The notes beneath the pieces were generated by a model that had not been told where the DNA came from, ran no database searches, and was given only the letters and a program-made list of their open reading frames with translations. Of a stretch of 64,000 nt of DNA, positions 1 to 64,000 are shown one piece after another. The position numbers and the translations under genes are program-made. Location of the stretch: contig JBMNFY010000017.1 of the NCBI GenBank assembly GCA_050949565.1, positions 768,001 through 832,000 of the forward strand, written 5' to 3'. Each line of letters opens with the position of its first letter. The stretch's first letter is position 1. The DNA comes from Kiritimatiellia bacterium (lineage in GTDB: Bacteria; Verrucomicrobiota; Kiritimatiellia; RFP12; UBA1067).

Positions 1-2
1 CC

Positions 3-1001
3 CAGCGTGCCGCGCGCAGTGTGTTCGCGGAGTTGGATGCGATTGTCAGGCGTTACGGCGCGATTGAAATCGTGCTAAAAGACGACCGTCTGCTCTTGAA
101 CGGCTCGTTGGACGGCATGGATGCCACATCGGCCAGGAATCTGCTTGACCGCATGATCATGCACAAAATCGGCGGACTGCTTTTCCTGCCGCCGGTCGAC
201 CGCGATGAGTTTCTCGTCTGCATCGCTCTATTCGGCACGCCGCCCGCCACGCTAGTGGAGGAGAAAGGAGGCTTCGAGGCTGCGCTAAAACAGGCCAACC
301 TGCGCAGCATACAGGCCGTGGAGGTGGCCTACCAGCGCGTCTCTGACCCCGACCGCCCTGAGCCTTCGGTCGTCACGCCGCCTGCATCCATCATTGCCGA
401 CGTTGAAGACTTGGCGGCCGCTTGGGCGCGTAATTTCAGCATGCAGAACGGGGTGTCTGACGAACCTACGGCATCGGCCGAGACACGGCAGAGCCGCGCC
501 CAGCAACTGGCTGTCCTGCTGCGCGAAACCGCCTCAGTGCTGGAACACGACTTGGATCTGGACAGTGACCAACGGCGACAACAGATTCTAGAGGCCATCG
601 TCCGGATCCGCGAGGCGTTGGCGGAGGTTACCCGGGAATCGGAACGTCACATCGCCGCTTTGGCGGATCAGGTGGACGCCGACCGCCAGACCATCGCCAG
701 CATCGAATCCGCTGCACGGCGGCGCGGCCTCGGTATCCGGCTGACGCGTGCCGAACTGGTGGAGCGCTATGCGGAACTGAATCAAGAGATCATCCAACCG
801 CTGACCGTCTCGACCGGTGTGATCGACATGCTCGGTTCCGGTAATGCGGGACCGCTCACCCCCTCGCAGCACGATATGTTGCGCCTCGCCGCCGAAAGCA
901 TTGAGCGCGTCAACCAACTCGTTGCCTACATGCGCCGCATTGCGGGCCTGCCCACCAGCCTGACGCCGGATATGGATGTGATCGACGACACCTACCGCTG
1001 A
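3..1001 (+). CDS. Hypothetical protein, 5'-partial, with coiled-coil region and degenerate HisKA(DHp)-like C-terminus
   Basis: Frame is open back to the window edge. C-terminal AELNQEIIQPLTVSTGVIDML...LTPSQHDMLRLAAESIERVNQLV resembles the DHp pattern SHELRTPL with His replaced by Gln; no ATPase domain follows. Confidence 0.6.
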   Translation, partial: QRAARSVFAELDAIVRRYGAIEIVLKDDRLLLNGSLDGMDATSARNLLDRMIMHKIGGLLFLPPVDRDEFLVCIALFGTPPATLVEEKGGFEAALKQANLRSIQAVEVAYQRVSDPDRPEPSVVTPPASIIADVEDLAAAWARNFSMQNGVSDEPTASAETRQSRAQQLAVLLRETASVLEHDLDLDSDQRRQQILEAIVRIREALAEVTRESERHIAALADQVDADRQTIASIESAARRRGLGIRLTRAELVERYAELNQEIIQPLTVSTGVIDMLGSGNAGPLTPSQHDMLRLAAESIERVNQLVAYMRRIAGLPTSLTPDMDVIDDTYR

Positions 1002-1021
1002 GCGCGCGGGGCGCGCTCAGC
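997..1021 (+). terminator. GC-rich hairpin at the 3' end of the first CDS
   Basis: GCTGAGCGCGC-GGG-GCGCGCTCAGC perfect 11-bp stem overlapping the stop codon; weak U tract. Confidence 0.45.
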
Positions 1022-1023
1022 GG

Positions 1024-1242
1024 ATTTAGGAGTTGGGAGTTAGGATTTAGGAGTTTAACGCAGAGGCGCAGAGACGCAGAGGTTTCTTTTTTTGGGGGGG
1101 ATCGGGTTTTTGAATCCACAGATTACACAGATTACACAGATTTTTTGAGGGATGGCATGGCTCGGGTTTTTGGAACCGCCAAGACGCCATGAACGCCAAG
1201 GGCACCCCTAGTTTTCATGAAGTTTCATGTGTTTCATGGTTT
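1024..1242. repeat. Modular intergenic repeat array (7-mer run plus three 9-mer-periodic modules joined by conserved linkers)
   Basis: TTTAGGA-like 7-mers; AACGCAGAGGCGCAGAGACGCAGAG; ATCCACAGATTACACAGATTACACAGA; AACCGCCAAGACGCCATGAACGCCAAG; linker GGCATGGCTCGGGTTTTTGG and end block TTTCATGAAGTTTCATGTGTTTCATGGTT shared with the 143-bp array. Confidence 0.8.
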
Positions 1243-1350
1243 CAATAGACACGTTGTTGCGGGCGAGGACGCCCGCGCTCCCGGCTCTCTGCTCCCCTTT
1301 TCACCAGAAACGCATTGTCTTCGCACACCCCTGTCACTAACCGGATTACG

Positions 1351-1695
1351 TCAGTTGGACGGTAGCGCGTGCTCATAACCCGCAGCAGCGGTATAATCGC
1401 AAGACGGGTTGGCATCCGCGTCGCCGACCGTGTAGACGCCGCCAGCCGGGCATTTCGGCTCGACCTTGATGTATCTTTCATTCCCGAACAGGTCGCCTGA
1501 AGTAACACCGCCGTTGGCCATAAGCGACTGATCCTTCGCGTTCTGGATCTGCTTGAGGTTCACGATACAGGCGTTCTGGCGCGACTTTTTGCGTGACAAG
1601 AGGTAATTCGGGATGGCGATCACGGCCAAGATGCCGATGACCGCAACCACGGTCATGATTTCAACGAGCGTGAAACCCTTGCGGTTCTTTTTCAT
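1351..1695 (-). CDS. pilA: Type IV pilin (prepilin, class III signal), 114 aa
   Basis: MKKNRKG|FTLVEIMTVVAVIGILAVIAIPNY N-methyl-Phe motif with Glu5; C-terminal Cys pair; purine-rich RBS upstream. Start re-assigned from 1770 to the ATG at 1695. Confidence 0.9.
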   Translation of the reverse strand: MKKNRKGFTLVEIMTVVAVIGILAVIAIPNYLLSRKKSRQNACIVNLKQIQNAKDQSLMANGGVTSGDLFGNERYIKVEPKCPAGGVYTVGDADANPSCDYTAAAGYEHALPSN

Positions 1696-1723
1696 GGGCG
1701 TCCCTTCTTTCCTCTTTGACTCG

Positions 1724-1739
1724 GGCAAAATCTGTGCCA
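1724..1739 (-). promoter_or_regulatory. sigma54 (-24/-12) promoter of pilin 1351-1695
   Basis: Minus strand TGGCACAGATTTTGCC = GG-N10-GC consensus, 28 bp upstream of the ATG. Confidence 0.8.
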
Positions 1740-1785
1740 AGAGAGTAACATGAGCAAGATGCCTGTGCACACCTGCAAGCGAGAG

Positions 1786-1861
1786 GTTTTTTCGAGGGAA
1801 TCGAAAGAGTCGAATGATTCGATTCCATCGATTCTCTCGGTTCCATCGGCGGTTTTATGCC
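1786..1861. repeat. ~75-bp TCGA-periodic element, inverted homologue of 4289-4363 and 7399-7473
   Basis: GTTTTTTCGAGGGAATCGAAAGAGTCGAATGATTCGATTCCATCGATT...CGGTTTTATGCC is the approximate reverse complement of GGCATAAAACCG...ATCGATGGGATCGAATCTTTCGAATCTTTCGATTCTCTCGAAAAAC. Confidence 0.75.
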
Positions 1862-1930
1862 ACACGTTGCCGCACTGTGACGGAGAAGCCGAGCGGAGGA
1901 CTTTTACTCTCACCGCCGCGGGCCGCAAAT

Positions 1931-1967
1931 AAAAAGAGGGCGTCCCCTGCAGGACGCCCTCCTTTAT
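1931..1967 (-). terminator. Intrinsic terminator after pilin 1980-2351
   Basis: AAAAA-GAGGGCGTCC-CCTGCA-GGACGCCCTC-CTTT: 10-bp stem followed by a T tract on the minus strand. Confidence 0.8.
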
Positions 1968-1979
1968 CACGCGCCTTCG

Positions 1980-2351
1980 TTATGGAGTCGGCGTAGCGGC
2001 GGCTGGTTCCGGGATCTTGTGTTCATAGCCCGCAGCAGCAGCGTAGCTACAGGTCGGGTCGGTATCCGCATCGCCGAGGGTATATGCGGTATCAGGCTGG
2101 GCCGGGCAGCGCGGCTCGACCTTGATGTACTTTCCAGCTCCGAACAGGTCAGCGGCTGTAACGCCTTGGCCAGCCAGCAGCGACTGCTCCTTCGCGCCCT
2201 GAATCTGCTTCAGGTTTGCGATGCAGGCGTTCATGTGCGACTTCTTGCGCGACAAGAGGAAGTTCGGGATGGCGATCGCGGCCAGAATGCCGATGATCGC
2301 AACCACGATCATAATCTCAACGAGCGTGAAGCCCTTGCGGTTCTTTTTCAT
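1980..2351 (-). CDS. pilA: Type IV pilin (paralogue of 1351-1695), 123 aa
   Basis: MKKNRKG|FTLVEIMIVVAIIGILAAIAIPNF; collinear similarity to the neighbouring pilin plus a Pro/Ala/Thr-rich tail. Confidence 0.9.
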   Translation of the reverse strand: MKKNRKGFTLVEIMIVVAIIGILAAIAIPNFLLSRKKSHMNACIANLKQIQGAKEQSLLAGQGVTAADLFGAGKYIKVEPRCPAQPDTAYTLGDADTDPTCSYAAAAGYEHKIPEPAAATPTP

Positions 2352-2422
2352 GACTTGTCCTTTCTTTTCTCTAACGTTAGTTGTCGATCAACCGGCATCC
2401 TGTCGGTTTGCGACTCATATTG

Positions 2423-2438
2423 AGCACAACCTGTGCCA
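2423..2438 (-). promoter_or_regulatory. sigma54 promoter of pilin 1980-2351
   Basis: Minus strand TGGCACAGGTTGTGCT, GG-N10-GC. Confidence 0.75.
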
Positions 2439-2795
2439 AGAGAGAGTGAATAACGAATAACTAATAACGAATAGCGGGGAGAAGTAACAAGTCATAGGTA
2501 AGAGGTGAGAGGCAGTAAGCAATAGGTAGTGGGCAGTAGGCAGTAGGCAGCTGGGCAGTGGGCAGTGGAGGCGTTTACTTGCACGACGGCGTGAACGCCG
2601 TCCACAGGACTGGGGCGTGTTTTTGAGGCAGTGCTTTTAGACTCGCCGGTGCGGGCCACTGCGTGGTCGCAACAATCGCTCCCGACCACTCCTATATCCC
2701 AAATCCCAAATCCTAAATGTTAAATGCTTCCGTGCGCAGCTCGGAAGCCGAACTTCTCAAAAGTGATAGCTTTTTGCAAAAACGACAAGGAAATC

Positions 2796-4169
2796 TTATT
2801 TTTCGGCGGGTACGGGGTCTTCGGCCAGCTTGCGATAGAGGGTCGCCAGACTTACTTGGAGGGTCTGGGCAGCCTTCTCCTTGTCGCCGTTAGTGGAGGC
2901 GAGGATCTGTTCCAGATACTCTTTTTCCTTAGCCTTCAGAAAGCCTTTGAGCGAGGTGTTGGCTTGCACCGGGGCGGAGGTTTGCTGCGCCTTGGCTTCA
3001 CTGGCGCGGGTAACGATGCGCGGCGGCAACAGATCCGGGGTGATGGTATCGGACTGCAGGAAGGTCACAGCGTGCTTGATAGCGTTTTCCAATTCACGGC
3101 CGTTACCGGGCCAAGCGTAGGCCACGAGCAGATCGGCGGCTTCTTGCGAAAGCGTGGGCTGGACCTCCGTGCCGGCGGTTTCGGTGCGAATGAAGTGGCG
3201 CGCGAGCGGCAGAATGTCCTCGGGACGATCGCGCAGGGCCGGTATGTCGAGGGTGATGACCGCCAAGCGATAGTAGAGGTCGGCACGGAAGGCGCCTTGG
3301 GTGACAAGTTGCTCCAAGTTGGAGTTACTGGCCGCGATCACGCGCACATCGACCGGAATATTTGTATTGCCGCCGACACGCCGGATCTCCTTTTCCTGCA
3401 AGACGCGCAACAGTTTGCCTTGCAACTGCAAGGGCAACGAAGAGATTTCGTCAAGGAAGAGCGTACCGCCGTCGGCGGTCTCGAAGAGCCCCTCTTTGTC
3501 GACGACCGCCCCGGTGAAAGACCCCTTGACGTGGCCGAACATCTCCGATTCCAGCAAGTTTTCGGGCAACGCGGCACAGTTCACTGCCACCCACGGCTTC
3601 TCTTTACGGGGGCTGGTGTTGTGGATCGTGCGCGCAATGACCTCCTTGCCGGTGCCGCTTTCGCCGTTGATCAACACGGTGGCAGCGGTAGGGCCGACGC
3701 GCTGGATCATCTCGCAGACCTGCAACATGGCGCTGTTAGCGGCGATAAGGTTTTCAAATTGGTAGCGCAGCGGGGCGTTGGGGTCGGCAACGGCGGCGGC
3801 CGCATTCTTGGAGGATTCGATGGCGCGCTTGACGATGTCCAGCATTTCATCGACCTTGAAGGGCTTCGAGAGATAGTCGAACGCGCCGTTTTTCAAGGCC
3901 TCGATGGCAGTTTCAACCGAGGCATAGGCCGTGAGCAGGATCACGGGGAGGTCGGGCTGGAGCTTCTTGATCTCCTTAAAAAGCTCCAGGCCGTCCATCG
4001 GCGACATGCGCAGATCAGTGATGACCAAGTCAAAAGTGTCACTCTTGACGGCATCTAATGCGCTGTTGCCGTCTTTGGCCGTGACAACGTCATAGCCGTT
4101 TGCCTTGAGCAAACTCTGCAACAGCAACAGAATACGCGCTTCATCATCTACGATCAGAATTTTGGGCAT
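2796..4169 (-). CDS. sigma54-dependent response regulator (NtrC/PilR-like: REC-AAA+-HTH), copy 1
   Basis: REC (ILIVDDE, DLRM), Walker A GESGTGKE, GSFTGA loop, LFLDEI, WPGNGRELEN, C-terminal Fis-like HTH (SLATLYRKL). Confidence 0.95.
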   Translation of the reverse strand: MPKILIVDDEARILLLLQSLLKANGYDVVTAKDGNSALDAVKSDTFDLVITDLRMSPMDGLELFKEIKKLQPDLPVILLTAYASVETAIEALKNGAFDYLSKPFKVDEMLDIVKRAIESSKNAAAAVADPNAPLRYQFENLIAANSAMLQVCEMIQRVGPTAATVLINGESGTGKEVIARTIHNTSPRKEKPWVAVNCAALPENLLESEMFGHVKGSFTGAVVDKEGLFETADGGTLFLDEISSLPLQLQGKLLRVLQEKEIRRVGGNTNIPVDVRVIAASNSNLEQLVTQGAFRADLYYRLAVITLDIPALRDRPEDILPLARHFIRTETAGTEVQPTLSQEAADLLVAYAWPGNGRELENAIKHAVTFLQSDTITPDLLPPRIVTRASEAKAQQTSAPVQANTSLKGFLKAKEKEYLEQILASTNGDKEKAAQTLQVSLATLYRKLAEDPVPAEK

Positions 4170-4387
4170 AACCGTGATCCCAACTCCAATTCACACTCAA
4201 TGGGCGGTAATTATAGGGAAAATGGGTGTGAAAGGCAAGGATGGGCACGCACGCGTGACGGAACGCGAGTGCCTGATTAAACGCGCAAGGCATAAAACCG
4301 TCGGGAAAATCGAAAAAATCGATGGGATCGAATCTTTCGAATCTTTCGATTCTCTCGAAAAACAATTCCCGCTCAGGGCGACCGCCC

Positions 4388-5473
4388 CTAGTTGATCACG
4401 GTGCTGAGCTTGAAGATCGGCAGGTACATGGCGATCACGATGCCGCCGATAATAATACCTAGAAAGACCATGAGCATCGGCTCCATCAGTGACGTCAAGG
4501 CGGCAAGTGTCGATTCGACCTCGTCGTCGTACGTGTCGGCGACGCTATCGAGCATTTCATCGATGCGGCCGCTCTTCTCGCCAGCAGCGATCATGCGGAC
4601 CATAAGAGTCGGCAGGTAGGGCTTGCCCTCCAGTGACGTACTGAGGCTGTCGCCCTGTTCAATGCCTTCGCGGGCGGCTAGGATCGAGCCCTCGATCACT
4701 TTGTTGCCGATGGAGAGGGCCACGACCTGCATGGCGTCGAGAATCGGCACGCCGCTGACCAGCATTTGTGCGAAGAGGCGGCTGAAGCGTGCGATGGCGA
4801 CCTTCTGTACCAGCTCGCCGAAGACCGGCAACCTGAGAACAAGCGCGTCGTACTGATAGCGTCCCGCCTTGGAGGCTTTCCACTTGCGGAACGCGAAGAC
4901 GATCACCACAATAGCGGGAAACACCACATACCAATATTTCCGGATGAAGTCGCTCATGTTGACCAGCATGCGGGTCGGCCCCGGCAATGCGGAGCCGAAG
5001 CCCTCGAACATTTCCGCGAAGACCGGCACCACGAAGGTGATCAAAGCACCGGCGATGATCAGTGCGATCGTAAGCACGATAACCGGGTAAGCCATGGCTG
5101 ACTTGACCTTGCGCACCAGCCTTGCGGATGCGTCCAGCATGGCGGCCAAGCGCCTGAGTACAGGTGCGAACTGGCCGCTCTTCTCGCCGGCGGCGACCAT
5201 ATTGAGGTACATGTCATCGAAGATCTGGGGGAAGTGCCGCAGTCCGTCAGAAAAGGGCATGCCACTCTCGATGCTCTCGCGCAACACGCGCAGCACGCGC
5301 TTGAAACCCGGATGCGCACATTGATCTTCCAGGGTCGAGACGGCTGCCAGAATCGACATGCCGGCGTTCAGCATGCTGGCGGTCTGCCGGGTGAAGGGGA
5401 TCAGCTCGTTCTTGAGGATTTTTTTGACGCCGCTGACGCGGAGAGTGGGAATCTTTGATGTTTTCGCTGACAT
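4388..5473 (-). CDS. pilC: Type IV pilus platform protein PilC/GspF, copy 1
   Basis: Two T2SSF repeats (FTRQTASMLNAG, AGEKSG twice, SAMAYP, LMEP...MYLPIF). Confidence 0.95.
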   Translation of the reverse strand: MSAKTSKIPTLRVSGVKKILKNELIPFTRQTASMLNAGMSILAAVSTLEDQCAHPGFKRVLRVLRESIESGMPFSDGLRHFPQIFDDMYLNMVAAGEKSGQFAPVLRRLAAMLDASARLVRKVKSAMAYPVIVLTIALIIAGALITFVVPVFAEMFEGFGSALPGPTRMLVNMSDFIRKYWYVVFPAIVVIVFAFRKWKASKAGRYQYDALVLRLPVFGELVQKVAIARFSRLFAQMLVSGVPILDAMQVVALSIGNKVIEGSILAAREGIEQGDSLSTSLEGKPYLPTLMVRMIAAGEKSGRIDEMLDSVADTYDDEVESTLAALTSLMEPMLMVFLGIIIGGIVIAMYLPIFKLSTVIN

Positions 5474-5545
5474 GCAGAGACCTTTCCTGAAAATTATTCG
5501 CTACCGGTGACTTCAAGGGCGGCACGCAGGGAAGTACTCATATTG

Positions 5546-5561
5546 AGCACAACCTGTGCCA
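5546..5561 (-). promoter_or_regulatory. Duplicated pilin sigma54 promoter now facing pilC copy 1
   Basis: Identical TGGCACAGGTTGTGCT, 72 bp upstream of the pilC ATG at 5473. Confidence 0.7.
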
Positions 5562-5905
5562 AGAGAGAGTGAATAACGAATAACTAATAACGAATAGCGG
5601 GGAGAAGTAACAAGTCATAGGTAAGAGGTGAGAGGCAGTAAGCAATAGGTAGTGGGCAGTGGGCAGTAGGCAGTGGGCAGTGGAGGCGTTTACTTGCACG
5701 ACGGCGTGAACGCCGTCCGCAGGACTGGGGCGTATTTTTGAAGCAGTGCTTTTAGACTCGCCGGTGCGGGCCACTGCGTGGCCGCAACAATCGCTCCCGA
5801 CCACTCCTAAATCCCAAATCCTAAATGTTAAATGCTTCCGTGCGCAGCTCGGAAGCCGAACTTCTCAAAAGTGATAGCTTTTTTGCAGAAACGACAAGAA
5901 AACTC

Positions 5906-7279
5906 TTATTTTTCGGCAGGTGCAGGGTCGTCGGCCAGCTTGCGATAGAGGGTCGCCAGACTTACTTGGAGGGTCTGGGCAGCCTTCTCCTTGTCGCCGT
6001 TAGTGGAGGCGAGGATCTGTTCCAGATACTCTTTTTCCTTAGCCTTCAGAAAGCCTTTGAGCGAGGTGTTGGCTTGCACCGGGGCGGAGGTTTGCTGCGC
6101 CTTGGCTTCACTGGCGCGGGTAACGATGCGCGGCGGCAACAGATCCGGGGTGATGGTATCGGACTGCAGGAAGGTCACAGCGTGCTTGATAGCGTTTTCC
6201 AATTCACGGCCGTTACCGGGCCAAGCGTAGGCCACGAGCAGATCGGCGGCTTCTTGCGAAAGCGTGGGCTGGACCTCCGTGCCGGCGGTTTCGGTGCGAA
6301 TGAAGTGGCGCGCGAGCGGCAGAATGTCCTCGGGACGATCGCGCAGGGCCGGTATGTCGAGGGTGATGACCGCCAAGCGATAGTAGAGGTCGGCACGGAA
6401 GGCGCCTTGGGTGACAAGTTGCTCCAAGTTGGAGTTACTGGCCGCGATCACGCGCACATCGACCGGAATATTTGTATTGCCGCCGACACGCCGGATCTCC
6501 TTTTCCTGCAAGACGCGCAACAGTTTGCCTTGCAACTGCAAGGGCAACGAAGAGATTTCGTCAAGGAAGAGCGTACCGCCGTCGGCGGTCTCGAAGAGCC
6601 CCTCTTTGTCGACGACCGCCCCGGTGAAAGACCCCTTGACGTGGCCGAACATCTCCGATTCCAGCAAGTTTTCGGGCAACGCGGCACAGTTCACTGCCAC
6701 CCACGGCTTCTCTTTACGGGGGCTGGTGTTGTGGATCGTGCGCGCAATGACCTCCTTGCCGGTGCCGCTTTCGCCGTTGATCAACACGGTGGCAGCGGTA
6801 GGGCCGACGCGCTGGATCATCTCGCAGACCTGCAACATGGCGCTGTTAGCGGCGATAAGGTTTTCAAATTGGTAGCGCAGCGGGGCGTTGGGGTCGGCAA
6901 CGGCGGCGGCCGCATTCTTGGAGGATTCGATGGCGCGCTTGACGATGTCCAGCATTTCATCGACCTTGAAGGGCTTCGAGAGATAGTCGAACGCGCCGTT
7001 TTTCAAGGCCTCGATGGCAGTTTCAACCGAGGCATAGGCCGTGAGCAGGATCACGGGGAGGTCGGGCTGGAGCTTCTTGATCTCCTTAAAAAGCTCCAGG
7101 CCGTCCATCGGCGACATGCGCAGATCAGTGATGACCAAGTCAAAAGTGTCACTCTTGACGGCATCTAATGCGCTGTTGCCGTCTTTGGCCGTGACAACGT
7201 CATAGCCGTTTGCCTTGAGCAAACTCTGCAACAGCAACAGAATACGCGCTTCATCATCTACGATCAGAATTTTTGGCAT
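5906..7279 (-). CDS. sigma54-dependent response regulator (NtrC/PilR-like), copy 2
   Basis: Identical to 2796-4169 except the C-terminus (LADDPAPAEK vs LAEDPVPAEK). Confidence 0.95.
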   Translation of the reverse strand: MPKILIVDDEARILLLLQSLLKANGYDVVTAKDGNSALDAVKSDTFDLVITDLRMSPMDGLELFKEIKKLQPDLPVILLTAYASVETAIEALKNGAFDYLSKPFKVDEMLDIVKRAIESSKNAAAAVADPNAPLRYQFENLIAANSAMLQVCEMIQRVGPTAATVLINGESGTGKEVIARTIHNTSPRKEKPWVAVNCAALPENLLESEMFGHVKGSFTGAVVDKEGLFETADGGTLFLDEISSLPLQLQGKLLRVLQEKEIRRVGGNTNIPVDVRVIAASNSNLEQLVTQGAFRADLYYRLAVITLDIPALRDRPEDILPLARHFIRTETAGTEVQPTLSQEAADLLVAYAWPGNGRELENAIKHAVTFLQSDTITPDLLPPRIVTRASEAKAQQTSAPVQANTSLKGFLKAKEKEYLEQILASTNGDKEKAAQTLQVSLATLYRKLADDPAPAEK

Positions 7280-7497
7280 AACCGTGATCCCAACTCCAAT
7301 TCACACTCAATGGGCGGTAATTATAGGGAAAATGGGTGTGAAAGGCAAGGATGGGCACGCACGCGTGACGGAACGCGAGTGCCTGATTAAACGCGCAAGG
7401 CATAAAACCGTCGGGAAAATCGAAAAAATCGATGGGATCGAATCTTTCGAATCTTTCGATTCTCTCGAAAAACAATTCCCGCTCAGGGCGACCGCCC

Positions 7498-8583
7498 CTA
7501 GTTGATCACGGTGCTGAGCTTGAAGATCGGCAGGTACATGGCGATCACGATGCCGCCGATAATAATACCTAGAAAGACCATGAGCATCGGCTCCATCAGT
7601 GACGTCAAGGCGGCAAGTGTCGATTCGACCTCGTCGTCGTACGTGTCGGCGACGCTATCGAGCATTTCATCGATGCGGCCGCTCTTCTCGCCAGCAGCGA
7701 TCATGCGGACCATAAGAGTCGGCAGGTAGGGCTTGCCCTCCAGTGACGTACTGAGGCTGTCGCCCTGTTCAATGCCTTCGCGGGCGGCTAGGATCGAGCC
7801 CTCGATCACTTTGTTGCCGATGGAGAGGGCCACGACCTGCATGGCGTCGAGAATCGGCACGCCGCTGACCAGCATTTGTGCGAAGAGGCGGCTGAAGCGT
7901 GCGATGGCGACCTTCTGTACCAGCTCGCCGAAGACCGGCAACCTGAGAACAAGCGCGTCGTACTGATAGCGTCCCGCCTTGGAGGCTTTCCACTTGCGGA
8001 ACGCGAAGACGATCACCACAATAGCGGGAAACACCACATACCAATATTTCCGGATGAAGTCGCTCATGTTGACCAGCATGCGGGTCGGCCCCGGCAATGC
8101 GGAGCCGAAGCCCTCGAACATTTCCGCGAAGACCGGCACCACGAAGGTGATCAAAGCACCGGCGATGATCAGTGCGATCGTAAGCACGATAACCGGGTAA
8201 GCCATGGCTGACTTGACCTTGCGCACCAGCCTTGCGGATGCGTCCAGCATGGCGGCCAAGCGCCTGAGTACAGGTGCGAACTGGCCGCTCTTCTCGCCGG
8301 CGGCGACCATATTGAGGTACATGTCATCGAAGATCTGGGGGAAGTGCCGCAGTCCGTCAGAAAAGGGCATGCCACTCTCGATGCTCTCGCGCAACACGCG
8401 CAGCACGCGCTTGAAACCCGGATGCGCACATTGATCTTCCAGGGTCGAGACGGCTGCCAGAATCGACATGCCGGCGTTCAGCATGCTGGCGGTCTGCCGG
8501 GTGAAGGGGATCAGCTCGTTCTTGAGGATTTTTTTGACGCCGCTGACGCGGAGAGTGGGAATCTTTGATGTTTTCGCTGACAT
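7498..8583 (-). CDS. pilC: PilC/GspF, copy 2 (native position after pilB)
   Basis: Protein identical to 4388-5473. Confidence 0.95.
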   Translation of the reverse strand: MSAKTSKIPTLRVSGVKKILKNELIPFTRQTASMLNAGMSILAAVSTLEDQCAHPGFKRVLRVLRESIESGMPFSDGLRHFPQIFDDMYLNMVAAGEKSGQFAPVLRRLAAMLDASARLVRKVKSAMAYPVIVLTIALIIAGALITFVVPVFAEMFEGFGSALPGPTRMLVNMSDFIRKYWYVVFPAIVVIVFAFRKWKASKAGRYQYDALVLRLPVFGELVQKVAIARFSRLFAQMLVSGVPILDAMQVVALSIGNKVIEGSILAAREGIEQGDSLSTSLEGKPYLPTLMVRMIAAGEKSGRIDEMLDSVADTYDDEVESTLAALTSLMEPMLMVFLGIIIGGIVIAMYLPIFKLSTVIN

Positions 8584-8603
8584 GCAGAGACCTTTCCTGA
8601 AAA

Positions 8604-10328
8604 TTATTCGCTACCGGTGACTTCAAGGGCGGCACGCAGGGAAGTGATGCCGTCACGGACCTTCATCAGGCCGACGTCTTTCAACGTAGCCATACCCTCC
8701 TTAATTGCGACCGTACGGATAACGTCGGCCGGAGCACCTTTCACGGCGGCTTCGCGGATGGCATCCGTGACCGGCAGCACCTCCATGAAGGCGCCGCGCC
8801 CCTTGAAACCAATGTTGTTACACTTGGGACAGCCGACCTCTTCATAGAGCGTGGCCTCTTCAAAGAAGGCGGGATCAATCTGATTGGCAGCCAACACGTC
8901 GGGATCAATCTCAGCGGCCTTTTTGCAAAGCGGGCAGAGTTTGCGATAGAGACGCTGCGCTTGAGCCAAGATCAGCGAGGAGGCTATCAAGAAAGGCGGG
9001 ACCCCCATATCGATCAGACGGGGAATGACCCCGGCGGCGTCGTTGGTGTGCAGGGTGCTCAACACGAGATGGCCCGTCAACGCCGCTTTGACAGCAATAT
9101 CGGCGGTTTCACCGTCGCGGATCTCGCCGACCAGCACGATATCGGGGTCTTGGCGCAGCACGGAACGCAAGATCGAAGCGAAGGTAAGGCCGGCCTGTTG
9201 GTTGACGTGTACCTGGTTGATGCCCTCGATTTGATATTCGACGGGATCTTCGGCAGTCACAATATTGACATCCGGCGTGTTCAGGTCTTGCAAGCAGGAG
9301 TAGAGCGTCGTCGTCTTTCCGGAACCGGTTGGCCCGGTCACCAGGATGATACCGTGCGGCTGATTGATGGCATGCTTCATGGCCTGGTAGGCGAAGTCGT
9401 CTAAGCCAAGCGAAGCCAGGCTGGGTGCCAGATTGCTCTTGTCCAGCGTACGCATCACCACCTTCTCGCCGTGGACGGTCGGCAGAATGCTGACACGGAT
9501 ATCGACCTCTTTCTTGAGGGCTTTGACCCTGAAGCGGCCGTCCTGCGGGTTGCGGCGCTCCGCGATGTCGAGGTCCGACATGATCTTGATACGTGAGACA
9601 ATCGCGTTGTGAAGCGCACGCGGCGGGCTGGGGCGCTCAATCAGAGCACCGTCAATCCGGTAACGCAGGCGCGAGGTGCGTTCCATCGCCTCAAAATGAA
9701 TATCGCTCGCACCGGTGCGCAGTGCCTCGACCAGCATCATATTGACCATCCGGATCACCGGGGCTCCTTCAGCAGTCTCCAGCGTCTGGTCAATGCTCTC
9801 TTCCCTACCCTGCGGCTCGTTCGAGAACTCGATGTCGGCGTCGCCCCCCTTCATGATGTTCTCCATCGCCAACTTGGGGTTGGAGGCGTCGGTGCGCGCC
9901 TTAGCGCGGCCCAGCGCATCGGTGACCTCGCGTTCTGCGGCGATCAGCGGAATAATCTCGAGGCGCGTGTGCCGCGACACCTCCTCTTGCGCCATCAAGT
10001 CGAAGGGGTCACCAAACACCACCGTCAAGTGCCGGCCCAACTTCATGAGAGGGACGGCCTTGGAGCGTGTCCAGATCTGCGGCGGGATCAGGTCGATCAG
10101 TTCCTGCGGCGGGATCAAGGTCGCCGGCAGCGTAATCGGGGGCAGATTGAAATAGGCGGCAACGGTCAGCGTGAGCGCCTCGGGAGAAACCAACTTGCTT
10201 TGCGCCAGATAACGTTCCAGCGGGAGCTTACCGGCATCTTCCAGCGAGGCCTGAAGCTGATCCTGGGTCAGGACACCGCGCTGTAGCAGAGCGTCCTGAA
10301 AACTTGAATAATGAACCGATTGCGGCAT
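8604..10328 (-). CDS. pilB: Type IV pilus assembly ATPase PilB/GspE
   Basis: N-terminal T2SSE_N domain, ASDIHFE, GPTGSGKTTT, TAEDPVE, LRQDPD...GEIRD, TGHLVLSTLHTN, tetracysteine CPLC...CPKC. Confidence 0.96.
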   Translation of the reverse strand: MPQSVHYSSFQDALLQRGVLTQDQLQASLEDAGKLPLERYLAQSKLVSPEALTLTVAAYFNLPPITLPATLIPPQELIDLIPPQIWTRSKAVPLMKLGRHLTVVFGDPFDLMAQEEVSRHTRLEIIPLIAAEREVTDALGRAKARTDASNPKLAMENIMKGGDADIEFSNEPQGREESIDQTLETAEGAPVIRMVNMMLVEALRTGASDIHFEAMERTSRLRYRIDGALIERPSPPRALHNAIVSRIKIMSDLDIAERRNPQDGRFRVKALKKEVDIRVSILPTVHGEKVVMRTLDKSNLAPSLASLGLDDFAYQAMKHAINQPHGIILVTGPTGSGKTTTLYSCLQDLNTPDVNIVTAEDPVEYQIEGINQVHVNQQAGLTFASILRSVLRQDPDIVLVGEIRDGETADIAVKAALTGHLVLSTLHTNDAAGVIPRLIDMGVPPFLIASSLILAQAQRLYRKLCPLCKKAAEIDPDVLAANQIDPAFFEEATLYEEVGCPKCNNIGFKGRGAFMEVLPVTDAIREAAVKGAPADVIRTVAIKEGMATLKDVGLMKVRDGITSLRAALEVTGSE

Positions 10329-10343
10329 GATAAAGGGCAGGGA

Positions 10344-10359
10344 AGCAGGAAAGGTGCCA
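10344..10359 (-). promoter_or_regulatory. sigma54 promoter upstream of pilB
   Basis: Minus strand TGGCACCTTTCCTGCT, GG-N10-GC; predicted start ~5 nt before the ATG (near-leaderless). Confidence 0.65.
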
Positions 10360-10494
10360 AGGGAAGTGCATTAGTGCATTAGTTAATTAGTGCATTAGTG
10401 TATTAGTGCCTTACGGCTCGACAAGCGCGATAAAAAACAAGTTGTTTGTTTAACGCAGAGGCGCGGAGACGCAGAGTTTTTTGAGTGGCATTGC

Positions 10495-13400
10495 TCGGGT
10501 TTTGGAACCACAGAGAACACAGAGGACACAGAGGTTTTGGGGCGGCATGGCATGGCTCGGGTTTATTTAACCACGAAACACACGGAATACACGAAAAGGA
10601 AGCATGGTTTTTCATGAAGTTTCATGTGTTTCATGGTTCGGGTTTTGGAACCACAGAGAACACAGAGGACACAGAGGTTTTGGGGCGGCATGGCATGGCT
10701 CGGGTTTATTTAACCACGAAACACACGGAATACACGAAAAGGAAGCATGGTTTTTCATGAAGTTTCATGTGTTTCATGGTTCGGGTTTTGGAACCACAGA
10801 GAACACAGAGGACACAGAGGTTTTGGGGCGGCATGGCATGGCTCGGGTTTATTTAACCACGAAACACACGGAATACACGAAAAGGAAGCATGGTTTTTCA
10901 TGAAGTTTCATGTGTTTCATGGTTCGGGTTTTGGAACCACAGAGAACACAGAGGACACAGAGGTTTTGGGGCGGCATGGCATGGCTCGGGTTTATTTAAC
11001 CACGAAACACACGGAATACACGAAAAGGAAGCATGGTTTTTCATGAAGTTTCATGTGTTTCATGGTTCGGGTTTTGGAACCACAGAGAACACAGAGGACA
11101 CAGAGGTTTTGGGGCGGCATGGCATGGCTCGGGTTTATTTAACCACGAAACACACGGAATACACGAAAAGGAAGCATGGTTTTTCATGAAGTTTCATGTG
11201 TTTCATGGTTCGGGTTTTGGAACCACAGAGAACACAGAGGACACAGAGGTTTTGGGGCGGCATGGCATGGCTCGGGTTTATTTAACCACGAAACACACGG
11301 AATACACGAAAAGGAAGCATGGTTTTTCATGAAGTTTCATGTGTTTCATGGTTCGGGTTTTGGAACCACAGAGAACACAGAGGACACAGAGGTTTTGGGG
11401 CGGCATGGCATGGCTCGGGTTTATTTAACCACGAAACACACGGAATACACGAAAAGGAAGCATGGTTTTTCATGAAGTTTCATGTGTTTCATGGTTCGGG
11501 TTTTGGAACCACAGAGAACACAGAGGACACAGAGGTTTTGGGGCGGCATGGCATGGCTCGGGTTTATTTAACCACGAAACACACGGAATACACGAAAAGG
11601 AAGCATGGTTTTTCATGAAGTTTCATGTGTTTCATGGTTCGGGTTTTGGAACCACAGAGAACACAGAGGACACAGAGGTTTTGGGGCGGCATGGCATGGC
11701 TCGGGTTTATTTAACCACGAAACACACGGAATACACGAAAAGGAAGCATGGTTTTTCATGAAGTTTCATGTGTTTCATGGTTCGGGTTTTGGAACCACAG
11801 AGAACACAGAGGACACAGAGGTTTTGGGGCGGCATGGCATGGCTCGGGTTTATTTAACCACGAAACACACGGAATACACGAAAAGGAAGCATGGTTTTTC
11901 ATGAAGTTTCATGTGTTTCATGGTTCGGGTTTTGGAACCACAGAGAACACAGAGGACACAGAGGTTTTGGGGCGGCATGGCATGGCTCGGGTTTATTTAA
12001 CCACGAAACACACGGAATACACGAAAAGGAAGCATGGTTTTTCATGAAGTTTCATGTGTTTCATGGTTCGGGTTTTGGAACCACAGAGAACACAGAGGAC
12101 ACAGAGGTTTTGGGGCGGCATGGCATGGCTCGGGTTTATTTAACCACGAAACACACGGAATACACGAAAAGGAAGCATGGTTTTTCATGAAGTTTCATGT
12201 GTTTCATGGTTCGGGTTTTGGAACCACAGAGAACACAGAGGACACAGAGGTTTTGGGGCGGCATGGCATGGCTCGGGTTTATTTAACCACGAAACACACG
12301 GAATACACGAAAAGGAAGCATGGTTTTTCATGAAGTTTCATGTGTTTCATGGTTCGGGTTTTGGAACCACAGAGAACACAGAGGACACAGAGGTTTTGGG
12401 GCGGCATGGCATGGCTCGGGTTTATTTAACCACGAAACACACGGAATACACGAAAAGGAAGCATGGTTTTTCATGAAGTTTCATGTGTTTCATGGTTCGG
12501 GTTTTGGAACCACAGAGAACACAGAGGACACAGAGGTTTTGGGGCGGCATGGCATGGCTCGGGTTTATTTAACCACGAAACACACGGAATACACGAAAAG
12601 GAAGCATGGTTTTTCATGAAGTTTCATGTGTTTCATGGTTCGGGTTTTGGAACCACAGAGAACACAGAGGACACAGAGGTTTTGGGGCGGCATGGCATGG
12701 CTCGGGTTTATTTAACCACGAAACACACGGAATACACGAAAAGGAAGCATGGTTTTTCATGAAGTTTCATGTGTTTCATGGTTCGGGTTTTGGAACCACA
12801 GAGAACACAGAGGACACAGAGGTTTTGGGGCGGCATGGCATGGCTCGGGTTTATTTAACCACGAAACACACGGAATACACGAAAAGGAAGCATGGTTTTT
12901 CATGAAGTTTCATGTGTTTCATGGTTCGGGTTTTGGAACCACAGAGAACACAGAGGACACAGAGGTTTTGGGGCGGCATGGCATGGCTCGGGTTTATTTA
13001 ACCACGAAACACACGGAATACACGAAAAGGAAGCATGGTTTTTCATGAAGTTTCATGTGTTTCATGGTTCGGGTTTTGGAACCACAGAGAACACAGAGGA
13101 CACAGAGGTTTTGGGGCGGCATGGCATGGCTCGGGTTTATTTAACCACGAAACACACGGAATACACGAAAAGGAAGCATGGTTTTTCATGAAGTTTCATG
13201 TGTTTCATGGTTCGGGTTTTGGAACCACAGAGAACACAGAGGACACAGAGGTTTTGGGGCGGCATGGCATGGCTCGGGTTTATTTAACCACGAAACACAC
13301 GGAATACACGAAAAGGAAGCATGGTTTTTCATGAAGTTTCATGTGTTTCATGGTTCGGGTTTTGGAACCACAGAGAACACAGAGGACACAGAGGTTTTGG

Positions 13401-13514
13401 GGCGGCATGGCATGGCTCGGGTTTATTTAACCACGAAACACACGGAATACACGAAAAGGAAGCATGGTTTTTCATGAAGTTTCATGTGTTTCATGGTTCG
13501 GGTTTTGGAACCAC
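10495..13514. repeat. Tandem array of 21 complete 143-bp units plus a 17-bp partial unit
   Basis: Unit begins TCGGGTTTTGGAACCACAGAGAACACAG at 10495, 10638 ... 13498 (3003/143 = 21). The ORF track shows identical translations every 143 bp; no unique spacers. Confidence 0.97.
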
Positions 13515-13629
13515 GGAATACACTGAACACACGGAAAGACATGGAGCGGGTTTTTGGGAACCACAGAGAGCACAGAGGTTTTTTGGGGGTAGCGGTATTC
13601 CCAGACAAACTAATGAACTAATTAACTTG

Positions 13630-13808
13630 CCTATAAATTGACAGGATTTCCCGCTGCGCGGGCGCATGTATCCATGATTTTCATGATTTTCAGGATTGAA
13701 TAACATCATGTTAATCATGGATTTCTCCCCGCCGAAGCGAAGCTGTCGGAAATCATGTCCTAAAATTATTCCAAGGTTTTTTCGCGGCGAAGCTGCGCGG
13801 CAGGCTAA
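13630..13808. repeat. Dispersed CATGATT-periodic element, inverted copy of 25047-25175 with two internal insertions
   Basis: CCTATAAATTGACAGGATT...CATGATTTTCAGGATTGAA...CATGTCCTAAA.TTATTCCAAGGTTTTTTCGCGGCGAAGC.GCGCGGC.GGCTAA matches the reverse complement of the 25 kb element. Confidence 0.85.
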
Positions 13809-13829
13809 CTCCCTAAATTTCAACTGCCA

Positions 13830-13845
13830 CGGCACGAAGCTTGCT
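13830..13845 (+). promoter_or_regulatory. sigma54 promoter, divergent from pilB
   Basis: CGGCACGAAGCTTGCT, GG-N10-GC with TTGC, 24 bp upstream of ATG 13870. Confidence 0.75.
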
Positions 13846-13869
13846 TCACTCACTGCAGGAGAACGTGAG

Positions 13870-14736
13870 ATGGCTGATCCTGACGCAAAACTGATTGAAG
13901 CGATTTCCTTTTTTGAGCAGATTTTACAGACGATGCCGGGAGACCGGACGAGTCTGGAATTTCTGGTCGTTGCCTATGAGCAGACCGGACAAGTCGAGAA
14001 ACGTCGCGACTGCCTGGTCAAACTGGCGGACACGTTGCTGAACGAGAAGGACTATGACAATGCCCAGGTGATCGCCGGGTATCTAAGCGCGTACACGGAC
14101 GATCCGCCGGCGCGGGCGGCGGTCCAAAAGGTGGCCTCTGTGGTTCAGGGCGAGATCCTGCGTGGCCAGTACCGCAGCGATGTTTCCGGCGCCAGCGGAT
14201 TGTCAGTCGATCACGAACCGGCTTTTGCGCCCGCCTTCCAAGATGTTGGCCTTGAGGTGCAAGCCCTCTCGCGCGCGGCATCGGCCGCCGAAATGGACTT
14301 GGTCTGGCTGTGGAAAGAGCGTGAGTTCCTCCCCAAGGATGTCTGCATGGACGTGTTGCATGTGTTGACGGACCGGCCGGTCACCGATGTCCCGGCCCTG
14401 ATATCAGCGCTGGCTCTATTGGATGAGCAACGCCCGGAACTGACCGACGCGTTAATGGAGCAGATGCAGCGGGAGAGCCGGATGCCGCCGATCCCGATTG
14501 AACTGTTCGATGTCCAGCCAGCGGCTGCGGCTGTTCTGGCCCCGGTTTACGTGCATGTGCGAGGCGTACTGCCCTTCGCGCTGATGGGCGATAACGCACT
14601 GGTCGCGGTGCTGAATCCTCTCAATCGGGCCCTGCAAGAGGAAACGGTCGCGCGCGCCGCGCGGCCCTGCCATTTTTTCATGGCGCACCCCAGAACATGG
14701 CAGCAGATGGCCGCGAAAATCACGATAGATCAATAA
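13870..14736 (+). CDS. TPR-like protein with C-terminal T2SSE_N (PilB N-terminal-like) domain, no ATPase
   Basis: RBS CAGGAGA before ATG 13870 (MADPDAK). N-terminal helical repeat; C-terminal VLPFALMGDNALVAVLNPLN aligns by eye with PilB AVPLMKLGRHLTVVFGDPFD. Confidence 0.7.
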   Translation: MADPDAKLIEAISFFEQILQTMPGDRTSLEFLVVAYEQTGQVEKRRDCLVKLADTLLNEKDYDNAQVIAGYLSAYTDDPPARAAVQKVASVVQGEILRGQYRSDVSGASGLSVDHEPAFAPAFQDVGLEVQALSRAASAAEMDLVWLWKEREFLPKDVCMDVLHVLTDRPVTDVPALISALALLDEQRPELTDALMEQMQRESRMPPIPIELFDVQPAAAAVLAPVYVHVRGVLPFALMGDNALVAVLNPLNRALQEETVARAARPCHFFMAHPRTWQQMAAKITIDQ

Positions 14737-16720
14737 AGTTCTGGAGCACGGCCTTTAATTCGTCGCGTGTGTAGGGCTTACCCAGAAACGCATCGTAACG
14801 CGCAGAGGCAAACGTGGTGCGGACACGCTCCTCCGCATGCCCCGAGAGAATGATCGTCGGAAGATCGGGGCGGCTGAGACGCAAGATCGAGAGCAGGCGC
14901 ACGTTGTCGAGGCTGTCTGCCTGCGCATCCAAAAGAAGCAGACGGATATCGTCGGCATGTTGGCTGAAGAGCGTCTGTGCCTCCCGCTGACTGGCGGCCA
15001 TCAATGCCTCGATGCCCAGTGAACGCAGCACCATGCCCGTGGTCCGCAAGATAGCGGGCTCATCCTCGACCAGCAACACCAGTGGCCGCGCAGTATTTCC
15101 GTTCGACTTAGCGTGTGGGTCAGTCACAGTCAGAGCGCCGTCCGTTGCGCCGGATTGCGTGTCCCCTGCACCTGCATCGGACACGGGTTGCGGTTGTTTG
15201 AAAACAGGCAGCCAGATGCGGAAGCAGGTGCCTTTGCCGAGTTCTGTCTGGATCGCGATGCCGCCGTTGTGGACGTCGACAATGCCGAAAACCGTTGCCA
15301 GCCCCAGACCGCGTCCGACCGCCTTGGTAGAGACAAAGGGCTCGAAGATGCGGTCGAGCACATCGGGGGGAATGCCTGGGCCGGTGTCTTCAATTTGAAT
15401 CAGCAGGCCGCGCTCGAACGGAAGCGGACGCGTACTGAAAAAGTCGACCGATATCTGTCGGGTCAGGGTCAGAAGACTGGTGCTGACGGTGATATGCCCG
15501 CTGGCCCCCTTGAAAGCCTCTGAAGCATTCCGTAGCAGGTTGATGATCACCTTCCAGAATTGGTGGGGATCGGCGGCCACAGGCGGCAGGTCCGGGGCCA
15601 GCTTGAAATCGAGAATGACGTTCTGCGCAACCACGCCGCTCATCAGACTCTTAAGTTCGCGAATCATCGCGTTGACATCCTGGCATTCAAATTCGGCCGG
15701 GGTGTGGCCAGCGTATGTCATCAACTCACGCGTCAACGTGGCACCTTTGTCCGCCGCTTGACGGATGGTTCTCGCCGCCTCGCTCTCTTCGTCATCGGAT
15801 TGGATCCGGACCAGTTCCACCGTGTTTTGGATAATCGCGAGAATGTTGTTGAAATCGTGGGCAATCCCGGCCGCCATGGTACCGAGGCTCTCCATCTTCT
15901 GTACTTTCGCAAGATGTGCCTCGACCTGTTCGCGCACCTCGCGTTCACGCCACTCTTTGGTGACATCCCGCCAGACCACCACCCCCTGCTCGTCGTCCAT
16001 ACGGCTGACACGCACTTCAAAGTGGCGGTATGAACCATCCGCCTCCCGGCAACACAGCATCACCATCTGGGTACGGTCCGAACAAAGCGCCTCGCGCATC
16101 GCCCGACCGAACGCGTCACAATCGCTCTCCGGGAAAATGGGGGGCGAGAGAGACTCTCCTACCACGAGTCCCGGAATGGGATTCGTGTAATCAGGCTGCT
16201 TGAGGAGTGAGACCAGACGCCCCTTTACGTCGAAAACGCAGAGTCCGTCCGGCATACCGGCAATCAACGCGCGCTGGCTCTGTTTGCTCTGCTCGTTCTG
16301 GCGCGTCTTGAGCGCCAACACTCCGATCATCTCGTTAACGCTCTGCGCAAGAACGCCGAACTCGTCGTCGTGCGGCCAGTCGATAGCCGGACACGCCTCG
16401 TCCAAAAGATGACTACCGATCTCGCGGATCTGCTGGGTCAACGTGTCGAGCGGATTCAGGAACAGCCGCGACTGGAGCCAGAAAATCGGGATCACGAAAA
16501 CGATGCCCACCACCGCGATGAAGCAGGTCAGCCAGCCAAGCGCGACGCGGGCTAACGCGGTGAACGAGTCGGGCACTTGAACGTCGTCCCCGATCATCTG
16601 AACCACGATATACCCGCCGACATAGACGGAAAAGAGCAGGACAAGCAACACCAGTCCCGAGGCCAGGCTGACACGCAAGCGGATACTGTTTAACGTCAAG
16701 CTTTCCTGTGGTAAACGCAT
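14720..16720 (-). CDS. Hybrid sensor histidine kinase (TM-HAMP-PAS-HisKA-HATPase-REC)
   Basis: Two TM helices, DEFGVLAQSVNEM HAMP, AGIAHDFNNIL H-box, NLLRNA, DTGPGI, GRGLGL, receiver VLLVEDE; start uncertain (16720 or 16759). Confidence 0.92.
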   Translation of the reverse strand: MRLPQESLTLNSIRLRVSLASGLVLLVLLFSVYVGGYIVVQMIGDDVQVPDSFTALARVALGWLTCFIAVVGIVFVIPIFWLQSRLFLNPLDTLTQQIREIGSHLLDEACPAIDWPHDDEFGVLAQSVNEMIGVLALKTRQNEQSKQSQRALIAGMPDGLCVFDVKGRLVSLLKQPDYTNPIPGLVVGESLSPPIFPESDCDAFGRAMREALCSDRTQMVMLCCREADGSYRHFEVRVSRMDDEQGVVVWRDVTKEWREREVREQVEAHLAKVQKMESLGTMAAGIAHDFNNILAIIQNTVELVRIQSDDEESEAARTIRQAADKGATLTRELMTYAGHTPAEFECQDVNAMIRELKSLMSGVVAQNVILDFKLAPDLPPVAADPHQFWKVIINLLRNASEAFKGASGHITVSTSLLTLTRQISVDFFSTRPLPFERGLLIQIEDTGPGIPPDVLDRIFEPFVSTKAVGRGLGLATVFGIVDVHNGGIAIQTELGKGTCFRIWLPVFKQPQPVSDAGAGDTQSGATDGALTVTDPHAKSNGNTARPLVLLVEDEPAILRTTGMVLRSLGIEALMAASQREAQTLFSQHADDIRLLLLDAQADSLDNVRLLSILRLSRPDLPTIILSGHAEERVRTTFASARYDAFLGKPYTRDELKAVLQNFIDLS

Positions 16721-16763
16721 TCTAAAAAACCGGAAGGCGTAGCACGGGAGGTGCCACAACGTT

Positions 16764-18317
16764 TCAATGTGCAGGATACGCTCGTGCGGGGGCTTCTGTC
16801 GAGGAAAACTTTAAGGCGGCCGGCATCACGAACAAACTGACCTCGCTGATACAGGGGCAGGCCGCGGCTTGCGTGATGCGAAGACGGATGCGGTCGCTCT
16901 TGACTTTGGGCCCCCGGAAGAGCCGGCACGCGCCGATGCTCTGGCCTTTGGCATAACCGCGCCACTCGCCCTCTTGCCAAACGTCGATCTCGAAGGCATC
17001 CACACGATGGCCGAGTTTGATGTTTTCACGCAGGCGAATCACGTTGAACTCCGAGACGGACTGCAGGGTGAGCGTCAAGGTAGCGTTGGTCACACCGTCA
17101 TCCGTAGCCCAATAGCTGTACCGGTCACCATCAAGCACGCGCGCCGGCGCGAAAGGCGCGATTCCCCCACCCGATGCGGCCGTCGGTGCGGCACGCACCT
17201 GATCGGCGGTGACCCGCGCACCGCGCGCGAGGTCATTCGCGAAAAGCGTTTTCAGCAAGCCGCCGAACTCGTCCAGCGAACGGATATCCGCCGCGCACAC
17301 CAGTCCGTCACGGTCGGGCGCCACGCCAAGATTCATGCAGCCACCCTTACCGACGCTGTTGAAATAGATCTCCATGAGTTGGGCCGGAGTGCGCACGGTA
17401 GCGTCCTCGTTCGGGTGCCAGAACCAACCCTTGCGCAACGGCACGTCACATTCGGCCGGGATCCATGCTGTCCCGTTACGGTGGCCGGCCGGCCCCTCAA
17501 TGTGGTTCATCGTATCGCCGTTGGCCGGACGTGTGGGATCGGTCTTGCCTTTGGGCGTGAAGGTGGCCCAGCTCTCCTCGGCGGCGAAACCTTTCTCGTT
17601 GCCGACCCAGCGGCAGTCCGGTCCCACATCGCCGAAGATGCAGGCCTCGGGCTGAAGCTGGCGCACCAGCCCCCAGGTGGTCGGCCAATCATAGTAGGTG
17701 AAGCGATCGATGTTGCGTTTCTCGCGGGCGCCGCCATAGTAGCCGTCGCCGCCGTTGGCGCCGTCGAACCAGACCTCGAAGAGAGTGCCGTAGCGGGTGA
17801 GCAACTCGCGGAGCTGGCCGTGGTAGATCGGCAGATAGGCCGGTGTGCCGTAGGCCGCACTGTTGCGATCCCAGGGCGAGCAGTAGACCCCGAAACAAAG
17901 TCCGTGCTTCTTGGCGGCGTCGGCATATTCGCGCACGAGGTCGCCCTTGCCGCCGCGCCAAGGCGAGCGCGAGATGTTGTGTTCCGTGGTCCGGGTAGGC
18001 CAGAGGCAGAAGCCATCGTGATGCTTGGCCACCAGAATCACGCCTCGCATGCCGCCGCGCTTGAGCGCTGCCACCACCTGTCCGGCATCAAGCCGGGACG
18101 GATTGAAAAGCGCAGGGTCTTCATCGCCGTAACCCCATTCGCGGTCAGTGTAGGTGTTCAAGCCGTAGTGGATCAGCGCAAAAACCTCGGTCTCGTGCCA
18201 GCGCAACTGGCGCTCGCTCGGCACGGGGCCGTAGGGCGCAGGCGCGTTGGTCTGCGCAGCGGCTGAAACACCGAAACAAGTCAGAAACAGAGAGAATAAC
18301 AAGAACCGGATTTTCAC
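16764..18317 (-). CDS. Alpha-L-fucosidase (GH29) with C-terminal F5/8-type domain
   Basis: Signal peptide, IHYGLNTY, AKHHDGFCLWPT, YCSPWDRN, EVWFDGA, PAECDVPLRKGWFWH; start set at GTG 18317 after RBS GGAG. Confidence 0.93.
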   Translation of the reverse strand: MKIRFLLFSLFLTCFGVSAAAQTNAPAPYGPVPSERQLRWHETEVFALIHYGLNTYTDREWGYGDEDPALFNPSRLDAGQVVAALKRGGMRGVILVAKHHDGFCLWPTRTTEHNISRSPWRGGKGDLVREYADAAKKHGLCFGVYCSPWDRNSAAYGTPAYLPIYHGQLRELLTRYGTLFEVWFDGANGGDGYYGGAREKRNIDRFTYYDWPTTWGLVRQLQPEACIFGDVGPDCRWVGNEKGFAAEESWATFTPKGKTDPTRPANGDTMNHIEGPAGHRNGTAWIPAECDVPLRKGWFWHPNEDATVRTPAQLMEIYFNSVGKGGCMNLGVAPDRDGLVCAADIRSLDEFGGLLKTLFANDLARGARVTADQVRAAPTAASGGGIAPFAPARVLDGDRYSYWATDDGVTNATLTLTLQSVSEFNVIRLRENIKLGHRVDAFEIDVWQEGEWRGYAKGQSIGACRLFRGPKVKSDRIRLRITQAAACPCISEVSLFVMPAALKFSSTEAPARAYPAH

Positions 18318-18332
18318 ATCATGATCTCCCGT

Positions 18333-18520
18333 GCGGCGGAGCCCGCAACCCAAACTTTTTGAACGCTCAACTTTCAACTTTCAACGCTCAACTTTCAAGT
18401 ACGCCTGCAGAGCAGGCTTTTACACTCGCCGTTGTGAACCACTGCGTGGTCGCAACAATCGATACCGATACCGATAGCGATACCGATAGCGAACTAATGC
18501 ACTAACGCACTAATGCACTA
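18333..18520. repeat. Intergenic cluster of short-period repeats and dispersed elements
   Basis: GCGGCGGAGCCCGCAACCCAA (also 58568), (CAACTTT)n, block GCTTTTACACTCGCCG...CCACTGCGTGGTCGCAACAATCG shared with 2632-2678, (CGATAC/G)n, (GCACTAAT)n. Confidence 0.7.
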
Positions 18521-19695
18521 ACAAACTTCTCCATCCGCTCCATCGCCTCCTTGAGCTGTGTCATGCCGGTGGCGTAGGAACAGCGCAAGAACCCCTCGCC
18601 GCAGGCACCGAAAGCTTCGCCCGGCACACACGCGACATTACACTCGTTGAGCAGGCGCAGGGCAAACTCCTTGGAAGAGAGACCCGTAGACTGGATCGAT
18701 GGAAACACGTAAAACGCACCGCGCGGCATGAAGCAATCGAGCCCCATCTCATTGAGCGAAGCGACGATAAAGTTGCGCCGCAGATGGTAAGCGTCACGCA
18801 TTTCGGCGATGGCGGCATCACCGTGACGCAACGCTTCGAGACCGGCAGTCTGGCTGATCGACGAGGCGCACATCATGCCGTACTGGTGGATCTTCATCAT
18901 GGCGTCAATCAGCGGCGCCGGCGCGCAGGCATAACCCAGCCGGAAGCCGGTCATCGACCACGCCTTGGAAAATCCGTTGAGGAAGATCAGACGGTCGCGC
19001 AAACGCGGAATAGCCGCCATGGAGTGACGTCCGCCCTCGTAGGTCAGTTCCGAGTAGACCTCATCGGAGACCACCAGCAGATTGTGGCGGATCGCAAAAT
19101 CAGCCAGCGCCTCGGTGTCCGAACGGTCGAGCGTGGCACCGGTGGGATTGTTCGGGAAGTTGAGCAGCAGCACGCGGGTGCGCGGCGTGACCTTTTTCTC
19201 CAGTTCTTCGACTGTCAGGCGGAAGTCGTCCTTACGGAACGTCTCGACTGGTACCGGCACACCGTGCGCCATGCGGATAAGCGGCGCGTATGCGACAAAG
19301 CAGGGTTCGTGGTAGAGCACTTCGTCACCCGGCGAGAGGACGGCGCGCATCGCGAGATCGAACGCCTCACTGACCCCGACAGTCACGAGGATCTCGTGCT
19401 GCCAATCATACTCGGCGTGGAATGAGTCACGCATGTACGCGGCCAGTGCTTGACGCAACTCGGGGGTTCCGAGGTTCGAGGTGTAGCGCGTGGCGCCACG
19501 CTCGACCGCTTCGATCGTGCGTTCACGGATGTGCCATGGCGTCTGGAAGTCCGGCTCGCCGATACCGAGCGAGATCACATCTTTACGGCCAACGACAATG
19601 TCGAAAAAATCACGGATGCCGGATTTAGGCAGGCCCCGCACATGCGGCGCCACGAAATCAGGGGCAGACTTGGAGTCGGTCGTCATGGGATTCAC
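18502..19695 (-). CDS. PLP-dependent aminotransferase class I/II
   Basis: SLGIGEPDF, NFPNNPTG, SDEVY, NGFSKAWSMTGFRLG; exact start uncertain. Confidence 0.95.
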   Translation of the reverse strand: MNPMTTDSKSAPDFVAPHVRGLPKSGIRDFFDIVVGRKDVISLGIGEPDFQTPWHIRERTIEAVERGATRYTSNLGTPELRQALAAYMRDSFHAEYDWQHEILVTVGVSEAFDLAMRAVLSPGDEVLYHEPCFVAYAPLIRMAHGVPVPVETFRKDDFRLTVEELEKKVTPRTRVLLLNFPNNPTGATLDRSDTEALADFAIRHNLLVVSDEVYSELTYEGGRHSMAAIPRLRDRLIFLNGFSKAWSMTGFRLGYACAPAPLIDAMMKIHQYGMMCASSISQTAGLEALRHGDAAIAEMRDAYHLRRNFIVASLNEMGLDCFMPRGAFYVFPSIQSTGLSSKEFALRLLNECNVACVPGEAFGACGEGFLRCSYATGMTQLKEAMERMEKFVSALVR

Positions 19696-20137
19696 TTTCC
19701 ATCAGGACACCTTGGTCCTTGTAGGTTTTCAGCATGAAATGGGTGGATGTCGAAAGCACGCCGTCGAGAGGGGCGAGCCGTGCACTGACAAAATTCGCGA
19801 CCTCCTGCAAACTCGCGCCTTTGACGATGAGCAACAGGTCATAGGCACCGGACATCAGGTACATAGATTCGACTTGCGGGAATTTACCGATGCGCGCGGC
19901 CACGCGATCGAAGCCGCCCTCGCGCTCTGGGCGGACGCGCAGTTCGATCACGGCCTTTACGCCGCAGGTATCAAGCCGGTCGGTGTTGAGCAACGCCTGA
20001 TAGCCGCGGATCACGCCTTCTTCTTCGTAGGCGGCAATACGCGCGCGCACCTCCTGCTCGCTGATACCAAGCAATTTGGCGAGCGTCGCGTCAGATTCGC
20101 GGGCGTTTTTTTTCAGCAGTTCAAGCAAAGCATCCAT
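19658..20137 (-). CDS. Lrp/AsnC family transcriptional regulator
   Basis: N-terminal HTH (LLKKNARESDATLAKLLG...EEEGVIRGY) and RAM domain (MSGAYDLL); conserved pairing with an aminotransferase. Confidence 0.93.
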   Translation of the reverse strand: MDALLELLKKNARESDATLAKLLGISEQEVRARIAAYEEEGVIRGYQALLNTDRLDTCGVKAVIELRVRPEREGGFDRVAARIGKFPQVESMYLMSGAYDLLLIVKGASLQEVANFVSARLAPLDGVLSTSTHFMLKTYKDQGVLMESESHDDRLQVCP

Positions 20138-20205
20138 GGCAACTCACCTTCCTGATTTAAGAATAGCCCTCAGTTTAGCGTAAAATGGGCAACGGTGGCA
20201 AAGGT

Positions 20206-20688
20206 TTAGAGGACCTCGACCTGATCAATCTCGGCAGTCACCGCCACTGCCTGCCCGATCATGTCTACGTTGAGCACCACTTTCAGCGCTCCGGCCAACC
20301 GTGCAACGCGCCCCTCGACACCGCGGAACGGACCGTCGGTGATGCGTACCAAGCGTCCCGCCGTCAGCGGCTTGGCGGCTTCAAGCGCCGGATTGGCACG
20401 CAGCGCGCGCCGCACCATTACCAGATCACGCAACATACGGCGCGGGAATTCCGGCTCAAGAATACGCACCAACAGATTGGTCTTGAGCAGCGCGAGACGC
20501 CGGTCGGGCGTAACGCGGGCGAAGACATAGCCCGGAAACACCGGTAAACGGACCGTAACTCTACGACGTTGCGTCATGCGCGTTTTTTCACGGAGCGGCA
20601 AATAGTACGCGATCCCGTAGAGTTGGCAGTATTCGGCGACCTTCTTTTCGGTTCGAGGTTTTACAAAGAGGACCTTCCAGTATTGCAT
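20206..20688 (-). CDS. NusG paralogue, UpxY/RfaH-type antiterminator
   Basis: WKVLFVKPRTEKKVA...YYLP...PVFPGYVF NGN domain and KOW motif VRITDGPFRGVEG. Confidence 0.9.
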   Translation of the reverse strand: MQYWKVLFVKPRTEKKVAEYCQLYGIAYYLPLREKTRMTQRRRVTVRLPVFPGYVFARVTPDRRLALLKTNLLVRILEPEFPRRMLRDLVMVRRALRANPALEAAKPLTAGRLVRITDGPFRGVEGRVARLAGALKVVLNVDMIGQAVAVTAEIDQVEVL

Positions 20689-20882
20689 ACACGGCCTATC
20701 ATAGGCTCTAAGGGCGGAGTTGGGCAATACCGGTTTCGGATTTCTGTTTTTTTGGTTTAACTCGGAGCTTGTATTCCCACCTAGGATGGGGTTTAATTTT
20801 ACATTCTTTCGATTCTAATCAGGTGTCAAGTAAACGCAACGCGTCCAGCGACGGTCGGTGGGCGCGGGACGTAAGGTGAGGA

Positions 20883-23261
20883 GTGGAACCGATGCGAATG
20901 TTTATTCGTGCGTTGGCGGCGGTGGTCGTGTTTTCGGCCGCGTGTGTGATGGGTGCCGAAACCCTAGTGAAGGATGTGTCAGTCCGCGTGCTGGACCAGT
21001 TCGGAACTGATGCGACGGACGTGCTTTCTTTCTGCAGTGTGCAGCCGGGAGCGAGCCTGTCGCAGGAGGCGCTCTCCAAAGATGTGCGCGCGCTACTGGA
21101 CACCGGGCGTTACGGATATGCGGGCGTTGAACTGGAGAAGGTCGAGGGCGGCGTGCGCGTGATTTACGTGGTGAGACGTCGCCACCGTTTCCAGGAACCG
21201 CTGTCCATCAAAGGTGCCGAGTACCTGAGCGAGCGCAAGATCCGCAAGCTTTCCGAGTTGAAGAGCGGCGACTATATCGACGAGCCGATCCTCGCCTCGA
21301 AGGTCTCGAAGATCCGTGACGAGTACGTGAAGAAATTCTTCCCGAACGTCCTGATCGGCGTCGAGATCCAGCCGATTCCGAACAGCGCCGGCGCGGCGAA
21401 TGTGGTTCTGACCATTGAAGAAGGCGAGCGCGCCAAGGTACGCAAGTACCGCTTCACCGGCAATGTCTCGATCCCTGATAAGGACCTGCGCTCCTCCTTC
21501 GGCCAACGCCCGTGGTACGACCCGCGTGGCTGGTTCACCGACACCCCGGTCTCGGCGCAGGACCTCGAGGATGCGCGTCAGATGGCCGAGGACGTCTACA
21601 AAAACGCCGGTTACTTGGATGCGCGCGTGGCGGCACCGACCATGGAGAAGGTCGGCAAAGAGAGAGTGGATGTGGTTTTCGCCGTCACCGAGGGTGACCT
21701 GTACACGGTCGAGTCGACCGCGATTCGCGGCGTGAAGCTCTTCCCCGAAGGCGCAGTGCTGGCAGCGGGCGAGCGGCTCAAGGTGGACGCGATCGCCGGA
21801 CAGCAGACAATCGACGACGCGGCTAAAGACATCCGCGATTACTACGGTTCGCGCGGCTACGTGGATACCGCCGTGCGCGCGCTCAAAGAGACCGTGCCGG
21901 GCAAGCCGGGACGCATGGCGATCACCTACGAGGTGCGCGAAGGCGAACTGGTCCACATCCGTAACATCGTGATCCGCGGCAACAACAAGACCAAGGACAA
22001 GGTGATCCGCCGCGAGGTGCTGGTCAGCCCCGGCGAGATCATGAATGAGCCGCGCATCGAACGCAGCGAGAACCGCCTGAAGAACTTGCAGTATTTCAAG
22101 AGTGTGCGCCACTACTCCGAGCAAACCGACAAGCCCGGCGTGCGTGATCTGGTCTACGAGGTCGAAGAGCAGCGCACCGGCAACTTCATGATCGGCGCGG
22201 GCGTGTCCAGCATCGACAACGTGGTGGGCTTTCTGGAGATCACCCAGAGCAACTTCGATATCCTGAACTGGCCGAACTTCACAGGCGGTGGACAGAAGGC
22301 GCGTTTGGGCGTGGAAGTCGGTTCGCGCCGTCAGACGGCCGAGGTCTCTTGGACTGAGCCTTGGTTCTTGGACCGCCCGCTGGCGTTGACTGTCGAGGCA
22401 TATCGCCGCATGCGCTGGTATGACCAATACGACGAGATCCGCACCGGCGGATCGATCGGGCTCTCGTACCCCGTCAAGATCGGCCGCGTCGGTATGCGCT
22501 ACACGCTCGAGTTGGTCGAAATGGATGACGTCAGTAACAGCGAGTGGTACGCCGACCCCGAGGGCATGGAATCTGTTGTGCCTGACACCTGGGATGGCGA
22601 CGCCGACAAGTATTTCAAGTGGCAGGAAGATGAGTTCGGTGATGACCTCAACAGCGTGTTGCGTCTCTATTGGGCGCACGATACGCGCGACCATGCCTTC
22701 ATCCCGACCAAGGGTTACCAGACGACAGTCTTCGGCGAGGCCTCCGAAAGTGGTCTTGGCGACAGCGAGTATTACAAACTGGGTGCCAACTACCGCCACT
22801 GGTTCCGTATGCCGTGGTACAAGCATGTGCTGAGTCTGCGCGGACGCATTGAGACGGTCGACGCCTACGGCAATGACGAAGTGCCGATCTACGAGCGGCT
22901 CTTCCTGGGCGGCCCGCGCACCGTACGCGGTGTTGAATACCGTGACATCGGCCCCAAGGTGTTCCGCGGCAACGGCGGTAAGAGCCACGCGCCGATCGGT
23001 GGCGAGACGCTGGCCCTGGTCTCGGCCGAATACACGATCCCAGTCTTTAAGGCGGTACGCTTCGCGACCTTTGTGGACGTGGGCTCAATCGGCGAGGATG
23101 CCTTCGACCCCGAACTGTCCGACGTGTGCGTAACGGCCGGCGTGGGCATCCGCATCGATATCCCGGGCTTCCCGATCCGCTTCGACTTCGCGGTGCCGGT
23201 GGTTGATGACGACGACTACACCGACGACGAGGTCTTCTCGTTCGCGATCGGCTTTGAATAA
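20883..23261 (+). CDS. bamA: Outer membrane protein assembly factor BamA
   Basis: Signal peptide, POTRA repeats (GNNKTKDKVIRRE), LGGPRTVRG motif, C-terminal FSFAIGFE; in bamA-skp-lpxD order. Confidence 0.96.
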   Translation: MEPMRMFIRALAAVVVFSAACVMGAETLVKDVSVRVLDQFGTDATDVLSFCSVQPGASLSQEALSKDVRALLDTGRYGYAGVELEKVEGGVRVIYVVRRRHRFQEPLSIKGAEYLSERKIRKLSELKSGDYIDEPILASKVSKIRDEYVKKFFPNVLIGVEIQPIPNSAGAANVVLTIEEGERAKVRKYRFTGNVSIPDKDLRSSFGQRPWYDPRGWFTDTPVSAQDLEDARQMAEDVYKNAGYLDARVAAPTMEKVGKERVDVVFAVTEGDLYTVESTAIRGVKLFPEGAVLAAGERLKVDAIAGQQTIDDAAKDIRDYYGSRGYVDTAVRALKETVPGKPGRMAITYEVREGELVHIRNIVIRGNNKTKDKVIRREVLVSPGEIMNEPRIERSENRLKNLQYFKSVRHYSEQTDKPGVRDLVYEVEEQRTGNFMIGAGVSSIDNVVGFLEITQSNFDILNWPNFTGGGQKARLGVEVGSRRQTAEVSWTEPWFLDRPLALTVEAYRRMRWYDQYDEIRTGGSIGLSYPVKIGRVGMRYTLELVEMDDVSNSEWYADPEGMESVVPDTWDGDADKYFKWQEDEFGDDLNSVLRLYWAHDTRDHAFIPTKGYQTTVFGEASESGLGDSEYYKLGANYRHWFRMPWYKHVLSLRGRIETVDAYGNDEVPIYERLFLGGPRTVRGVEYRDIGPKVFRGNGGKSHAPIGGETLALVSAEYTIPVFKAVRFATFVDVGSIGEDAFDPELSDVCVTAGVGIRIDIPGFPIRFDFAVPVVDDDDYTDDEVFSFAIGFE

Positions 23262-23270
23262 GGACTTGAT

Positions 23271-23301
23271 GGCAGACGGGCGGATTGACCGCCCGCCTGC
23301 C
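23271..23301 (+). terminator. Hairpin between bamA and skp
   Basis: GGCAGACGGGCGG-ATTGA-CCGCCCGCCTGCC; no U tract, so possibly an mRNA-stabilising stem. Confidence 0.4.
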
Positions 23302-23321
23302 GTGGATTAGGGAGGATACGT

Positions 23322-23924
23322 ATGAAAAAGATGATGGTGATGCTGGCGGCGGCGCTGACCGCGTCCATGATGCTGGCACAGGAAAAGACCGCAGTGGTCA
23401 ACATGGTGGATCTGGTGCGTTTCCACCCGAGTCGCGAGCGCGACCGTAAGTTGATGCAAGATACCGAAAAAGAGTTTCAGGCCAAGCTCGACAAACAGCG
23501 TGACCGCTTCGAGGAACTGCGCGACGATTATGAGAAGGCGGTTAAGGAAGCGCGCAACCCGGCCCTCAATGAAAAGGCCAGGGCCGAGGCCGAGGACAAG
23601 GCCATGAAGCACCGCGACGTGCTGGCCGAAGCCGACCGAGATCTGCGTCAGGAGATGCAAAAGTTGCAGCGCGAACTAGGAGACCTTGATGCGCGCCTGT
23701 TGCGCCAAGTGACCGGCGACATCCGCGAGGTGTTGACCAAGTACGCGCAGGAGACCCAAACCAGTATCATCCTTGATGGTACGACTATGGCCTATTTCGA
23801 CCCCAAGTTGGATGTGACCGATGAGGTCCTCAAACGCATGGGCGTAGATCCCAAACTGCGCAAAGAAGCGCAGGAAAAGGCTGACAAGGAGCACGCCGAA
23901 AAAGCCGCTGCCGACAAGAAATAG
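23322..23924 (+). CDS. skp: OmpH/Skp periplasmic chaperone
   Basis: Signal peptide, KTAVVNM, long coiled coil, LDVTDEVL; synteny. Confidence 0.9.
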   Translation: MKKMMVMLAAALTASMMLAQEKTAVVNMVDLVRFHPSRERDRKLMQDTEKEFQAKLDKQRDRFEELRDDYEKAVKEARNPALNEKARAEAEDKAMKHRDVLAEADRDLRQEMQKLQRELGDLDARLLRQVTGDIREVLTKYAQETQTSIILDGTTMAYFDPKLDVTDEVLKRMGVDPKLRKEAQEKADKEHAEKAAADKK

Positions 23925-24008
23925 TTTTGGAAACGACCGTAAAGAGCAGAGGGCACAGAGAAAACCGTTCTTCTCTGTGCTCTCTTGATTTTAAGAAGGG
24001 GTGTTGTA

Positions 24009-25043
24009 ATGACCGTCAAAGAATTATCTGAGCGACTGGGTGGCGAACTGTCAGGTGACGGCTCGCTGAAGGTCTGCGCATTGGCCAGCCTGCCGGAGGC
24101 GCGCCCCGGCGATGTGTCATTCGTAAAGGATGCGAAGTACGCCCGCCAAGCGGGCACCACGCGCGCGAGCGCGGTGCTGGTGCCGCTTGACTGGCAGGGC
24201 GAGTGTTCGGCACCGGCATTGGTCAAGGTAAAAGATCCAGACGCCGCCTGCACACAGGTGGCCCAATGGTTCGCGCCGCCGCCTGTCGTTCGTGCCCCCG
24301 GCATCCACCCCACCGCCGTAATCGCGGAGGATGTCAAACTCGGACGGGATGTGCACATCGGGCCTTGGACGGTGATTGAGGCGGGCGTCGAAATCGGCGA
24401 TGGCTCAGTGATCGAAGCGCAAGTCTTCATCGGCCAGCGTGTCCGAATGGGTGAAGGCTGCCACCTCTATCCGCAGGTCACCGTTCGTGAAGGTTGCCTG
24501 CTCGGACGGCGCGTAGTCCTGCACTCCGGCGTGCGCATCGGCGGCGACGGTTACGGATACAACCCCGTGCCTAGGGCAGACGGTTCGATCTCCGTAGAGA
24601 AGATCCCGCAACTCGGCATCGTCGAACTGGGCGATGACGTGGAGATCGGCTGTAACACAACGATTGATCGCGCACGCTTCGGACGCACGCGTATCGGCAA
24701 TTCCACGAAGATCGACAATCTGGTGCAGATCGGCCACAACGTGCAGATCGGCGACTACAGCGGCGTCATCGCGCAGGCCGGCGTGGCCGGCAGCACGCAT
24801 ATCGGATCGGGTTGCCTGATCTGGGCGCAGGCCGGCCTCTCCGGTCACCTCACGATCGGCGACCGTGCACAAGTCGGTCCCAAGAGCGGCCTCTCCAAAG
24901 ATGTCCCGCCCGGCGAGTATGTGCTTGGCCTGCCCGCCCTGCCCAAACGCGAATTCGCTGCCACATTGCTGCTGCCGCGCTTGGTCGAAAAGCTCAAGGC
25001 GCGCATCGAGGCACTGGAAGCGCGACTGGGAGCGCGGAGCTAG
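24009..25043 (+). CDS. lpxD: UDP-3-O-acylglucosamine N-acyltransferase LpxD
   Basis: Hexapeptide repeats, GDGYGY, KIPQLG, TIDRA, KIDNLVQIGHNV. Confidence 0.96.
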   Translation: MTVKELSERLGGELSGDGSLKVCALASLPEARPGDVSFVKDAKYARQAGTTRASAVLVPLDWQGECSAPALVKVKDPDAACTQVAQWFAPPPVVRAPGIHPTAVIAEDVKLGRDVHIGPWTVIEAGVEIGDGSVIEAQVFIGQRVRMGEGCHLYPQVTVREGCLLGRRVVLHSGVRIGGDGYGYNPVPRADGSISVEKIPQLGIVELGDDVEIGCNTTIDRARFGRTRIGNSTKIDNLVQIGHNVQIGDYSGVIAQAGVAGSTHIGSGCLIWAQAGLSGHLTIGDRAQVGPKSGLSKDVPPGEYVLGLPALPKREFAATLLLPRLVEKLKARIEALEARLGARS

Positions 25044-25046
25044 CAT

Positions 25047-25175
25047 TTAGCCCGCCGCGCGGCTTCGCCGCGAAAAAACCTTGGAATAAGTTTAGGACAT
25101 GATTACATGATTAACATGATGTTGTTCAATCCTGAAAATCATGTAAATCATGTAATCCTGTCAATTTATAGGTAA
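25047..25175. repeat. Dispersed CATGATT-periodic element (inverted homologue of 13630-13808)
   Basis: TTAGCCCGCCGCGCGGCTTCGCCGCGAAAAAACCTTGGAATAAG...AATCCTGAAAATCATG...CCTGTCAATTTATAGG. Confidence 0.85.
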
Positions 25176-25304
25176 GGATTTAGGATTTTTTAACTTCTGC
25201 GTTCAGAAGCGGCGGTGTAACCGCCGTGACCGCGCCTCTTGTCTCATGTCTCTCGTCATCAGGACGGTAGTAGTATGCTCCCTTTTCTTTCAAGGATGCA
25301 ACAC

Positions 25305-26735
25305 ATGCAAAAACAACAAAACGTGAAACGCGGTGTCTGGACTGTGGCGGTCGTCAGCCTGGCACTCGGCGCGCAGGCAGTCACGGTCATCAACCAGACC
25401 ACTAAACAACTCCTGTTTTATGACGACTTCGAGTCCGCGCCAGCGGCCAGCAGCAGCGCCCACCCCGACACGAGCGGCGACTACGATCCGGTGGCCACGG
25501 TCGTGCCGGGAAGCAGTTGGCTGATTAATGAAACCGGCCCGACCAACATTCAGGTCACCGCCTACCGCGGCAACGGCGTGAACGATCCGGCGCGCCCCCC
25601 GCAGGGGACGAACTACCTGCGTGTGGTCCGGCACTGGGATGCTGCTCCATCTGAGGCCACGCTCGTCCTGCCTGCCGTCCAGAACACCCCGGGCGACAAG
25701 ATTCATCTTGAAATGCTGGTCTGGATTCCGCGTCATCCCAATTGGGGTGCGTTCCGGTTTTCGTTGCTCGGCTCGGATGCCAACTCTAGGGTCAACGTGG
25801 CGGTCGAGACGAATAGAGTCGATACGGGAGACGTTCAATCCCAAGCCATGGCCGGCGGTCACTACAAAATCGACGGGCTCACCTATCGCGTGGAGACTTG
25901 GCAGAAGTGGGAAGTCGATTATGTGATCGGTGCTACCACATTTACGATCAGCGTTGACGGGAACAAGAAAACCGTGAGCACTAGGCTCGATGGCGGGGAT
26001 GTCGCCTCGATCCGCTTCCGCAACGAATGGGCGGGAACCAACCTTCGGTTCTACCTGGACGCCACGGGATATGACGGCAAGTCGCAGAAATCGCTGACGC
26101 TCTTCCGCGACGGCTTCGAACGATGCATTGTGGGCAGCGTACCGGCCCTGACCGACCCGGAAGTCGGCTGCTATGACACAGCGGCGGGGGTGGTTGTGCG
26201 CACAGGTGCCACAAGCGGGGGGCCGACGGCGGCCTACAGCGGCGCAAACTACTGCGAGTTCACCGGCTCCCACTCGCTGAACTGCATGTTCCTCGGCGGT
26301 GCTTTTCCGCCGAACGTGCAGAAGTTGCGTACGCGGTTTAGGATTTGGTACCCCTATGACGGAGTGTCCGCCCACGGCATCACCAAAAGTGACGCGCTCA
26401 GCAGCGCCAACTGCTTGGTGTTTAACAAGTTGACAGGCTATGGCTATGAATCCCATGACGGTACGAAATGCCAGTGGATCTCGCCCGGCACTTACTCCGT
26501 GCCGAAAAACAGATGGGTTCCGATTGAGATGGTTTGGTACCCGACCCGCCAAACCGTCTGGGTGACCTTAGACAACGGCGCGCCGATCCAAGCGCATCTG
26601 TACGGCGCGGTTCCCGATGTCCTAGACCGGTTCCTTTTCAAGACCCAGACTGGCGAAAACAATAACCGCTTTGGGGTAGATGACATCGAAGCGGAGTGGG
26701 TGTACAACCCCGGCACGCTCATTGTTTTTCCGTGA
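25305..26735 (+). CDS. Secreted protein with two lectin/beta-sandwich-like domains and C-terminal PGTLIVFP tail
   Basis: Signal peptide (VWTVAVVSLALGAQA), repeated LFxDxFE starts, W-rich beta strands; function unknown. Confidence 0.7.
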   Translation: MQKQQNVKRGVWTVAVVSLALGAQAVTVINQTTKQLLFYDDFESAPAASSSAHPDTSGDYDPVATVVPGSSWLINETGPTNIQVTAYRGNGVNDPARPPQGTNYLRVVRHWDAAPSEATLVLPAVQNTPGDKIHLEMLVWIPRHPNWGAFRFSLLGSDANSRVNVAVETNRVDTGDVQSQAMAGGHYKIDGLTYRVETWQKWEVDYVIGATTFTISVDGNKKTVSTRLDGGDVASIRFRNEWAGTNLRFYLDATGYDGKSQKSLTLFRDGFERCIVGSVPALTDPEVGCYDTAAGVVVRTGATSGGPTAAYSGANYCEFTGSHSLNCMFLGGAFPPNVQKLRTRFRIWYPYDGVSAHGITKSDALSSANCLVFNKLTGYGYESHDGTKCQWISPGTYSVPKNRWVPIEMVWYPTRQTVWVTLDNGAPIQAHLYGAVPDVLDRFLFKTQTGENNNRFGVDDIEAEWVYNPGTLIVFP

Positions 26736-27406
26736 TGCAAGAAGGGGGAGGGAACGCCTTGCACGATTCATGGACAGCATTCACGCAGACTGAATTCCAG
26801 AAGCCTTACTTCAAGGCGTTGATGGATTTCTTGGAAGCGGCGTACGCCGCGCAGACCGTCTACCCGCCTCGGGACGACATCTTCAACGCCTACGCGCTGT
26901 CTGCCGACGCGGTGAGGGTCGTGATCCTCGGACAAGACCCCTACCACGGCCCGAGACAATCGCACGGGCTAGCCTTTTCGGTAAATGACACGGTGCCCCT
27001 GCCGCCGAGCCTGCGGAATATTTTCAAGGAGGTCCAGCGCGACACCGGTGCGCCGGTGCCCGCGACGGGGCATTTACAGCGTTGGGCCGATCAGGGCGTC
27101 ATGTTGCTGAACGCCACCCTGACCGTCGAAGCCGGATGCGCAGGCAGCCACCGCGGGCGCGGCTGGGAAACGTTCACCGATGCGACCATCCAGTGGCTAG
27201 CCGCGCGGCGCGACCACCTGGTCTTTATGCTGTGGGGGCGTGACGCGCGCCGCAAAAAAACGCTCATCGACGCATCACGGCATCTGATCCTTGAGGCCGC
27301 ACACCCCTCCCCGCTCTCGGCGCACGCCGGGTTTTTCGGATGTGGCCATTTTTCACAAGCCAACCGCTACCTGCTGGCTCACGGCCACACGCCGATCGTG
27401 TGGTAG
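26735..27406 (+). CDS. ung: Uracil-DNA glycosylase family 1
   Basis: ILGQDPYHG, PPSLRNIFKE, LLNATLTV, HPSPLS; start 26735 or TTG 26759. Confidence 0.96.
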   Translation: MQEGGGNALHDSWTAFTQTEFQKPYFKALMDFLEAAYAAQTVYPPRDDIFNAYALSADAVRVVILGQDPYHGPRQSHGLAFSVNDTVPLPPSLRNIFKEVQRDTGAPVPATGHLQRWADQGVMLLNATLTVEAGCAGSHRGRGWETFTDATIQWLAARRDHLVFMLWGRDARRKKTLIDASRHLILEAAHPSPLSAHAGFFGCGHFSQANRYLLAHGHTPIVW

Positions 27407-27516
27407 CCGCCGCGCGGCCGCGCGGCGGCGCGGAGTTGACATTTAGGAGTTAGGAGTTAGGAGTTTTTTTCGTGTTTTGCGCACCCCCAAACGCCACCCT
27501 CCAACGCTCGTCGTTA

Positions 27517-27585
27517 CCGGGCTTGCGAAGCGCTGGGAGGGGCAAGCGTCTGCTTGCCCGCGGACGAGCGACGCTCGTCCCTCCC
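27517..27585. repeat. REP-like double palindrome, inverted copy at 58842-58907
   Basis: GGCTTGCGAAGCGCTGGGAGGGGCAAGCGTCTGCTTGCCCGCGGACGAGCGACGCTCGTCCCTCCC. Confidence 0.85.
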
Positions 27586-27884
27586 GGTGCTCCGCGAGCC
27601 GAACGACTGGATTTGGCGTGAGGCAAAAAACCTCCATGTTGCTATGATGACAACACCCGCCTCTAACAAGAAGCCAACAAGAAACTAACGCGAAAATCCG
27701 CACTTTTTCACGTTTTGCACTTGAATACTCTGCGGAAAAAGCCGAAAATGCGCACCTTCTTTTAACCGCTCCATGACAGGGAGCAAAAAGTGGTCCGCAG
27801 AAAAAAGCCCGACCACGCTATCCGGACATGTCGATCGGCGACTGAAGTCCGGAAGCAAGTAACGATCCAAGGAGTCTCAAGACC

Positions 27885-29972
27885 ATGCCCAGAACCATAC
27901 CACTGGACAAGATCCGTAATATCGGCATCATGGCGCACATCGACGCAGGAAAGACGACAACCAGCGAGCGCATTCTCTTTTATTCCGGCAAGAACTATAA
28001 AATCGGCGAGGTACACGAAGGCGCCGCCACCATGGACTACATGGCGCAGGAGCAGGAGCGCGGCATCACAATCACCTCGGCCGCGACTGCCGTGATGTGG
28101 CGCGAGCACCAGATCAGCTTGATTGACACCCCCGGACACGTGGACTTTACGGCCGAAGTGGAGCGTTCGCTGCGCGTGCTTGACGGCGCGATCGCCCTGT
28201 TCTGCGCGGTGGGTGGCGTGCAGCCGCAGACCGAGCAGGTGTGGCGTCAGAGCGAAAAATATGCCGTGCCCAAGCTGTGCATGGTCAACAAGATGGATCG
28301 CGTCGGCGCTAACTTCTTCAACGTGGTCAATGAGATCCGCTACACGCTCGGCGGCAATCCGGTCGTCATGGTCTATCCGATGGGCGCAGGCGAGTCCTTC
28401 CGAGGTGTGATCGATCTGCTGACAATGAAAGCGCTGACCTTTGACGATGCCTCGCGCGGCATCAAGGTTATCGAGCAGGAAATCCCAGAAGAGTATCGTG
28501 AGGAGTGCGAACGTCTGCGTGTCGAACTGGTCGAGAAAGCGGCCGAGCAGGACGATGCCCTGATGAACAAGTACTTTGAAACCGGCGAGTTGACCATCGA
28601 AGAGATCAAGGATGGTATACGCAAAGGCACTATCGCGCGCACGATCGTCCCCACCTTCTGCGGCACGGCATTCAAAAACAAAGGCATCCAACCGCTACTC
28701 AACGGTGTGATCGACTATCTGCCTTCACCTCTGGATGTTGGCGTCGTGGCCTCTGCCGACAATCCGGACGATAAGCGTAACCCGGACGACAAAGAGCCAT
28801 TCGCGGGGCTGGTGTTCAAGATTGCCACAGATAAGCACATGGGTAAGATCGCCTTTGTGCGTATTTACTCGGGAACGCTGAACGTGGGCGACACGGTCCT
28901 CAACAGCACGATGGATCAAGACTGCCGTATCGGACGCCTCTTCCGCATGCACGCCAACCATCAGGAAGCGTTGGAAGAAGCACATGCGGGCGATATCGTG
29001 GCTGTAATCGGTCTCTCGAAATCACGTACCGGCGACACGATCTGCGACCCGAAGAGCCCCATCGTGTTGGAGTCAATTGAGTTCCCCGCGCCGGTGATTG
29101 CGATTGCGATCCGCCCGGCTTCGCGCGGCGACAACGAGAAACTCGGCAACGCGCTGAACGCATTGGCGCAGGAAGACCCGACTTTCGTCGTTACCTTCGA
29201 CCAAGAGACCAGCGAGACCATTATCGCCGGCATGGGTGAACTTCACCTCGAGATCATTGTGGATCGTTTGCGCCGCGAGTTCGGCGTCGTATGCGAGGTC
29301 GGCAAGCCCGAGGTCGCCTACCGCGAGACGATCCGCCATCAAGTCGATGGCGAATACAAACACGTCAAGCAGTCCGGCGGTCGCGGCCAGTACGCTCACG
29401 TCTGTCTGCGTATTGAGCCACAAGAGCCGGGACGCGGCTTCTCCTTTGTCAACGAGGTCAAGGGCGGCGTGATCCCCAGCGAATACATCCCTGCCGTCCA
29501 GAAGGGTATTCTCAAGGCCATGGAGAGCGGCCCCTGCGGCGGCTTCCCCGTGGTGGACGTCAGAGTGGTCGTCTATTTCGGCTCGTACCACGAGGTCGAC
29601 TCGAACGAATTCGCTTTCGTCGAATGTGCGCGCCAGTGCTTCAGGCAACTCTTCCTCAAGGGCAACCCGCAGCTTCTGGAGCCGGTCATGAGCGTCGAGG
29701 TGGCGGTGCCCGAAGAGTATATGGGCACGGCGACCGGCTCGATCTGCTCGCGTCGCGGCCGCGTCGATGGCATGGACGACAAAGGTGGCAATAAGCTGGT
29801 GCGCGGCTTCGTCCCGCTCAGTGAGATGTTCGGCTATTCCAACGCGATCCGCACGGTCACCCAGGGACGCGGCACCTTCACGATGACCTTCGAGCGTTAC
29901 GAGGGCGTGCCCTTCGAACTCGCCGAGGCGATCATCGAGAAACGCAAGAAGGAAGGCAAAGTCCGCGGCTAG
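27885..29972 (+). CDS. fusA: Elongation factor G (stand-alone copy)
   Basis: AHIDAGKTT, ERGITI, DTPGHVDF, NKMD, GMGELHLEI, QSGGRGQY, SYHEVDS; no rpsL/rpsG/tuf neighbours. Confidence 0.97.
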   Translation: MPRTIPLDKIRNIGIMAHIDAGKTTTSERILFYSGKNYKIGEVHEGAATMDYMAQEQERGITITSAATAVMWREHQISLIDTPGHVDFTAEVERSLRVLDGAIALFCAVGGVQPQTEQVWRQSEKYAVPKLCMVNKMDRVGANFFNVVNEIRYTLGGNPVVMVYPMGAGESFRGVIDLLTMKALTFDDASRGIKVIEQEIPEEYREECERLRVELVEKAAEQDDALMNKYFETGELTIEEIKDGIRKGTIARTIVPTFCGTAFKNKGIQPLLNGVIDYLPSPLDVGVVASADNPDDKRNPDDKEPFAGLVFKIATDKHMGKIAFVRIYSGTLNVGDTVLNSTMDQDCRIGRLFRMHANHQEALEEAHAGDIVAVIGLSKSRTGDTICDPKSPIVLESIEFPAPVIAIAIRPASRGDNEKLGNALNALAQEDPTFVVTFDQETSETIIAGMGELHLEIIVDRLRREFGVVCEVGKPEVAYRETIRHQVDGEYKHVKQSGGRGQYAHVCLRIEPQEPGRGFSFVNEVKGGVIPSEYIPAVQKGILKAMESGPCGGFPVVDVRVVVYFGSYHEVDSNEFAFVECARQCFRQLFLKGNPQLLEPVMSVEVAVPEEYMGTATGSICSRRGRVDGMDDKGGNKLVRGFVPLSEMFGYSNAIRTVTQGRGTFTMTFERYEGVPFELAEAIIEKRKKEGKVRG

Positions 29973-30199
29973 CGTAACCGGTTCCAGGGTTCCAAGGTTT
30001 CAGCCTAAAAAGAGCAGTTGGGTGTGCGGATTTTGAGCAAAGCCCCGTAAGCATTGGGTTTCATCGCGATCCTCGCCGCACCTGTTTGGTGCAACACAGA
30101 GCGGTGCTTTGGACTCAAAATAGACGCGAGGCACACAGCATTTTTGGACGACAACGGTACAGGTGTTTAGACGCACTACCGGCCCAAAGAGCCAGATGC

Positions 30200-30262
30200 A
30201 CCATAGCCCGGGGCTGCGCTGCGCTTGCCCTGGGCTAAGGTGAAGCCGCCCCTTCGGGGCTG
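30200..30262. repeat. REP-like palindromic element truncating a gene
   Basis: AGCCCGGGGCTGCGCTGCGCTTGCCCTGGGCT and GCCCCTTCGGGGC hairpins. Confidence 0.6.
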
Positions 30263-30264
30263 TG

Positions 30265-30621
30265 ACTCCGCGCCAGTTGAGCGTCACGCTGACCCCGCCA
30301 AGGAACTCTTCCTTAGCCCCTGCAGCTACCTTGTTGCCTTTGGTATCGACAACCTTCCCGACAAACACCCAGTCGCATAATTTTGTCAATTGCCCGAGGG
30401 TGCCTAACGAACCACTTGCGTCATTGTTATAGGGCAATTTCTTGTTTATGCGTTCCCGAATCTCTTTTTGTTCCCTGCTCTTGCGGCGATAACGGTTTGG
30501 GCGCTGGCATATCCAACTCAGGCGGCAATCTTACCACGACATCCGCTCTCTCTGCCTTAGCTTGAAATGTCATCAATAACAGGCCAACGAAAAACAACCG
30601 TCTATTCATGATTGGTTTCAT
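30265..30621 (-). pseudogene. Probable frameshifted, truncated exported protein
   Basis: Signal peptide (MNRRLFFVGLLLMTFQAKA) ORF 30427-30621 appears to continue in another frame (LGQLTKLCDWVFVGKVVD) until the REP element. Confidence 0.45.
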
Positions 30622-31037
30622 TTGTTCGTGCCTGCATCGGTTGGGATTTCTGTTGTTGCCACCTGTTTTTCCAATTTTCCGTCTGCCGTTTTTTTTATTT
30701 TATAGGTCGTTTTTATGACCGGCCTCGATGCCGTTTTTGCCGGGATCGCGTTGCTTGAAAGTGATAACGGAGGCGATGCCGGGTTCCGCCGTTGGAAAAT
30801 GCGTGCGGCTTGATGAACCCATTCTGAATCGACTGCATTTGTGCTTGTGCTTTCAATCAATCTACGCGCCTTCTCCATGTCTCCGATGAGAGCCGTCATC
30901 CGCTCAACTTCGTTTGAGGCATGACACATACATTGAACAACAACGAAACATGATAACCAAGCACTTACACGTTTGTTGGACGAAAGATACCATTCATTTT
31001 TCCTGTATCGCTTGGGTGTCACGTTTGACACCTTCAA
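30618..31037 (-). CDS. Hypothetical small protein, start uncertain
   Basis: ORF with a hydrophobic stretch near the N-terminus; stop overlaps the next ATG (ATGA). Confidence 0.45.
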   Translation of the reverse strand: MKVSNVTPKRYRKNEWYLSSNKRVSAWLSCFVVVQCMCHASNEVERMTALIGDMEKARRLIESTSTNAVDSEWVHQAARIFQRRNPASPPLSLSSNAIPAKTASRPVIKTTYKIKKTADGKLEKQVATTEIPTDAGTNK

Positions 31038-31158
31038 GAAGCTTCCGCCTTAGCTCTTCATCCGTAACGATTTCATCAACGGCAGCCAGTACTTTCTGAT
31101 ACCCCTTGGGATTGGCTTTGCAAACAGATTGCATTTCCTGTGTCTCCTTGTCAACGCA

Positions 31159-31854
31159 TTAAAACCGTTGCGGCTTGGGCAATCTGACGCGAATCGGTGT
31201 CTTCTCAACTGGGGGCGGGGTCGCCTCACCTTTCCCTGCACAGGGATCGCCATAGACCTCTATTTCTGTGTAGTGGTTGAAGTCGTATGTTTTCCCTTGA
31301 TCCATGATGCTCCCGTTGCTGTAAACTCGGACGTACCGGGCTTTGACACCGTTGACCGGAATTGAACGGCCCATGAAGGTTTCGATGTACTCCTTGTCTG
31401 TCCCTGCCCCCAGCCCGGCCGTGTTGTCGTGATCGTTGTTGAAAACGGTTTCCACGTTTTCCTTGAACATAACATCTGTGGAAAGTTGAATCACGACATC
31501 ACGGCAGACGTGAGGTTGGGGAAGGGTGCGCCAGATAAAAACGGCGTAGACGGACTGCGTCTTGCCGAGATCAATCTGTACCCATTGAAGCCCCGGGGCG
31601 AGTTTCACGGAAAACCCCTCGCCGCACTCTTTGTTGCCGTCAGTGATAACAGCAAGCGCTTCTGAGCCTACTTGAGTGTCGCTTGAAGAAACAGCACATC
31701 CAGAGGAGAGCAGCTTATCGCAACCCACGGGCACCATGATCGGCGGGCGAGGCTTCGCGCCGCGTGAAGGCTCGAGATTCGGAGACCGAATATCCAAAGG
31801 TCTCGCCGAAAGCGCTAACGGCAACAGCATCAAAACAAATCGAGTTTTCATCAT
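31159..31854 (-). CDS. Exported F5/8 type C (discoidin)-domain protein following cassette 3
   Basis: RBS GGAGGG, signal peptide MMKTRFVLMLLPLALSA, QWVQIDLG, ARYVRVYS, EIEVYG. Confidence 0.75.
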   Translation of the reverse strand: MMKTRFVLMLLPLALSARPLDIRSPNLEPSRGAKPRPPIMVPVGCDKLLSSGCAVSSSDTQVGSEALAVITDGNKECGEGFSVKLAPGLQWVQIDLGKTQSVYAVFIWRTLPQPHVCRDVVIQLSTDVMFKENVETVFNNDHDNTAGLGAGTDKEYIETFMGRSIPVNGVKARYVRVYSNGSIMDQGKTYDFNHYTEIEVYGDPCAGKGEATPPPVEKTPIRVRLPKPQRF

Positions 31855-31864
31855 TTTCCCTCCG

Positions 31865-33689
31865 TTATGGATCAATAAAATGGGGGTATTGCTCCCCCGA
31901 ACTAATTTCAGCCCCTGATGCCCCTTTTGTTACACGGAAGGTGACATTTGTGTCATTCCCCGCTACTGTAACAACCAGTCGAAAATCTTGACGAACCGTC
32001 GCTATCTGTTCGAGTGAGCCGGTGCCGACCTTATAACTCCAAACAATATCCCAGTACGCATAACCATCCGTAAAAGGTTGTTCTGCGGCATATCCGCTGA
32101 TTGTATCGCCCTGCTCCCAGTTTCCTCGGGTTCCTTTCCCTGAAACCCAGACAGCCCCAGGGCCTAACGGACGTGGCGAGTCTTCCCATGAATCATGCGG
32201 GTCAAAAGGGTGGTCGGCAAAATAACCGGGTGGCGTCTGGGTTTGCGCCCCACCTTCACAAACTGCAATGTTATAGAAATTAACTGAGTCCGGTTGAAAG
32301 TAAACGTCAGCTCCATACGCAACATGGAAAAAAGACTGATTTGGAAACGAAGAGCCAAACGGCCCCGACATATTTTCAAAAAGAATTCCTTGTGGCTGGA
32401 TTATATTTAATGTGATTGAATCTAACGTTGTTCCGGCGTCCGTGGTTGCATTAATCACGGCAACCGCGGTGCGATCAGGGGCGGTAAAGGTGATCGTGTC
32501 GCCGGTGTATCCGCTGACTTGCCCCCCTCCTTCTGTCACATTCCAAAGCACTCCGCTCAAGCCCTCGGGAACCAGCGAGAGCTTGACCTCCTCCCCGACT
32601 CCGATGGTTTTCCGCGCGCGGTTGGGCGGCGAGGTGGCGACGGTCTCGGTGACGATTCTCGGCACGATGATCCTGCCGGTTTCGCCGATGGTGATGTCAA
32701 ACTCGTTGCCGTGCCTCTCCTCCGTCAGCAGGCCGTACGAGTCTTCGACGATGAACGCGCCGGTGCCGTACAGTCCCTCGCGCGCGCCCGCCCACCCGCG
32801 CCGAGTCGTTGATCAGCGCCTGCCAGTCGTAATCGGGCTTCGGCGTGTCGTCGTACTCCGGGTCGGTGGCGACCCGCCGTAATTTAAAGGTATACGCCTT
32901 GCCTTTGACGAGCGCGTACTCTGCGGAGCCCGGCGTGCCGAAGCCGTCGTCGCAGTGGCGCACGACGGCTTTCCCCGTGGCCACTTCGAACACCTCGAAG
33001 TTCCAGCGCTCGGAATTACTGCTGCTCGGGTCGCCCACGGTGAGACTGAGCGTCACGCAGTTGGCCGGGTTGCCCTCGTCGTCCGGGTCGCAGGGACAGG
33101 AGCCGGGGCTGTGCGGCACCTCGTCGCCGTCCCGGACGCCGTCGCCGTCGGTGTCGGGGTTGGTCGGGTCGGTGCAGTAGCGGTATTCGTCGAGCAGTCC
33201 GAGGCCGTCGCCGTCGGCGTCCCAGACGGGCTGTTCGTCGTGGCGCACTCGCAGGGGCTCAGGCCGTACTGCAGTTCCCAGCCGTCGGGCAGCATGTCGC
33301 CGTCGCTGTCCCAGACCAGCGGGTCCAGACACGGCCAAACGGCCTTCAGGGCGACCTCGTCGCCGTCGGTCAGACCGTCGCCGTCGGTGTCCTCCAACAG
33401 CGGATTGGTATTGTGGACGTTCACCTCGTCGCCGTCTTCGAGGCCGTCGTCATCGGTGTCCTCGTTGAACGGATCCGTGCCGTGCTGATATTCCTGAAGG
33501 TTGGTCAGCCCGTCGTCATCCGGGTCGTCCGCCACGCCGTGTATGCCGTCGGTCTGGACCACGCGCGGGTTGAAATCATAGCGCACCTCCCATCCGTCGG
33601 GCAGGCCGTCGCCGTCGGTGTCGGGGTCCAGCGGATTGGTGTTGTGGACGTTGACCTCATCGCCGTCTGAGAGGCCGTCGCCGTCGGTG
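31865..33689 (-). pseudogene. Silent C-terminal cassette 3: DxDxDG repeats, conserved module and an unknown ~265-aa tip
   Basis: 32659-33689 is a near-copy of 39072-40087 of the 1717-aa gene. It lacks a signal peptide, carries a 1-bp deletion (~33228) and a 4-bp insertion (~32793), and diverges right after GRIIVPRI. Tip ORF 31865-32665 is intact. Confidence 0.85.
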
Positions 33690-33729
33690 GCGTCATTTTT
33701 GGGGGCTGAGTCGTGCGCCGAATACGAAC

Positions 33730-34812
33730 TCATGCAGGGCCGCGCTTTCTGCGGAGGCCGAACCACAGCGCTAATACGCCGAGAAGTCCCGCGATGGCGG
33801 CGAGCGCATAGAAACTCTTGCGTCCCGTCTCGGTCGATTTTTCTTGCGCGGCGTCGGTAGTGTCTGGAGCATCCGGCGGCGTCTCAAGGGCGATCCGCCC
33901 TTCTTCCGGCAACGGCTGGCTGAAATCGCGTTCTTTCAGCGCGGAGAGGTTAGTGTTGATACTGCTGAGAACTTTTAACTTGCGCATAGCCTCCAGCCGC
34001 GATTCCAATTCTCGCTTTGTCCGTTCCCGCCGTTCTGGGAACGGTTGTGCAAGAGCTCGTTCCAGCAGGGATAGACGTTCTTTGGATTTGGCGTATGTGG
34101 GGCTCATTTCGCAGAGCCAACCGTCTCCGCTACGGAAGACCCAATGTGTCGTTTCGTGGGACAAGCCGACTTGAAGGGCTTCACAAATGGCCAGTTTTTT
34201 CTCAGGAGACGATTCTTTCCAGGCTGTGTTCGCAACAGCGTAGACTCCAGAACGGTCCATATCGCTTGTCATTCGATCTGGACTGACAAGGAAACGCAAT
34301 AGAGCCCCCTTTGCCTCCTCTGCGTCAGCGACATGTAGGTAGGATGAGATAGCGATGACACGTAAAGTACCGCCCTTTGATGTGTCCGACGCCAAATCCA
34401 GAAGGAACGTTTTTGAGGCGACATCTTCACAAGCACCCAACCAGAAAACGGCACCCCTCATCCACCTTTCCGCATTTTTCAGCACTTGCATGTCCTGCGA
34501 TTCTTGGTTTCTTGCTTGTATCGTCGCTTCCGCTTCCCGATAGATATCTATCAACACCGCATGAAACCGTTCATCCGAAATGTTGGTGTCTTTCTTGAAC
34601 CTGACACCTTCGCTCCAGATGGACCAGTCTTCCGTCACCACGTCCACATCATGATCCACCATAAATTCCCGCCTGAGCATAGATTTCAAGTTTTCATCGT
34701 CTGGTGCCGATTCCTGTCGTGCGGTCTGGCCGAGAACTGGCTCCGCGCCATCCAGCGGAGTGACACAGGAAGCCGCAAACAACAGAACTATTCTAAACAA
34801 GATTCGCTTCAT
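33730..34812 (-). CDS. Putative immunity protein for cassette 2 (signal peptide, helical core, C-terminal TM anchor)
   Basis: 12 bp downstream of the cassette 2 stop with RBS AAAGGAG; N-terminal signal; C-terminal FYALAAIAGLLGVLALWFGLRRKR. Function inferred from position. Confidence 0.65.
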   Translation of the reverse strand: MKRILFRIVLLFAASCVTPLDGAEPVLGQTARQESAPDDENLKSMLRREFMVDHDVDVVTEDWSIWSEGVRFKKDTNISDERFHAVLIDIYREAEATIQARNQESQDMQVLKNAERWMRGAVFWLGACEDVASKTFLLDLASDTSKGGTLRVIAISSYLHVADAEEAKGALLRFLVSPDRMTSDMDRSGVYAVANTAWKESSPEKKLAICEALQVGLSHETTHWVFRSGDGWLCEMSPTYAKSKERLSLLERALAQPFPERRERTKRELESRLEAMRKLKVLSSINTNLSALKERDFSQPLPEEGRIALETPPDAPDTTDAAQEKSTETGRKSFYALAAIAGLLGVLALWFGLRRKRGPA

Positions 34813-34824
34813 GACACGCTCCTT

Positions 34825-36290
34825 TCAATGTCTGGGTTCCCGGAAACCCATAGCGTCCAGCCCCACGCCGACCGGGTAGGGATCCGGCAGGGCGGGGCCG
34901 GTTCCCGACACGTTGCCGATCGCGATATCCCACTTCTGCGGATTCGCCAAGTAGAACATCAGCAGACGCTGCACCAGTTCGCCATGCGTGAGGCCGGGAT
35001 CATGGTGTCCCGTGCCCTCCCCGCCGCTCCAGTTGGATGATCCGGAGCGGGCTTCGCTCACGGCATCATTGGCGCGATCATAGCGGATATCGCTCATGCC
35101 GCACGCATGCCCGATCTCGTGCGCCAGCGTACTCAGAGGTGCGCCTGATTCTACCGCCAACCCGCGTCGTGGGTCGCCGTACGCAAGATTCATGTCTGAA
35201 TGAATGCCAGCGGCGGACATATAGGTAATGTTATCAACGCAGTACAACTCAAGTCCGCCTGTCAAATTAGTATAAGAGCACATTTGACGGAATTCAGTGG
35301 AGTTTTCAATTACGAACCATTCGTCATGGTCGTGTACATGCTCTATCCCTGCCACATAGAAGCTCATGGCCGCTTGTTTGTAGATGCGGTTGGCTTCGGC
35401 GATCCAAGCGTCGACCGTGTCGGTGCTGACCGCCGCCACACCGTTGGAGTCGCAGATGATGTAGGCATGGATCGGCGTGACGGTCGGCTCCAGCACCCGC
35501 CCGTGGATGTAGGGACAGTCGGTCTCGGGCACGTCGCCGATCCGCACCTCCAGCTTGAAGTCCGATTCCACGGCCCCGCCCCGAATGATCGCCTCGCGCC
35601 CGGTGTTGTGGTTGCTGTAGAAGGTCACGCCGCCGTGGGCGACACTCCAGTGGATGTCCCCGTCCGTGACCGCGTCCTCCGGATCGACCTCGACGCGGTA
35701 CACCGCCAGCCCGCCCGCCGCCACGCCGGAGGGGTTGACGATGACGCCCGCGCCGACCGTGCCGCACGTGATGGGCTCCAGCTTGATCCTCGGCACGATG
35801 ATCCTGCCCTCTTTGCCGACCGTCATGTTGTTGAGTCCACCGTCCGTGTGTTCGGTCAGAAGCTGATCCGGATCTTCGACGATGAACGCGCCAGTATCGT
35901 ACAGTCCCTCGCGCGCGCCCGCCTCGTCCGAGCCGTTGATCAGCGCCTGCCAATCGAAGTCGGGGCCGTAAGAGCCAAGGTTGGTGGCGACCCATTTCAG
36001 GCTGAAGGTGTACGCCTTGCCCTTGACCAGCGCGTACTCTGCGGAGCCGGGCGTGCCGAAGTTTTGGTCGCAGTGGTGGTAGACGGCTTTTCCCGTGGCC
36101 TCCTCGAAGACATCCAGGTTCCAGCGCTCGGAATGGCTTCCGCTCGAGTCGCCCACGGTGAGTTTCAGCGTCACGCAGTTGGTGGAACTCCCGCCGTCCG
36201 AGGCGTCGGTCGGACAGGAACCGGGGCTGTGCGGCACCTCGTCGCCATCCCAGACGCCGTCGCCGTCCAGGTTGAACGGGTTTTTGTGTG
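34825..36290 (-). pseudogene. Headless C-terminal cassette 2: conserved module plus zinc metalloprotease tip
   Basis: NPFNLDGDGVWDGDEVPHSPGSCP...GKEGRIIVPRI is homologous to the main gene. Tip has TLAHEIGHACGMSD (HExxHxxGxxD) and a later LLM Met-turn-like motif. Frame intact but no signal peptide; the ORF-track start at 36486 lies inside the preceding gene. Confidence 0.8.
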
Positions 36291-36383
36291 TGTCTCGCAT
36301 CTTTCGAAAAGCTCCACATTCGCGGGCTTTTGCTCTCATCGATATTGCTCCAAGTTTTTTTGAGAAAACCACTCGTGCTGGTA

Positions 36384-37244
36384 CTATTCGAAACGCTCTT
36401 GTGTTTTTCTGCAAAACAACAACAAAAACCCGACACACACAAGGATTGCAATACATCCCAAAAGCACAACCAGCACAAGCCTGCAACTATGTTTTTTCGG
36501 ATGGGTTTGTTCACAAGGGGCTTCGACCAGCGTTTCTTCGGTACGATCAATGATGGAAGGATTGATTGGTCTCGCTTCAGTGACGGATAAAGTTCCTAAT
36601 GTGCCTTGCGAAGCAGATTTCTGGACGATTGGCTTTCGGGGCTGTTTGGAATTGGCTACTTGATCCTCTCGCATCGCCGCCTCGAACTGTTCCAGTTTCC
36701 TGCGGCTCTCACCTGTAAGCAGACGGTCATATTGATCTACTAAGTCTGGCCGATCATGAAATATCTTTCGAGACCGGACCACTATACCTTGAATGTCTGG
36801 TTTGTCATACTCGCGAACAAGGAGCCCAGACAAGCGCCCTTCCGTTGGACTCTGGGCCCATTTAAAGAACTTCCTGTCAATCTTACCAGCTTCCACGGCA
36901 TCTGCCATTGCATTCAAGAACGCGACGAACGTGGCCCTTGTCATTTCCCACGTAGACATGGCGATAATGGCTATTTGGTAGTCATTGGACGTTATCTCAT
37001 CAAGATGCGTAAGGATGAATTCAGACGAAGCCGCCAATTCTTTCTGGAAGGCAACATAGGCCTCTTTTTTCCCAAGGATAAAATAACTGTCGATAAAGCC
37101 CACCCCATCCTCAATGCCCATCCTTCGGGCTTCTGCTTCAAGGCGTTGAACACGTTCTCGATAATAAGCAATACTGTTCGCCTGTATGGCTATGGGGATC
37201 ATGCTTACACTTATCAACGCGAGTAATGGCAGAAACATTTTCAT
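36384..37244 (-). CDS. Orphan putative immunity protein, paralogue of 37403-38236
   Basis: Shares DRKFFxWAQxPxEGxL and LTGESxxKLExxEA with 37403-38236; signal peptide and C-terminal TM. Confidence 0.75.
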   Translation of the reverse strand: MKMFLPLLALISVSMIPIAIQANSIAYYRERVQRLEAEARRMGIEDGVGFIDSYFILGKKEAYVAFQKELAASSEFILTHLDEITSNDYQIAIIAMSTWEMTRATFVAFLNAMADAVEAGKIDRKFFKWAQSPTEGRLSGLLVREYDKPDIQGIVVRSRKIFHDRPDLVDQYDRLLTGESRRKLEQFEAAMREDQVANSKQPRKPIVQKSASQGTLGTLSVTEARPINPSIIDRTEETLVEAPCEQTHPKKHSCRLVLVVLLGCIAILVCVGFLLLFCRKTQERFE

Positions 37245-37333
37245 GGCTCATACTTCCTGAATCCTGATGTCCCGTCAAGGAAGAAACGGTACTTCTTGTT
37301 TACTGTTCCGGACACGGAACCTGCACCGATCCC
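37241..37333 (-). pseudogene. 30-codon relic of a toxin C-terminus
   Basis: Translates GIGAGSVSGTVNKKYRFFLDGTSGFRKYEP* vs main gene GIATGSLAGKIHKKYPAFLDGTSGFRKYEP*; stop overlaps the next ATG (ATGA). Confidence 0.85.
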
Positions 37334-37402
37334 GTGATCAAGGGCCGGAAGGCAGAGTCGGATCGTGTCGATTTGCAAACGATAGTTCACAGGGCAATCA
37401 CT

Positions 37403-38236
37403 TCAGAGGCTTCGCAAGAACCAGACCGCAAAGGTGACGATAAAAACCAATGCCACGACAAGCAGGAGCCACACAAAGCCCGACCCCCGAATGGGCGTTG
37501 GAACCGGTGGCAATGGAGGCGCTATCTCATTGCTAACGTTGGAGCCGTATGACTCCAGCGATGTCCGCTCGGTTTGCGTGCACATCGAGGCGGCATGGTT
37601 GTTCGCAGGCGATTTTTCGTTGTTTTGATGTCGAATCGTCCGGCCAGAAGATGGAGGAGCCAATCGTGCCTCATAGTCCTCGAGTTTCTTTTTGCTCTCG
37701 CCCGTCAGCATCGCATCGTAGGTAGCGATCTTCTCAGGGACATCCTGAAATATCTTCTTCGCGCGCATTATGACGGTCTGCGCCTTGCTGTCTGCATGAT
37801 GCTTTATCAACACATTACACAGCCCGCCCTCTGGGGGAAATTGCGCCCACATGAAAAACTTCCTGTCAAGAGTCCCGCTTTCGACAAGTTCGGCAACAGT
37901 GTCAAGGAAATCCAAATAGGATGACACAGCCATTCTGCCGGTAGAGATCATAACCATTGCTTTCCCTGACTCGGTTGGCGCCACTTCATCCAAGTGATGA
38001 AGAACAAACGGCCACGCCTCAACCATCTTGTCTTGGAGAGCGACGCATTCCGCTTTGCGATGTATAACGTGGAACACGTCACCAAGCCCCTCGGCATCAC
38101 GCGCCCCAATAGAACGAGCCTGCATCTCGGCACCGGAAACAAGCCCCCGGATGCTTGCGATTTCATTTGAATCGTCAGCCGAGGCAATCATGGTTCCTTT
38201 AAGCGCCAACGCCAAAAGTACTAATGTTAATTTCAT
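37403..38236 (-). CDS. Putative cognate immunity protein (signal peptide, C-terminal TM anchor)
   Basis: ATG overlaps the stop of the 1717-aa gene (ATGA 38233-38236); N-terminal signal; C-terminal FVWLLLVVALVFIVTFAVWFLR. Confidence 0.75.
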   Translation of the reverse strand: MKLTLVLLALALKGTMIASADDSNEIASIRGLVSGAEMQARSIGARDAEGLGDVFHVIHRKAECVALQDKMVEAWPFVLHHLDEVAPTESGKAMVMISTGRMAVSSYLDFLDTVAELVESGTLDRKFFMWAQFPPEGGLCNVLIKHHADSKAQTVIMRAKKIFQDVPEKIATYDAMLTGESKKKLEDYEARLAPPSSGRTIRHQNNEKSPANNHAASMCTQTERTSLESYGSNVSNEIAPPLPPVPTPIRGSGFVWLLLVVALVFIVTFAVWFLRSL

Positions 38237-41200
38237 GGTTCGTACTTCCTAAACCCCGATGTTCCATCAAGAAAGGCTGGATACTTCTTATGTATCTTCC
38301 CGGCGAGAGAACCAGTGGCAATACCCTGTCCATCGTAGTCCACGATGCCCACATGGCCGGAACCAGCAGGGTTTGGATGGCCGACTATGAATCCGGGTTG
38401 TGGATAGGTTGGGTTCGGAATGAGAATCCAGTGATCAATATCCGTCTGTACACCCGGCGGGAAAATGGGGTGCGTGTCATCTTGGCCTGCCCATTGGTTC
38501 GCTGATGGCGGGTCTCCTCCTAGGTAGCCGCCAATCAAAGGAACCGTCGCTCCTGCTTGCGCAGCTCGATGAGCCACGAAAATGTTGCATTTGTTGGCAC
38601 CTGCAGCAACCTCTGGAAACCCGTACTGAGCGGGAACGACATCAGAAACCTCGTAGTCGGAGTTTCCCAAAAAACCCTTTGCCGCATTCCTGATGTTAAC
38701 TTGCATCTGTGTGTCCGCGACACCGAAGGCATCAGGATCGCCAGCCATTCCATAACCGTTAGCCTCATCACTCGTACGCTCATACACCTTTTCACACGAT
38801 ACAGTTCCTTCGGCACTGAGAACGGCCTTGATTCTGAACACTCCGCTTTGGGTTGTCGTGTGGGTATATGTCTTGCCGCTGGCCGATGTCCCGAAACTAG
38901 TCCAAGCCTCCCACAATCCATCTGCTTTAAGTCTTTGATAATACCACTTTGGTTCTTCGGCAGGTGGCACGTAGGAGTCTGGAAGAATATTTGCCTTCAT
39001 GGTAACGTTGTTTCCCTTCTTCACCACGAGCCCGTCGGGAGGTGCTCCGACCAGCTCAACAGATTCAATCTTCGGCACGATGATCCTGCCGGTTTCGCCG
39101 ATGGTGATGTCAAACTCGTTGCCGTGCCTCTCCTCCGTCAGCAGGCCGTACGAGTCCTCGACGATGAACGCGCCGGTGCCGTAGAGCCCCTCGCGCGCGC
39201 CCGCCCGCGCCGAGTCGTTGATCAGCGCCTGCCAGTCGAAATCGTGCCCCTCATCAAGGTTGGTGCCGATCCACCGCAGGCTGAAGATGTACGCCTTGCC
39301 CTTGACCAGCGCGTACTCCGCGCTGCCCGGCGTGCCGAATCCGTCGTCGCAGTGGCGCACGACATCCCTCCCGGTGATCTCTTCGAACACCTCGAAGTTC
39401 CAGCGCTCGGAATTACTGCTGCTCGGGTCGCCCACGGTGAGACTGAGCGTCACGCAGTTGGCCGGGTTGCCCTCGTCGTCCGGGTCGCAGGGACAGGAGC
39501 CGGGGCTGTGCGGCACCTCGTCGCCGTCCCAGACGCCGTCGCCGTCGGTGTCGGGGTTGGTCGGGTCGGTGCAGTAGCGGTATTCGTCGAGCAGTCCGAG
39601 GCCGTCGCCGTCGGCGTCCCAGGCGGGGCTGTTCGTCGCGGCGCACTCGCAGGGGCTGAGGCCGTACTGCAGTTCCCATCCGTCGGGCAGCATGTCGCCG
39701 TCGCAGTCCCAGACCAGCGGGTCCAGGCACGGCCAAACGGCCTTCAGGGCGACCTCGTCGCCGTCGGTCAGACCATCGCCGTCGGTGTCCTCCAACAGCG
39801 GATTGGTATTGTGGACGTTCACCTCGTCGCCGTCTTCGAGGCCGTCGTCATCGGTGTCTTCGTTGAACGGATCCGTGCCGTGCTGATATTCCTGAAGGTT
39901 GGTCAGCCCGTCGTCATCCGGGTCGTCCGCCGCGCCGTGTGTGCCGTCGGTCTGGACCACGCACGGGTTGAAATCATAGCGCACCTCCCAGCCGTCGGGC
40001 AGGCCGTCGCCGTCGGTGTCGGGATCCAGCGGATTGGTGTTGTGGACGTTGACCTCATCGCCGTCTGAAAGGCCGTCGCCGTCGGTGTCCCGCTTCCGGG
40101 GCTTTGTGCCGCGCTGATATTCCTGAAGGTTGGTCAGCCCGTCGTCATCCGGGTCGCCGTCCGCGCCGTCATCGCCCGACGCGGAAAGCGGGTTCAAGCC
40201 GTTGTCGACCTCCCATCCGTCGGGCAGGCCGTCGCCGTCGGTGTCCTTCAGCAATGGATCGGTGCCGTGGACGTTGACCTCGTCGCCGTCCGAAAGGCCG
40301 TCGCCGTCGGTGTCGGCGTTCAGCGGGTCGGTGAAAGTCTGCGGGCCGCCGACCAGAGCCAGCGAAAAGGTTATGCCGCCCCCCAGATAGCGGACCGTGC
40401 CGTCCGTGAAGGAGCGCCCTTCGGCCTGGCCCGAGCCGTTCGCTCCCCACGCGGCCACCTCTCCCGTCCCCGTGCAGGCGAGCGTGTGGTGGGCGCCCGC
40501 GCCGATCAGGGTGGCCGGCCCGAGACCCGGCGGGACTTGGTTCTGGCCGGATGCGCCGTCGCCCCAGCAGACGACCGCGCCGTCGGCGGTCAGCGCCGCG
40601 GTGTGGTCCCCCGCCGCCGCGACGGTGACGGCGTTTGTCAAGTCCGGCGGCACATCGCACTGGCGGGCGCTGTTCTGACCCCAGCAGACGACCGCGCCGT
40701 CGGCGGTCAGCGCCGCCGTGTGGAAGAAGCCCGCCGCGACGGCGACGGCGTTCGTCAGCCCGGCGGGCACGTCGCACTGATGGACATAGTTCTGACCCCA
40801 GCAGACCACCGTGCCGTCGGCGCGCAGCGCAGCGGTGTGGTAGGCGCCGGCGGTCACGGCCGAAACGTTCGTGGCCGAGTCCGGCGGCGTCAGCACATAA
40901 TGGCCCCCGCCGCCCCAGCAGACGACCGTGCCGTCGGCGCGCAGCGCCACGCTGTGCTCATCGCCGGCGGCGGCGGAAACGATGTTGGTCGCCTGCGGCG
41001 GCGGCGAGCACTGCCCGCGGTTGTTCCTGCCCCAGCAGACGGCCGTGCCGTCCCCCCTCACGGCGACCGTGTGGAAGAACGCTGCGGCGGCCTCCTTCAC
41101 ATTGAGCAGCCAGGCCGGGCGGGGGGCGGCGTCCGCCCCCGCGTACGGCGCGCCCCACTCGACGACGCGGTATCCCGCCGCCTCCAGGCTGTCGGAAAGG

Positions 41201-43386
41201 CCGTCGCCGTCAGAGTCGGGGTTCGCGGGCGAGGTGCCCAGGGCAAGCTCCGCGCCGTCCTCCAGTCCGTCGCCGTCCGTGTCCCGCACGAGCGGCGAGC
41301 CGCCCGACCCGAAATGATAGGCGATCGTCATGCTGTTGGTGATAAAAGGCTGGTCGTATGAGACGGGGAGGTTGATGGCGGCGCCGGGACCCTGCGCGCC
41401 CAGCGTCGCCGACGCGCCGGTGTTGTCCCCCGCAGTGTCGGCGTAGCGGACGCAGACGGTGTTCGTCGCGTCCGCAGGGATGACGACCTGGAACGAGACG
41501 CGGGCAGAAGAGTTCGTGTAGAAGCCCATGTCGCGGTATTCGATCACGCAGTGACGCGCGCCGTCCACCGTCACGTCCGCCACGGTGATCCGCGTGGCGG
41601 GGGCGTCGGGCGTGGCGGTGCGGGCGTAGAGGTTGTCCCAGTGGGCCGCCACGGCGAAATGCCTGAGGGAGAGAGTGAGGGTGCCCGTGAGGGCGCGGTT
41701 GTAGTTTTGGCTTTCGATCCAGCCGTCCACCGGCCTGGACCGGTCGATGAGGTACACGACGCCGTTGATGTCGAGCAGGGCGTTCGTGCAGACCGCGCCG
41801 CCGATGCGGACGGGGAACGGGAGCGCGGCCGGGATCAGGCCTGAGTTCAGGTTGGTGCCGCTGAGGACGGTTGTCCCGCCGGATGCGTCGAACCACGGGA
41901 GCGCCGCGGTCTCCCACCAGGCGGCCTCGATGCCGTCGGGGACGCCGTCGCCGTCGCTGTCGGGGTTGCGCGGGTCGGTGCCGGCGCGGAATTCGGCGAC
42001 GTTGGGCAGGCCGTCACCGTCGGGGTCGCCGTGCGCGTCGGCGGGGTCGAGGGGATCGAAGAGGTTGTCGAGTTCCCACTTGTCGTCCATGCCGTCGCCG
42101 TCGCTGTCGGCAAGGTCGAAGCGCGTCCCGTGCACCCACTTCTCGCTGGCGTCGGTCAGCCCGTCGCCGTCGGTGTCGGCGGCGTCGGCGAGGCGGAAGA
42201 AGCCGGTGTCCGTCAGCCAGACGGCGTTGGTGCAGATGACGTTGGTGTGCGTGACGCCCGGCGCGTAGGCGGACGGCGCGGTGTTCGTGACGCACGCGGG
42301 GGCCGGGGCCTCCGGCGGCGGGGGCAGGTCGGCGCGGGGGATGAGCAGGTCGACCCCGGCATCATCGGGATCAAGCGCGACCCGCCACGGGTTCGTCCAC
42401 GCGGGCGGAACCAGGGTGGGGGTGAAGAAGATGTCCAGCACGCCGCCCGCGAGCGCCGTGCCCGCCGGCCACGCGGCGGAGAGCGCGACGCCGTTCGTAT
42501 CGGATGAAATGCCGGTGAAGACCAGCCCGGTCAGCGCGGCGGGCGAGCGCGACGGCGCGCCGGCCGTGCTCCGCGTCCCCGCCGTCCCGCCGGAGCGGTA
42601 GACGCCGAGATCCTCCCGGAGGAGGAAGGTGAATGCCATCTCGACGTGCGAGGGCAGGAAATACTGCCGCGTGGACAGCCATGCCGAACGGTAAATGATC
42701 CGGTCCGGCGTCCGCATGCGGCGCGAGGGCCGCGCCAGCAAATCTTGATACACCCGCTCGGTGTCGAAGAAGTCTGGAGCCGTGCCATCGACGCTGTGGA
42801 GCCGGGCGATCCAGTCCGCCGACCAGACGCCGGCGTCGGCGGCGACCGACCAGAAAGGTTCGCCGGCCGCGTTGTAAAAGAGCATGTCGCCGCTGAGGTC
42901 GTCCGCGCACAGGAGCGCGCGCCACGCCTCGACGCCGTTGGCTTCCTCCGGCACGAGCCCCGCCAGGAACTCGGCCGGGAACCCCGGGGCCGCGGCGTCC
43001 AGGGGGATGACGCCGCCGTCCAGCCTGACCCGCCGTTCCGGGTCCGGCATGAGCACGCCCGCGCCCCGCGCCAGTTCGCGCTCCAGCTTCAGCGCCATGT
43101 CCAGCGGCGTGGCGGGCGTCCTGTACACGGAAGCGGGGCGGGAGGCGGGCGCGTCCGCCGGTTCCGCGTCTTCCTGCGCCAACGCATGGATCGATGCGAA
43201 AACGAGACCTGCGGACACGCATACCGCCGCGACAAGAAGCACAAGGCCTTTCGAAGCTCTTGCGAACCCCCTCGTGGCATGGGCGTCCCGCCCATGAAAC
43301 ACGGGCAGGATGCCCGTGTCACACTTGTTCACGACGGATTTTGCAAGAGCTTCTTTCTTTTTGTTATTTGTTCCGCCGTTTTCCAT
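38233..43386 (-). CDS. 1717-aa secreted multidomain protein: TSP3-like DxDxDG repeats, NIDO-like domain, RCC1/BLIP-II repeats, conserved module, C-terminal NlpC/P60/CHAP-like amidase; putative polymorphic toxin
   Basis: Signal h-region GLVLLVAAVCVSAGLVFASIHALA; many DTDGDGL repeats; HTAALxADGxVVCWGxN repeats; tip KCNIFVAHRAAQAG...SGHVGIVD (Cys/His dyad). Confidence 0.85.
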   Translation of the reverse strand: MENGGTNNKKKEALAKSVVNKCDTGILPVFHGRDAHATRGFARASKGLVLLVAAVCVSAGLVFASIHALAQEDAEPADAPASRPASVYRTPATPLDMALKLERELARGAGVLMPDPERRVRLDGGVIPLDAAAPGFPAEFLAGLVPEEANGVEAWRALLCADDLSGDMLFYNAAGEPFWSVAADAGVWSADWIARLHSVDGTAPDFFDTERVYQDLLARPSRRMRTPDRIIYRSAWLSTRQYFLPSHVEMAFTFLLREDLGVYRSGGTAGTRSTAGAPSRSPAALTGLVFTGISSDTNGVALSAAWPAGTALAGGVLDIFFTPTLVPPAWTNPWRVALDPDDAGVDLLIPRADLPPPPEAPAPACVTNTAPSAYAPGVTHTNVICTNAVWLTDTGFFRLADAADTDGDGLTDASEKWVHGTRFDLADSDGDGMDDKWELDNLFDPLDPADAHGDPDGDGLPNVAEFRAGTDPRNPDSDGDGVPDGIEAAWWETAALPWFDASGGTTVLSGTNLNSGLIPAALPFPVRIGGAVCTNALLDINGVVYLIDRSRPVDGWIESQNYNRALTGTLTLSLRHFAVAAHWDNLYARTATPDAPATRITVADVTVDGARHCVIEYRDMGFYTNSSARVSFQVVIPADATNTVCVRYADTAGDNTGASATLGAQGPGAAINLPVSYDQPFITNSMTIAYHFGSGGSPLVRDTDGDGLEDGAELALGTSPANPDSDGDGLSDSLEAAGYRVVEWGAPYAGADAAPRPAWLLNVKEAAAAFFHTVAVRGDGTAVCWGRNNRGQCSPPPQATNIVSAAAGDEHSVALRADGTVVCWGGGGHYVLTPPDSATNVSAVTAGAYHTAALRADGTVVCWGQNYVHQCDVPAGLTNAVAVAAGFFHTAALTADGAVVCWGQNSARQCDVPPDLTNAVTVAAAGDHTAALTADGAVVCWGDGASGQNQVPPGLGPATLIGAGAHHTLACTGTGEVAAWGANGSGQAEGRSFTDGTVRYLGGGITFSLALVGGPQTFTDPLNADTDGDGLSDGDEVNVHGTDPLLKDTDGDGLPDGWEVDNGLNPLSASGDDGADGDPDDDGLTNLQEYQRGTKPRKRDTDGDGLSDGDEVNVHNTNPLDPDTDGDGLPDGWEVRYDFNPCVVQTDGTHGAADDPDDDGLTNLQEYQHGTDPFNEDTDDDGLEDGDEVNVHNTNPLLEDTDGDGLTDGDEVALKAVWPCLDPLVWDCDGDMLPDGWELQYGLSPCECAATNSPAWDADGDGLGLLDEYRYCTDPTNPDTDGDGVWDGDEVPHSPGSCPCDPDDEGNPANCVTLSLTVGDPSSSNSERWNFEVFEEITGRDVVRHCDDGFGTPGSAEYALVKGKAYIFSLRWIGTNLDEGHDFDWQALINDSARAGAREGLYGTGAFIVEDSYGLLTEERHGNEFDITIGETGRIIVPKIESVELVGAPPDGLVVKKGNNVTMKANILPDSYVPPAEEPKWYYQRLKADGLWEAWTSFGTSASGKTYTHTTTQSGVFRIKAVLSAEGTVSCEKVYERTSDEANGYGMAGDPDAFGVADTQMQVNIRNAAKGFLGNSDYEVSDVVPAQYGFPEVAAGANKCNIFVAHRAAQAGATVPLIGGYLGGDPPSANQWAGQDDTHPIFPPGVQTDIDHWILIPNPTYPQPGFIVGHPNPAGSGHVGIVDYDGQGIATGSLAGKIHKKYPAFLDGTSGFRKYEP
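43253..43353. mobile_element. 101-bp MITE/REP-like element inserted in frame in the signal-peptide n-region
   Basis: Terminal inverted repeats GAAGCTCTTGC / GCAAGAGCTTC enclosing palindromes CATGGGCGTCCCGCCCATG and CACGGGCAGGATGCCCGTG. Confidence 0.75.
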
Positions 43387-43433
43387 TGCCGTCCCTTTCC
43401 CTCACGTAAAAGGCGCGAACCCCGCTCCGTGCC

Positions 43434-43546
43434 TCACAAGAGGGACCGCTAAGACCCTAGGAGAAGCCCGGACACGAGGTCGCGCCCGATCGGGCGCGTC
43501 CCCGTGCATCCACTTCTCCTTGTGAAAATTAGCGGTTTTCTTGTGA
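43434..43546 (-). promoter_or_regulatory. Structured 5' leader candidate of the 1717-aa gene
   Basis: Nested inverted repeats ACCGCTAA/TTAGCGGT, GGAGAAG/CTTCTCC, CACG/CGTG, CGCGCCCGA/TCGGGCGCG spanning 43445-43536. Confidence 0.5.
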
Positions 43547-43773
43547 AGCGTTCTGCGCGAAAGCGCAACAATCAAATCAGTCTATGGGATTCGGTTCTCT
43601 TCTCGTTCTCCGGTTCTCTCTTGCTGCCCGCCGGGCAGTCCTCGTTTGCGTTCGGCCGCGCCCGCCCTCGTCCGGGACAGGCAACGCCGCACTCCAGCAT
43701 CGAATCTACTTTACACCCGTTGGCAGACAGAACGCAAGGTTGATTTTCAGGCTGATTTTGGACCGCGGTTTCG

Positions 43774-44625
43774 TTATTTTTTCGCTCTAACGGGCGGCGG
43801 CGTGCGTCCGAGCTGCGCGAGTACGAGCTTGAGCGCGCGCCAGACCTCAGTCTTGGCACGCTTGAGTCCTGTTGCATCGCCCGCTGACTCGAAACGCAGA
43901 ATATACGCGGGATGATAGGTCGGCATCACGGGGATCCCCTCGTAGCTAGTCCAATTCCCTTGCAGGCGCGAGACACCGGCCTGCGTCGCCAACAGGCCGC
44001 GAATAGCGGTGCCGCCCAGCAGCACAATGGTCTTGGGCTGCACGATGCGGATCTGTTCGCGCAAAAAAGGCAGACACACCCGCATCTCGTCGGCCGTAGG
44101 CGTGCGGTTGTTCGGCGGACGGCACTTGCAGATATTTGCGATGAACACATCGTCGCGTGTATAACCCATTGCCTCGATCATCTTGGTCAGGAACTGTCCG
44201 GCCGCGCCGATAAACGCCAATCCTTCACGGTCCTCGTCGGCACCCGGTGCCTCGCCAATAAACATCACATCGGGCGCACATGGGTTCCCCTGCCCCGGCA
44301 CACAGCGGTTGCGCTGCTTGTACAGGTCGCACGCTTCACACGTTTCGATGCGTGCGGCAATCTCATCCAATGCCTGACGGCGCTGCTCCGGCGTGCGCGA
44401 CACTGACGCGGCCGGAGTCGTGGAAGTCATGGACCGAGGGGCGGACGCAGACGCCGGACGCTGTGGCGCGGCAGGTGCCGCCGCAACGCGCGCACGGCCG
44501 TCAACGCTGCGGGGGCCCAGCGCGCGGAGCACCTCGGGATCAAGCGACACCGTGCGCTCGCCCAGCTCTTTGAGCAGCGTCAGATGATCGGTCAACCCGT
44601 CAATGATCTCGGTCCACTCAGACAT
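43774..44625 (-). CDS. Uracil-DNA glycosylase family 4 (4Fe-4S)
   Basis: CEACDL, FIGEAPG, NICKCRPPNNR, PTYHPAY; start MSEWTE at 44625. Confidence 0.93.
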   Translation of the reverse strand: MSEWTEIIDGLTDHLTLLKELGERTVSLDPEVLRALGPRSVDGRARVAAAPAAPQRPASASAPRSMTSTTPAASVSRTPEQRRQALDEIAARIETCEACDLYKQRNRCVPGQGNPCAPDVMFIGEAPGADEDREGLAFIGAAGQFLTKMIEAMGYTRDDVFIANICKCRPPNNRTPTADEMRVCLPFLREQIRIVQPKTIVLLGGTAIRGLLATQAGVSRLQGNWTSYEGIPVMPTYHPAYILRFESAGDATGLKRAKTEVWRALKLVLAQLGRTPPPVRAKK

Positions 44626-44629
44626 CGCG

Positions 44630-45652
44630 TTACGCCTCTGCAAACCCGTTGGGGTTTTGAAACTGCCAGCGCCAGGCGTCTTCGCACATGACGCGCAGAA
44701 CGCGTGTGGCGCGCCAGCCCAGTTCGCGCTCCGCCTTTGAGGGATCGGCCCAGCATTCAGCCACGTCGCCGGGGCGGCGCGCCTGAATCGTGTAGGGAAC
44801 TTTGCGGCCCGACGCCTGCTCAAAGGCGGCGACCACCTCCAGGACACTCGATCCCTTGCCGGTGCCAAGATTGAAGATCGAGAGACCGGGCTTTGACGCG
44901 AGTGCTTCAAGCGCCTTGAGATGGCCGAGCGCAAGATCGACCACATGGATATAGTCGCGGATGCCGGTGCCGTCCGGCGTCGGGTAATCGTTGCCGAAAA
45001 CCGCCAGACTCGGGCGACGCCCGACCGCCACCTGCGCCACAAAGGGCAGAAGGTTATTGGGAATGCCGGCAGGGTCTTCGCCGATCCGGCCGCTGGGGTG
45101 CGCACCGATCGGATTGAAATAACGCAGCAACGTGATATTCCATGTGGGATCGGCCTTCTGCACATCGCGGAAAATCTGCTCCATCATCAGCTTCGACCAG
45201 CCGTACGGATTGGTCGCGCCAGGCGTGGGGAAGTCCTCGCGAATCGGGACTGACGCGGGATCGCCATAAACCGTGGCAGAAGAGCTGAACACGAGATTGC
45301 GACAACCTGCGGCGGCCATCGCCTCGCACAGGGTAATCGTACCGGTAATGTTGTTGCCGTAATAGGTCAGCGGAATGCGAACCGACTCGCCGACCGCCTT
45401 GAGCGCGGCGAAATGAATCACGGCGTCAACCGGGCCTTCTGCCTGAAACACCTGGTCGAGCGCCTCTCGATCCCGGATGTCGGCCTTATGAAACGACACC
45501 GTCTTGCCAGTGATCTCTGCGACGCGACGCAGGCTTTCTTCGCTACTGTTGCAAAGATTGTCGATCACCGCGACCTCATGTCCGGCATTCAACAGTTCAA
45601 CGACCGTGTGGCTGCCGATATACCCGGCTCCGCCCGTAACCAAAACCTTCAT
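44630..45652 (-). CDS. galE: UDP-glucose 4-epimerase
   Basis: [46 protein letters not shown]. Confidence 0.97.
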
Positions 45653-45825
45653 GGGACTCCTTTCGAAAGAGAGGTCTCCAGTTTAACGCAATCCACGCTG
45701 AAAACAACCGTGAAGTTGCTTTACACACGAAGGCACATTGATTTCGGTGCGGTGACTGGGTAAGATGGGCGGCAACTAAACATAAGGACATAAGGGGTTC
45801 ACACACAACGGAAAGAGGAGCGGAC

Positions 45826-47154
45826 ATGGATAAGCGGACGAGATTCGGGATAGTGGCGGGACTGATCGCCGGGGGCCTCGCGCAGGCGGTCGAACTGCCG
45901 CCGGTGACATGCGACGTAGTGGTTGTGGGCGGCGGCTCGGCCGGGATCTGCGCGGCGCTCCAAAGCGCCCGAGCCGGTGCCAAGACGGTACTGGTCGAAG
46001 CGGCCCATCAGGTGGGCGGCAACACCACCACCGGTGGCGTGAACTTTCCCGGCCTGTTCCACGCCTGGGGGCGACAGGTCATTGCAGGTGCGGGTTGGGA
46101 CGTGGTGACCAACGCGGTGGCACTGGACGGCGGCAAGTTGCCCGATTTCACCAAGCCCACCGGTCGCCGCCATTATGACCACCAGATTTCGATCAACATC
46201 CCGTTGTTCGTGGTGCTGGCGGAGGATGCTTTGGTGCGCGCCGGAGTGACCCTCCACTACCATGCGGCTCCGGTACGAATCGAAGCCGTTCCAGAGGGTT
46301 GGCGCGTGAGAACCGCCGCAACCGGAGACACGCGCACGATCACCTGCAAGCAGCTTGTGGATTGCACGGGCAACGGGACCGCCGCCGCGCTGGCTGGCTT
46401 CGAGCGACTACAAGAGCAGGAGCGTCAGCCGGGCACCTTCGTTTACCACATCCGTCCCAATGCGGACCTCTCGAAATTCGATGCCAAGGAACTGCAAGCG
46501 CGCTTTGACGCGGCGGTCAAGGACGGGCAACTCCATCGCAGCGATTGCCGCTGGGGCCTGCTGCAATATCTGAAGAGCGGAGGCAACACCGCAAACTATG
46601 TCGAGGGCGCGGATAACTCAACAGCCGACGCCCGCACCCAAACCAACCTACGCGGTCGCGCCGCCGCGTTGCGTATGTTTCGGTTTCTCAAAGGCATCCC
46701 GGGGCTGGAGAAAGTCCGACTGGAGAGCATGTCGCCCGAAGTCGGTGTGCGCGAGACCTACCGCGTGCGCGGCGAATATCTGATCACGCATGAGGATTAC
46801 ACGTCGGGGAAACGCTGGGAAGATTCGGTCTGCTACGCCTTCTATCCCATCGATCTGCACGATAAAACGTCAGGTGTACGACCGGCGCACTTGAAGGAGG
46901 GCGTGGTGGCGACCGTGCCGCTGCGCGCGTTGATCCCGAAAGGCAGCCGCAACCTGCTGGTGGCCGGACGCTGCATCAGCAGTGACCGCCTCGCCAACTC
47001 GGCACTGCGTGTGCAGGCGACCTGCATGGCGACCGGCCAAGCGGCTGGGGCCGCCGCCGCGCTGGCCGCGCAACGCGGCGTGACGCCCGGACAACTCCCG
47101 AGCGCAGAGGTGAAAGCGCTGCTGACGGCACACGGCGCTATCGTTCCTGACTGA
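45826..47154 (+). CDS. Exported FAD-dependent oxidoreductase (FAD_oxidored family)
   Basis: DVVVVGGGSAG, GGNTTTGG, VDCTGNG, GVRETYR, NLLVAGRCIS, MATGQAAG. Confidence 0.9.
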   Translation: MDKRTRFGIVAGLIAGGLAQAVELPPVTCDVVVVGGGSAGICAALQSARAGAKTVLVEAAHQVGGNTTTGGVNFPGLFHAWGRQVIAGAGWDVVTNAVALDGGKLPDFTKPTGRRHYDHQISINIPLFVVLAEDALVRAGVTLHYHAAPVRIEAVPEGWRVRTAATGDTRTITCKQLVDCTGNGTAAALAGFERLQEQERQPGTFVYHIRPNADLSKFDAKELQARFDAAVKDGQLHRSDCRWGLLQYLKSGGNTANYVEGADNSTADARTQTNLRGRAAALRMFRFLKGIPGLEKVRLESMSPEVGVRETYRVRGEYLITHEDYTSGKRWEDSVCYAFYPIDLHDKTSGVRPAHLKEGVVATVPLRALIPKGSRNLLVAGRCISSDRLANSALRVQATCMATGQAAGAAAALAAQRGVTPGQLPSAEVKALLTAHGAIVPD

Positions 47155-47179
47155 CCGAACAACTCCCAAATCCTAAATC

Positions 47180-48121
47180 TTAACTCCTAAATCCTCCGCC
47201 GCGTCGCGCAGCGGCGCGCTTGCGCCAGGCAGACGGCGTCAAACCAAACGCGCGTTTGAAGTGGCCGGAGAAGTGTTGCGAAGCACAGAAGCCGAGATCA
47301 AGCGCCAGTTGCGTAATCGGCATGTCGGTCTCGGCCAACAGGCGTTTGGCCTTCTCCAAGCGGCAGGCAAGCTGGAAGTGATAGGGAGGCAGGCCGGTGA
47401 GCTGTTTGAAACGGCTGATGAAAAGCGAGGGCGACATGCCGGCTTCGCGCGCCAGATCGTCGAGGCTAACCTTTCTTTCAGGCTTCTCGCGCAAGGATTC
47501 GACAACATGGTCAATCAGGCGCGAGTGCGTGATGGTGGCCTTGTGTGATGAGGCGTCGATTACGCCCATCAACAACGACACACAGGCCGTGTTCAGCCCG
47601 ACGGTGCGGTAAGGGCTGGCGGGCTGCTCGTGGTATTTGAACAGGTGCGCGAAAGCCTGTTTGACCGCATCGGTTTTGGCGATCACATGGCAAGGCAGGC
47701 GATTCAGACGTGACCAGATGTCTTGCGCCTCGCGGCTTTTGAGACGCAGAAAGGGTTGGCCGCGCTGCGGTTCGCGGATCAACAGCCAGTAGACGATCGT
47801 GCCTTTCGGGCTGGCGGATATGCAGTGAATATCAGACGGCTTGTTGAGGTAGAGGTCGCCCGGCATGATCCGGTGCTCTTGCCCATTGTTCAGGAGGGTA
47901 AGCGCACCGCGCTGGCAGAGGCCGATCTCCAGACATCCGGCGTGGCGGTGGGTGCCGACCGGGGTGACGGCGTGACGGTAACGGCTGAAGCCAAGCACCG
48001 GGACCTCGTGCAGCCCCGCCTCGGCCAGATCAAGGGCACGGCGCTCCGGCGTGTCAATGTAGGTGACAGCCAGCTTCCTACCCTTCGCACACATGCGCTC
48101 GCTGTCCTTCTCCGTCCTCAT
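47180..48121 (-). CDS. AraC family transcriptional regulator
   Basis: Cupin HRHAGCLEI and C-terminal double HTH (LGFCASQHFSGHFKRAFGLTP); ATG 48121 overlaps the PIN gene stop. Confidence 0.92.
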   Translation of the reverse strand: MRTEKDSERMCAKGRKLAVTYIDTPERRALDLAEAGLHEVPVLGFSRYRHAVTPVGTHRHAGCLEIGLCQRGALTLLNNGQEHRIMPGDLYLNKPSDIHCISASPKGTIVYWLLIREPQRGQPFLRLKSREAQDIWSRLNRLPCHVIAKTDAVKQAFAHLFKYHEQPASPYRTVGLNTACVSLLMGVIDASSHKATITHSRLIDHVVESLREKPERKVSLDDLAREAGMSPSLFISRFKQLTGLPPYHFQLACRLEKAKRLLAETDMPITQLALDLGFCASQHFSGHFKRAFGLTPSAWRKRAAARRGGGFRS

Positions 48122-48558
48122 GAGCGTATCCAAGTGTCCGGCGTCATGACACGGATCGTCCCAGCGGCTCGCTCAACCACATCTTTGTCATACGTCAACA
48201 GGACGGCGTCCGACAGGTGGGCAACGGAAACATAAACCGCATCCGCACCACGTAGAAAAAGGGTTGCTGCGAAGCATTCTGCGGCCCCCGCAATTTCTTC
48301 AGAAAGCGGTTGCCAGAGATGTCCTCTGAAACCACGTACCCAACGAGAGGCCAGACGTCCATGTCGGGGATCACGCGTTTTACGCCCGATTGTCGCCGCC
48401 ACTTCAATGGGCAAAAGAAGCGGCGAATACAGGGTTGCGTGCTTCTCGGCTGCCTTCAACAAGCAAGCGCGACAGGTGGCAAAAAACGGATCATGCACAT
48501 CCAGTGCTCCAACCCAGACATTCGCATCAATGGTCAGCCTTTCACCGCCTGTCGTCAT
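48118..48558 (-). CDS. PIN-domain (VapC-like) toxin
   Basis: TIDANV, IEV, LRGADAVY, LLTYD acidic quartet. Confidence 0.88.
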   Translation of the reverse strand: MTTGGERLTIDANVWVGALDVHDPFFATCRACLLKAAEKHATLYSPLLLPIEVAATIGRKTRDPRHGRLASRWVRGFRGHLWQPLSEEIAGAAECFAATLFLRGADAVYVSVAHLSDAVLLTYDKDVVERAAGTIRVMTPDTWIRS

Positions 48559-48820
48559 TCAGCAAATCTCTGTTCAGTCGCACATCAACACTCGTCTCGC
48601 TGATCTCGTCGGCCAGTACGTCAGCTTCACGTACCCACTCCTGAGCCCATTCGCCTCTCTCAGCAAAACGGACATTTTCAAAGTCATCCAGCGATACGCA
48701 TCCTGCCAGCCACAACTCATAAAGCTGTTGCGTTACCAACCGAACAGGGCGCCCGTCCACAGAGCACTTCGACTTGACTTGTCGGTAGAGCGTATCAGAG
48801 ATTTCCAACGTCATTTTCAT
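48542..48820 (-). CDS. RHH-type antitoxin (VapB-like)
   Basis: MKMTLEISDTLYRQVK ribbon-helix-helix pattern; overlaps the PIN gene start; acidic C-terminus. Confidence 0.78.
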   Translation of the reverse strand: MKMTLEISDTLYRQVKSKCSVDGRPVRLVTQQLYELWLAGCVSLDDFENVRFAERGEWAQEWVREADVLADEISETSVDVRLNRDLLNDDRR

Positions 48821-48957
48821 TTCGCATATAGTTTCCCACATTCCCGTGTGTCTTGTCAATCTTCACAAACAATGCAACGATATTACAATTGCTATAAGCT
48901 TGTAGTACTTTTTTGCCCATTGCTTTATCATGAATACGTTACCGATGAGGAGGGATT

Positions 48958-50532
48958 ATGCGCTTTAGTTTGTTTCTGGCAGTGGGAGTTGCGGCCTTGG
49001 CCGTAGGGCTGTACGGGTGCAGGAGCGGCGGGAAAGAGACCGGCGCGGTTTGGCGCACGGAAGAGTTTCAGACCGTGATCCACCACCTGAGCGGCGGAGC
49101 CGCTGTAGCAACGGTCACCAACGGGATGCTCCATGTGAAGGACCATGGCACACAGTCCGGGGACATGGTGGTCCAAGACCAGCAATGGCGCGCGTGTCCC
49201 GAAACTGGCGCGATTGTGGAGGCGCGCGTCAAAGTGGTGTCATGCAAAGGCATGGCCGGGGTGATGCTAGGCTTCTCGGACGGTAAGCACGAGGACATCC
49301 TGACACTTTACACCGACAAGATTGAGCTACACCACGCTAAGCTGACGCACGCCATGGATACGACGGTTGATTTTCATGTGTACCGTGTGGAGATCAAGAG
49401 CAACGACGTGAGCGTGGCGGTGGACGGCGTCAAGGTCATCGACGGGGCCGGGGCTTTCACGAATCCGGCGCACGCGGGTCGCAACCGCGTCAGTTACGGA
49501 GCGGGCAGCAGCGCGGCCATGGGAGAGGCGTTCTGGGACTGGGTGCGCTGGACCGAGACGCCGGTAACACTCAAAGCGTGGGAACATCCGGTCAAAGACG
49601 CGACGCACCATGTGATTTACAAAGAACCGGGGAAGTATGCCTGTTTCCCCAGTTTGTTGACTGACCCAGACACCGGACATCTCTACACCAGTTTCGGAAT
49701 CAAGGGCAGGGCCACACATTTCGATACCGCAGACACGCGCACCGGCAGGATGATGAGCGCCGACGGCGGAATGACTTGGCGCGAGATCGAAAAGCTTCCG
49801 GAATCTGTGCGCTCCGACATGCCCGGGCCGACCTACACAGCGGCAGACGGCGCACTCGTGCGGATCGGGCATTACTGGCGGCGCTGGTATCCGATGGAAC
49901 GGCTGGACGAGTTCAAAGGGCGCTACGACATCACCTACAGCAGTCCCGCGCGGGGCCGACAAACCAACACGTTCTCGACGCTCAGCGGGGCATACGTCGA
50001 ACGTTCGGAAGACAGAGGTAAGACTTGGAAGCGACAGGACATCGCCGAGCTAGACACCTACGTTTCCGGCTCGTCCCCTTGGTCCATGACACAGTTGCCG
50101 GACGGTACGGTCCTGCGGGCTTTCATGGTGCGAAAAGACAGCAAGTGCGCCGGTCGCGTGATGGTAGCCATCACTCGCGACGGACGCAAAGCTGATTTGG
50201 TCGACGTGATGGGCGATCCCGAGAACAAGTTGCAGTTCACAGAGGAAACGCTGGTGTACACCACCTCGAAGGGCGCGGTCTGGATGTTGACGCGCGTTCA
50301 CGGAACCGGTGCGCCGATCTGGCAAGCGGTGTCCCAGGACGGCGGACGCACTTGGACGGCACGTCCGACCGAGATCGACGCGCGGAGCACACCGCCCAGC
50401 GGTCTGGTCAAACTCAAAGACGGACGGCTGGTGATGGTGTACGGCTACCGTGACGCGCCCTCCGGCATCCGCGCTCTGGTTTCGGAAGACGAAAAGGACT
50501 TTCCCCAAAAAATCGGGGGTAATTATATCTAA
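48958..50532 (+). pseudogene. BNR/Asp-box sialidase-like exported protein, 3'-truncated by an IS
   Basis: Asp-boxes SADGGMTW, SEDRGKTW, SQDGGRTW; the next box SEDE is cut and read into the IS left end (KDFPQKIGG). Confidence 0.8.
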
Positions 50533-51943
50533 GTCCTTGAAAACAAAGGGGATGCGTCTCTGACGGGCGTGCCTGAAAGTGAAAAAGTGGTTTTCCTCCG
50601 CCGGTTCTGCCAAAATGGCGGTTCAACCAAAAACCAAAAACCGGAAAGGAAAACCGACGTGAATCATAGCGCAACGGCGTTCAAAGCGCGAGAGCAACTC
50701 AAGAATTTTTTGGGGGAACTTTCCCCCCGGTTTTCCAAGCCGCTCGGCAAGTTCGTGGGCGACATGGTCTACGGGATACAGGCGTCGCAGGACGTGAAGC
50801 TCAGCCGGATCGCCCGCGCGCTCGACGAGCCGATATCGATGAAGAAACTGGAGGACAGGCTGAGCCGGATGCTCGGGAGCGAGGGCATCGAGCAGGGGAT
50901 TTCCGACGCTGTCGCCCGTCTGGGCTCGCGTCACGTCCATCAGGACACGCTGATCGTCATCGACCCGACCGACATCCGTAAGCTGTACGCGAAGAAGATG
51001 GAATATCTCGCCCGCGTCCGGGACGGGAGCACGGGGGAGATCGGCAACGGATACAGCGCCTGCCTGGCGGTCGCCTGCGAGAGCGGCGGCCGCCGGATCA
51101 CGCCGTTGCACATGCGGCTGTGGTCGAGCGAGGCGGAGGGCTTCATCAGCCAGAACGACGAGGTGCTCGGCGTCATCGACCAGATCAGCTCCCGCGCGAA
51201 GAAGCGCGGCATCTACGTCATCGGCCGCGGAGGCGACGGAGACTGGCTGTTCGACGGCCTGGACCGGCGCAAACTGGACTACATCGTGCGCCTCGTGGGC
51301 AACCGCAACCTGCTCCACGGCCGGCGGACCGCGCTGGCCGAAGAACTGGCGGCATCCTGCCCCATGAAGCACATCGAGATCGTCACGAGGGAGACGGGGG
51401 ACGGGGTGAAAAGCTATAAGCTGGAGTTCGGCGCCATGACCGTCGCCCTGCCGCAGAGGCCCGACAAGCCCCTGCGCATGGTCGTGGTGAAGGGGTTCGG
51501 CGAGCGGCCGATGCTCCTGCTGACCACGCTGGCCGGGACGACGTCGCGCAAGTCCCTGTGGCAGGTCGTCGAGGGCTATCTGACGCGGTGGCGCGTCGAG
51601 GACGCGATCCGCTTCGTCAAGCAGAGCTACAACCTCGAGGACGTCCGGGTCCTGACGTACCGGCGCCTGAAAAACATGGTCGCTCTGCTGCTGGCCGTCA
51701 TCTACTTCAACTGCGTCTGGCTGGCCGGACGGCTGCGCTGCGAGATCCTGACGACCAACATCACCCACTCCGCCAAGCGCATCTACGGCGTGGCCGAGTT
51801 CCTCCACTACGCCGTCGCCGACGGCCTCGGGAGGCTCTTCACGCGCCACGGGAAATGGTACGGCTACAAGCCGCCAGACCCCGAATCAAACCCGCTCGGA
51901 CTGGTCTTTCTGGAATGACCAGATTTTTTGGGGAAACTCCTTG
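50493..51943 (+). mobile_element. IS4-family-like insertion sequence (~1450 bp)
   Basis: 21-bp TIRs AAGGACTTTCCCCAAAAAATC (50494-50514) and the reverse complement of 51922-51942 (20/21 match); no target duplication visible. Confidence 0.9.
50659..51918 (+). CDS. DDE transposase (IS4-like)
   Basis: IVIDPTD, YLTRWRVEDAIRFVK (YREK signature); the second Asp position reads IGRGGD; GTG start after GAAAGGA. Confidence 0.9.
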   Translation: MNHSATAFKAREQLKNFLGELSPRFSKPLGKFVGDMVYGIQASQDVKLSRIARALDEPISMKKLEDRLSRMLGSEGIEQGISDAVARLGSRHVHQDTLIVIDPTDIRKLYAKKMEYLARVRDGSTGEIGNGYSACLAVACESGGRRITPLHMRLWSSEAEGFISQNDEVLGVIDQISSRAKKRGIYVIGRGGDGDWLFDGLDRRKLDYIVRLVGNRNLLHGRRTALAEELAASCPMKHIEIVTRETGDGVKSYKLEFGAMTVALPQRPDKPLRMVVVKGFGERPMLLLTTLAGTTSRKSLWQVVEGYLTRWRVEDAIRFVKQSYNLEDVRVLTYRRLKNMVALLLAVIYFNCVWLAGRLRCEILTTNITHSAKRIYGVAEFLHYAVADGLGRLFTRHGKWYGYKPPDPESNPLGLVFLE

Positions 51944-52608
51944 AAACCTGAACGGTTGACATCATGGTACTGCCCGCTTGTGATGGGAAAGATAGAAAGG
52001 TAGAAGTCCTCCGTTAACGTAACGAGATGCGGGATCTCCACATCAGACATACGTGAGCCCTCGCCCGGTGCAGACCCCATGCAGAACGTGGCATTCGCCG
52101 CCGGGACTTTTCGCATTACAAGGCGTGTGAGGCGATAAACGTCGTTTGCAAGCCCGCCCTCCGGCAAAGCCTCGGCCGAGGGATAGTAGCGGACAAGATC
52201 AGGCGAATCGCCGGCTTCCAAATCCACCACCATGTAATCCGGCGGACAGTTTGTCGCCCATGCTGTTACCACGGCGCGTATCTTTCCAGCATCGATGTAC
52301 CCGAGCGCCTCACCCGGCCTCCAGAAAATCGTCTGTGCACCGCTCTGACGCACCATGCGGTTAACGGCACCCCCCACGCGCGTCAGGTTGTGGTCGCCCA
52401 CGTGCACCCAAGGTCCCGCCGCCGTGTCGCCGGCATTCGTCTCCACGGCGAGCGTCACCACCGCTGGCGCGTTCGCAAGCGTGTATTGCACCGTTACCAT
52501 GGGAGCGTCGTTTACAGAAAGCATCACGCTTGCCGGATCGATGGACGGCACCGTCGCACACACGACGGTCGCCGCAAAAAAGGAAATTCCAAGAATGTTC
52601 GTTTTCAT
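51886..52608 (-). pseudogene. FGE-sulfatase (SUMF1)-domain exported protein, 3'-truncated by the IS
   Basis: Paralogue of 52623-53900 (PPDYMVVDL, LVMRKV, EIPHLVTLT); ends reading into the IS right TIR (KEFPQKI). Confidence 0.85.
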
Positions 52609-52622
52609 CGGCGTCTCCTCCT

Positions 52623-53900
52623 TCAACGTACAACAGCGTGATGCCACAGACGAATCACGTAGCGCTCATTTACCTGCGTCTCGCCCGCACCATTGCGGTA
52701 CGCGCTACGCATACCGTACTGGGGCATATTCACGGCACCGCCGCGTACAGCGCGCTTGTTGCTGACCGATGCCGACTTGACGCAACCGACGGGTTCGACC
52801 ACAGCAGAGCCGTCCGAGTAATTGGCATTCATCGAGAGCCAATCGAGGCAAAGTTCCCAGCCATTGCCGAGCATGTCGTAGAATCCCCACGCATTGGGCT
52901 CCAGTTGTCCCACGGCGTACGGTGTCATCCGGCCGTCCGGGTTGTTCTCCTGATACCAAGCGATCTTCGCAAGCCGGGTTTGATCCAGTTGGCCGCAGTA
53001 GGCCGGATAGTCGGTGCCTGCACGGCAGGCGAACTCCCAGCACGCTTCAGTGGCAAAATCGAACCAGTCTAACCCCGCATGACGGCGTAACTTATCGAAG
53101 AAGGTACCGCTCCCCACGGCGTGAGCCGTGGCGAAATCGCCCGTACTCGGCCAGCTCGTGTTGCCGCGGATCCCGTTCCAACTGATCGAGGTCTGCGGGA
53201 AAACCGCATCGACCGCAGACGGTTGCGTACCGCCCATGATGCGCCAGTACTGCTGTTTCGTCACTGTGAAGACGGAGAGGTAGTAGTCGTTCGTGAGCGT
53301 GACGAGATGCGGAATCTCATACGCGGCCGAATTCGGATCGTCCGATGCGAGACCGCCCATACGGAACATCGCACCCGCGCCGTGAACCTTGCGCATCACG
53401 AGGTGATCTGTACGGTAAAGGTCATTTGTGACATCCCCTTCGGGCAGTGCATCGGCCGTAACGTAGAAATTCACCGTGTTCGTCCTGGTGAGGTCCACCA
53501 CCATGTAGTCCGGCGGTGCATTCGTCGCCCATGCGGTCACCACAGCGCGTACACGTCCATCCGTGTATCTGCCGCCGGGCCAGGACACGTACGGCTTCCA
53601 AGTGATTGTCTGCGGCACGCCGACCTCGCGCACCACGCGATTCACCGCGCCTTCGGCAGTGCGGAAGTTCACAGCGCCGATCGACGCCCATGGCCCTTCT
53701 GCCGCGCCCGTCACGTTCGTTTGGATGTCGAGCGTCACCACCGCCGGCGCGTTGCGCAACGTGTATGTCACCGTCACGAGATGCGACACACTATCCTGAA
53801 CAAGCGTCACATCGTCCTGATCCACATGCGGAAGCGCAGCCCAAACGGACATCGCGCAAAAGGCCAGTGCCCAAACCGTTAATTTCTCGCGCATATCCAC
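52623..53900 (-). CDS. FGE-sulfatase (SUMF1)-domain exported protein
   Basis: Signal peptide, TEACWEFACRAGT, PNAWGFYDMLGNGWELC, RAVRGG. Confidence 0.9.
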   Translation of the reverse strand: MDMREKLTVWALAFCAMSVWAALPHVDQDDVTLVQDSVSHLVTVTYTLRNAPAVVTLDIQTNVTGAAEGPWASIGAVNFRTAEGAVNRVVREVGVPQTITWKPYVSWPGGRYTDGRVRAVVTAWATNAPPDYMVVDLTRTNTVNFYVTADALPEGDVTNDLYRTDHLVMRKVHGAGAMFRMGGLASDDPNSAAYEIPHLVTLTNDYYLSVFTVTKQQYWRIMGGTQPSAVDAVFPQTSISWNGIRGNTSWPSTGDFATAHAVGSGTFFDKLRRHAGLDWFDFATEACWEFACRAGTDYPAYCGQLDQTRLAKIAWYQENNPDGRMTPYAVGQLEPNAWGFYDMLGNGWELCLDWLSMNANYSDGSAVVEPVGCVKSASVSNKRAVRGGAVNMPQYGMRSAYRNGAGETQVNERYVIRLWHHAVVR

Positions 53901-53904
53901 CTCT

Positions 53905-54180
53905 TCAGCGTAGGAACAGGATTAGGCCCTGCGGCTTCTCGCGTGAGAAGACCTGCGGCACGTTTGATTCTTTCTCCGTGAAAACCCGCGCTTCCAATGC
54001 GTCCGTCGTCACGGTCGTCCCCGCAGACACGAGCCCGCCCACAAATGCGGTGGCCACTACGCCCGCGCCAGCACTTACAGGCGAACGCGTCGTATCACCC
54101 TCGAATTTCCACGGCAAGTCTGCGCCGCCCGCGATCAAAACGAGCGCCGTCGTCGCGGTAAACAGCACCTTTCGTTTCAT
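53905..54180 (-). CDS. Small exported protein with C-terminal PQGLILFLR tail
   Basis: RBS AAAGGAG, signal peptide MKRKVLFTATTALVLIAGG; tight operon spacing. Confidence 0.7.
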   Translation of the reverse strand: MKRKVLFTATTALVLIAGGADLPWKFEGDTTRSPVSAGAGVVATAFVGGLVSAGTTVTTDALEARVFTEKESNVPQVFSREKPQGLILFLR

Positions 54181-54208
54181 CGTCGCTCCTTTCGTAAGCT
54201 ACCGGTCG

Positions 54209-55438
54209 TCAGTCGAGTTTCATTCCGCACGCCATCAGCGTCGTCTTGCTGACTTCAATGTCGTGCTGGTAATAGTCTGGGTTCGGACGCTCGCCGCGGA
54301 CGATCTCCGCGAGTTCCTGGAGCTGGTCGGCGTAACGGTCTTTCTGCACGCCACAGTCGACCGTATGCCATCCCTTCTTATAGCCCGGAACGTCCTGATT
54401 GAGACGGAGCGAAAGCGTGGTCGGCTTACCGTCGAAGCGCTCAATCGGACATATCTCAATAGAGCCACGTGTGCCGTCGATCCGCAGGCGCCGACTGCCG
54501 CATGGTGCCTTGCTGCACGCCCGTATAAGTGCCATCCCGTTTTCCCACTCCAGGATACTTGCGCCATTCGTCTTCACACCCGGCTTGCTACCCGGTGCCG
54601 TAAGCAGGACCGGATGCGCGCGGTGCGGTGACTTGTCGCCCATCATCGGCAGGATGAAGTCCACAAGGTGACACCCGAGGTTGTACAAGAGACCACCCGC
54701 AAACGATCCGATATAGGGCTCGTACTGCGCACTGCCGTAGTTGTGGTTCATGTCCGCCTCGATAAAGTTGATTTCGCCGATCCATTTCTCACGCACGGCT
54801 TTCGTCGCAAAACGGATCGCCGGGTTGACACGGAACATGTACCCCATCTGAAGGGGAATCCCGCGCTCACGGCAGTAGTTCACCAGCGCGACATATCGGG
54901 GGTGCGACTGCCCTGTGGGCTTGTCCATGTGCATCGCGAGCCCATGCTTCGCGCACTCCCACGCGACATCCTGCAAGTCATCGTTCGTCACTTCTACGAA
55001 GACGCATTGTATGGACTTGTCCGCCCATATCTGCTCCGGCGTAATGCGCGGCACGCCGTCATAGCATGAGTAGTTCTTTGCTTCACGCGGCGTCTTCGAT
55101 GCGCGGTCATCCACAATGCCGACAAGTTCAAAGTGGTCCGGAAGCACCTTGAGCGACTGGAACTTCCCGTCCGCATGCTCGTGACACATCCCCCACTGTA
55201 CCACGCGAACCCGCTTTGTGCCCGGGAACGGTTTCCATTTCACGACCGGTGCCGTCTCCGCTTCCTTTTGCGCCAGGCACTGCGGTGCTACGGCGAACGC
55301 CGCTGCGGCCCCCATGAATTCGCGTCTGTTGCTGAGCAACGGCTTAGGCCGTATCGCAACCGCCGCAGACATCCCCTCATCACAACGGATACGGTCCCCG
55401 CCCGCATCCAGCCCGCCACACCGCCCGGTTCCATTCAT
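54209..55438 (-). CDS. Gfo/Idh/MocA oxidoreductase with Tat signal
   Basis: RBS AGGAGG before ATG 55438; SNRREFMGAAAAF; HMDKP, GYMFR, NLGCHLVD. Confidence 0.88.
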   Translation of the reverse strand: MNGTGRCGGLDAGGDRIRCDEGMSAAVAIRPKPLLSNRREFMGAAAAFAVAPQCLAQKEAETAPVVKWKPFPGTKRVRVVQWGMCHEHADGKFQSLKVLPDHFELVGIVDDRASKTPREAKNYSCYDGVPRITPEQIWADKSIQCVFVEVTNDDLQDVAWECAKHGLAMHMDKPTGQSHPRYVALVNYCRERGIPLQMGYMFRVNPAIRFATKAVREKWIGEINFIEADMNHNYGSAQYEPYIGSFAGGLLYNLGCHLVDFILPMMGDKSPHRAHPVLLTAPGSKPGVKTNGASILEWENGMALIRACSKAPCGSRRLRIDGTRGSIEICPIERFDGKPTTLSLRLNQDVPGYKKGWHTVDCGVQKDRYADQLQELAEIVRGERPNPDYYQHDIEVSKTTLMACGMKLD

Positions 55439-55592
55439 CGGTAGATTCCTCCTATTGCCAAGTGTCCCGACTTGTCTTCTTCTAACGTCTCGGATTCTAG
55501 TACATCCCCCGTTGAAACACAAGCGGAACCCGAAATTGAAGAGTTGACTGGATACGCCGCGATTTGTGATGCTGTGCGCGGAGGAAAAAAGT

Positions 55593-56474
55593 ATGGCAAC
55601 AGTCTTCTCGCGGATCATGCTGGGAACGGTGCAGTTCGGTCTGGAGTACGGAATCGCGAATGTCGCGGGCAAACCCTCTTTCGACCGCGTCTGCGACATC
55701 GTCAAGACTGCCTTTGAGGGCGGCGTGACCGCGCTGGATACCGCCGCCGCGTATGGCACGAGCGAGGAGGTACTGGGCGCCGCATTGGAACGGCTGGGGC
55801 TGCGCGAGGCGATGGCCGTGGTCAGCAAGGTTCCGCCGATCCCGGATGGTACCGATGCGGAGGCGGAGCGCTTCATTGAACACTCCATTCGCGGCTCGCT
55901 GCAACGTCTGCGGCTCGACCAGTTGGCCGTCTGTTTGTTGCACCGCGAGGATGACCTGCGCCATCTGCCGCTTCTGGAGAAGATGGTTGAACGCGGTCTG
56001 ATAGCGGGTGCGGGGGTGTCGCTGGACAGCGACCGCTTTTTGACGGAGGCGGCGAACGTGCGCTACATCCAACTCCCTTACAATGTGCTTGATCGACGAT
56101 TCGACGCCTTCTGGTCGGTGGCGATACAAAAAAAGATTTATGTTTTCTCCAGAAGTGTCTACCTGCAAGGGTTACTGCTGATGCCGGAAGCACATATCCG
56201 TCCGAGTTTATCCGAGGTCATCCCGGTCCGGCGCGATCTGGAGACGGTGGCGCGTGAGGCCGGTTGCACGATGGCTGAACTCTGTATGCGCTATGCGCTC
56301 TCCAACCCGGCGGTCGCAAGCGTGTTGACCGGTGTGGACACACCGGAGCAGATGCGCGAGAACCTGCGCGTGGCCGCCTTGGGGCCGTTGCCTGCGGCAG
56401 TGCTCGATCGCATACGGGCATGCGTACCCGACTTGCCCGAGTCGCTCGTCCGTCCGGCGTTGTGGGGGCGATAA
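55593..56474 (+). CDS. Aldo/keto reductase
   Basis: LGTVQFGLEYG, LDTAAAYGTSEEVLG, SLQRL...LLH, QLPYNVLD. Confidence 0.92.
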   Translation: MATVFSRIMLGTVQFGLEYGIANVAGKPSFDRVCDIVKTAFEGGVTALDTAAAYGTSEEVLGAALERLGLREAMAVVSKVPPIPDGTDAEAERFIEHSIRGSLQRLRLDQLAVCLLHREDDLRHLPLLEKMVERGLIAGAGVSLDSDRFLTEAANVRYIQLPYNVLDRRFDAFWSVAIQKKIYVFSRSVYLQGLLLMPEAHIRPSLSEVIPVRRDLETVAREAGCTMAELCMRYALSNPAVASVLTGVDTPEQMRENLRVAALGPLPAAVLDRIRACVPDLPESLVRPALWGR

Positions 56475-56477
56475 ACC

Positions 56478-57227
56478 TCACGCCCCGGGGATATGCCGCT
56501 TGCGGTATTTGAGCGGTGAAAGCCCCATCAGCCGGGTGAAGGTTCTGGAGAAGTGGCTCTGGTCATAAAATCCGACCTCACCGGCGATTTCGGTTATACT
56601 GCGATCGGTTTCCGTAAGCAACCGACAAGCCGCATTGATCCGCACCCGTATCAGATAGCGGCAGAGCGACGTGTTGAAGAAGCGATGGAAACGGCGGTTG
56701 AACTGGCGATGCGACAACCCAACCATGGCCGCAATCTTGCGCGTGTTGAGGGGCTCACTGTAGTGTTCATGGATGTACTGCACGGCTTTCGCAAACGGAC
56801 CGTATGACTGAGGCGTCACACGCGTTTCATCCACGGAGCGGTGAATACCCGCAACCCCGATGATCTTCCCCTGACGGTCTTTTAACGGGAACTTGCTGCC
56901 GATGATCAAACGGTTGGAGCCCTCTTCTTCCGGAGCGGGTGCGACGACGTTGATGGTGGGTATCCCCGTCCGCATAATCTGCCGGTCACGCGCGACGTAG
57001 AGATCCGCCCGGTCCTTCGGGAAGAAATCATAATCCGTTTTCCCGATGACCTGAAACTCCGACGCCGCACGGCAGATTTCATTGTGGCGCTGGTTCGACA
57101 TGACAAACCGGCTTTTGCTGTCCTTCACGTAAAAAGCAACATCCGGCAGAAGGTCCATCAATTGCTCAAAAACCTCGAACCCGCTGAGCCGATTTAAGAA
57201 GGCATGTTTAAATTTTTGCACATTCAT
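56478..57227 (-). CDS. PAS-AraC transcriptional regulator
   Basis: PAS (FYVKD...IGKTDYDFFP) plus AraC HTH (VGFYDQSHFSRTF). Confidence 0.92.
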   Translation of the reverse strand: MNVQKFKHAFLNRLSGFEVFEQLMDLLPDVAFYVKDSKSRFVMSNQRHNEICRAASEFQVIGKTDYDFFPKDRADLYVARDRQIMRTGIPTINVVAPAPEEEGSNRLIIGSKFPLKDRQGKIIGVAGIHRSVDETRVTPQSYGPFAKAVQYIHEHYSEPLNTRKIAAMVGLSHRQFNRRFHRFFNTSLCRYLIRVRINAACRLLTETDRSITEIAGEVGFYDQSHFSRTFTRLMGLSPLKYRKRHIPGA

Positions 57228-57324
57228 GGTAATAAAATACATAAAAATGGCCCCTGATTACAAGCCATGTCCATGCGATCCGGCCTACACTATAATCAAT
57301 CACACGAGAAAGGAGCCTCATCTC

Positions 57325-58566
57325 ATGAAGAAAACCGCAAACATTCACGATCCAAGTTTCAAGGACACTTTTTCAAGACGCACGTTCCTGTCGGGCGGCG
57401 CGGCAGCGTTTTCGGGCATGGTCGTGGCACCGCATCTGGTTCGCGGCGCTACGGCCAATGGCAAGATCGCCGTGGGGATGATCGGCTGCGGCGGACGCGG
57501 CGGCTGGATCGCCAACCATTTCAAGGCACACGGCGGATATGAGATCACGGCCTGCGCCGACTATTTTCAGGACAAGGTCGATGCGTTCGGCGAGAAACAC
57601 GGCATCGATGCGTCACGGCGGTTCACGGGGCTGAACGGATACAAGAAGCTGCTTGAGTGCGGGAACCTCGATGCCGTCATCATCAAGTCACCGCCCTGCT
57701 TCCACCCGCAGCAGATCGCCGACGCCGTGGATGCCGGCAAGCATGTCTACGCGGCCAAGCCTGTGGCTGTTGACGCGCCTGGATGCCGGACCGTTGCGGA
57801 GTCGGGCAAGCGAGCGACAAAGAACAAGCAGGTCGTTTTCGTGGATTTCCAACATCGCAACGATCCCTTCCTCCAAGAGACGGTGAAGCGGCTGCACGAG
57901 GGCGTGCTTGGGAAGATCACCTTCGGTGAGGCCTTCAATCATTCAGGCGAGTGCGGCGTGAAGCCCGGACCGGACACGCCCGAGACGCGCCTCAAAAACT
58001 GGCTGCTCTACAAAGCGTTGTCCGGCGACTACATGGTGGAGATCAATATCCACTCGGTTGACATGATGCACTGGATGATGCAGAAGCCACCTCTGAGCGC
58101 GATTGGGTCAGGCGGGCGCACGTCGAAAAGCCCGGTCGGTGACAACTGGGACTATCTCGGCGTTCTCTACCAGTACGCAAATGACGTGCCCGTGACTTTC
58201 ACGTCTAAGCGTTACAATGATGGCGCCGGCGAACAGGATAAGCATCAGATCGTTGAACTCTACGGCACCGACGGACGATTGCACACAAAATACGCCGGCA
58301 GGTGTATGATCCTCGGCAGGAATCCGTATAAGGGCGGTAAAACCACGACGCTTTACAGGGACGGCGCTGTCGCGAACATCGCCCTCTTCCATACGGCGGT
58401 CACCACGGGAGACTACAGTAACTCAACCGTCGAGTATGGCGTCGAGAGTAACCTGATCGCCATCATGGGGCGCACGGCTGGCTACGAGAAACGGCTGGTC
58501 ACATGGGACGAGATTCTCAAGTCGGACGACAGGATGGATCTGAAGTTGGACGGCCTTAAGGCCTGA
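57325..58566 (+). CDS. Gfo/Idh/MocA oxidoreductase with Tat signal
   Basis: SRRTFL, IGCGGRG, HVYAAKP, EINIHSVD; RBS AAGGAG. Confidence 0.92.
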   Translation: MKKTANIHDPSFKDTFSRRTFLSGGAAAFSGMVVAPHLVRGATANGKIAVGMIGCGGRGGWIANHFKAHGGYEITACADYFQDKVDAFGEKHGIDASRRFTGLNGYKKLLECGNLDAVIIKSPPCFHPQQIADAVDAGKHVYAAKPVAVDAPGCRTVAESGKRATKNKQVVFVDFQHRNDPFLQETVKRLHEGVLGKITFGEAFNHSGECGVKPGPDTPETRLKNWLLYKALSGDYMVEINIHSVDMMHWMMQKPPLSAIGSGGRTSKSPVGDNWDYLGVLYQYANDVPVTFTSKRYNDGAGEQDKHQIVELYGTDGRLHTKYAGRCMILGRNPYKGGKTTTLYRDGAVANIALFHTAVTTGDYSNSTVEYGVESNLIAIMGRTAGYEKRLVTWDEILKSDDRMDLKLDGLKA

Positions 58567-58567
58567 T

Positions 58568-59011
58568 GCGGGCGGAGCCCGCAACCCAAGTTAATTAGTT
58601 AATTAGTGCATGAGTGCATTAGTGCATTACGGCTCAACAAGCACAATAAAAAACGAGTTGTTTCTCGCACGAAGGCACAAAGGCACAAAGTTTTTGGGAG
58701 AGCGTTGCTCGGGTTTTTGGAACCACAGAGGCACGGAGGCACAGAGGTTTTTGGGAAGGCACTGCTCGGTTGTTTCGCGCGAAGACGCGAAGGTTGGAGG
58801 GCGAGTGTCCCCACGAGCCGCCTTTCGCTGCGCGGAAGGATGGGAGGGACGAGCGTCGCTCGTCCGCGGGCAAGCAGACGCTTGCCCCTCCCAGCGCTTC
58901 GCAAGCCGATGACAAGAGCTGGTGTCGGCATCTGGGTGGCACCAAAATGGGAAACCTTCGTGCCCTTTGTGCCTTTGTGTGAGGTTGAATTAGATTGCGG
59001 GCTCCGCCCGC
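58568..59011. mobile_element. 444-bp composite repeat element bounded by a perfect 17-bp inverted repeat (MITE-like)
   Basis: GCGGGCGGAGCCCGCAA (58568-58584) / TTGCGGGCTCCGCCCGC (58995-59011); inside are a leader shared with 10411-10447, 9-mer modules and a REP pair. Confidence 0.7.
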
Positions 59012-59028
59012 GTTAGAGAGGAGAAACT

Positions 59029-60153
59029 ATGTCAGAACGTAAACTCAGAGTCGCCGTGGTCGGCTGCGGCATGATTGCCAACTCGGCTCATATCCCGGCT
59101 TGGTTGTCGCAACCCGGAGCGGAGATTGTCGGGGTCGTGGACAGGGATCTCGATCGCGCGAAGACGCTGGCCAACAAGCATGCGATTCCCGGCGTATTTG
59201 ACGACGTCGGCAACATGCTGAAGGAACTATCCCCCGATGTTGTGTCGGTCTGCACGCCGGCTGGCAGCCACAAAGAGCACGCCGAAGCGGCACTCCGCGC
59301 CGGTGCGCACGTCCTCTGCGAAAAGCCGCTGACGATTACCAGCCGGGATGCAGCCGACCTCTTTAAGGCGGCGCAAGAATCGGATCGGCACCTGCTGGTA
59401 GGACAGTCGATGCGCTTCTATAATCAAGTCGCCGCCGCGAAGGCGTTCGCCGCAGGCGGACAACTCGGCGACATCTACTGCGCCGACGTGGCGCGCATGC
59501 GTCGGCGCGGCATCCCGACCCATGGATCGTTCCACATCAAGGAACTGTCGGGTGGCGGCGTGCTCTATGACCTCGGCGTGCACATGCTGGACACCGTGCT
59601 CTGGGTCATGGGGAACCCCAAGGTCGTGGCGGTTTCCGGCGCGACGTACTCCAAAATCGGCCCGCGCAATGAAAACCTGATCACCTCATCGGTCGAGAGC
59701 GGTGCATTCGCCGGCGGCGTTTCGAGTGCGTCGTACGATGCCGCCACGTTCAATGTGGAGGATTTTGCGAGCGCGTTTCTGCGGCTCGATAACGGCGGCA
59801 CCATTCACCTCAAAGTCTGCTGGGCGGCGAACATCCCCGACAGTGCCGGCGGCGTGATGATTATGGGCACGGAGGGCGGACTGTCGTTTGACCCGCGCGT
59901 GCTGGATCTGCGCGTCATCAAAAACATGGGCCGGTACCAAGTTGATATCACGCCGAAAATCCTGCCCCCCGAGCCGAATCATCCTTTCTACGCGCACTGG
60001 CACATGATCGCGCATTTCGTCCGGGTGATTAAGGGCACGGAAGAAATCTGCGTGAAAAAAGAGGAGGCGCTGAACGTCATGCGCGCGCTGGAAGCGATCT
60101 ATCAGTCGGCCAAAGAGGGTTGCGAAATACGTCTGGATCAAGCAGACGGGTAA
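59029..60153 (+). CDS. Gfo/Idh/MocA oxidoreductase
   Basis: VVGCGMIA, HVLCEKP, GGGVLYDLGVHMLD. Confidence 0.94.
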   Translation: MSERKLRVAVVGCGMIANSAHIPAWLSQPGAEIVGVVDRDLDRAKTLANKHAIPGVFDDVGNMLKELSPDVVSVCTPAGSHKEHAEAALRAGAHVLCEKPLTITSRDAADLFKAAQESDRHLLVGQSMRFYNQVAAAKAFAAGGQLGDIYCADVARMRRRGIPTHGSFHIKELSGGGVLYDLGVHMLDTVLWVMGNPKVVAVSGATYSKIGPRNENLITSSVESGAFAGGVSSASYDAATFNVEDFASAFLRLDNGGTIHLKVCWAANIPDSAGGVMIMGTEGGLSFDPRVLDLRVIKNMGRYQVDITPKILPPEPNHPFYAHWHMIAHFVRVIKGTEEICVKKEEALNVMRALEAIYQSAKEGCEIRLDQADG

Positions 60154-60186
60154 TGACAGGGTGAGGAAAGAACAAGGAGTTTTGAC

Positions 60187-61317
60187 ATGAGCAAAAAATA
60201 CAGAGTTGGAATCATCGGTTTTGCGCATCCGCACATCAACCACGTGGCGTCGATGTTCACCGCGCATCCGCAGGTCGAGATGGTCGCCTGCGCGGACACG
60301 GCGCCGTTGTGCCCAGAGTTGCGGAGTGTGCCGTACACCCGCGAATGGAACCGCAACAATGTCATGCGGCTAGCGAACATCACCCGATGCTACGATGACT
60401 ACCATGAGATGTTGGCAAACGAGAAGTTGGATATCGTGGCCATCAACTCCGAAAACAGTCAGCACCCCGATGTGGTCGAAGCTTGCGCACGCGCAGGCGT
60501 CCACGTCTGCGTGGAGAAGCCGATGGCCGTCTCGCTGTCGGACGCGCAACGGATGGTCAGGGCCTGCCGCGATGCGGGCACCACGCTGGTTGTTAACTGG
60601 CCGGCAACTTGGCTCCCGCATGCGCGCAAGGCCAAGGAACTGATTGATGCGGGTGCCATCGGCAAGCCTCTTGAAATCCATTACCGTGTGGGTCACTCTG
60701 GACCTTACGGACCGGGTGCCTCGCATAAAGGCGTCAGTGAGTCTGCCGAGCCGCTCACGGAGAAAGAACGCGCCGCAATCTGGCTGCACCAGAAAGACGC
60801 GGGCGGCGGTGCGACGATCGACCTGTGCTGTTATGGCGTGATGTACGGCTGCTGGTACACGGGCGATAGCGCCGTTTCCGCACAGGGCATCCAACTCAAT
60901 CTCGACAGCGAATGGTGTGACGCCGACGACAACGGCGTAATCCTCGTGCGTTTCCCAAGCGCCATCGCCGTTGCACAGGGATCATGGACAACCTTGGGCA
61001 AAACGTATCTAACCGCCGGCCCCCTGATGCTGTTCGGTTCGAGCGGCGCACTCTCTTTTGAAATCTACGGCGAAAAACCGGTTGTGCAACTCACGCGGGG
61101 CGCCGGACACGATGTCGAGATCATTGAGCCAGACCCCCTGCCGGAAGGCCGCGCCACACTGGCCGAAGCCTTCATCCATCATCTCGAAACCGGCGAGCCG
61201 CTCCATGAGACCCTGAGCGCGGCGTTCAACCTCAAGATGACGGCGGCTCTCGATGCGGGGCTGCGGTCCGCAGCAAGCGGGCGCGTGGAAACCGTCAACG
61301 ACACAACCGAGTCGTAA
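60187..61317 (+). CDS. Gfo/Idh/MocA oxidoreductase
   Basis: GIIGFAHPH, HVCVEKP, GGGATIDLCCYG. Confidence 0.92.
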   Translation: MSKKYRVGIIGFAHPHINHVASMFTAHPQVEMVACADTAPLCPELRSVPYTREWNRNNVMRLANITRCYDDYHEMLANEKLDIVAINSENSQHPDVVEACARAGVHVCVEKPMAVSLSDAQRMVRACRDAGTTLVVNWPATWLPHARKAKELIDAGAIGKPLEIHYRVGHSGPYGPGASHKGVSESAEPLTEKERAAIWLHQKDAGGGATIDLCCYGVMYGCWYTGDSAVSAQGIQLNLDSEWCDADDNGVILVRFPSAIAVAQGSWTTLGKTYLTAGPLMLFGSSGALSFEIYGEKPVVQLTRGAGHDVEIIEPDPLPEGRATLAEAFIHHLETGEPLHETLSAAFNLKMTAALDAGLRSAASGRVETVNDTTES

Positions 61318-61337
61318 CCGCTCAGGAGGCGTGACAC

Positions 61338-62171
61338 TTGAAAGGATGGGTGACAGACATCGTGCGGGGCTCTTTTCACGACGGCCCGGGCATCCGCACA
61401 GTCGTGTTTCTGCAGGGATGCCCGCTGCGGTGCGCGTGGTGTCACAACCCCGAAACGTGGAGCGCGCATCCCGTTCCACTGTTCTATCCGAATCAGTGTC
61501 TGGGCTGCGGCGCATGCGGCGGCTTGGCGGAGAATGCAGATCGATGCCGGCTCGGCGCGCGCAGCCTGTCGTCGGTTGAACGGACGGTGGAAGAGGTCAT
61601 GAGGGTCATCCGCAAAGACCGACCGTTCTATGCGCCGGAAGGCGGCGTGACCTTCACCGGCGGCGAGCCCTGCAGCCAGCCCGACTTTCTGCTGGCCTTG
61701 CTGGAGCAGTGCCGAGCGGAGGCCATCCCTACGGCCATTGAGACGAGCCTGCATGTCCCGGCGGACGTGCTGGAAAAAGTGCTGCCGCTTTTGGATGTGC
61801 TGATGGCGGATTTGAAACTGGCAGACCCCGAACGCCACCGCCGCGCGACGGGTGTATCCAACGACCTGATCTTAAAAAACTTCGCTGGATTGCGCACAAC
61901 GCAACTTCCGGTGATCGTTCGCACGCCACTGGTGGCGGAGGTGAATGATGACGATGCGAACATCGAGCAGACGGTCGAAGTCCTGAAGCCGCTGAAAACG
62001 CTGGTCTATTACGAACTGTTGCGCTATCAGCCGCTGGGACGGGAAAAATACGTTGCGTTGGGGCGGAAAGCCCCGGCGTTCCAAGCGCCTTCGGATGAGC
62101 GTCTGCGCCGCCTGTGTCAAATCATTCAAGATGCGGACATCCCGCCGCTTGTAGACGGAGTGAGAGCATGA
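61338..62171 (+). CDS. Glycyl-radical enzyme activating enzyme (radical SAM)
   Basis: HDGPGIRTVVFLQGCPLRCAWCHNPE, short ferredoxin insert CLGCGAC...C, GGVTFTGGEP. Confidence 0.95.
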   Translation: MKGWVTDIVRGSFHDGPGIRTVVFLQGCPLRCAWCHNPETWSAHPVPLFYPNQCLGCGACGGLAENADRCRLGARSLSSVERTVEEVMRVIRKDRPFYAPEGGVTFTGGEPCSQPDFLLALLEQCRAEAIPTAIETSLHVPADVLEKVLPLLDVLMADLKLADPERHRRATGVSNDLILKNFAGLRTTQLPVIVRTPLVAEVNDDDANIEQTVEVLKPLKTLVYYELLRYQPLGREKYVALGRKAPAFQAPSDERLRRLCQIIQDADIPPLVDGVRA

Positions 62172-64000
62172 GATATTCAGAACAGATGCGGCGTTTGCGC
62201 GAAACAAAGCTTCGGCAGACAGAGGAAAAGCGCCGCCGTCTGGGGCCGATGGACGAAGATGACTACGGCTGGGTGCTGCCGCCGAAGTCGCTGGAAGTGA
62301 ACCTCCCCTGCCGCGACGCGAACGGATCGTTCCATGGCGTGCGGGCATGGGGCACGAACTTCCGTTACCTGATGGAAATCCATCCCGTCTACATCGATCC
62401 CGACGACGCACTGGCCGGGCGCTGGATGTTCATGATGTCGCGCATGCGCACGAACTATCGCTTGGAACTCTCGCCTTTCGGTTTTGATTACAGCCATCTG
62501 CGTCCGGGCCAGATTCTGTACGACATCACACCGGGCATCGGCAAGGATGCCCATTTCGCGCCGGACTACGCCATCGGACTGAAACTCGGCTGGGGCGGAC
62601 TCCTGTCCAAGGTGCGTGAACGGCGCGCGCAAACACCGCTGTCAAATCAGGAGAGCCAAGACCTTTACCTCGCCGAAGAGGATGCGATTCTCGGCGTGCA
62701 GGATCTGATCCGACGCACGGCGCAGGAGGCGGCGGCCAGAGGTCTGACGGAGTTGGCGCGCATCAACGAGCGCCTGATTGAACAGCCCCCGCAAACGATG
62801 CGCGAGGCGTGCCAATGGATCGCATGGTTCAATATCGCATCGCGCACCTACAACCGCGACGGTGCCGGAGGGCAGTTGGACACGCTCCTGCTGCCCTACT
62901 ATGAAAAGGACAAAGCCGACGGCTTGATCGATGATGAAGACGCGGTGTTCTATCTCTTCTGTCTGCTGCTCAACGACCCGCACTACTATCAGATCGGCGG
63001 ACCCGACGCGAGCGGTGCCGACCAAACCTCCGCGCTGTCGTATCTGATTCTGCAGGCGGCGCGGTTGCTGAAAAGCACCTGCAACATCACCATCCGCGTT
63101 CATGACGGCCTGCCGGAAAAGCTGTTCGACGAAGGCGTGCGCTGCCTCGTGGAAAATAGGCAAGCCTACCCGCGCTTCTCCGGCGATGCGGCATTGTGCA
63201 GCGGCTTCGTCAAAAACGGCTACCCCATCGAACTGGCCCGGCGGCGGATCGCGCTGGGTTGCAACTGGATGAGTTTGCCGGGGCTGGAATACTGCATGAA
63301 CGACCTGATAAAGGTGAACTTTGCCAAGGTGTTTGAGGTCGCATGGAAGGCCGCGCGGTACGAATCTACGGAAGCGTTGTACCAGGCGTTTGCAGAGCAT
63401 CTGCAAAAGGCCATACAGATCACGGGGCAGGGAATCGCCTTCCACTTGGCGCACCAGTGGGAAAACGAACCGGAGCTCTTGTTGAACCTGTTGTCGGTCG
63501 GCCCGATTGAGACCGGACTGGACGCCTCCCACGGCGGGGCACAGTACTACAACATCGGGGTCGACGGCGCAGCGCTGGCGACCGTCGCGGATGCGTTCAC
63601 CGCGCTGGAGCAGCGGGTGGAACGCGAAAAGCTTCTGACCTTCGACGATGTTTTCAAAGCAACAGAGGCCAACTTCAAAGACGCGCCGCAAGTGCAAAGG
63701 CTCCTGTCGCTGTCGGAAAAGTTCGGCAATTCCGAACGCGGCGACGCCTGGGCGCAACGGATCGTGCGCGACTTTACCGACAAGCTCCGGGCAGAGGCGA
63801 AGAACATTCCATTCGTCAAACCGATCGTCCTGATTCCGGGGCTCTTCTCGTGGGCCGACACAGTGCGGCTCGGCAAGAGCGTGGGCGCACTGCCGAACGG
63901 CAGATATGCAGGCGAGCCGATCTCGCAGGGCGCGAACCCCAGTGTCGGCTTCCGGCGCGACGGAGCGGTCACGGCGATGGTCGCAGCCGTGGCAGCCGTA
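62168..64000 (+). CDS. Glycyl radical enzyme (PFL-like superfamily), 3'-partial
   Basis: Absent from the ORF track because it runs off the end. ATG overlaps the activase stop; MRYSEQMRRL...; Cys loop IALGCNWMSLPG; KFGN; LPNGRYAGEPISQGANP. Confidence 0.9.
   Translation, partial: MRYSEQMRRLRETKLRQTEEKRRRLGPMDEDDYGWVLPPKSLEVNLPCRDANGSFHGVRAWGTNFRYLMEIHPVYIDPDDALAGRWMFMMSRMRTNYRLELSPFGFDYSHLRPGQILYDITPGIGKDAHFAPDYAIGLKLGWGGLLSKVRERRAQTPLSNQESQDLYLAEEDAILGVQDLIRRTAQEAAARGLTELARINERLIEQPPQTMREACQWIAWFNIASRTYNRDGAGGQLDTLLLPYYEKDKADGLIDDEDAVFYLFCLLLNDPHYYQIGGPDASGADQTSALSYLILQAARLLKSTCNITIRVHDGLPEKLFDEGVRCLVENRQAYPRFSGDAALCSGFVKNGYPIELARRRIALGCNWMSLPGLEYCMNDLIKVNFAKVFEVAWKAARYESTEALYQAFAEHLQKAIQITGQGIAFHLAHQWENEPELLLNLLSVGPIETGLDASHGGAQYYNIGVDGAALATVADAFTALEQRVEREKLLTFDDVFKATEANFKDAPQVQRLLSLSEKFGNSERGDAWAQRIVRDFTDKLRAEAKNIPFVKPIVLIPGLFSWADTVRLGKSVGALPNGRYAGEPISQGANPSVGFRRDGAVTAMVAAVAAV

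Follow-up and report, generated by a model that had tools for sequence, protein, structure and literature searches.

Polymorphic toxins that are exported by the Sec route and carry beta-propeller repeats form a class listed in Table 1 of the 2012 survey by Zhang, de Souza, Anantharaman, Iyer and Aravind (PMC3482391), which counts eight secretory systems for polymorphic toxins and lists NlpC/P60 among the toxin classes. The SitA toxins of myxobacteria are OME-delivered (PMC5562445). Bacterial conflict has hardly been charted, either among PVC bacteria or within the communities of anaerobic digesters, and our literature search for Kiritimatiell* together with toxin or secretion found no paper on such a system. 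Here we describe a locus from a Kiritimatiellia bacterium whose source habitats are digesters (anaerobic), landfill and wastewater; the stretch of DNA analysed, 64,000 nucleotides in length, is called the window. We consider, with a probability of about 0.78, that it is a polymorphic toxin-immunity locus with exchangeable tips and protective partners.

The source genome assembly (G000) consists of 21 contigs and is 92.4% complete. All genes of the locus lie on the minus strand, and every element of the architecture proposed in the initial annotation was recovered in its place, in the transcription order main gene, 277-aa gene, tip relic, 286-aa gene, cassette A, 360-aa gene, cassette B and 238-aa gene. 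The flanks are EF-G, UDG and GalE-type genes and, in agreement with the claim that no dedicated exporter is encoded nearby, inspection of the neighbourhood found no exporter gene adjoining the locus; the nearest type II/IV-pilus-type genes are 21-35 kb away. A single Omp85/POTRA gene was seen in the window (20883-23261); it sits beside an LpxD-type gene, about 8 kb past the downstream end of the locus, and looks like BamA. VipB/TssC (PF05943) was not found in the 92.4% complete source genome, with E. coli detected as the control genome.

The main gene (38233..43386, minus strand) encodes a protein of 1717 aa ordered as N-terminal signal, TSP3 Ca-binding repeats, RCC1 propeller, more TSP3 repeats, a conserved module and the tip. 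Its hydrophobic signal segment, read directly from the sequence, spans residues ~47-70. The TSP3-like repeats and the RCC1 propeller annotated earlier were both recognized by Pfam (TSP3_bac, 8 stretches, E 4.3e-52; RCC1_2, 6 stretches, E 1.3e-47), and at E≤0.01 only these two families and WD40_RLD matched. The carrier had been described as devoid of Rhs/YD, FHA, LXG and MafB hallmarks, and indeed none of these had a Pfam match at E≤0.01; nor did Pfam reveal a fused PAAR, VgrG or Hcp domain or a HINT, ZU5 or caspase processing domain. The NIDO-like label given to residues ~490-700 found no Pfam support, with no family at E≤1. The NCBIfam models CglD and MtsD match the carrier, but far under their cut-offs.

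Between body and tip lies a 152-aa module (main aa 1290-1441; 39064..39519, minus strand), modelled by AF2 as an all-beta sandwich of 10 strands (pLDDT 84.2) and terminating in GRIIVPKI. It had no Pfam match at E≤1, its structural neighbours were weak (best Z 5.3; Foldseek best E 4e-3), and structure and Pfam searches showed no resemblance to a known pre-toxin, translocation or autoprotease domain. A search of 1.84 billion proteins returned 156 representatives at E≤1e-3. Within the taxonomic family the module occurs in 10 of 201 genomes, and in none of the six other species of the genus (56-89% complete). Tabulating what follows the module in homologues, a check proposed with the initial annotation, gave 61 tails falling into 26 clusters, a conserved module thus preceding many unrelated tails. 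Pfam families among these clusters were PAD, an alpha/beta hydrolase (DUF900, under cut-off) and DUF6973, while most clusters had no Pfam match at all. In the window, the main-gene homology of both cassettes ends at one point, directly after the GRIIVP(K/R)I codons, a coincidence far beyond chance. The module is the homology handle common to the cassettes.

The tip of the main protein (tip 1, aa 1441-1717, 277 aa; 38236..39066, minus strand) was predicted by AF2 (pLDDT 92.4) to comprise an Ig/FnIII-like domain and an NlpC/P60-type fold. The best VIA-align match was 6bim_A (Z 11.1, rmsd 2.8, 116 aa), with 8er5_B (Z 11.0), the T6SS effector Tae3 (4hz9_A, Z 10.3) and 3vpi_A (Z 7.5) among the other matches, and NlpC/P60-CHAP chains made up 24 of the top 28 rows (Z 8.0-11.1) over tip residues ~118-277. 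Pfam CHAP matched under cut-off (E 0.0035). Tip residues C160, H238, D243 and D245 are invariant in 21 sequences: Cys1600 and His1678 of the main protein are likely the catalytic pair, and Asp1683 and Asp1685 are likewise invariant. Tip 1 combines a papain-like fold with invariant Cys and His, as in the NlpC/P60-CHAP group.

Overlapping the main stop codon by ATGA, the first immunity-like gene (37403..38236, minus strand) encodes a 277-aa protein made of a signal peptide, a ~175-aa domain, a linker and a C-terminal TM anchor. It has no Pfam or NCBIfam match, and a sequence search of the PDB found no relative of the family that it forms with the 286-aa protein (best E 0.28). By tblastn, a homologue of this family starts directly after the tip-1-type gene in 30 of 74 assessable loci; with an iterated profile, the number of loci with a family member in next position rises to at least 63 of the 74. 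As a control, 1182 other ORFs were scanned, with 16 matches, all on the tip strand; 6 of them were missed next genes, and the remainder, checked less closely, look like extra nearby copies. The module is present in only 4 of 80 tip-1-type loci, and therefore the pair formed by tip 1 and its partner moves between carriers. The predicted complex of tip 1 and the 277-aa protein scored 0.73 against 0.53 for the best of three controls, a mark attained by 58 of 80 solved complexes and by 2 of 110 mismatched pairs, counts that hold only roughly because our own alignments were used. The lead over the best control is exactly the required 0.20. Runs had at least 88% of contacts in common, with partner pLDDT of at least 89. 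The interface takes in tip residues 151-157 and 230-238, beside Cys160 and His238, and the 277-aa protein is thus predicted to lie over the active site. Partner proteins begin with a signal-like segment, to which the ones in the window add a C-terminal TM helix; this topology fits toxins acting in the periplasm.

Downstream of this pair, only the final 31 codons survive of tip 1', a paralogous tip that has been displaced (37244..37336, minus strand); this relic was detected by amino acid match to main aa 1687-1717 (68% identity over 31 aa, E 9.5e-8). It retains the KYEP-stop end, overlapping the next ATG, and is in this way ATGA-coupled to the second immunity-like gene (36384..37244, minus strand; 286 aa), whose product is a paralogue of the 277-aa protein (38.9% identity over 190 aa). 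Window positions 37340-35790 are 94.7% identical at the nucleotide level to locus L055, where tip 1' is whole and is directly followed by a 99% identical copy of the 286-aa protein. The 286-aa protein is the partner that belonged to tip 1'. A tail relic with a paralogous partner, as in the window, was also found in L059.

Headless cassette A (34825..36282, minus strand) begins with the end of a TSP3 repeat and the module (36282..35782), matching the main gene with 76.6% identity over 488 nt (35786-36267 against 39068-39546) and 69% amino acid identity to main aa 1277-1441. Its tip (35784..34828) consists of an Ig-like region and a zincin with the motif HEIGHACGMSD; Pfam Reprolysin_3 matched under cut-off (E 0.003-0.009). 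The third immunity-like gene (33730..34812, minus strand), with its own AAGGAG site 7 nt before the ATG, encodes a 360-aa protein with a signal peptide and a C-terminal TM anchor. Homologues of this protein directly follow tip-A homologues in L083 (27% identity, E 1.8e-18) and L157 (34% identity, E 1e-35), that is, in both of the two loci whose tip is at least 45% identical, on which the pairing rests. The host genome encodes four more large proteins with tip-A-like zincin ends, and exported ORFs follow all three of these loci that were examined.

Cassette B (31865..33715, minus strand) comprises TSP3 repeats, the module and tip B (ORF 31865..32665), and is 93.4% identical to the main gene over 1032 nt (32659-33689 against 39072-40087). 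The initial annotation had described two headless cassettes starting with main-gene homology; both are present with that homology, but cassette B is frame-disrupted. Relative to the main gene, one nucleotide is missing at ~33231 and four are added at ~32797; these changes, read from the assembled sequence, act as compensating frameshifts and place the module in another frame than its flanks. Identity to the main gene, scored in 60-nt blocks, is a mosaic: it reaches 95-100% in most blocks of the match, drops to 67-82% in three that lie inside the module, and is 60/60 in the final complete block ahead of the break. The tip-B type also occurs on the full-length carrier P0012, related by its RCC1/TSP3 body, and on cassettes in G356, L024 and L026, and in L017, L024 and L026 it is followed by a 218/240-aa family. 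Of this usual tip-B partner the window retains only a 44-aa relic (30852..30968, minus strand), found by tblastn with a 427-aa protein of G356 (47.7% over 44 aa, E 1.5e-4); within it, the 43-nt stretch 30884-30926 is 97.7% identical to L017.

The gene that now follows tip B (31159..31875, minus strand), with a GGAGGG site upstream and an ATG beginning 11 nt after the tip-B stop, encodes an exported F5/8-type-C protein of 238 aa (F5_F8_type_C_2, 28.9 bits, cut-off 27.8). It was considered as the tip-B partner and rejected: its family is widespread, with members in 96 of the 201 genomes that represent the taxonomic family, against 10 for the module, and no homologue was found in the other related loci compared. 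It is probably not part of the toxin system. Of the genes annotated as immunity-like, those of 277, 286 and 360 aa, whose homologues follow related tips elsewhere, keep that description, and the 238-aa gene does not.

Comparison across related loci, also proposed earlier as a check, revealed tip differences, in P0013 on the carrier itself and in L055 in the cassette-A slot. P0013 agrees with the main protein at 100/100 residues in both the first and the second 100-aa block and stays 88-100% identical per block to ~aa 1000, but it has a module of only 67% identity and an unrelated tail. That tail is a cassette-A-type zincin, the C-terminal 473 aa (1152-1624) being 76.5% identical to cassette A. 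In L055, the 286-aa copy is followed by the cassette A leader, as in the window, but with another tip and another exported gene, and G356, from the same taxonomic family, carries three arrayed module cassettes along with partner genes. Across carriers, tip and next gene travel together. Measured against the features of polymorphic toxins in PMC3482391, a constant body with a variable C-terminal domain is seen in P0013 and the main protein, which share the body and not the tip; a co-varying downstream gene is seen for tips 1, A and B (for tip B, in loci other than the window); and standalone cassettes are seen in A and B, which end at the same codons. The diverse tails, the tip difference on near-identical carriers and the joint travel of tip and next gene give good support to the polymorphic-toxin reading put forward initially, and the checks proposed with it turned out mostly in its favour.

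One model would be as follows. The main gene would give a Sec-exported 1717-aa protein with a constant body of about 1290 residues (an N-domain without assigned family, TSP3 Ca-binding repeats and the RCC1 propeller), which the 152-aa beta-sandwich module would join to an exchangeable tip. The present tip, Ig-like domain plus NlpC/P60 peptidase, would cut peptidoglycan peptides in a periplasm, while the 277-aa protein, exported and tethered to the inner membrane by its C-terminal helix, would bind over the tip active site and protect the producer. The downstream region would record history, in the 31 codons of an earlier tip and its still intact partner gene, and hold a reserve of two promoter-less, signal-less cassettes, both made of module and tip, with a partner gene besides in cassette A. 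By homologous recombination within the module or the TSP3 sequence, a cassette tip could then come to lie on the main gene, the partner gene moving with it where the cassette has one. We infer toxicity and protection from the predicted fold and the predicted complex; the route out of the cell and into target cells is likewise conjectural, a type II system being a guess.

Could the tips instead belong to secreted lytic or digestive enzymes rather than to weapons against kin? Exchangeable hydrolase heads on a Ca-stiffened stalk might break down other cells or necromass for food, with the downstream proteins as inhibitors that shield the producer envelope only while the enzyme crosses the periplasm. 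The tips are hydrolase-like (peptidoglycan peptidase, zincin, lipase-like, deiminase), the host comes from digesters, landfill and wastewater, no contact-dependent machine was found in the locus neighbourhood or, as judged by TssC, in the genome, and the partner is membrane-tethered in the producer's own periplasm; the further tip-A-like zincins of the genome, with their exported ORFs, also suit this account, and tip-partner pairing is equally expected if the inhibitor is needed only during export. However, an intact partner gene is retained beside a 31-codon tip, here and in L059; protection against the toxins of neighbouring cells accounts for this best. Arrays of silent cassettes and tips that change from strain to strain are moreover typical of conflict systems, and the module is patchily distributed within the family and genus. 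We therefore regard a digestive role as unlikely.

Still less probable is a variable surface protein without toxic role, in which the exchange of binding or remodelling tips would bring antigenic or phage-receptor variation, with chaperones or anchors encoded by the next genes. TSP3 repeats are known in cell-cohesion and gliding proteins, to which the sub-threshold CglD and MtsD matches add, and every tip starts with an Ig-like domain. Such a role is difficult to reconcile with the invariant Cys/His set in the NlpC/P60 fold of tip 1, with a partner predicted to sit on that active site and with tip-partner pairs on unrelated carriers. That the repeats are an assembly artefact, from collapsed or chimeric strains of a metagenome-assembled genome, is most improbable: the genome is in 21 contigs, and in other runs contigs break within module repeats, but L021, a contig deposited independently, shows 100% identity along 3547 nt that run from tip 1 through both partner genes and the relic into cassette A, L053 shows 98.3% identity along 2031 nt crossing the junctions of tip 1, the 277-aa gene and the relic, and other genomes have similar arrays.

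Under the polymorphic-toxin reading, the 152-aa module offers a searchable handle for a family of exchangeable-tip toxins with 156 representative matches; the at least 26 tail clusters, mostly Pfam-less, are candidate new toxin domains with candidate inhibitors alongside, and the locus yields a widespread putative peptidoglycan-peptidase/inhibitor pair with a predicted interface. It also poses a question: by what means would a protein of 180 kDa, exported by Sec, get into the periplasm of a neighbouring cell? Tentatively, the TSP3/RCC1 body and the GRIIVP module might form a new PVC delivery platform, independent of type V, VI and VII secretion, by which periplasm-acting toxins would be presented or released to Gram-negative neighbours, with the module serving both as recombination handle and as entry or release part; if true, this would be a further polymorphic toxin route beyond the eight secretory systems of the 2012 survey.

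Among known systems, the locus resembles the Sec/T2SS-class toxins in having no more than a signal peptide for export, a constant 5' body that contains repeats, beta-propellers among them, a toxin end replaced by cassette recombination and strings of immunity genes left behind the full gene (PMC3482391). It differs in that the available text of that survey contains neither "TSP3" nor "thrombospondin", and "RCC1" only in a virus strain name, and in that its module is without Pfam match and no HINT, ZU5 or caspase processing domain was seen here. As in the orphan CT/immunity loci of Rhs and CdiA (PMC3150448, PMC3967940), C-terminal cassettes, displaced or silent, come after a full-length gene with which they have upstream homology in common, and every cassette has an immunity gene of its own. 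Unlike those systems, the locus has no RHS/YD or FHA repeats, no TpsB/CdiB partner and no PAAR/VgrG. The junction motifs of CdiA and Rhs are VENN and PxxxxDPxGL, whereas the conserved junction here is GRIIVP(K/R)I, at the end of a beta sandwich. With the T6SS pairs Tae-Tai and Tse1-Tsi1 it shares an NlpC/P60-fold peptidoglycan toxin, the fold match here being predicted, and an exported periplasmic partner, but the NlpC/P60 domain is here the tip of a 1717-aa Sec-signal protein, in a genome where TssC was not found. TANFOR of Bacteroidetes (PMC7073777) and SitA (PMC5562445) are similar in being lineage-specific polymorphic toxin classes with a new N-terminal or carrier domain, and are set apart, as far as their descriptions go, by other carrier domains and other phyla. 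The initial annotation recognised no named family, which stands in so far as no Pfam or NCBIfam model for the carrier, module and partner families was found above cut-off; a wholly unnamed kind would be too strong, the class being present in Table 1 of PMC3482391. The carrier thus seems to be undescribed, while its design is that of the known Sec-exported polymorphic toxins.

The locus lies wholly on the minus strand, bounded by an EF-G gene (27885-29972, plus strand) and a UDG-family gene (43774-45165, minus strand). The main gene (38233..43386) encodes a 1717-aa protein with a hydrophobic signal-like segment near residues 47-70, and Pfam found eight TSP3_bac stretches (E 4.3e-52) and six RCC1_2 stretches (E 1.3e-47) in it. 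RHS, FHA, LXG and MafB kinds were absent from this carrier (Pfam, E<=0.01), as the initial annotation had stated, and the NIDO-like domain proposed there gained no support from Pfam, with no match at E<=1. The main-gene stop codon and the start codon of a 277-aa ORF share an ATGA. A relic (37336..37244, minus strand) begins 67 nt past that ORF and consists of the 31 last codons of a tip related to the one on the main gene (68% to main residues 1687-1717, E 9.5e-8); its end (KYEP-TGA) overlaps the ATG of a 286-aa ORF, whose product is paralogous to the 277-aa one (38.9% identity over 190 aa). The 286-aa ORF is followed by headless cassette A (36282..34825, minus strand), a 360-aa ORF on the same strand preceded by an AAGGAG site, headless cassette B (33715..31865, minus strand) and a 238-aa ORF. 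As read off the sequence, the proteins of 277, 286, 360 and 238 aa all start with a signal-like segment, and all but the 238-aa one also end in a hydrophobic helix. About 7 kb off the locus, 50569-51918 encodes a 449-aa protein with a DDE_Tnp_1 transposase domain.

Both cassettes had been said to begin with DNA homologous to the main gene ahead of its tip, and alignment bore this out: 32659-33689 in cassette B matches main-gene positions 39072-40087 at 93.4% over 1032 nt, and 35786-36267 in cassette A matches 39068-39546 at 76.6% over 488 nt. In both cases the match ends directly past the GRIIVP(K/R)I codons (main residues 1433-1440), which close a module of 152 aa (residues 1290-1441) preceding the tip (tip 1, residues 1441-1717). 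In blocks of 60 nt, cassette B is identical to the main gene at 56-60 positions in eleven blocks running, then at 49, 47, 40 and 53 within the module, and at 60/60 in the last full block ahead of the break, a mosaic of the kind left by repeated recombination. Relative to the main gene, the assembled sequence of cassette B has lost 1 nt in a C run (~33231) and gained 4 nt at ~32797, so that the module frame differs from that of the TSP3 part and the tip, each of the three parts being open in its own frame. The module was found nowhere else in the host genome (4.66 Mb in 21 contigs, 92% complete).

Comparison with relatives indicates that close relatives exchange tips; a check for swaps across strains had been proposed. 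The carrier P0013 (1624 aa) is identical to the main protein in the first and second 100-aa blocks (100/100 each) and 88-100% identical per block to about residue 1000, but its module is only 67% identical and its tail is unrelated; its last 473 aa match cassette A at 76.5%, zincin motif included. P0012, a related RCC1/TSP3 carrier, has a tip-B-type end. In the metagenome locus L055, a whole paralogous tip, tip 1' (71% to tip 1), stands directly before a gene whose product is 99% identical to the 286-aa protein of the window, which identifies the 31-codon relic as the remnant of tip 1'. Beyond this gene, L055 has the same cassette leader as the window but another tip behind GRIIVPK and another exported gene (244 aa); the cassette-A slot is filled by different tip/partner units from strain to strain. 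The order tip, partner, tail relic and paralogous partner recurs in a further relative (L059), and a genome of the same taxonomic family (G356) carries three module cassettes in an array with exported genes between them. Junctions of the window are also present in independently deposited contigs (L021, 100% over 3547 nt; L053, 98.3% over 2031 nt).

Contigs of four metagenome runs from four studies, aligned to 33700-39600, include near-identical pieces, such as 33708-35518 with 9 letters differing (X13 record 9) and 36748-39090 with 18 (X15 record 31). In two of these contig sets (X13, X14), word depth was 41-46 for the contig with tip A and the 360-aa gene and about 6 for the contigs with tip 1, depth not being equivalent to copy number. 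A single X13 contig connects 36267 to 39525 and would be P0013-like if real, one side of the joint being 22 letters only; loose contig ends at 35785 and 39068 run into a tip-B-like start, which cassette-B contigs on the shared module end would explain equally well. None of these run contigs was taken as evidence of recombinants.

The module was searched against 1.84 billion proteins, giving 156 representatives at E<=1e-3, of which 49 at E<=1e-30. Among strong matches with at least 120 aa behind the module, together with the two window cassettes, the 61 tails fell into 26 BLAST clusters; the module search that had been proposed found many tips, not one constant tip. Few tails could be named: in 40 of these proteins Pfam gave PAD in three, Big_2 in three, DUF6973 in one and DUF900 in one (below cut-off). 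The bodies ahead of the module also differ (RCC1+TSP3, beta-helix+TSP3, LamG+TSP3). A set of 32 genome loci is labelled as coming from MAGs of Kiritimatiellia/Kiritimatiellae, Lentisphaerae, Verrucomicrobia, Akkermansiaceae and Phycisphaeraceae. The spread is patchy: the module was present in 8 of the 401 genomes sampled across the phylum, in 10 of the family's 201 (host counted) and in none of six other species of the host's genus (genomes 56-89% complete). The module was modelled as a ten-strand beta sandwich (pLDDT 84.2), with structural matches of Z 5.3 and Foldseek E 4e-3 at best and no Pfam match at E<=1, and was therefore assigned to none of the known pre-toxin, translocation or protease domains. 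NCBIfam returned TSP3-type matches alone, far under cut-off, and the ESM Atlas one unnamed cluster at 0.80, under the trust level.

By its modelled fold, tip 1 is predicted to be a peptidoglycan peptidase. The model (pLDDT 92.4, from an alignment of 21 sequences) has an Ig/FnIII-like part (residues 1-117) and a part, at about 118-277, that matches NlpC/P60 and CHAP hydrolases, a kind that made up 24 of the 28 top rows of the structure search. The top matches (VIA-align wide) were 6bim_A (Z 11.1, rmsd 2.8 over 116 aa), 8er5_B (Z 11.0) and 8ev5_A (Z 10.8), and the T6SS effectors Tae3 (4hz9_A) and Tse1 reached Z 10.3 and 7.5. Cys160, His238, Asp243 and Asp245 of the tip (main residues 1600, 1678, 1683 and 1685) are invariant. 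Pfam CHAP matched under cut-off (E 0.0035), and Foldseek of the tip model against the PDB aligned the Ig-like part only, with nothing at E<=1e-3. One profile search of the PDB was discarded as uninformative on the tip, being dominated by the Ca-binding repeats of long rows. Tips of this type also occur on module-less bodies, such as LTD+TSP3 and Big_1; the module lay upstream in 4 of 80 metagenome loci (the best 80 of 142 relatives), many of whose contigs are short.

The downstream exported genes had been called immunity-like, and for the 277/286- and 360-aa proteins, which co-occur with their tips, this stood. A tip-1 pattern scan matched 395 stretches, of which 142 encode a relative; among the best 80 of these, 74 loci had at least 500 nt past the tip stop and were assessable. 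A homologue of the 277/286-aa proteins started at -60 to +400 nt in 30 of the 74 by tblastn and in 63 by a profile iterated on the next ORFs. Applied to the 1182 other ORFs of those loci, the partner profile gave 16 matches, every one on the tip strand. Six were next genes missed by the ORF rule, which would bring the pairing to 69/74; the other ten, less closely checked, look like additional copies nearby. The tip/partner overlap was of the ATGA type (-4) in 20 of 65 cases. The partner starts listed look signal-like, a crude signal rule flagging 33 of 62 complete ORFs. The family had no sequence relative in Pfam, NCBIfam or the PDB, where a profile search gave at best E 0.28, on designed helical proteins.

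A predicted complex of tip 1 (residues 110-277) with residues 21-198 of the 277-aa protein scored 0.73 and the highest of three controls 0.53; this mark was attained by 58 of the 80 solved complexes and 2 of the 110 mismatched pairs used in calibration, counts that are approximate here, as the alignments were custom-made. The runs had at least 88% of contacts in common, with partner pLDDT of at least 89, and the interface takes in tip residues 151-157 and 230-238, beside the catalytic Cys and His, and residues 181-189 on the partner side. This modelling supports the view that the 277-aa protein would be an inhibitor covering the tip 1 active site.

Only two loci, L083 and L157, have a tip at least 45% identical to tip A, and in both it is followed by a homologue of the 360-aa protein; more distant tip-A-like domains (22-38%, 15 loci) had none by single-sequence tblastn, a method uninformative at such distance. 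The host genome (G000) encodes four further large proteins, whose open frames span 1289-1381 aa and close with tip-A-like zincins (34-38% identity), at C17:1937117-1938037 (L162), C17:1944063-1944983 (L166), C17:1085358-1086350 (L168) and C2:52369-53211 (L170). None of the four loci has the module, and an exported ORF directly follows the zincin protein in the three examined (L162, L168, L170). These are probably more toxin-partner loci on other carriers.

For the 238-aa gene the immunity assignment was not supported. This F5/8-type-C gene stands in the immunity position (GGAGGG site, ATG 11 nt past the tip B stop). Members of its family, however, are present in 96 of the 201 genomes searched in the taxonomic family, frequently as several copies, and no homologue was found in the other loci compared; it was thus rejected as a system-specific partner of tip B. 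Many family matches in related genomes have exactly one in-frame stop (TGA, TAA or TAG) within the matched stretch, which may mark a gene boundary. In L017, L024 and L026 the gene behind tip B belongs to a 218/240-aa family, and a 44-aa relic (30852-30968) is the sole remainder of this usual partner family in the window, which makes cassette B a decayed or silent spare without a partner. A 104-nt element (30004-30107) at the far end of the locus has a counterpart at 85.6% identity right beside a truncated tip-A cassette of another genome (G007, L157), and 66 nt of it recur in G356 (L159), about 1 kb from a tip-A-like gene. An EF-G gene is absent from both of these loci. The element matched nothing in Rfam, and its fold z-score was -0.34.

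The proposal that no exporter is encoded nearby agreed with the surroundings of the locus: BamA- and LpxD-type genes lie ~6-10 kb beyond its downstream end, and 2796-10328 holds genes of the type II/IV-pilus kind. The host genome (92% complete) gave six secretin matches and no TssC. Within the pilus-type region, 2796-5473 and 5906-8583 are consecutive ORF pairs of equal lengths (457 aa + 361 aa) that look like a tandem duplication, the second encoding a sigma-54 activator and a T2SS-F platform protein. A tandem array of 143-nt units (10495-13514; 21.1 copies, 100% identity, indel-free, GC 0.46-0.48, strong GC skew) lies between the type II/IV-pilus-type ATPase gene and the next ORF, with no Rfam family at gathering score. 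The main rival explanation would have the tips act as lytic or digestive exoenzymes, their partners being inhibitors that guard the producer during export only. A predicted peptidase with a predicted inhibitor could be read in that way, but intact partner genes retained beside dead tips argue for defence against the toxins of neighbours.

Polymorphic toxin systems, as set out in the survey of Zhang et al. (2012; PMC3482391), combine a constant body with variable C-termini, co-varying downstream partners and cassettes with homology to the 3' end of the full gene. All three testable defining features are present at this locus, and the architecture put forward in the initial annotation is upheld. 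The kind is already known: among the classes in Table 1 of the survey are Sec/T2SS systems with beta-propeller repeats, given as occurring 'in all bacteria', and NlpC/P60 toxins. Its main text contains no TSP3 or thrombospondin term, though its additional files may list members, and a literature search on toxins or secretion in the host group found no paper on such a system. The apparent novelties are the TSP3/RCC1 body, the use of the GRIIVP beta-sandwich module as the junction, the families of the partners and the host group.
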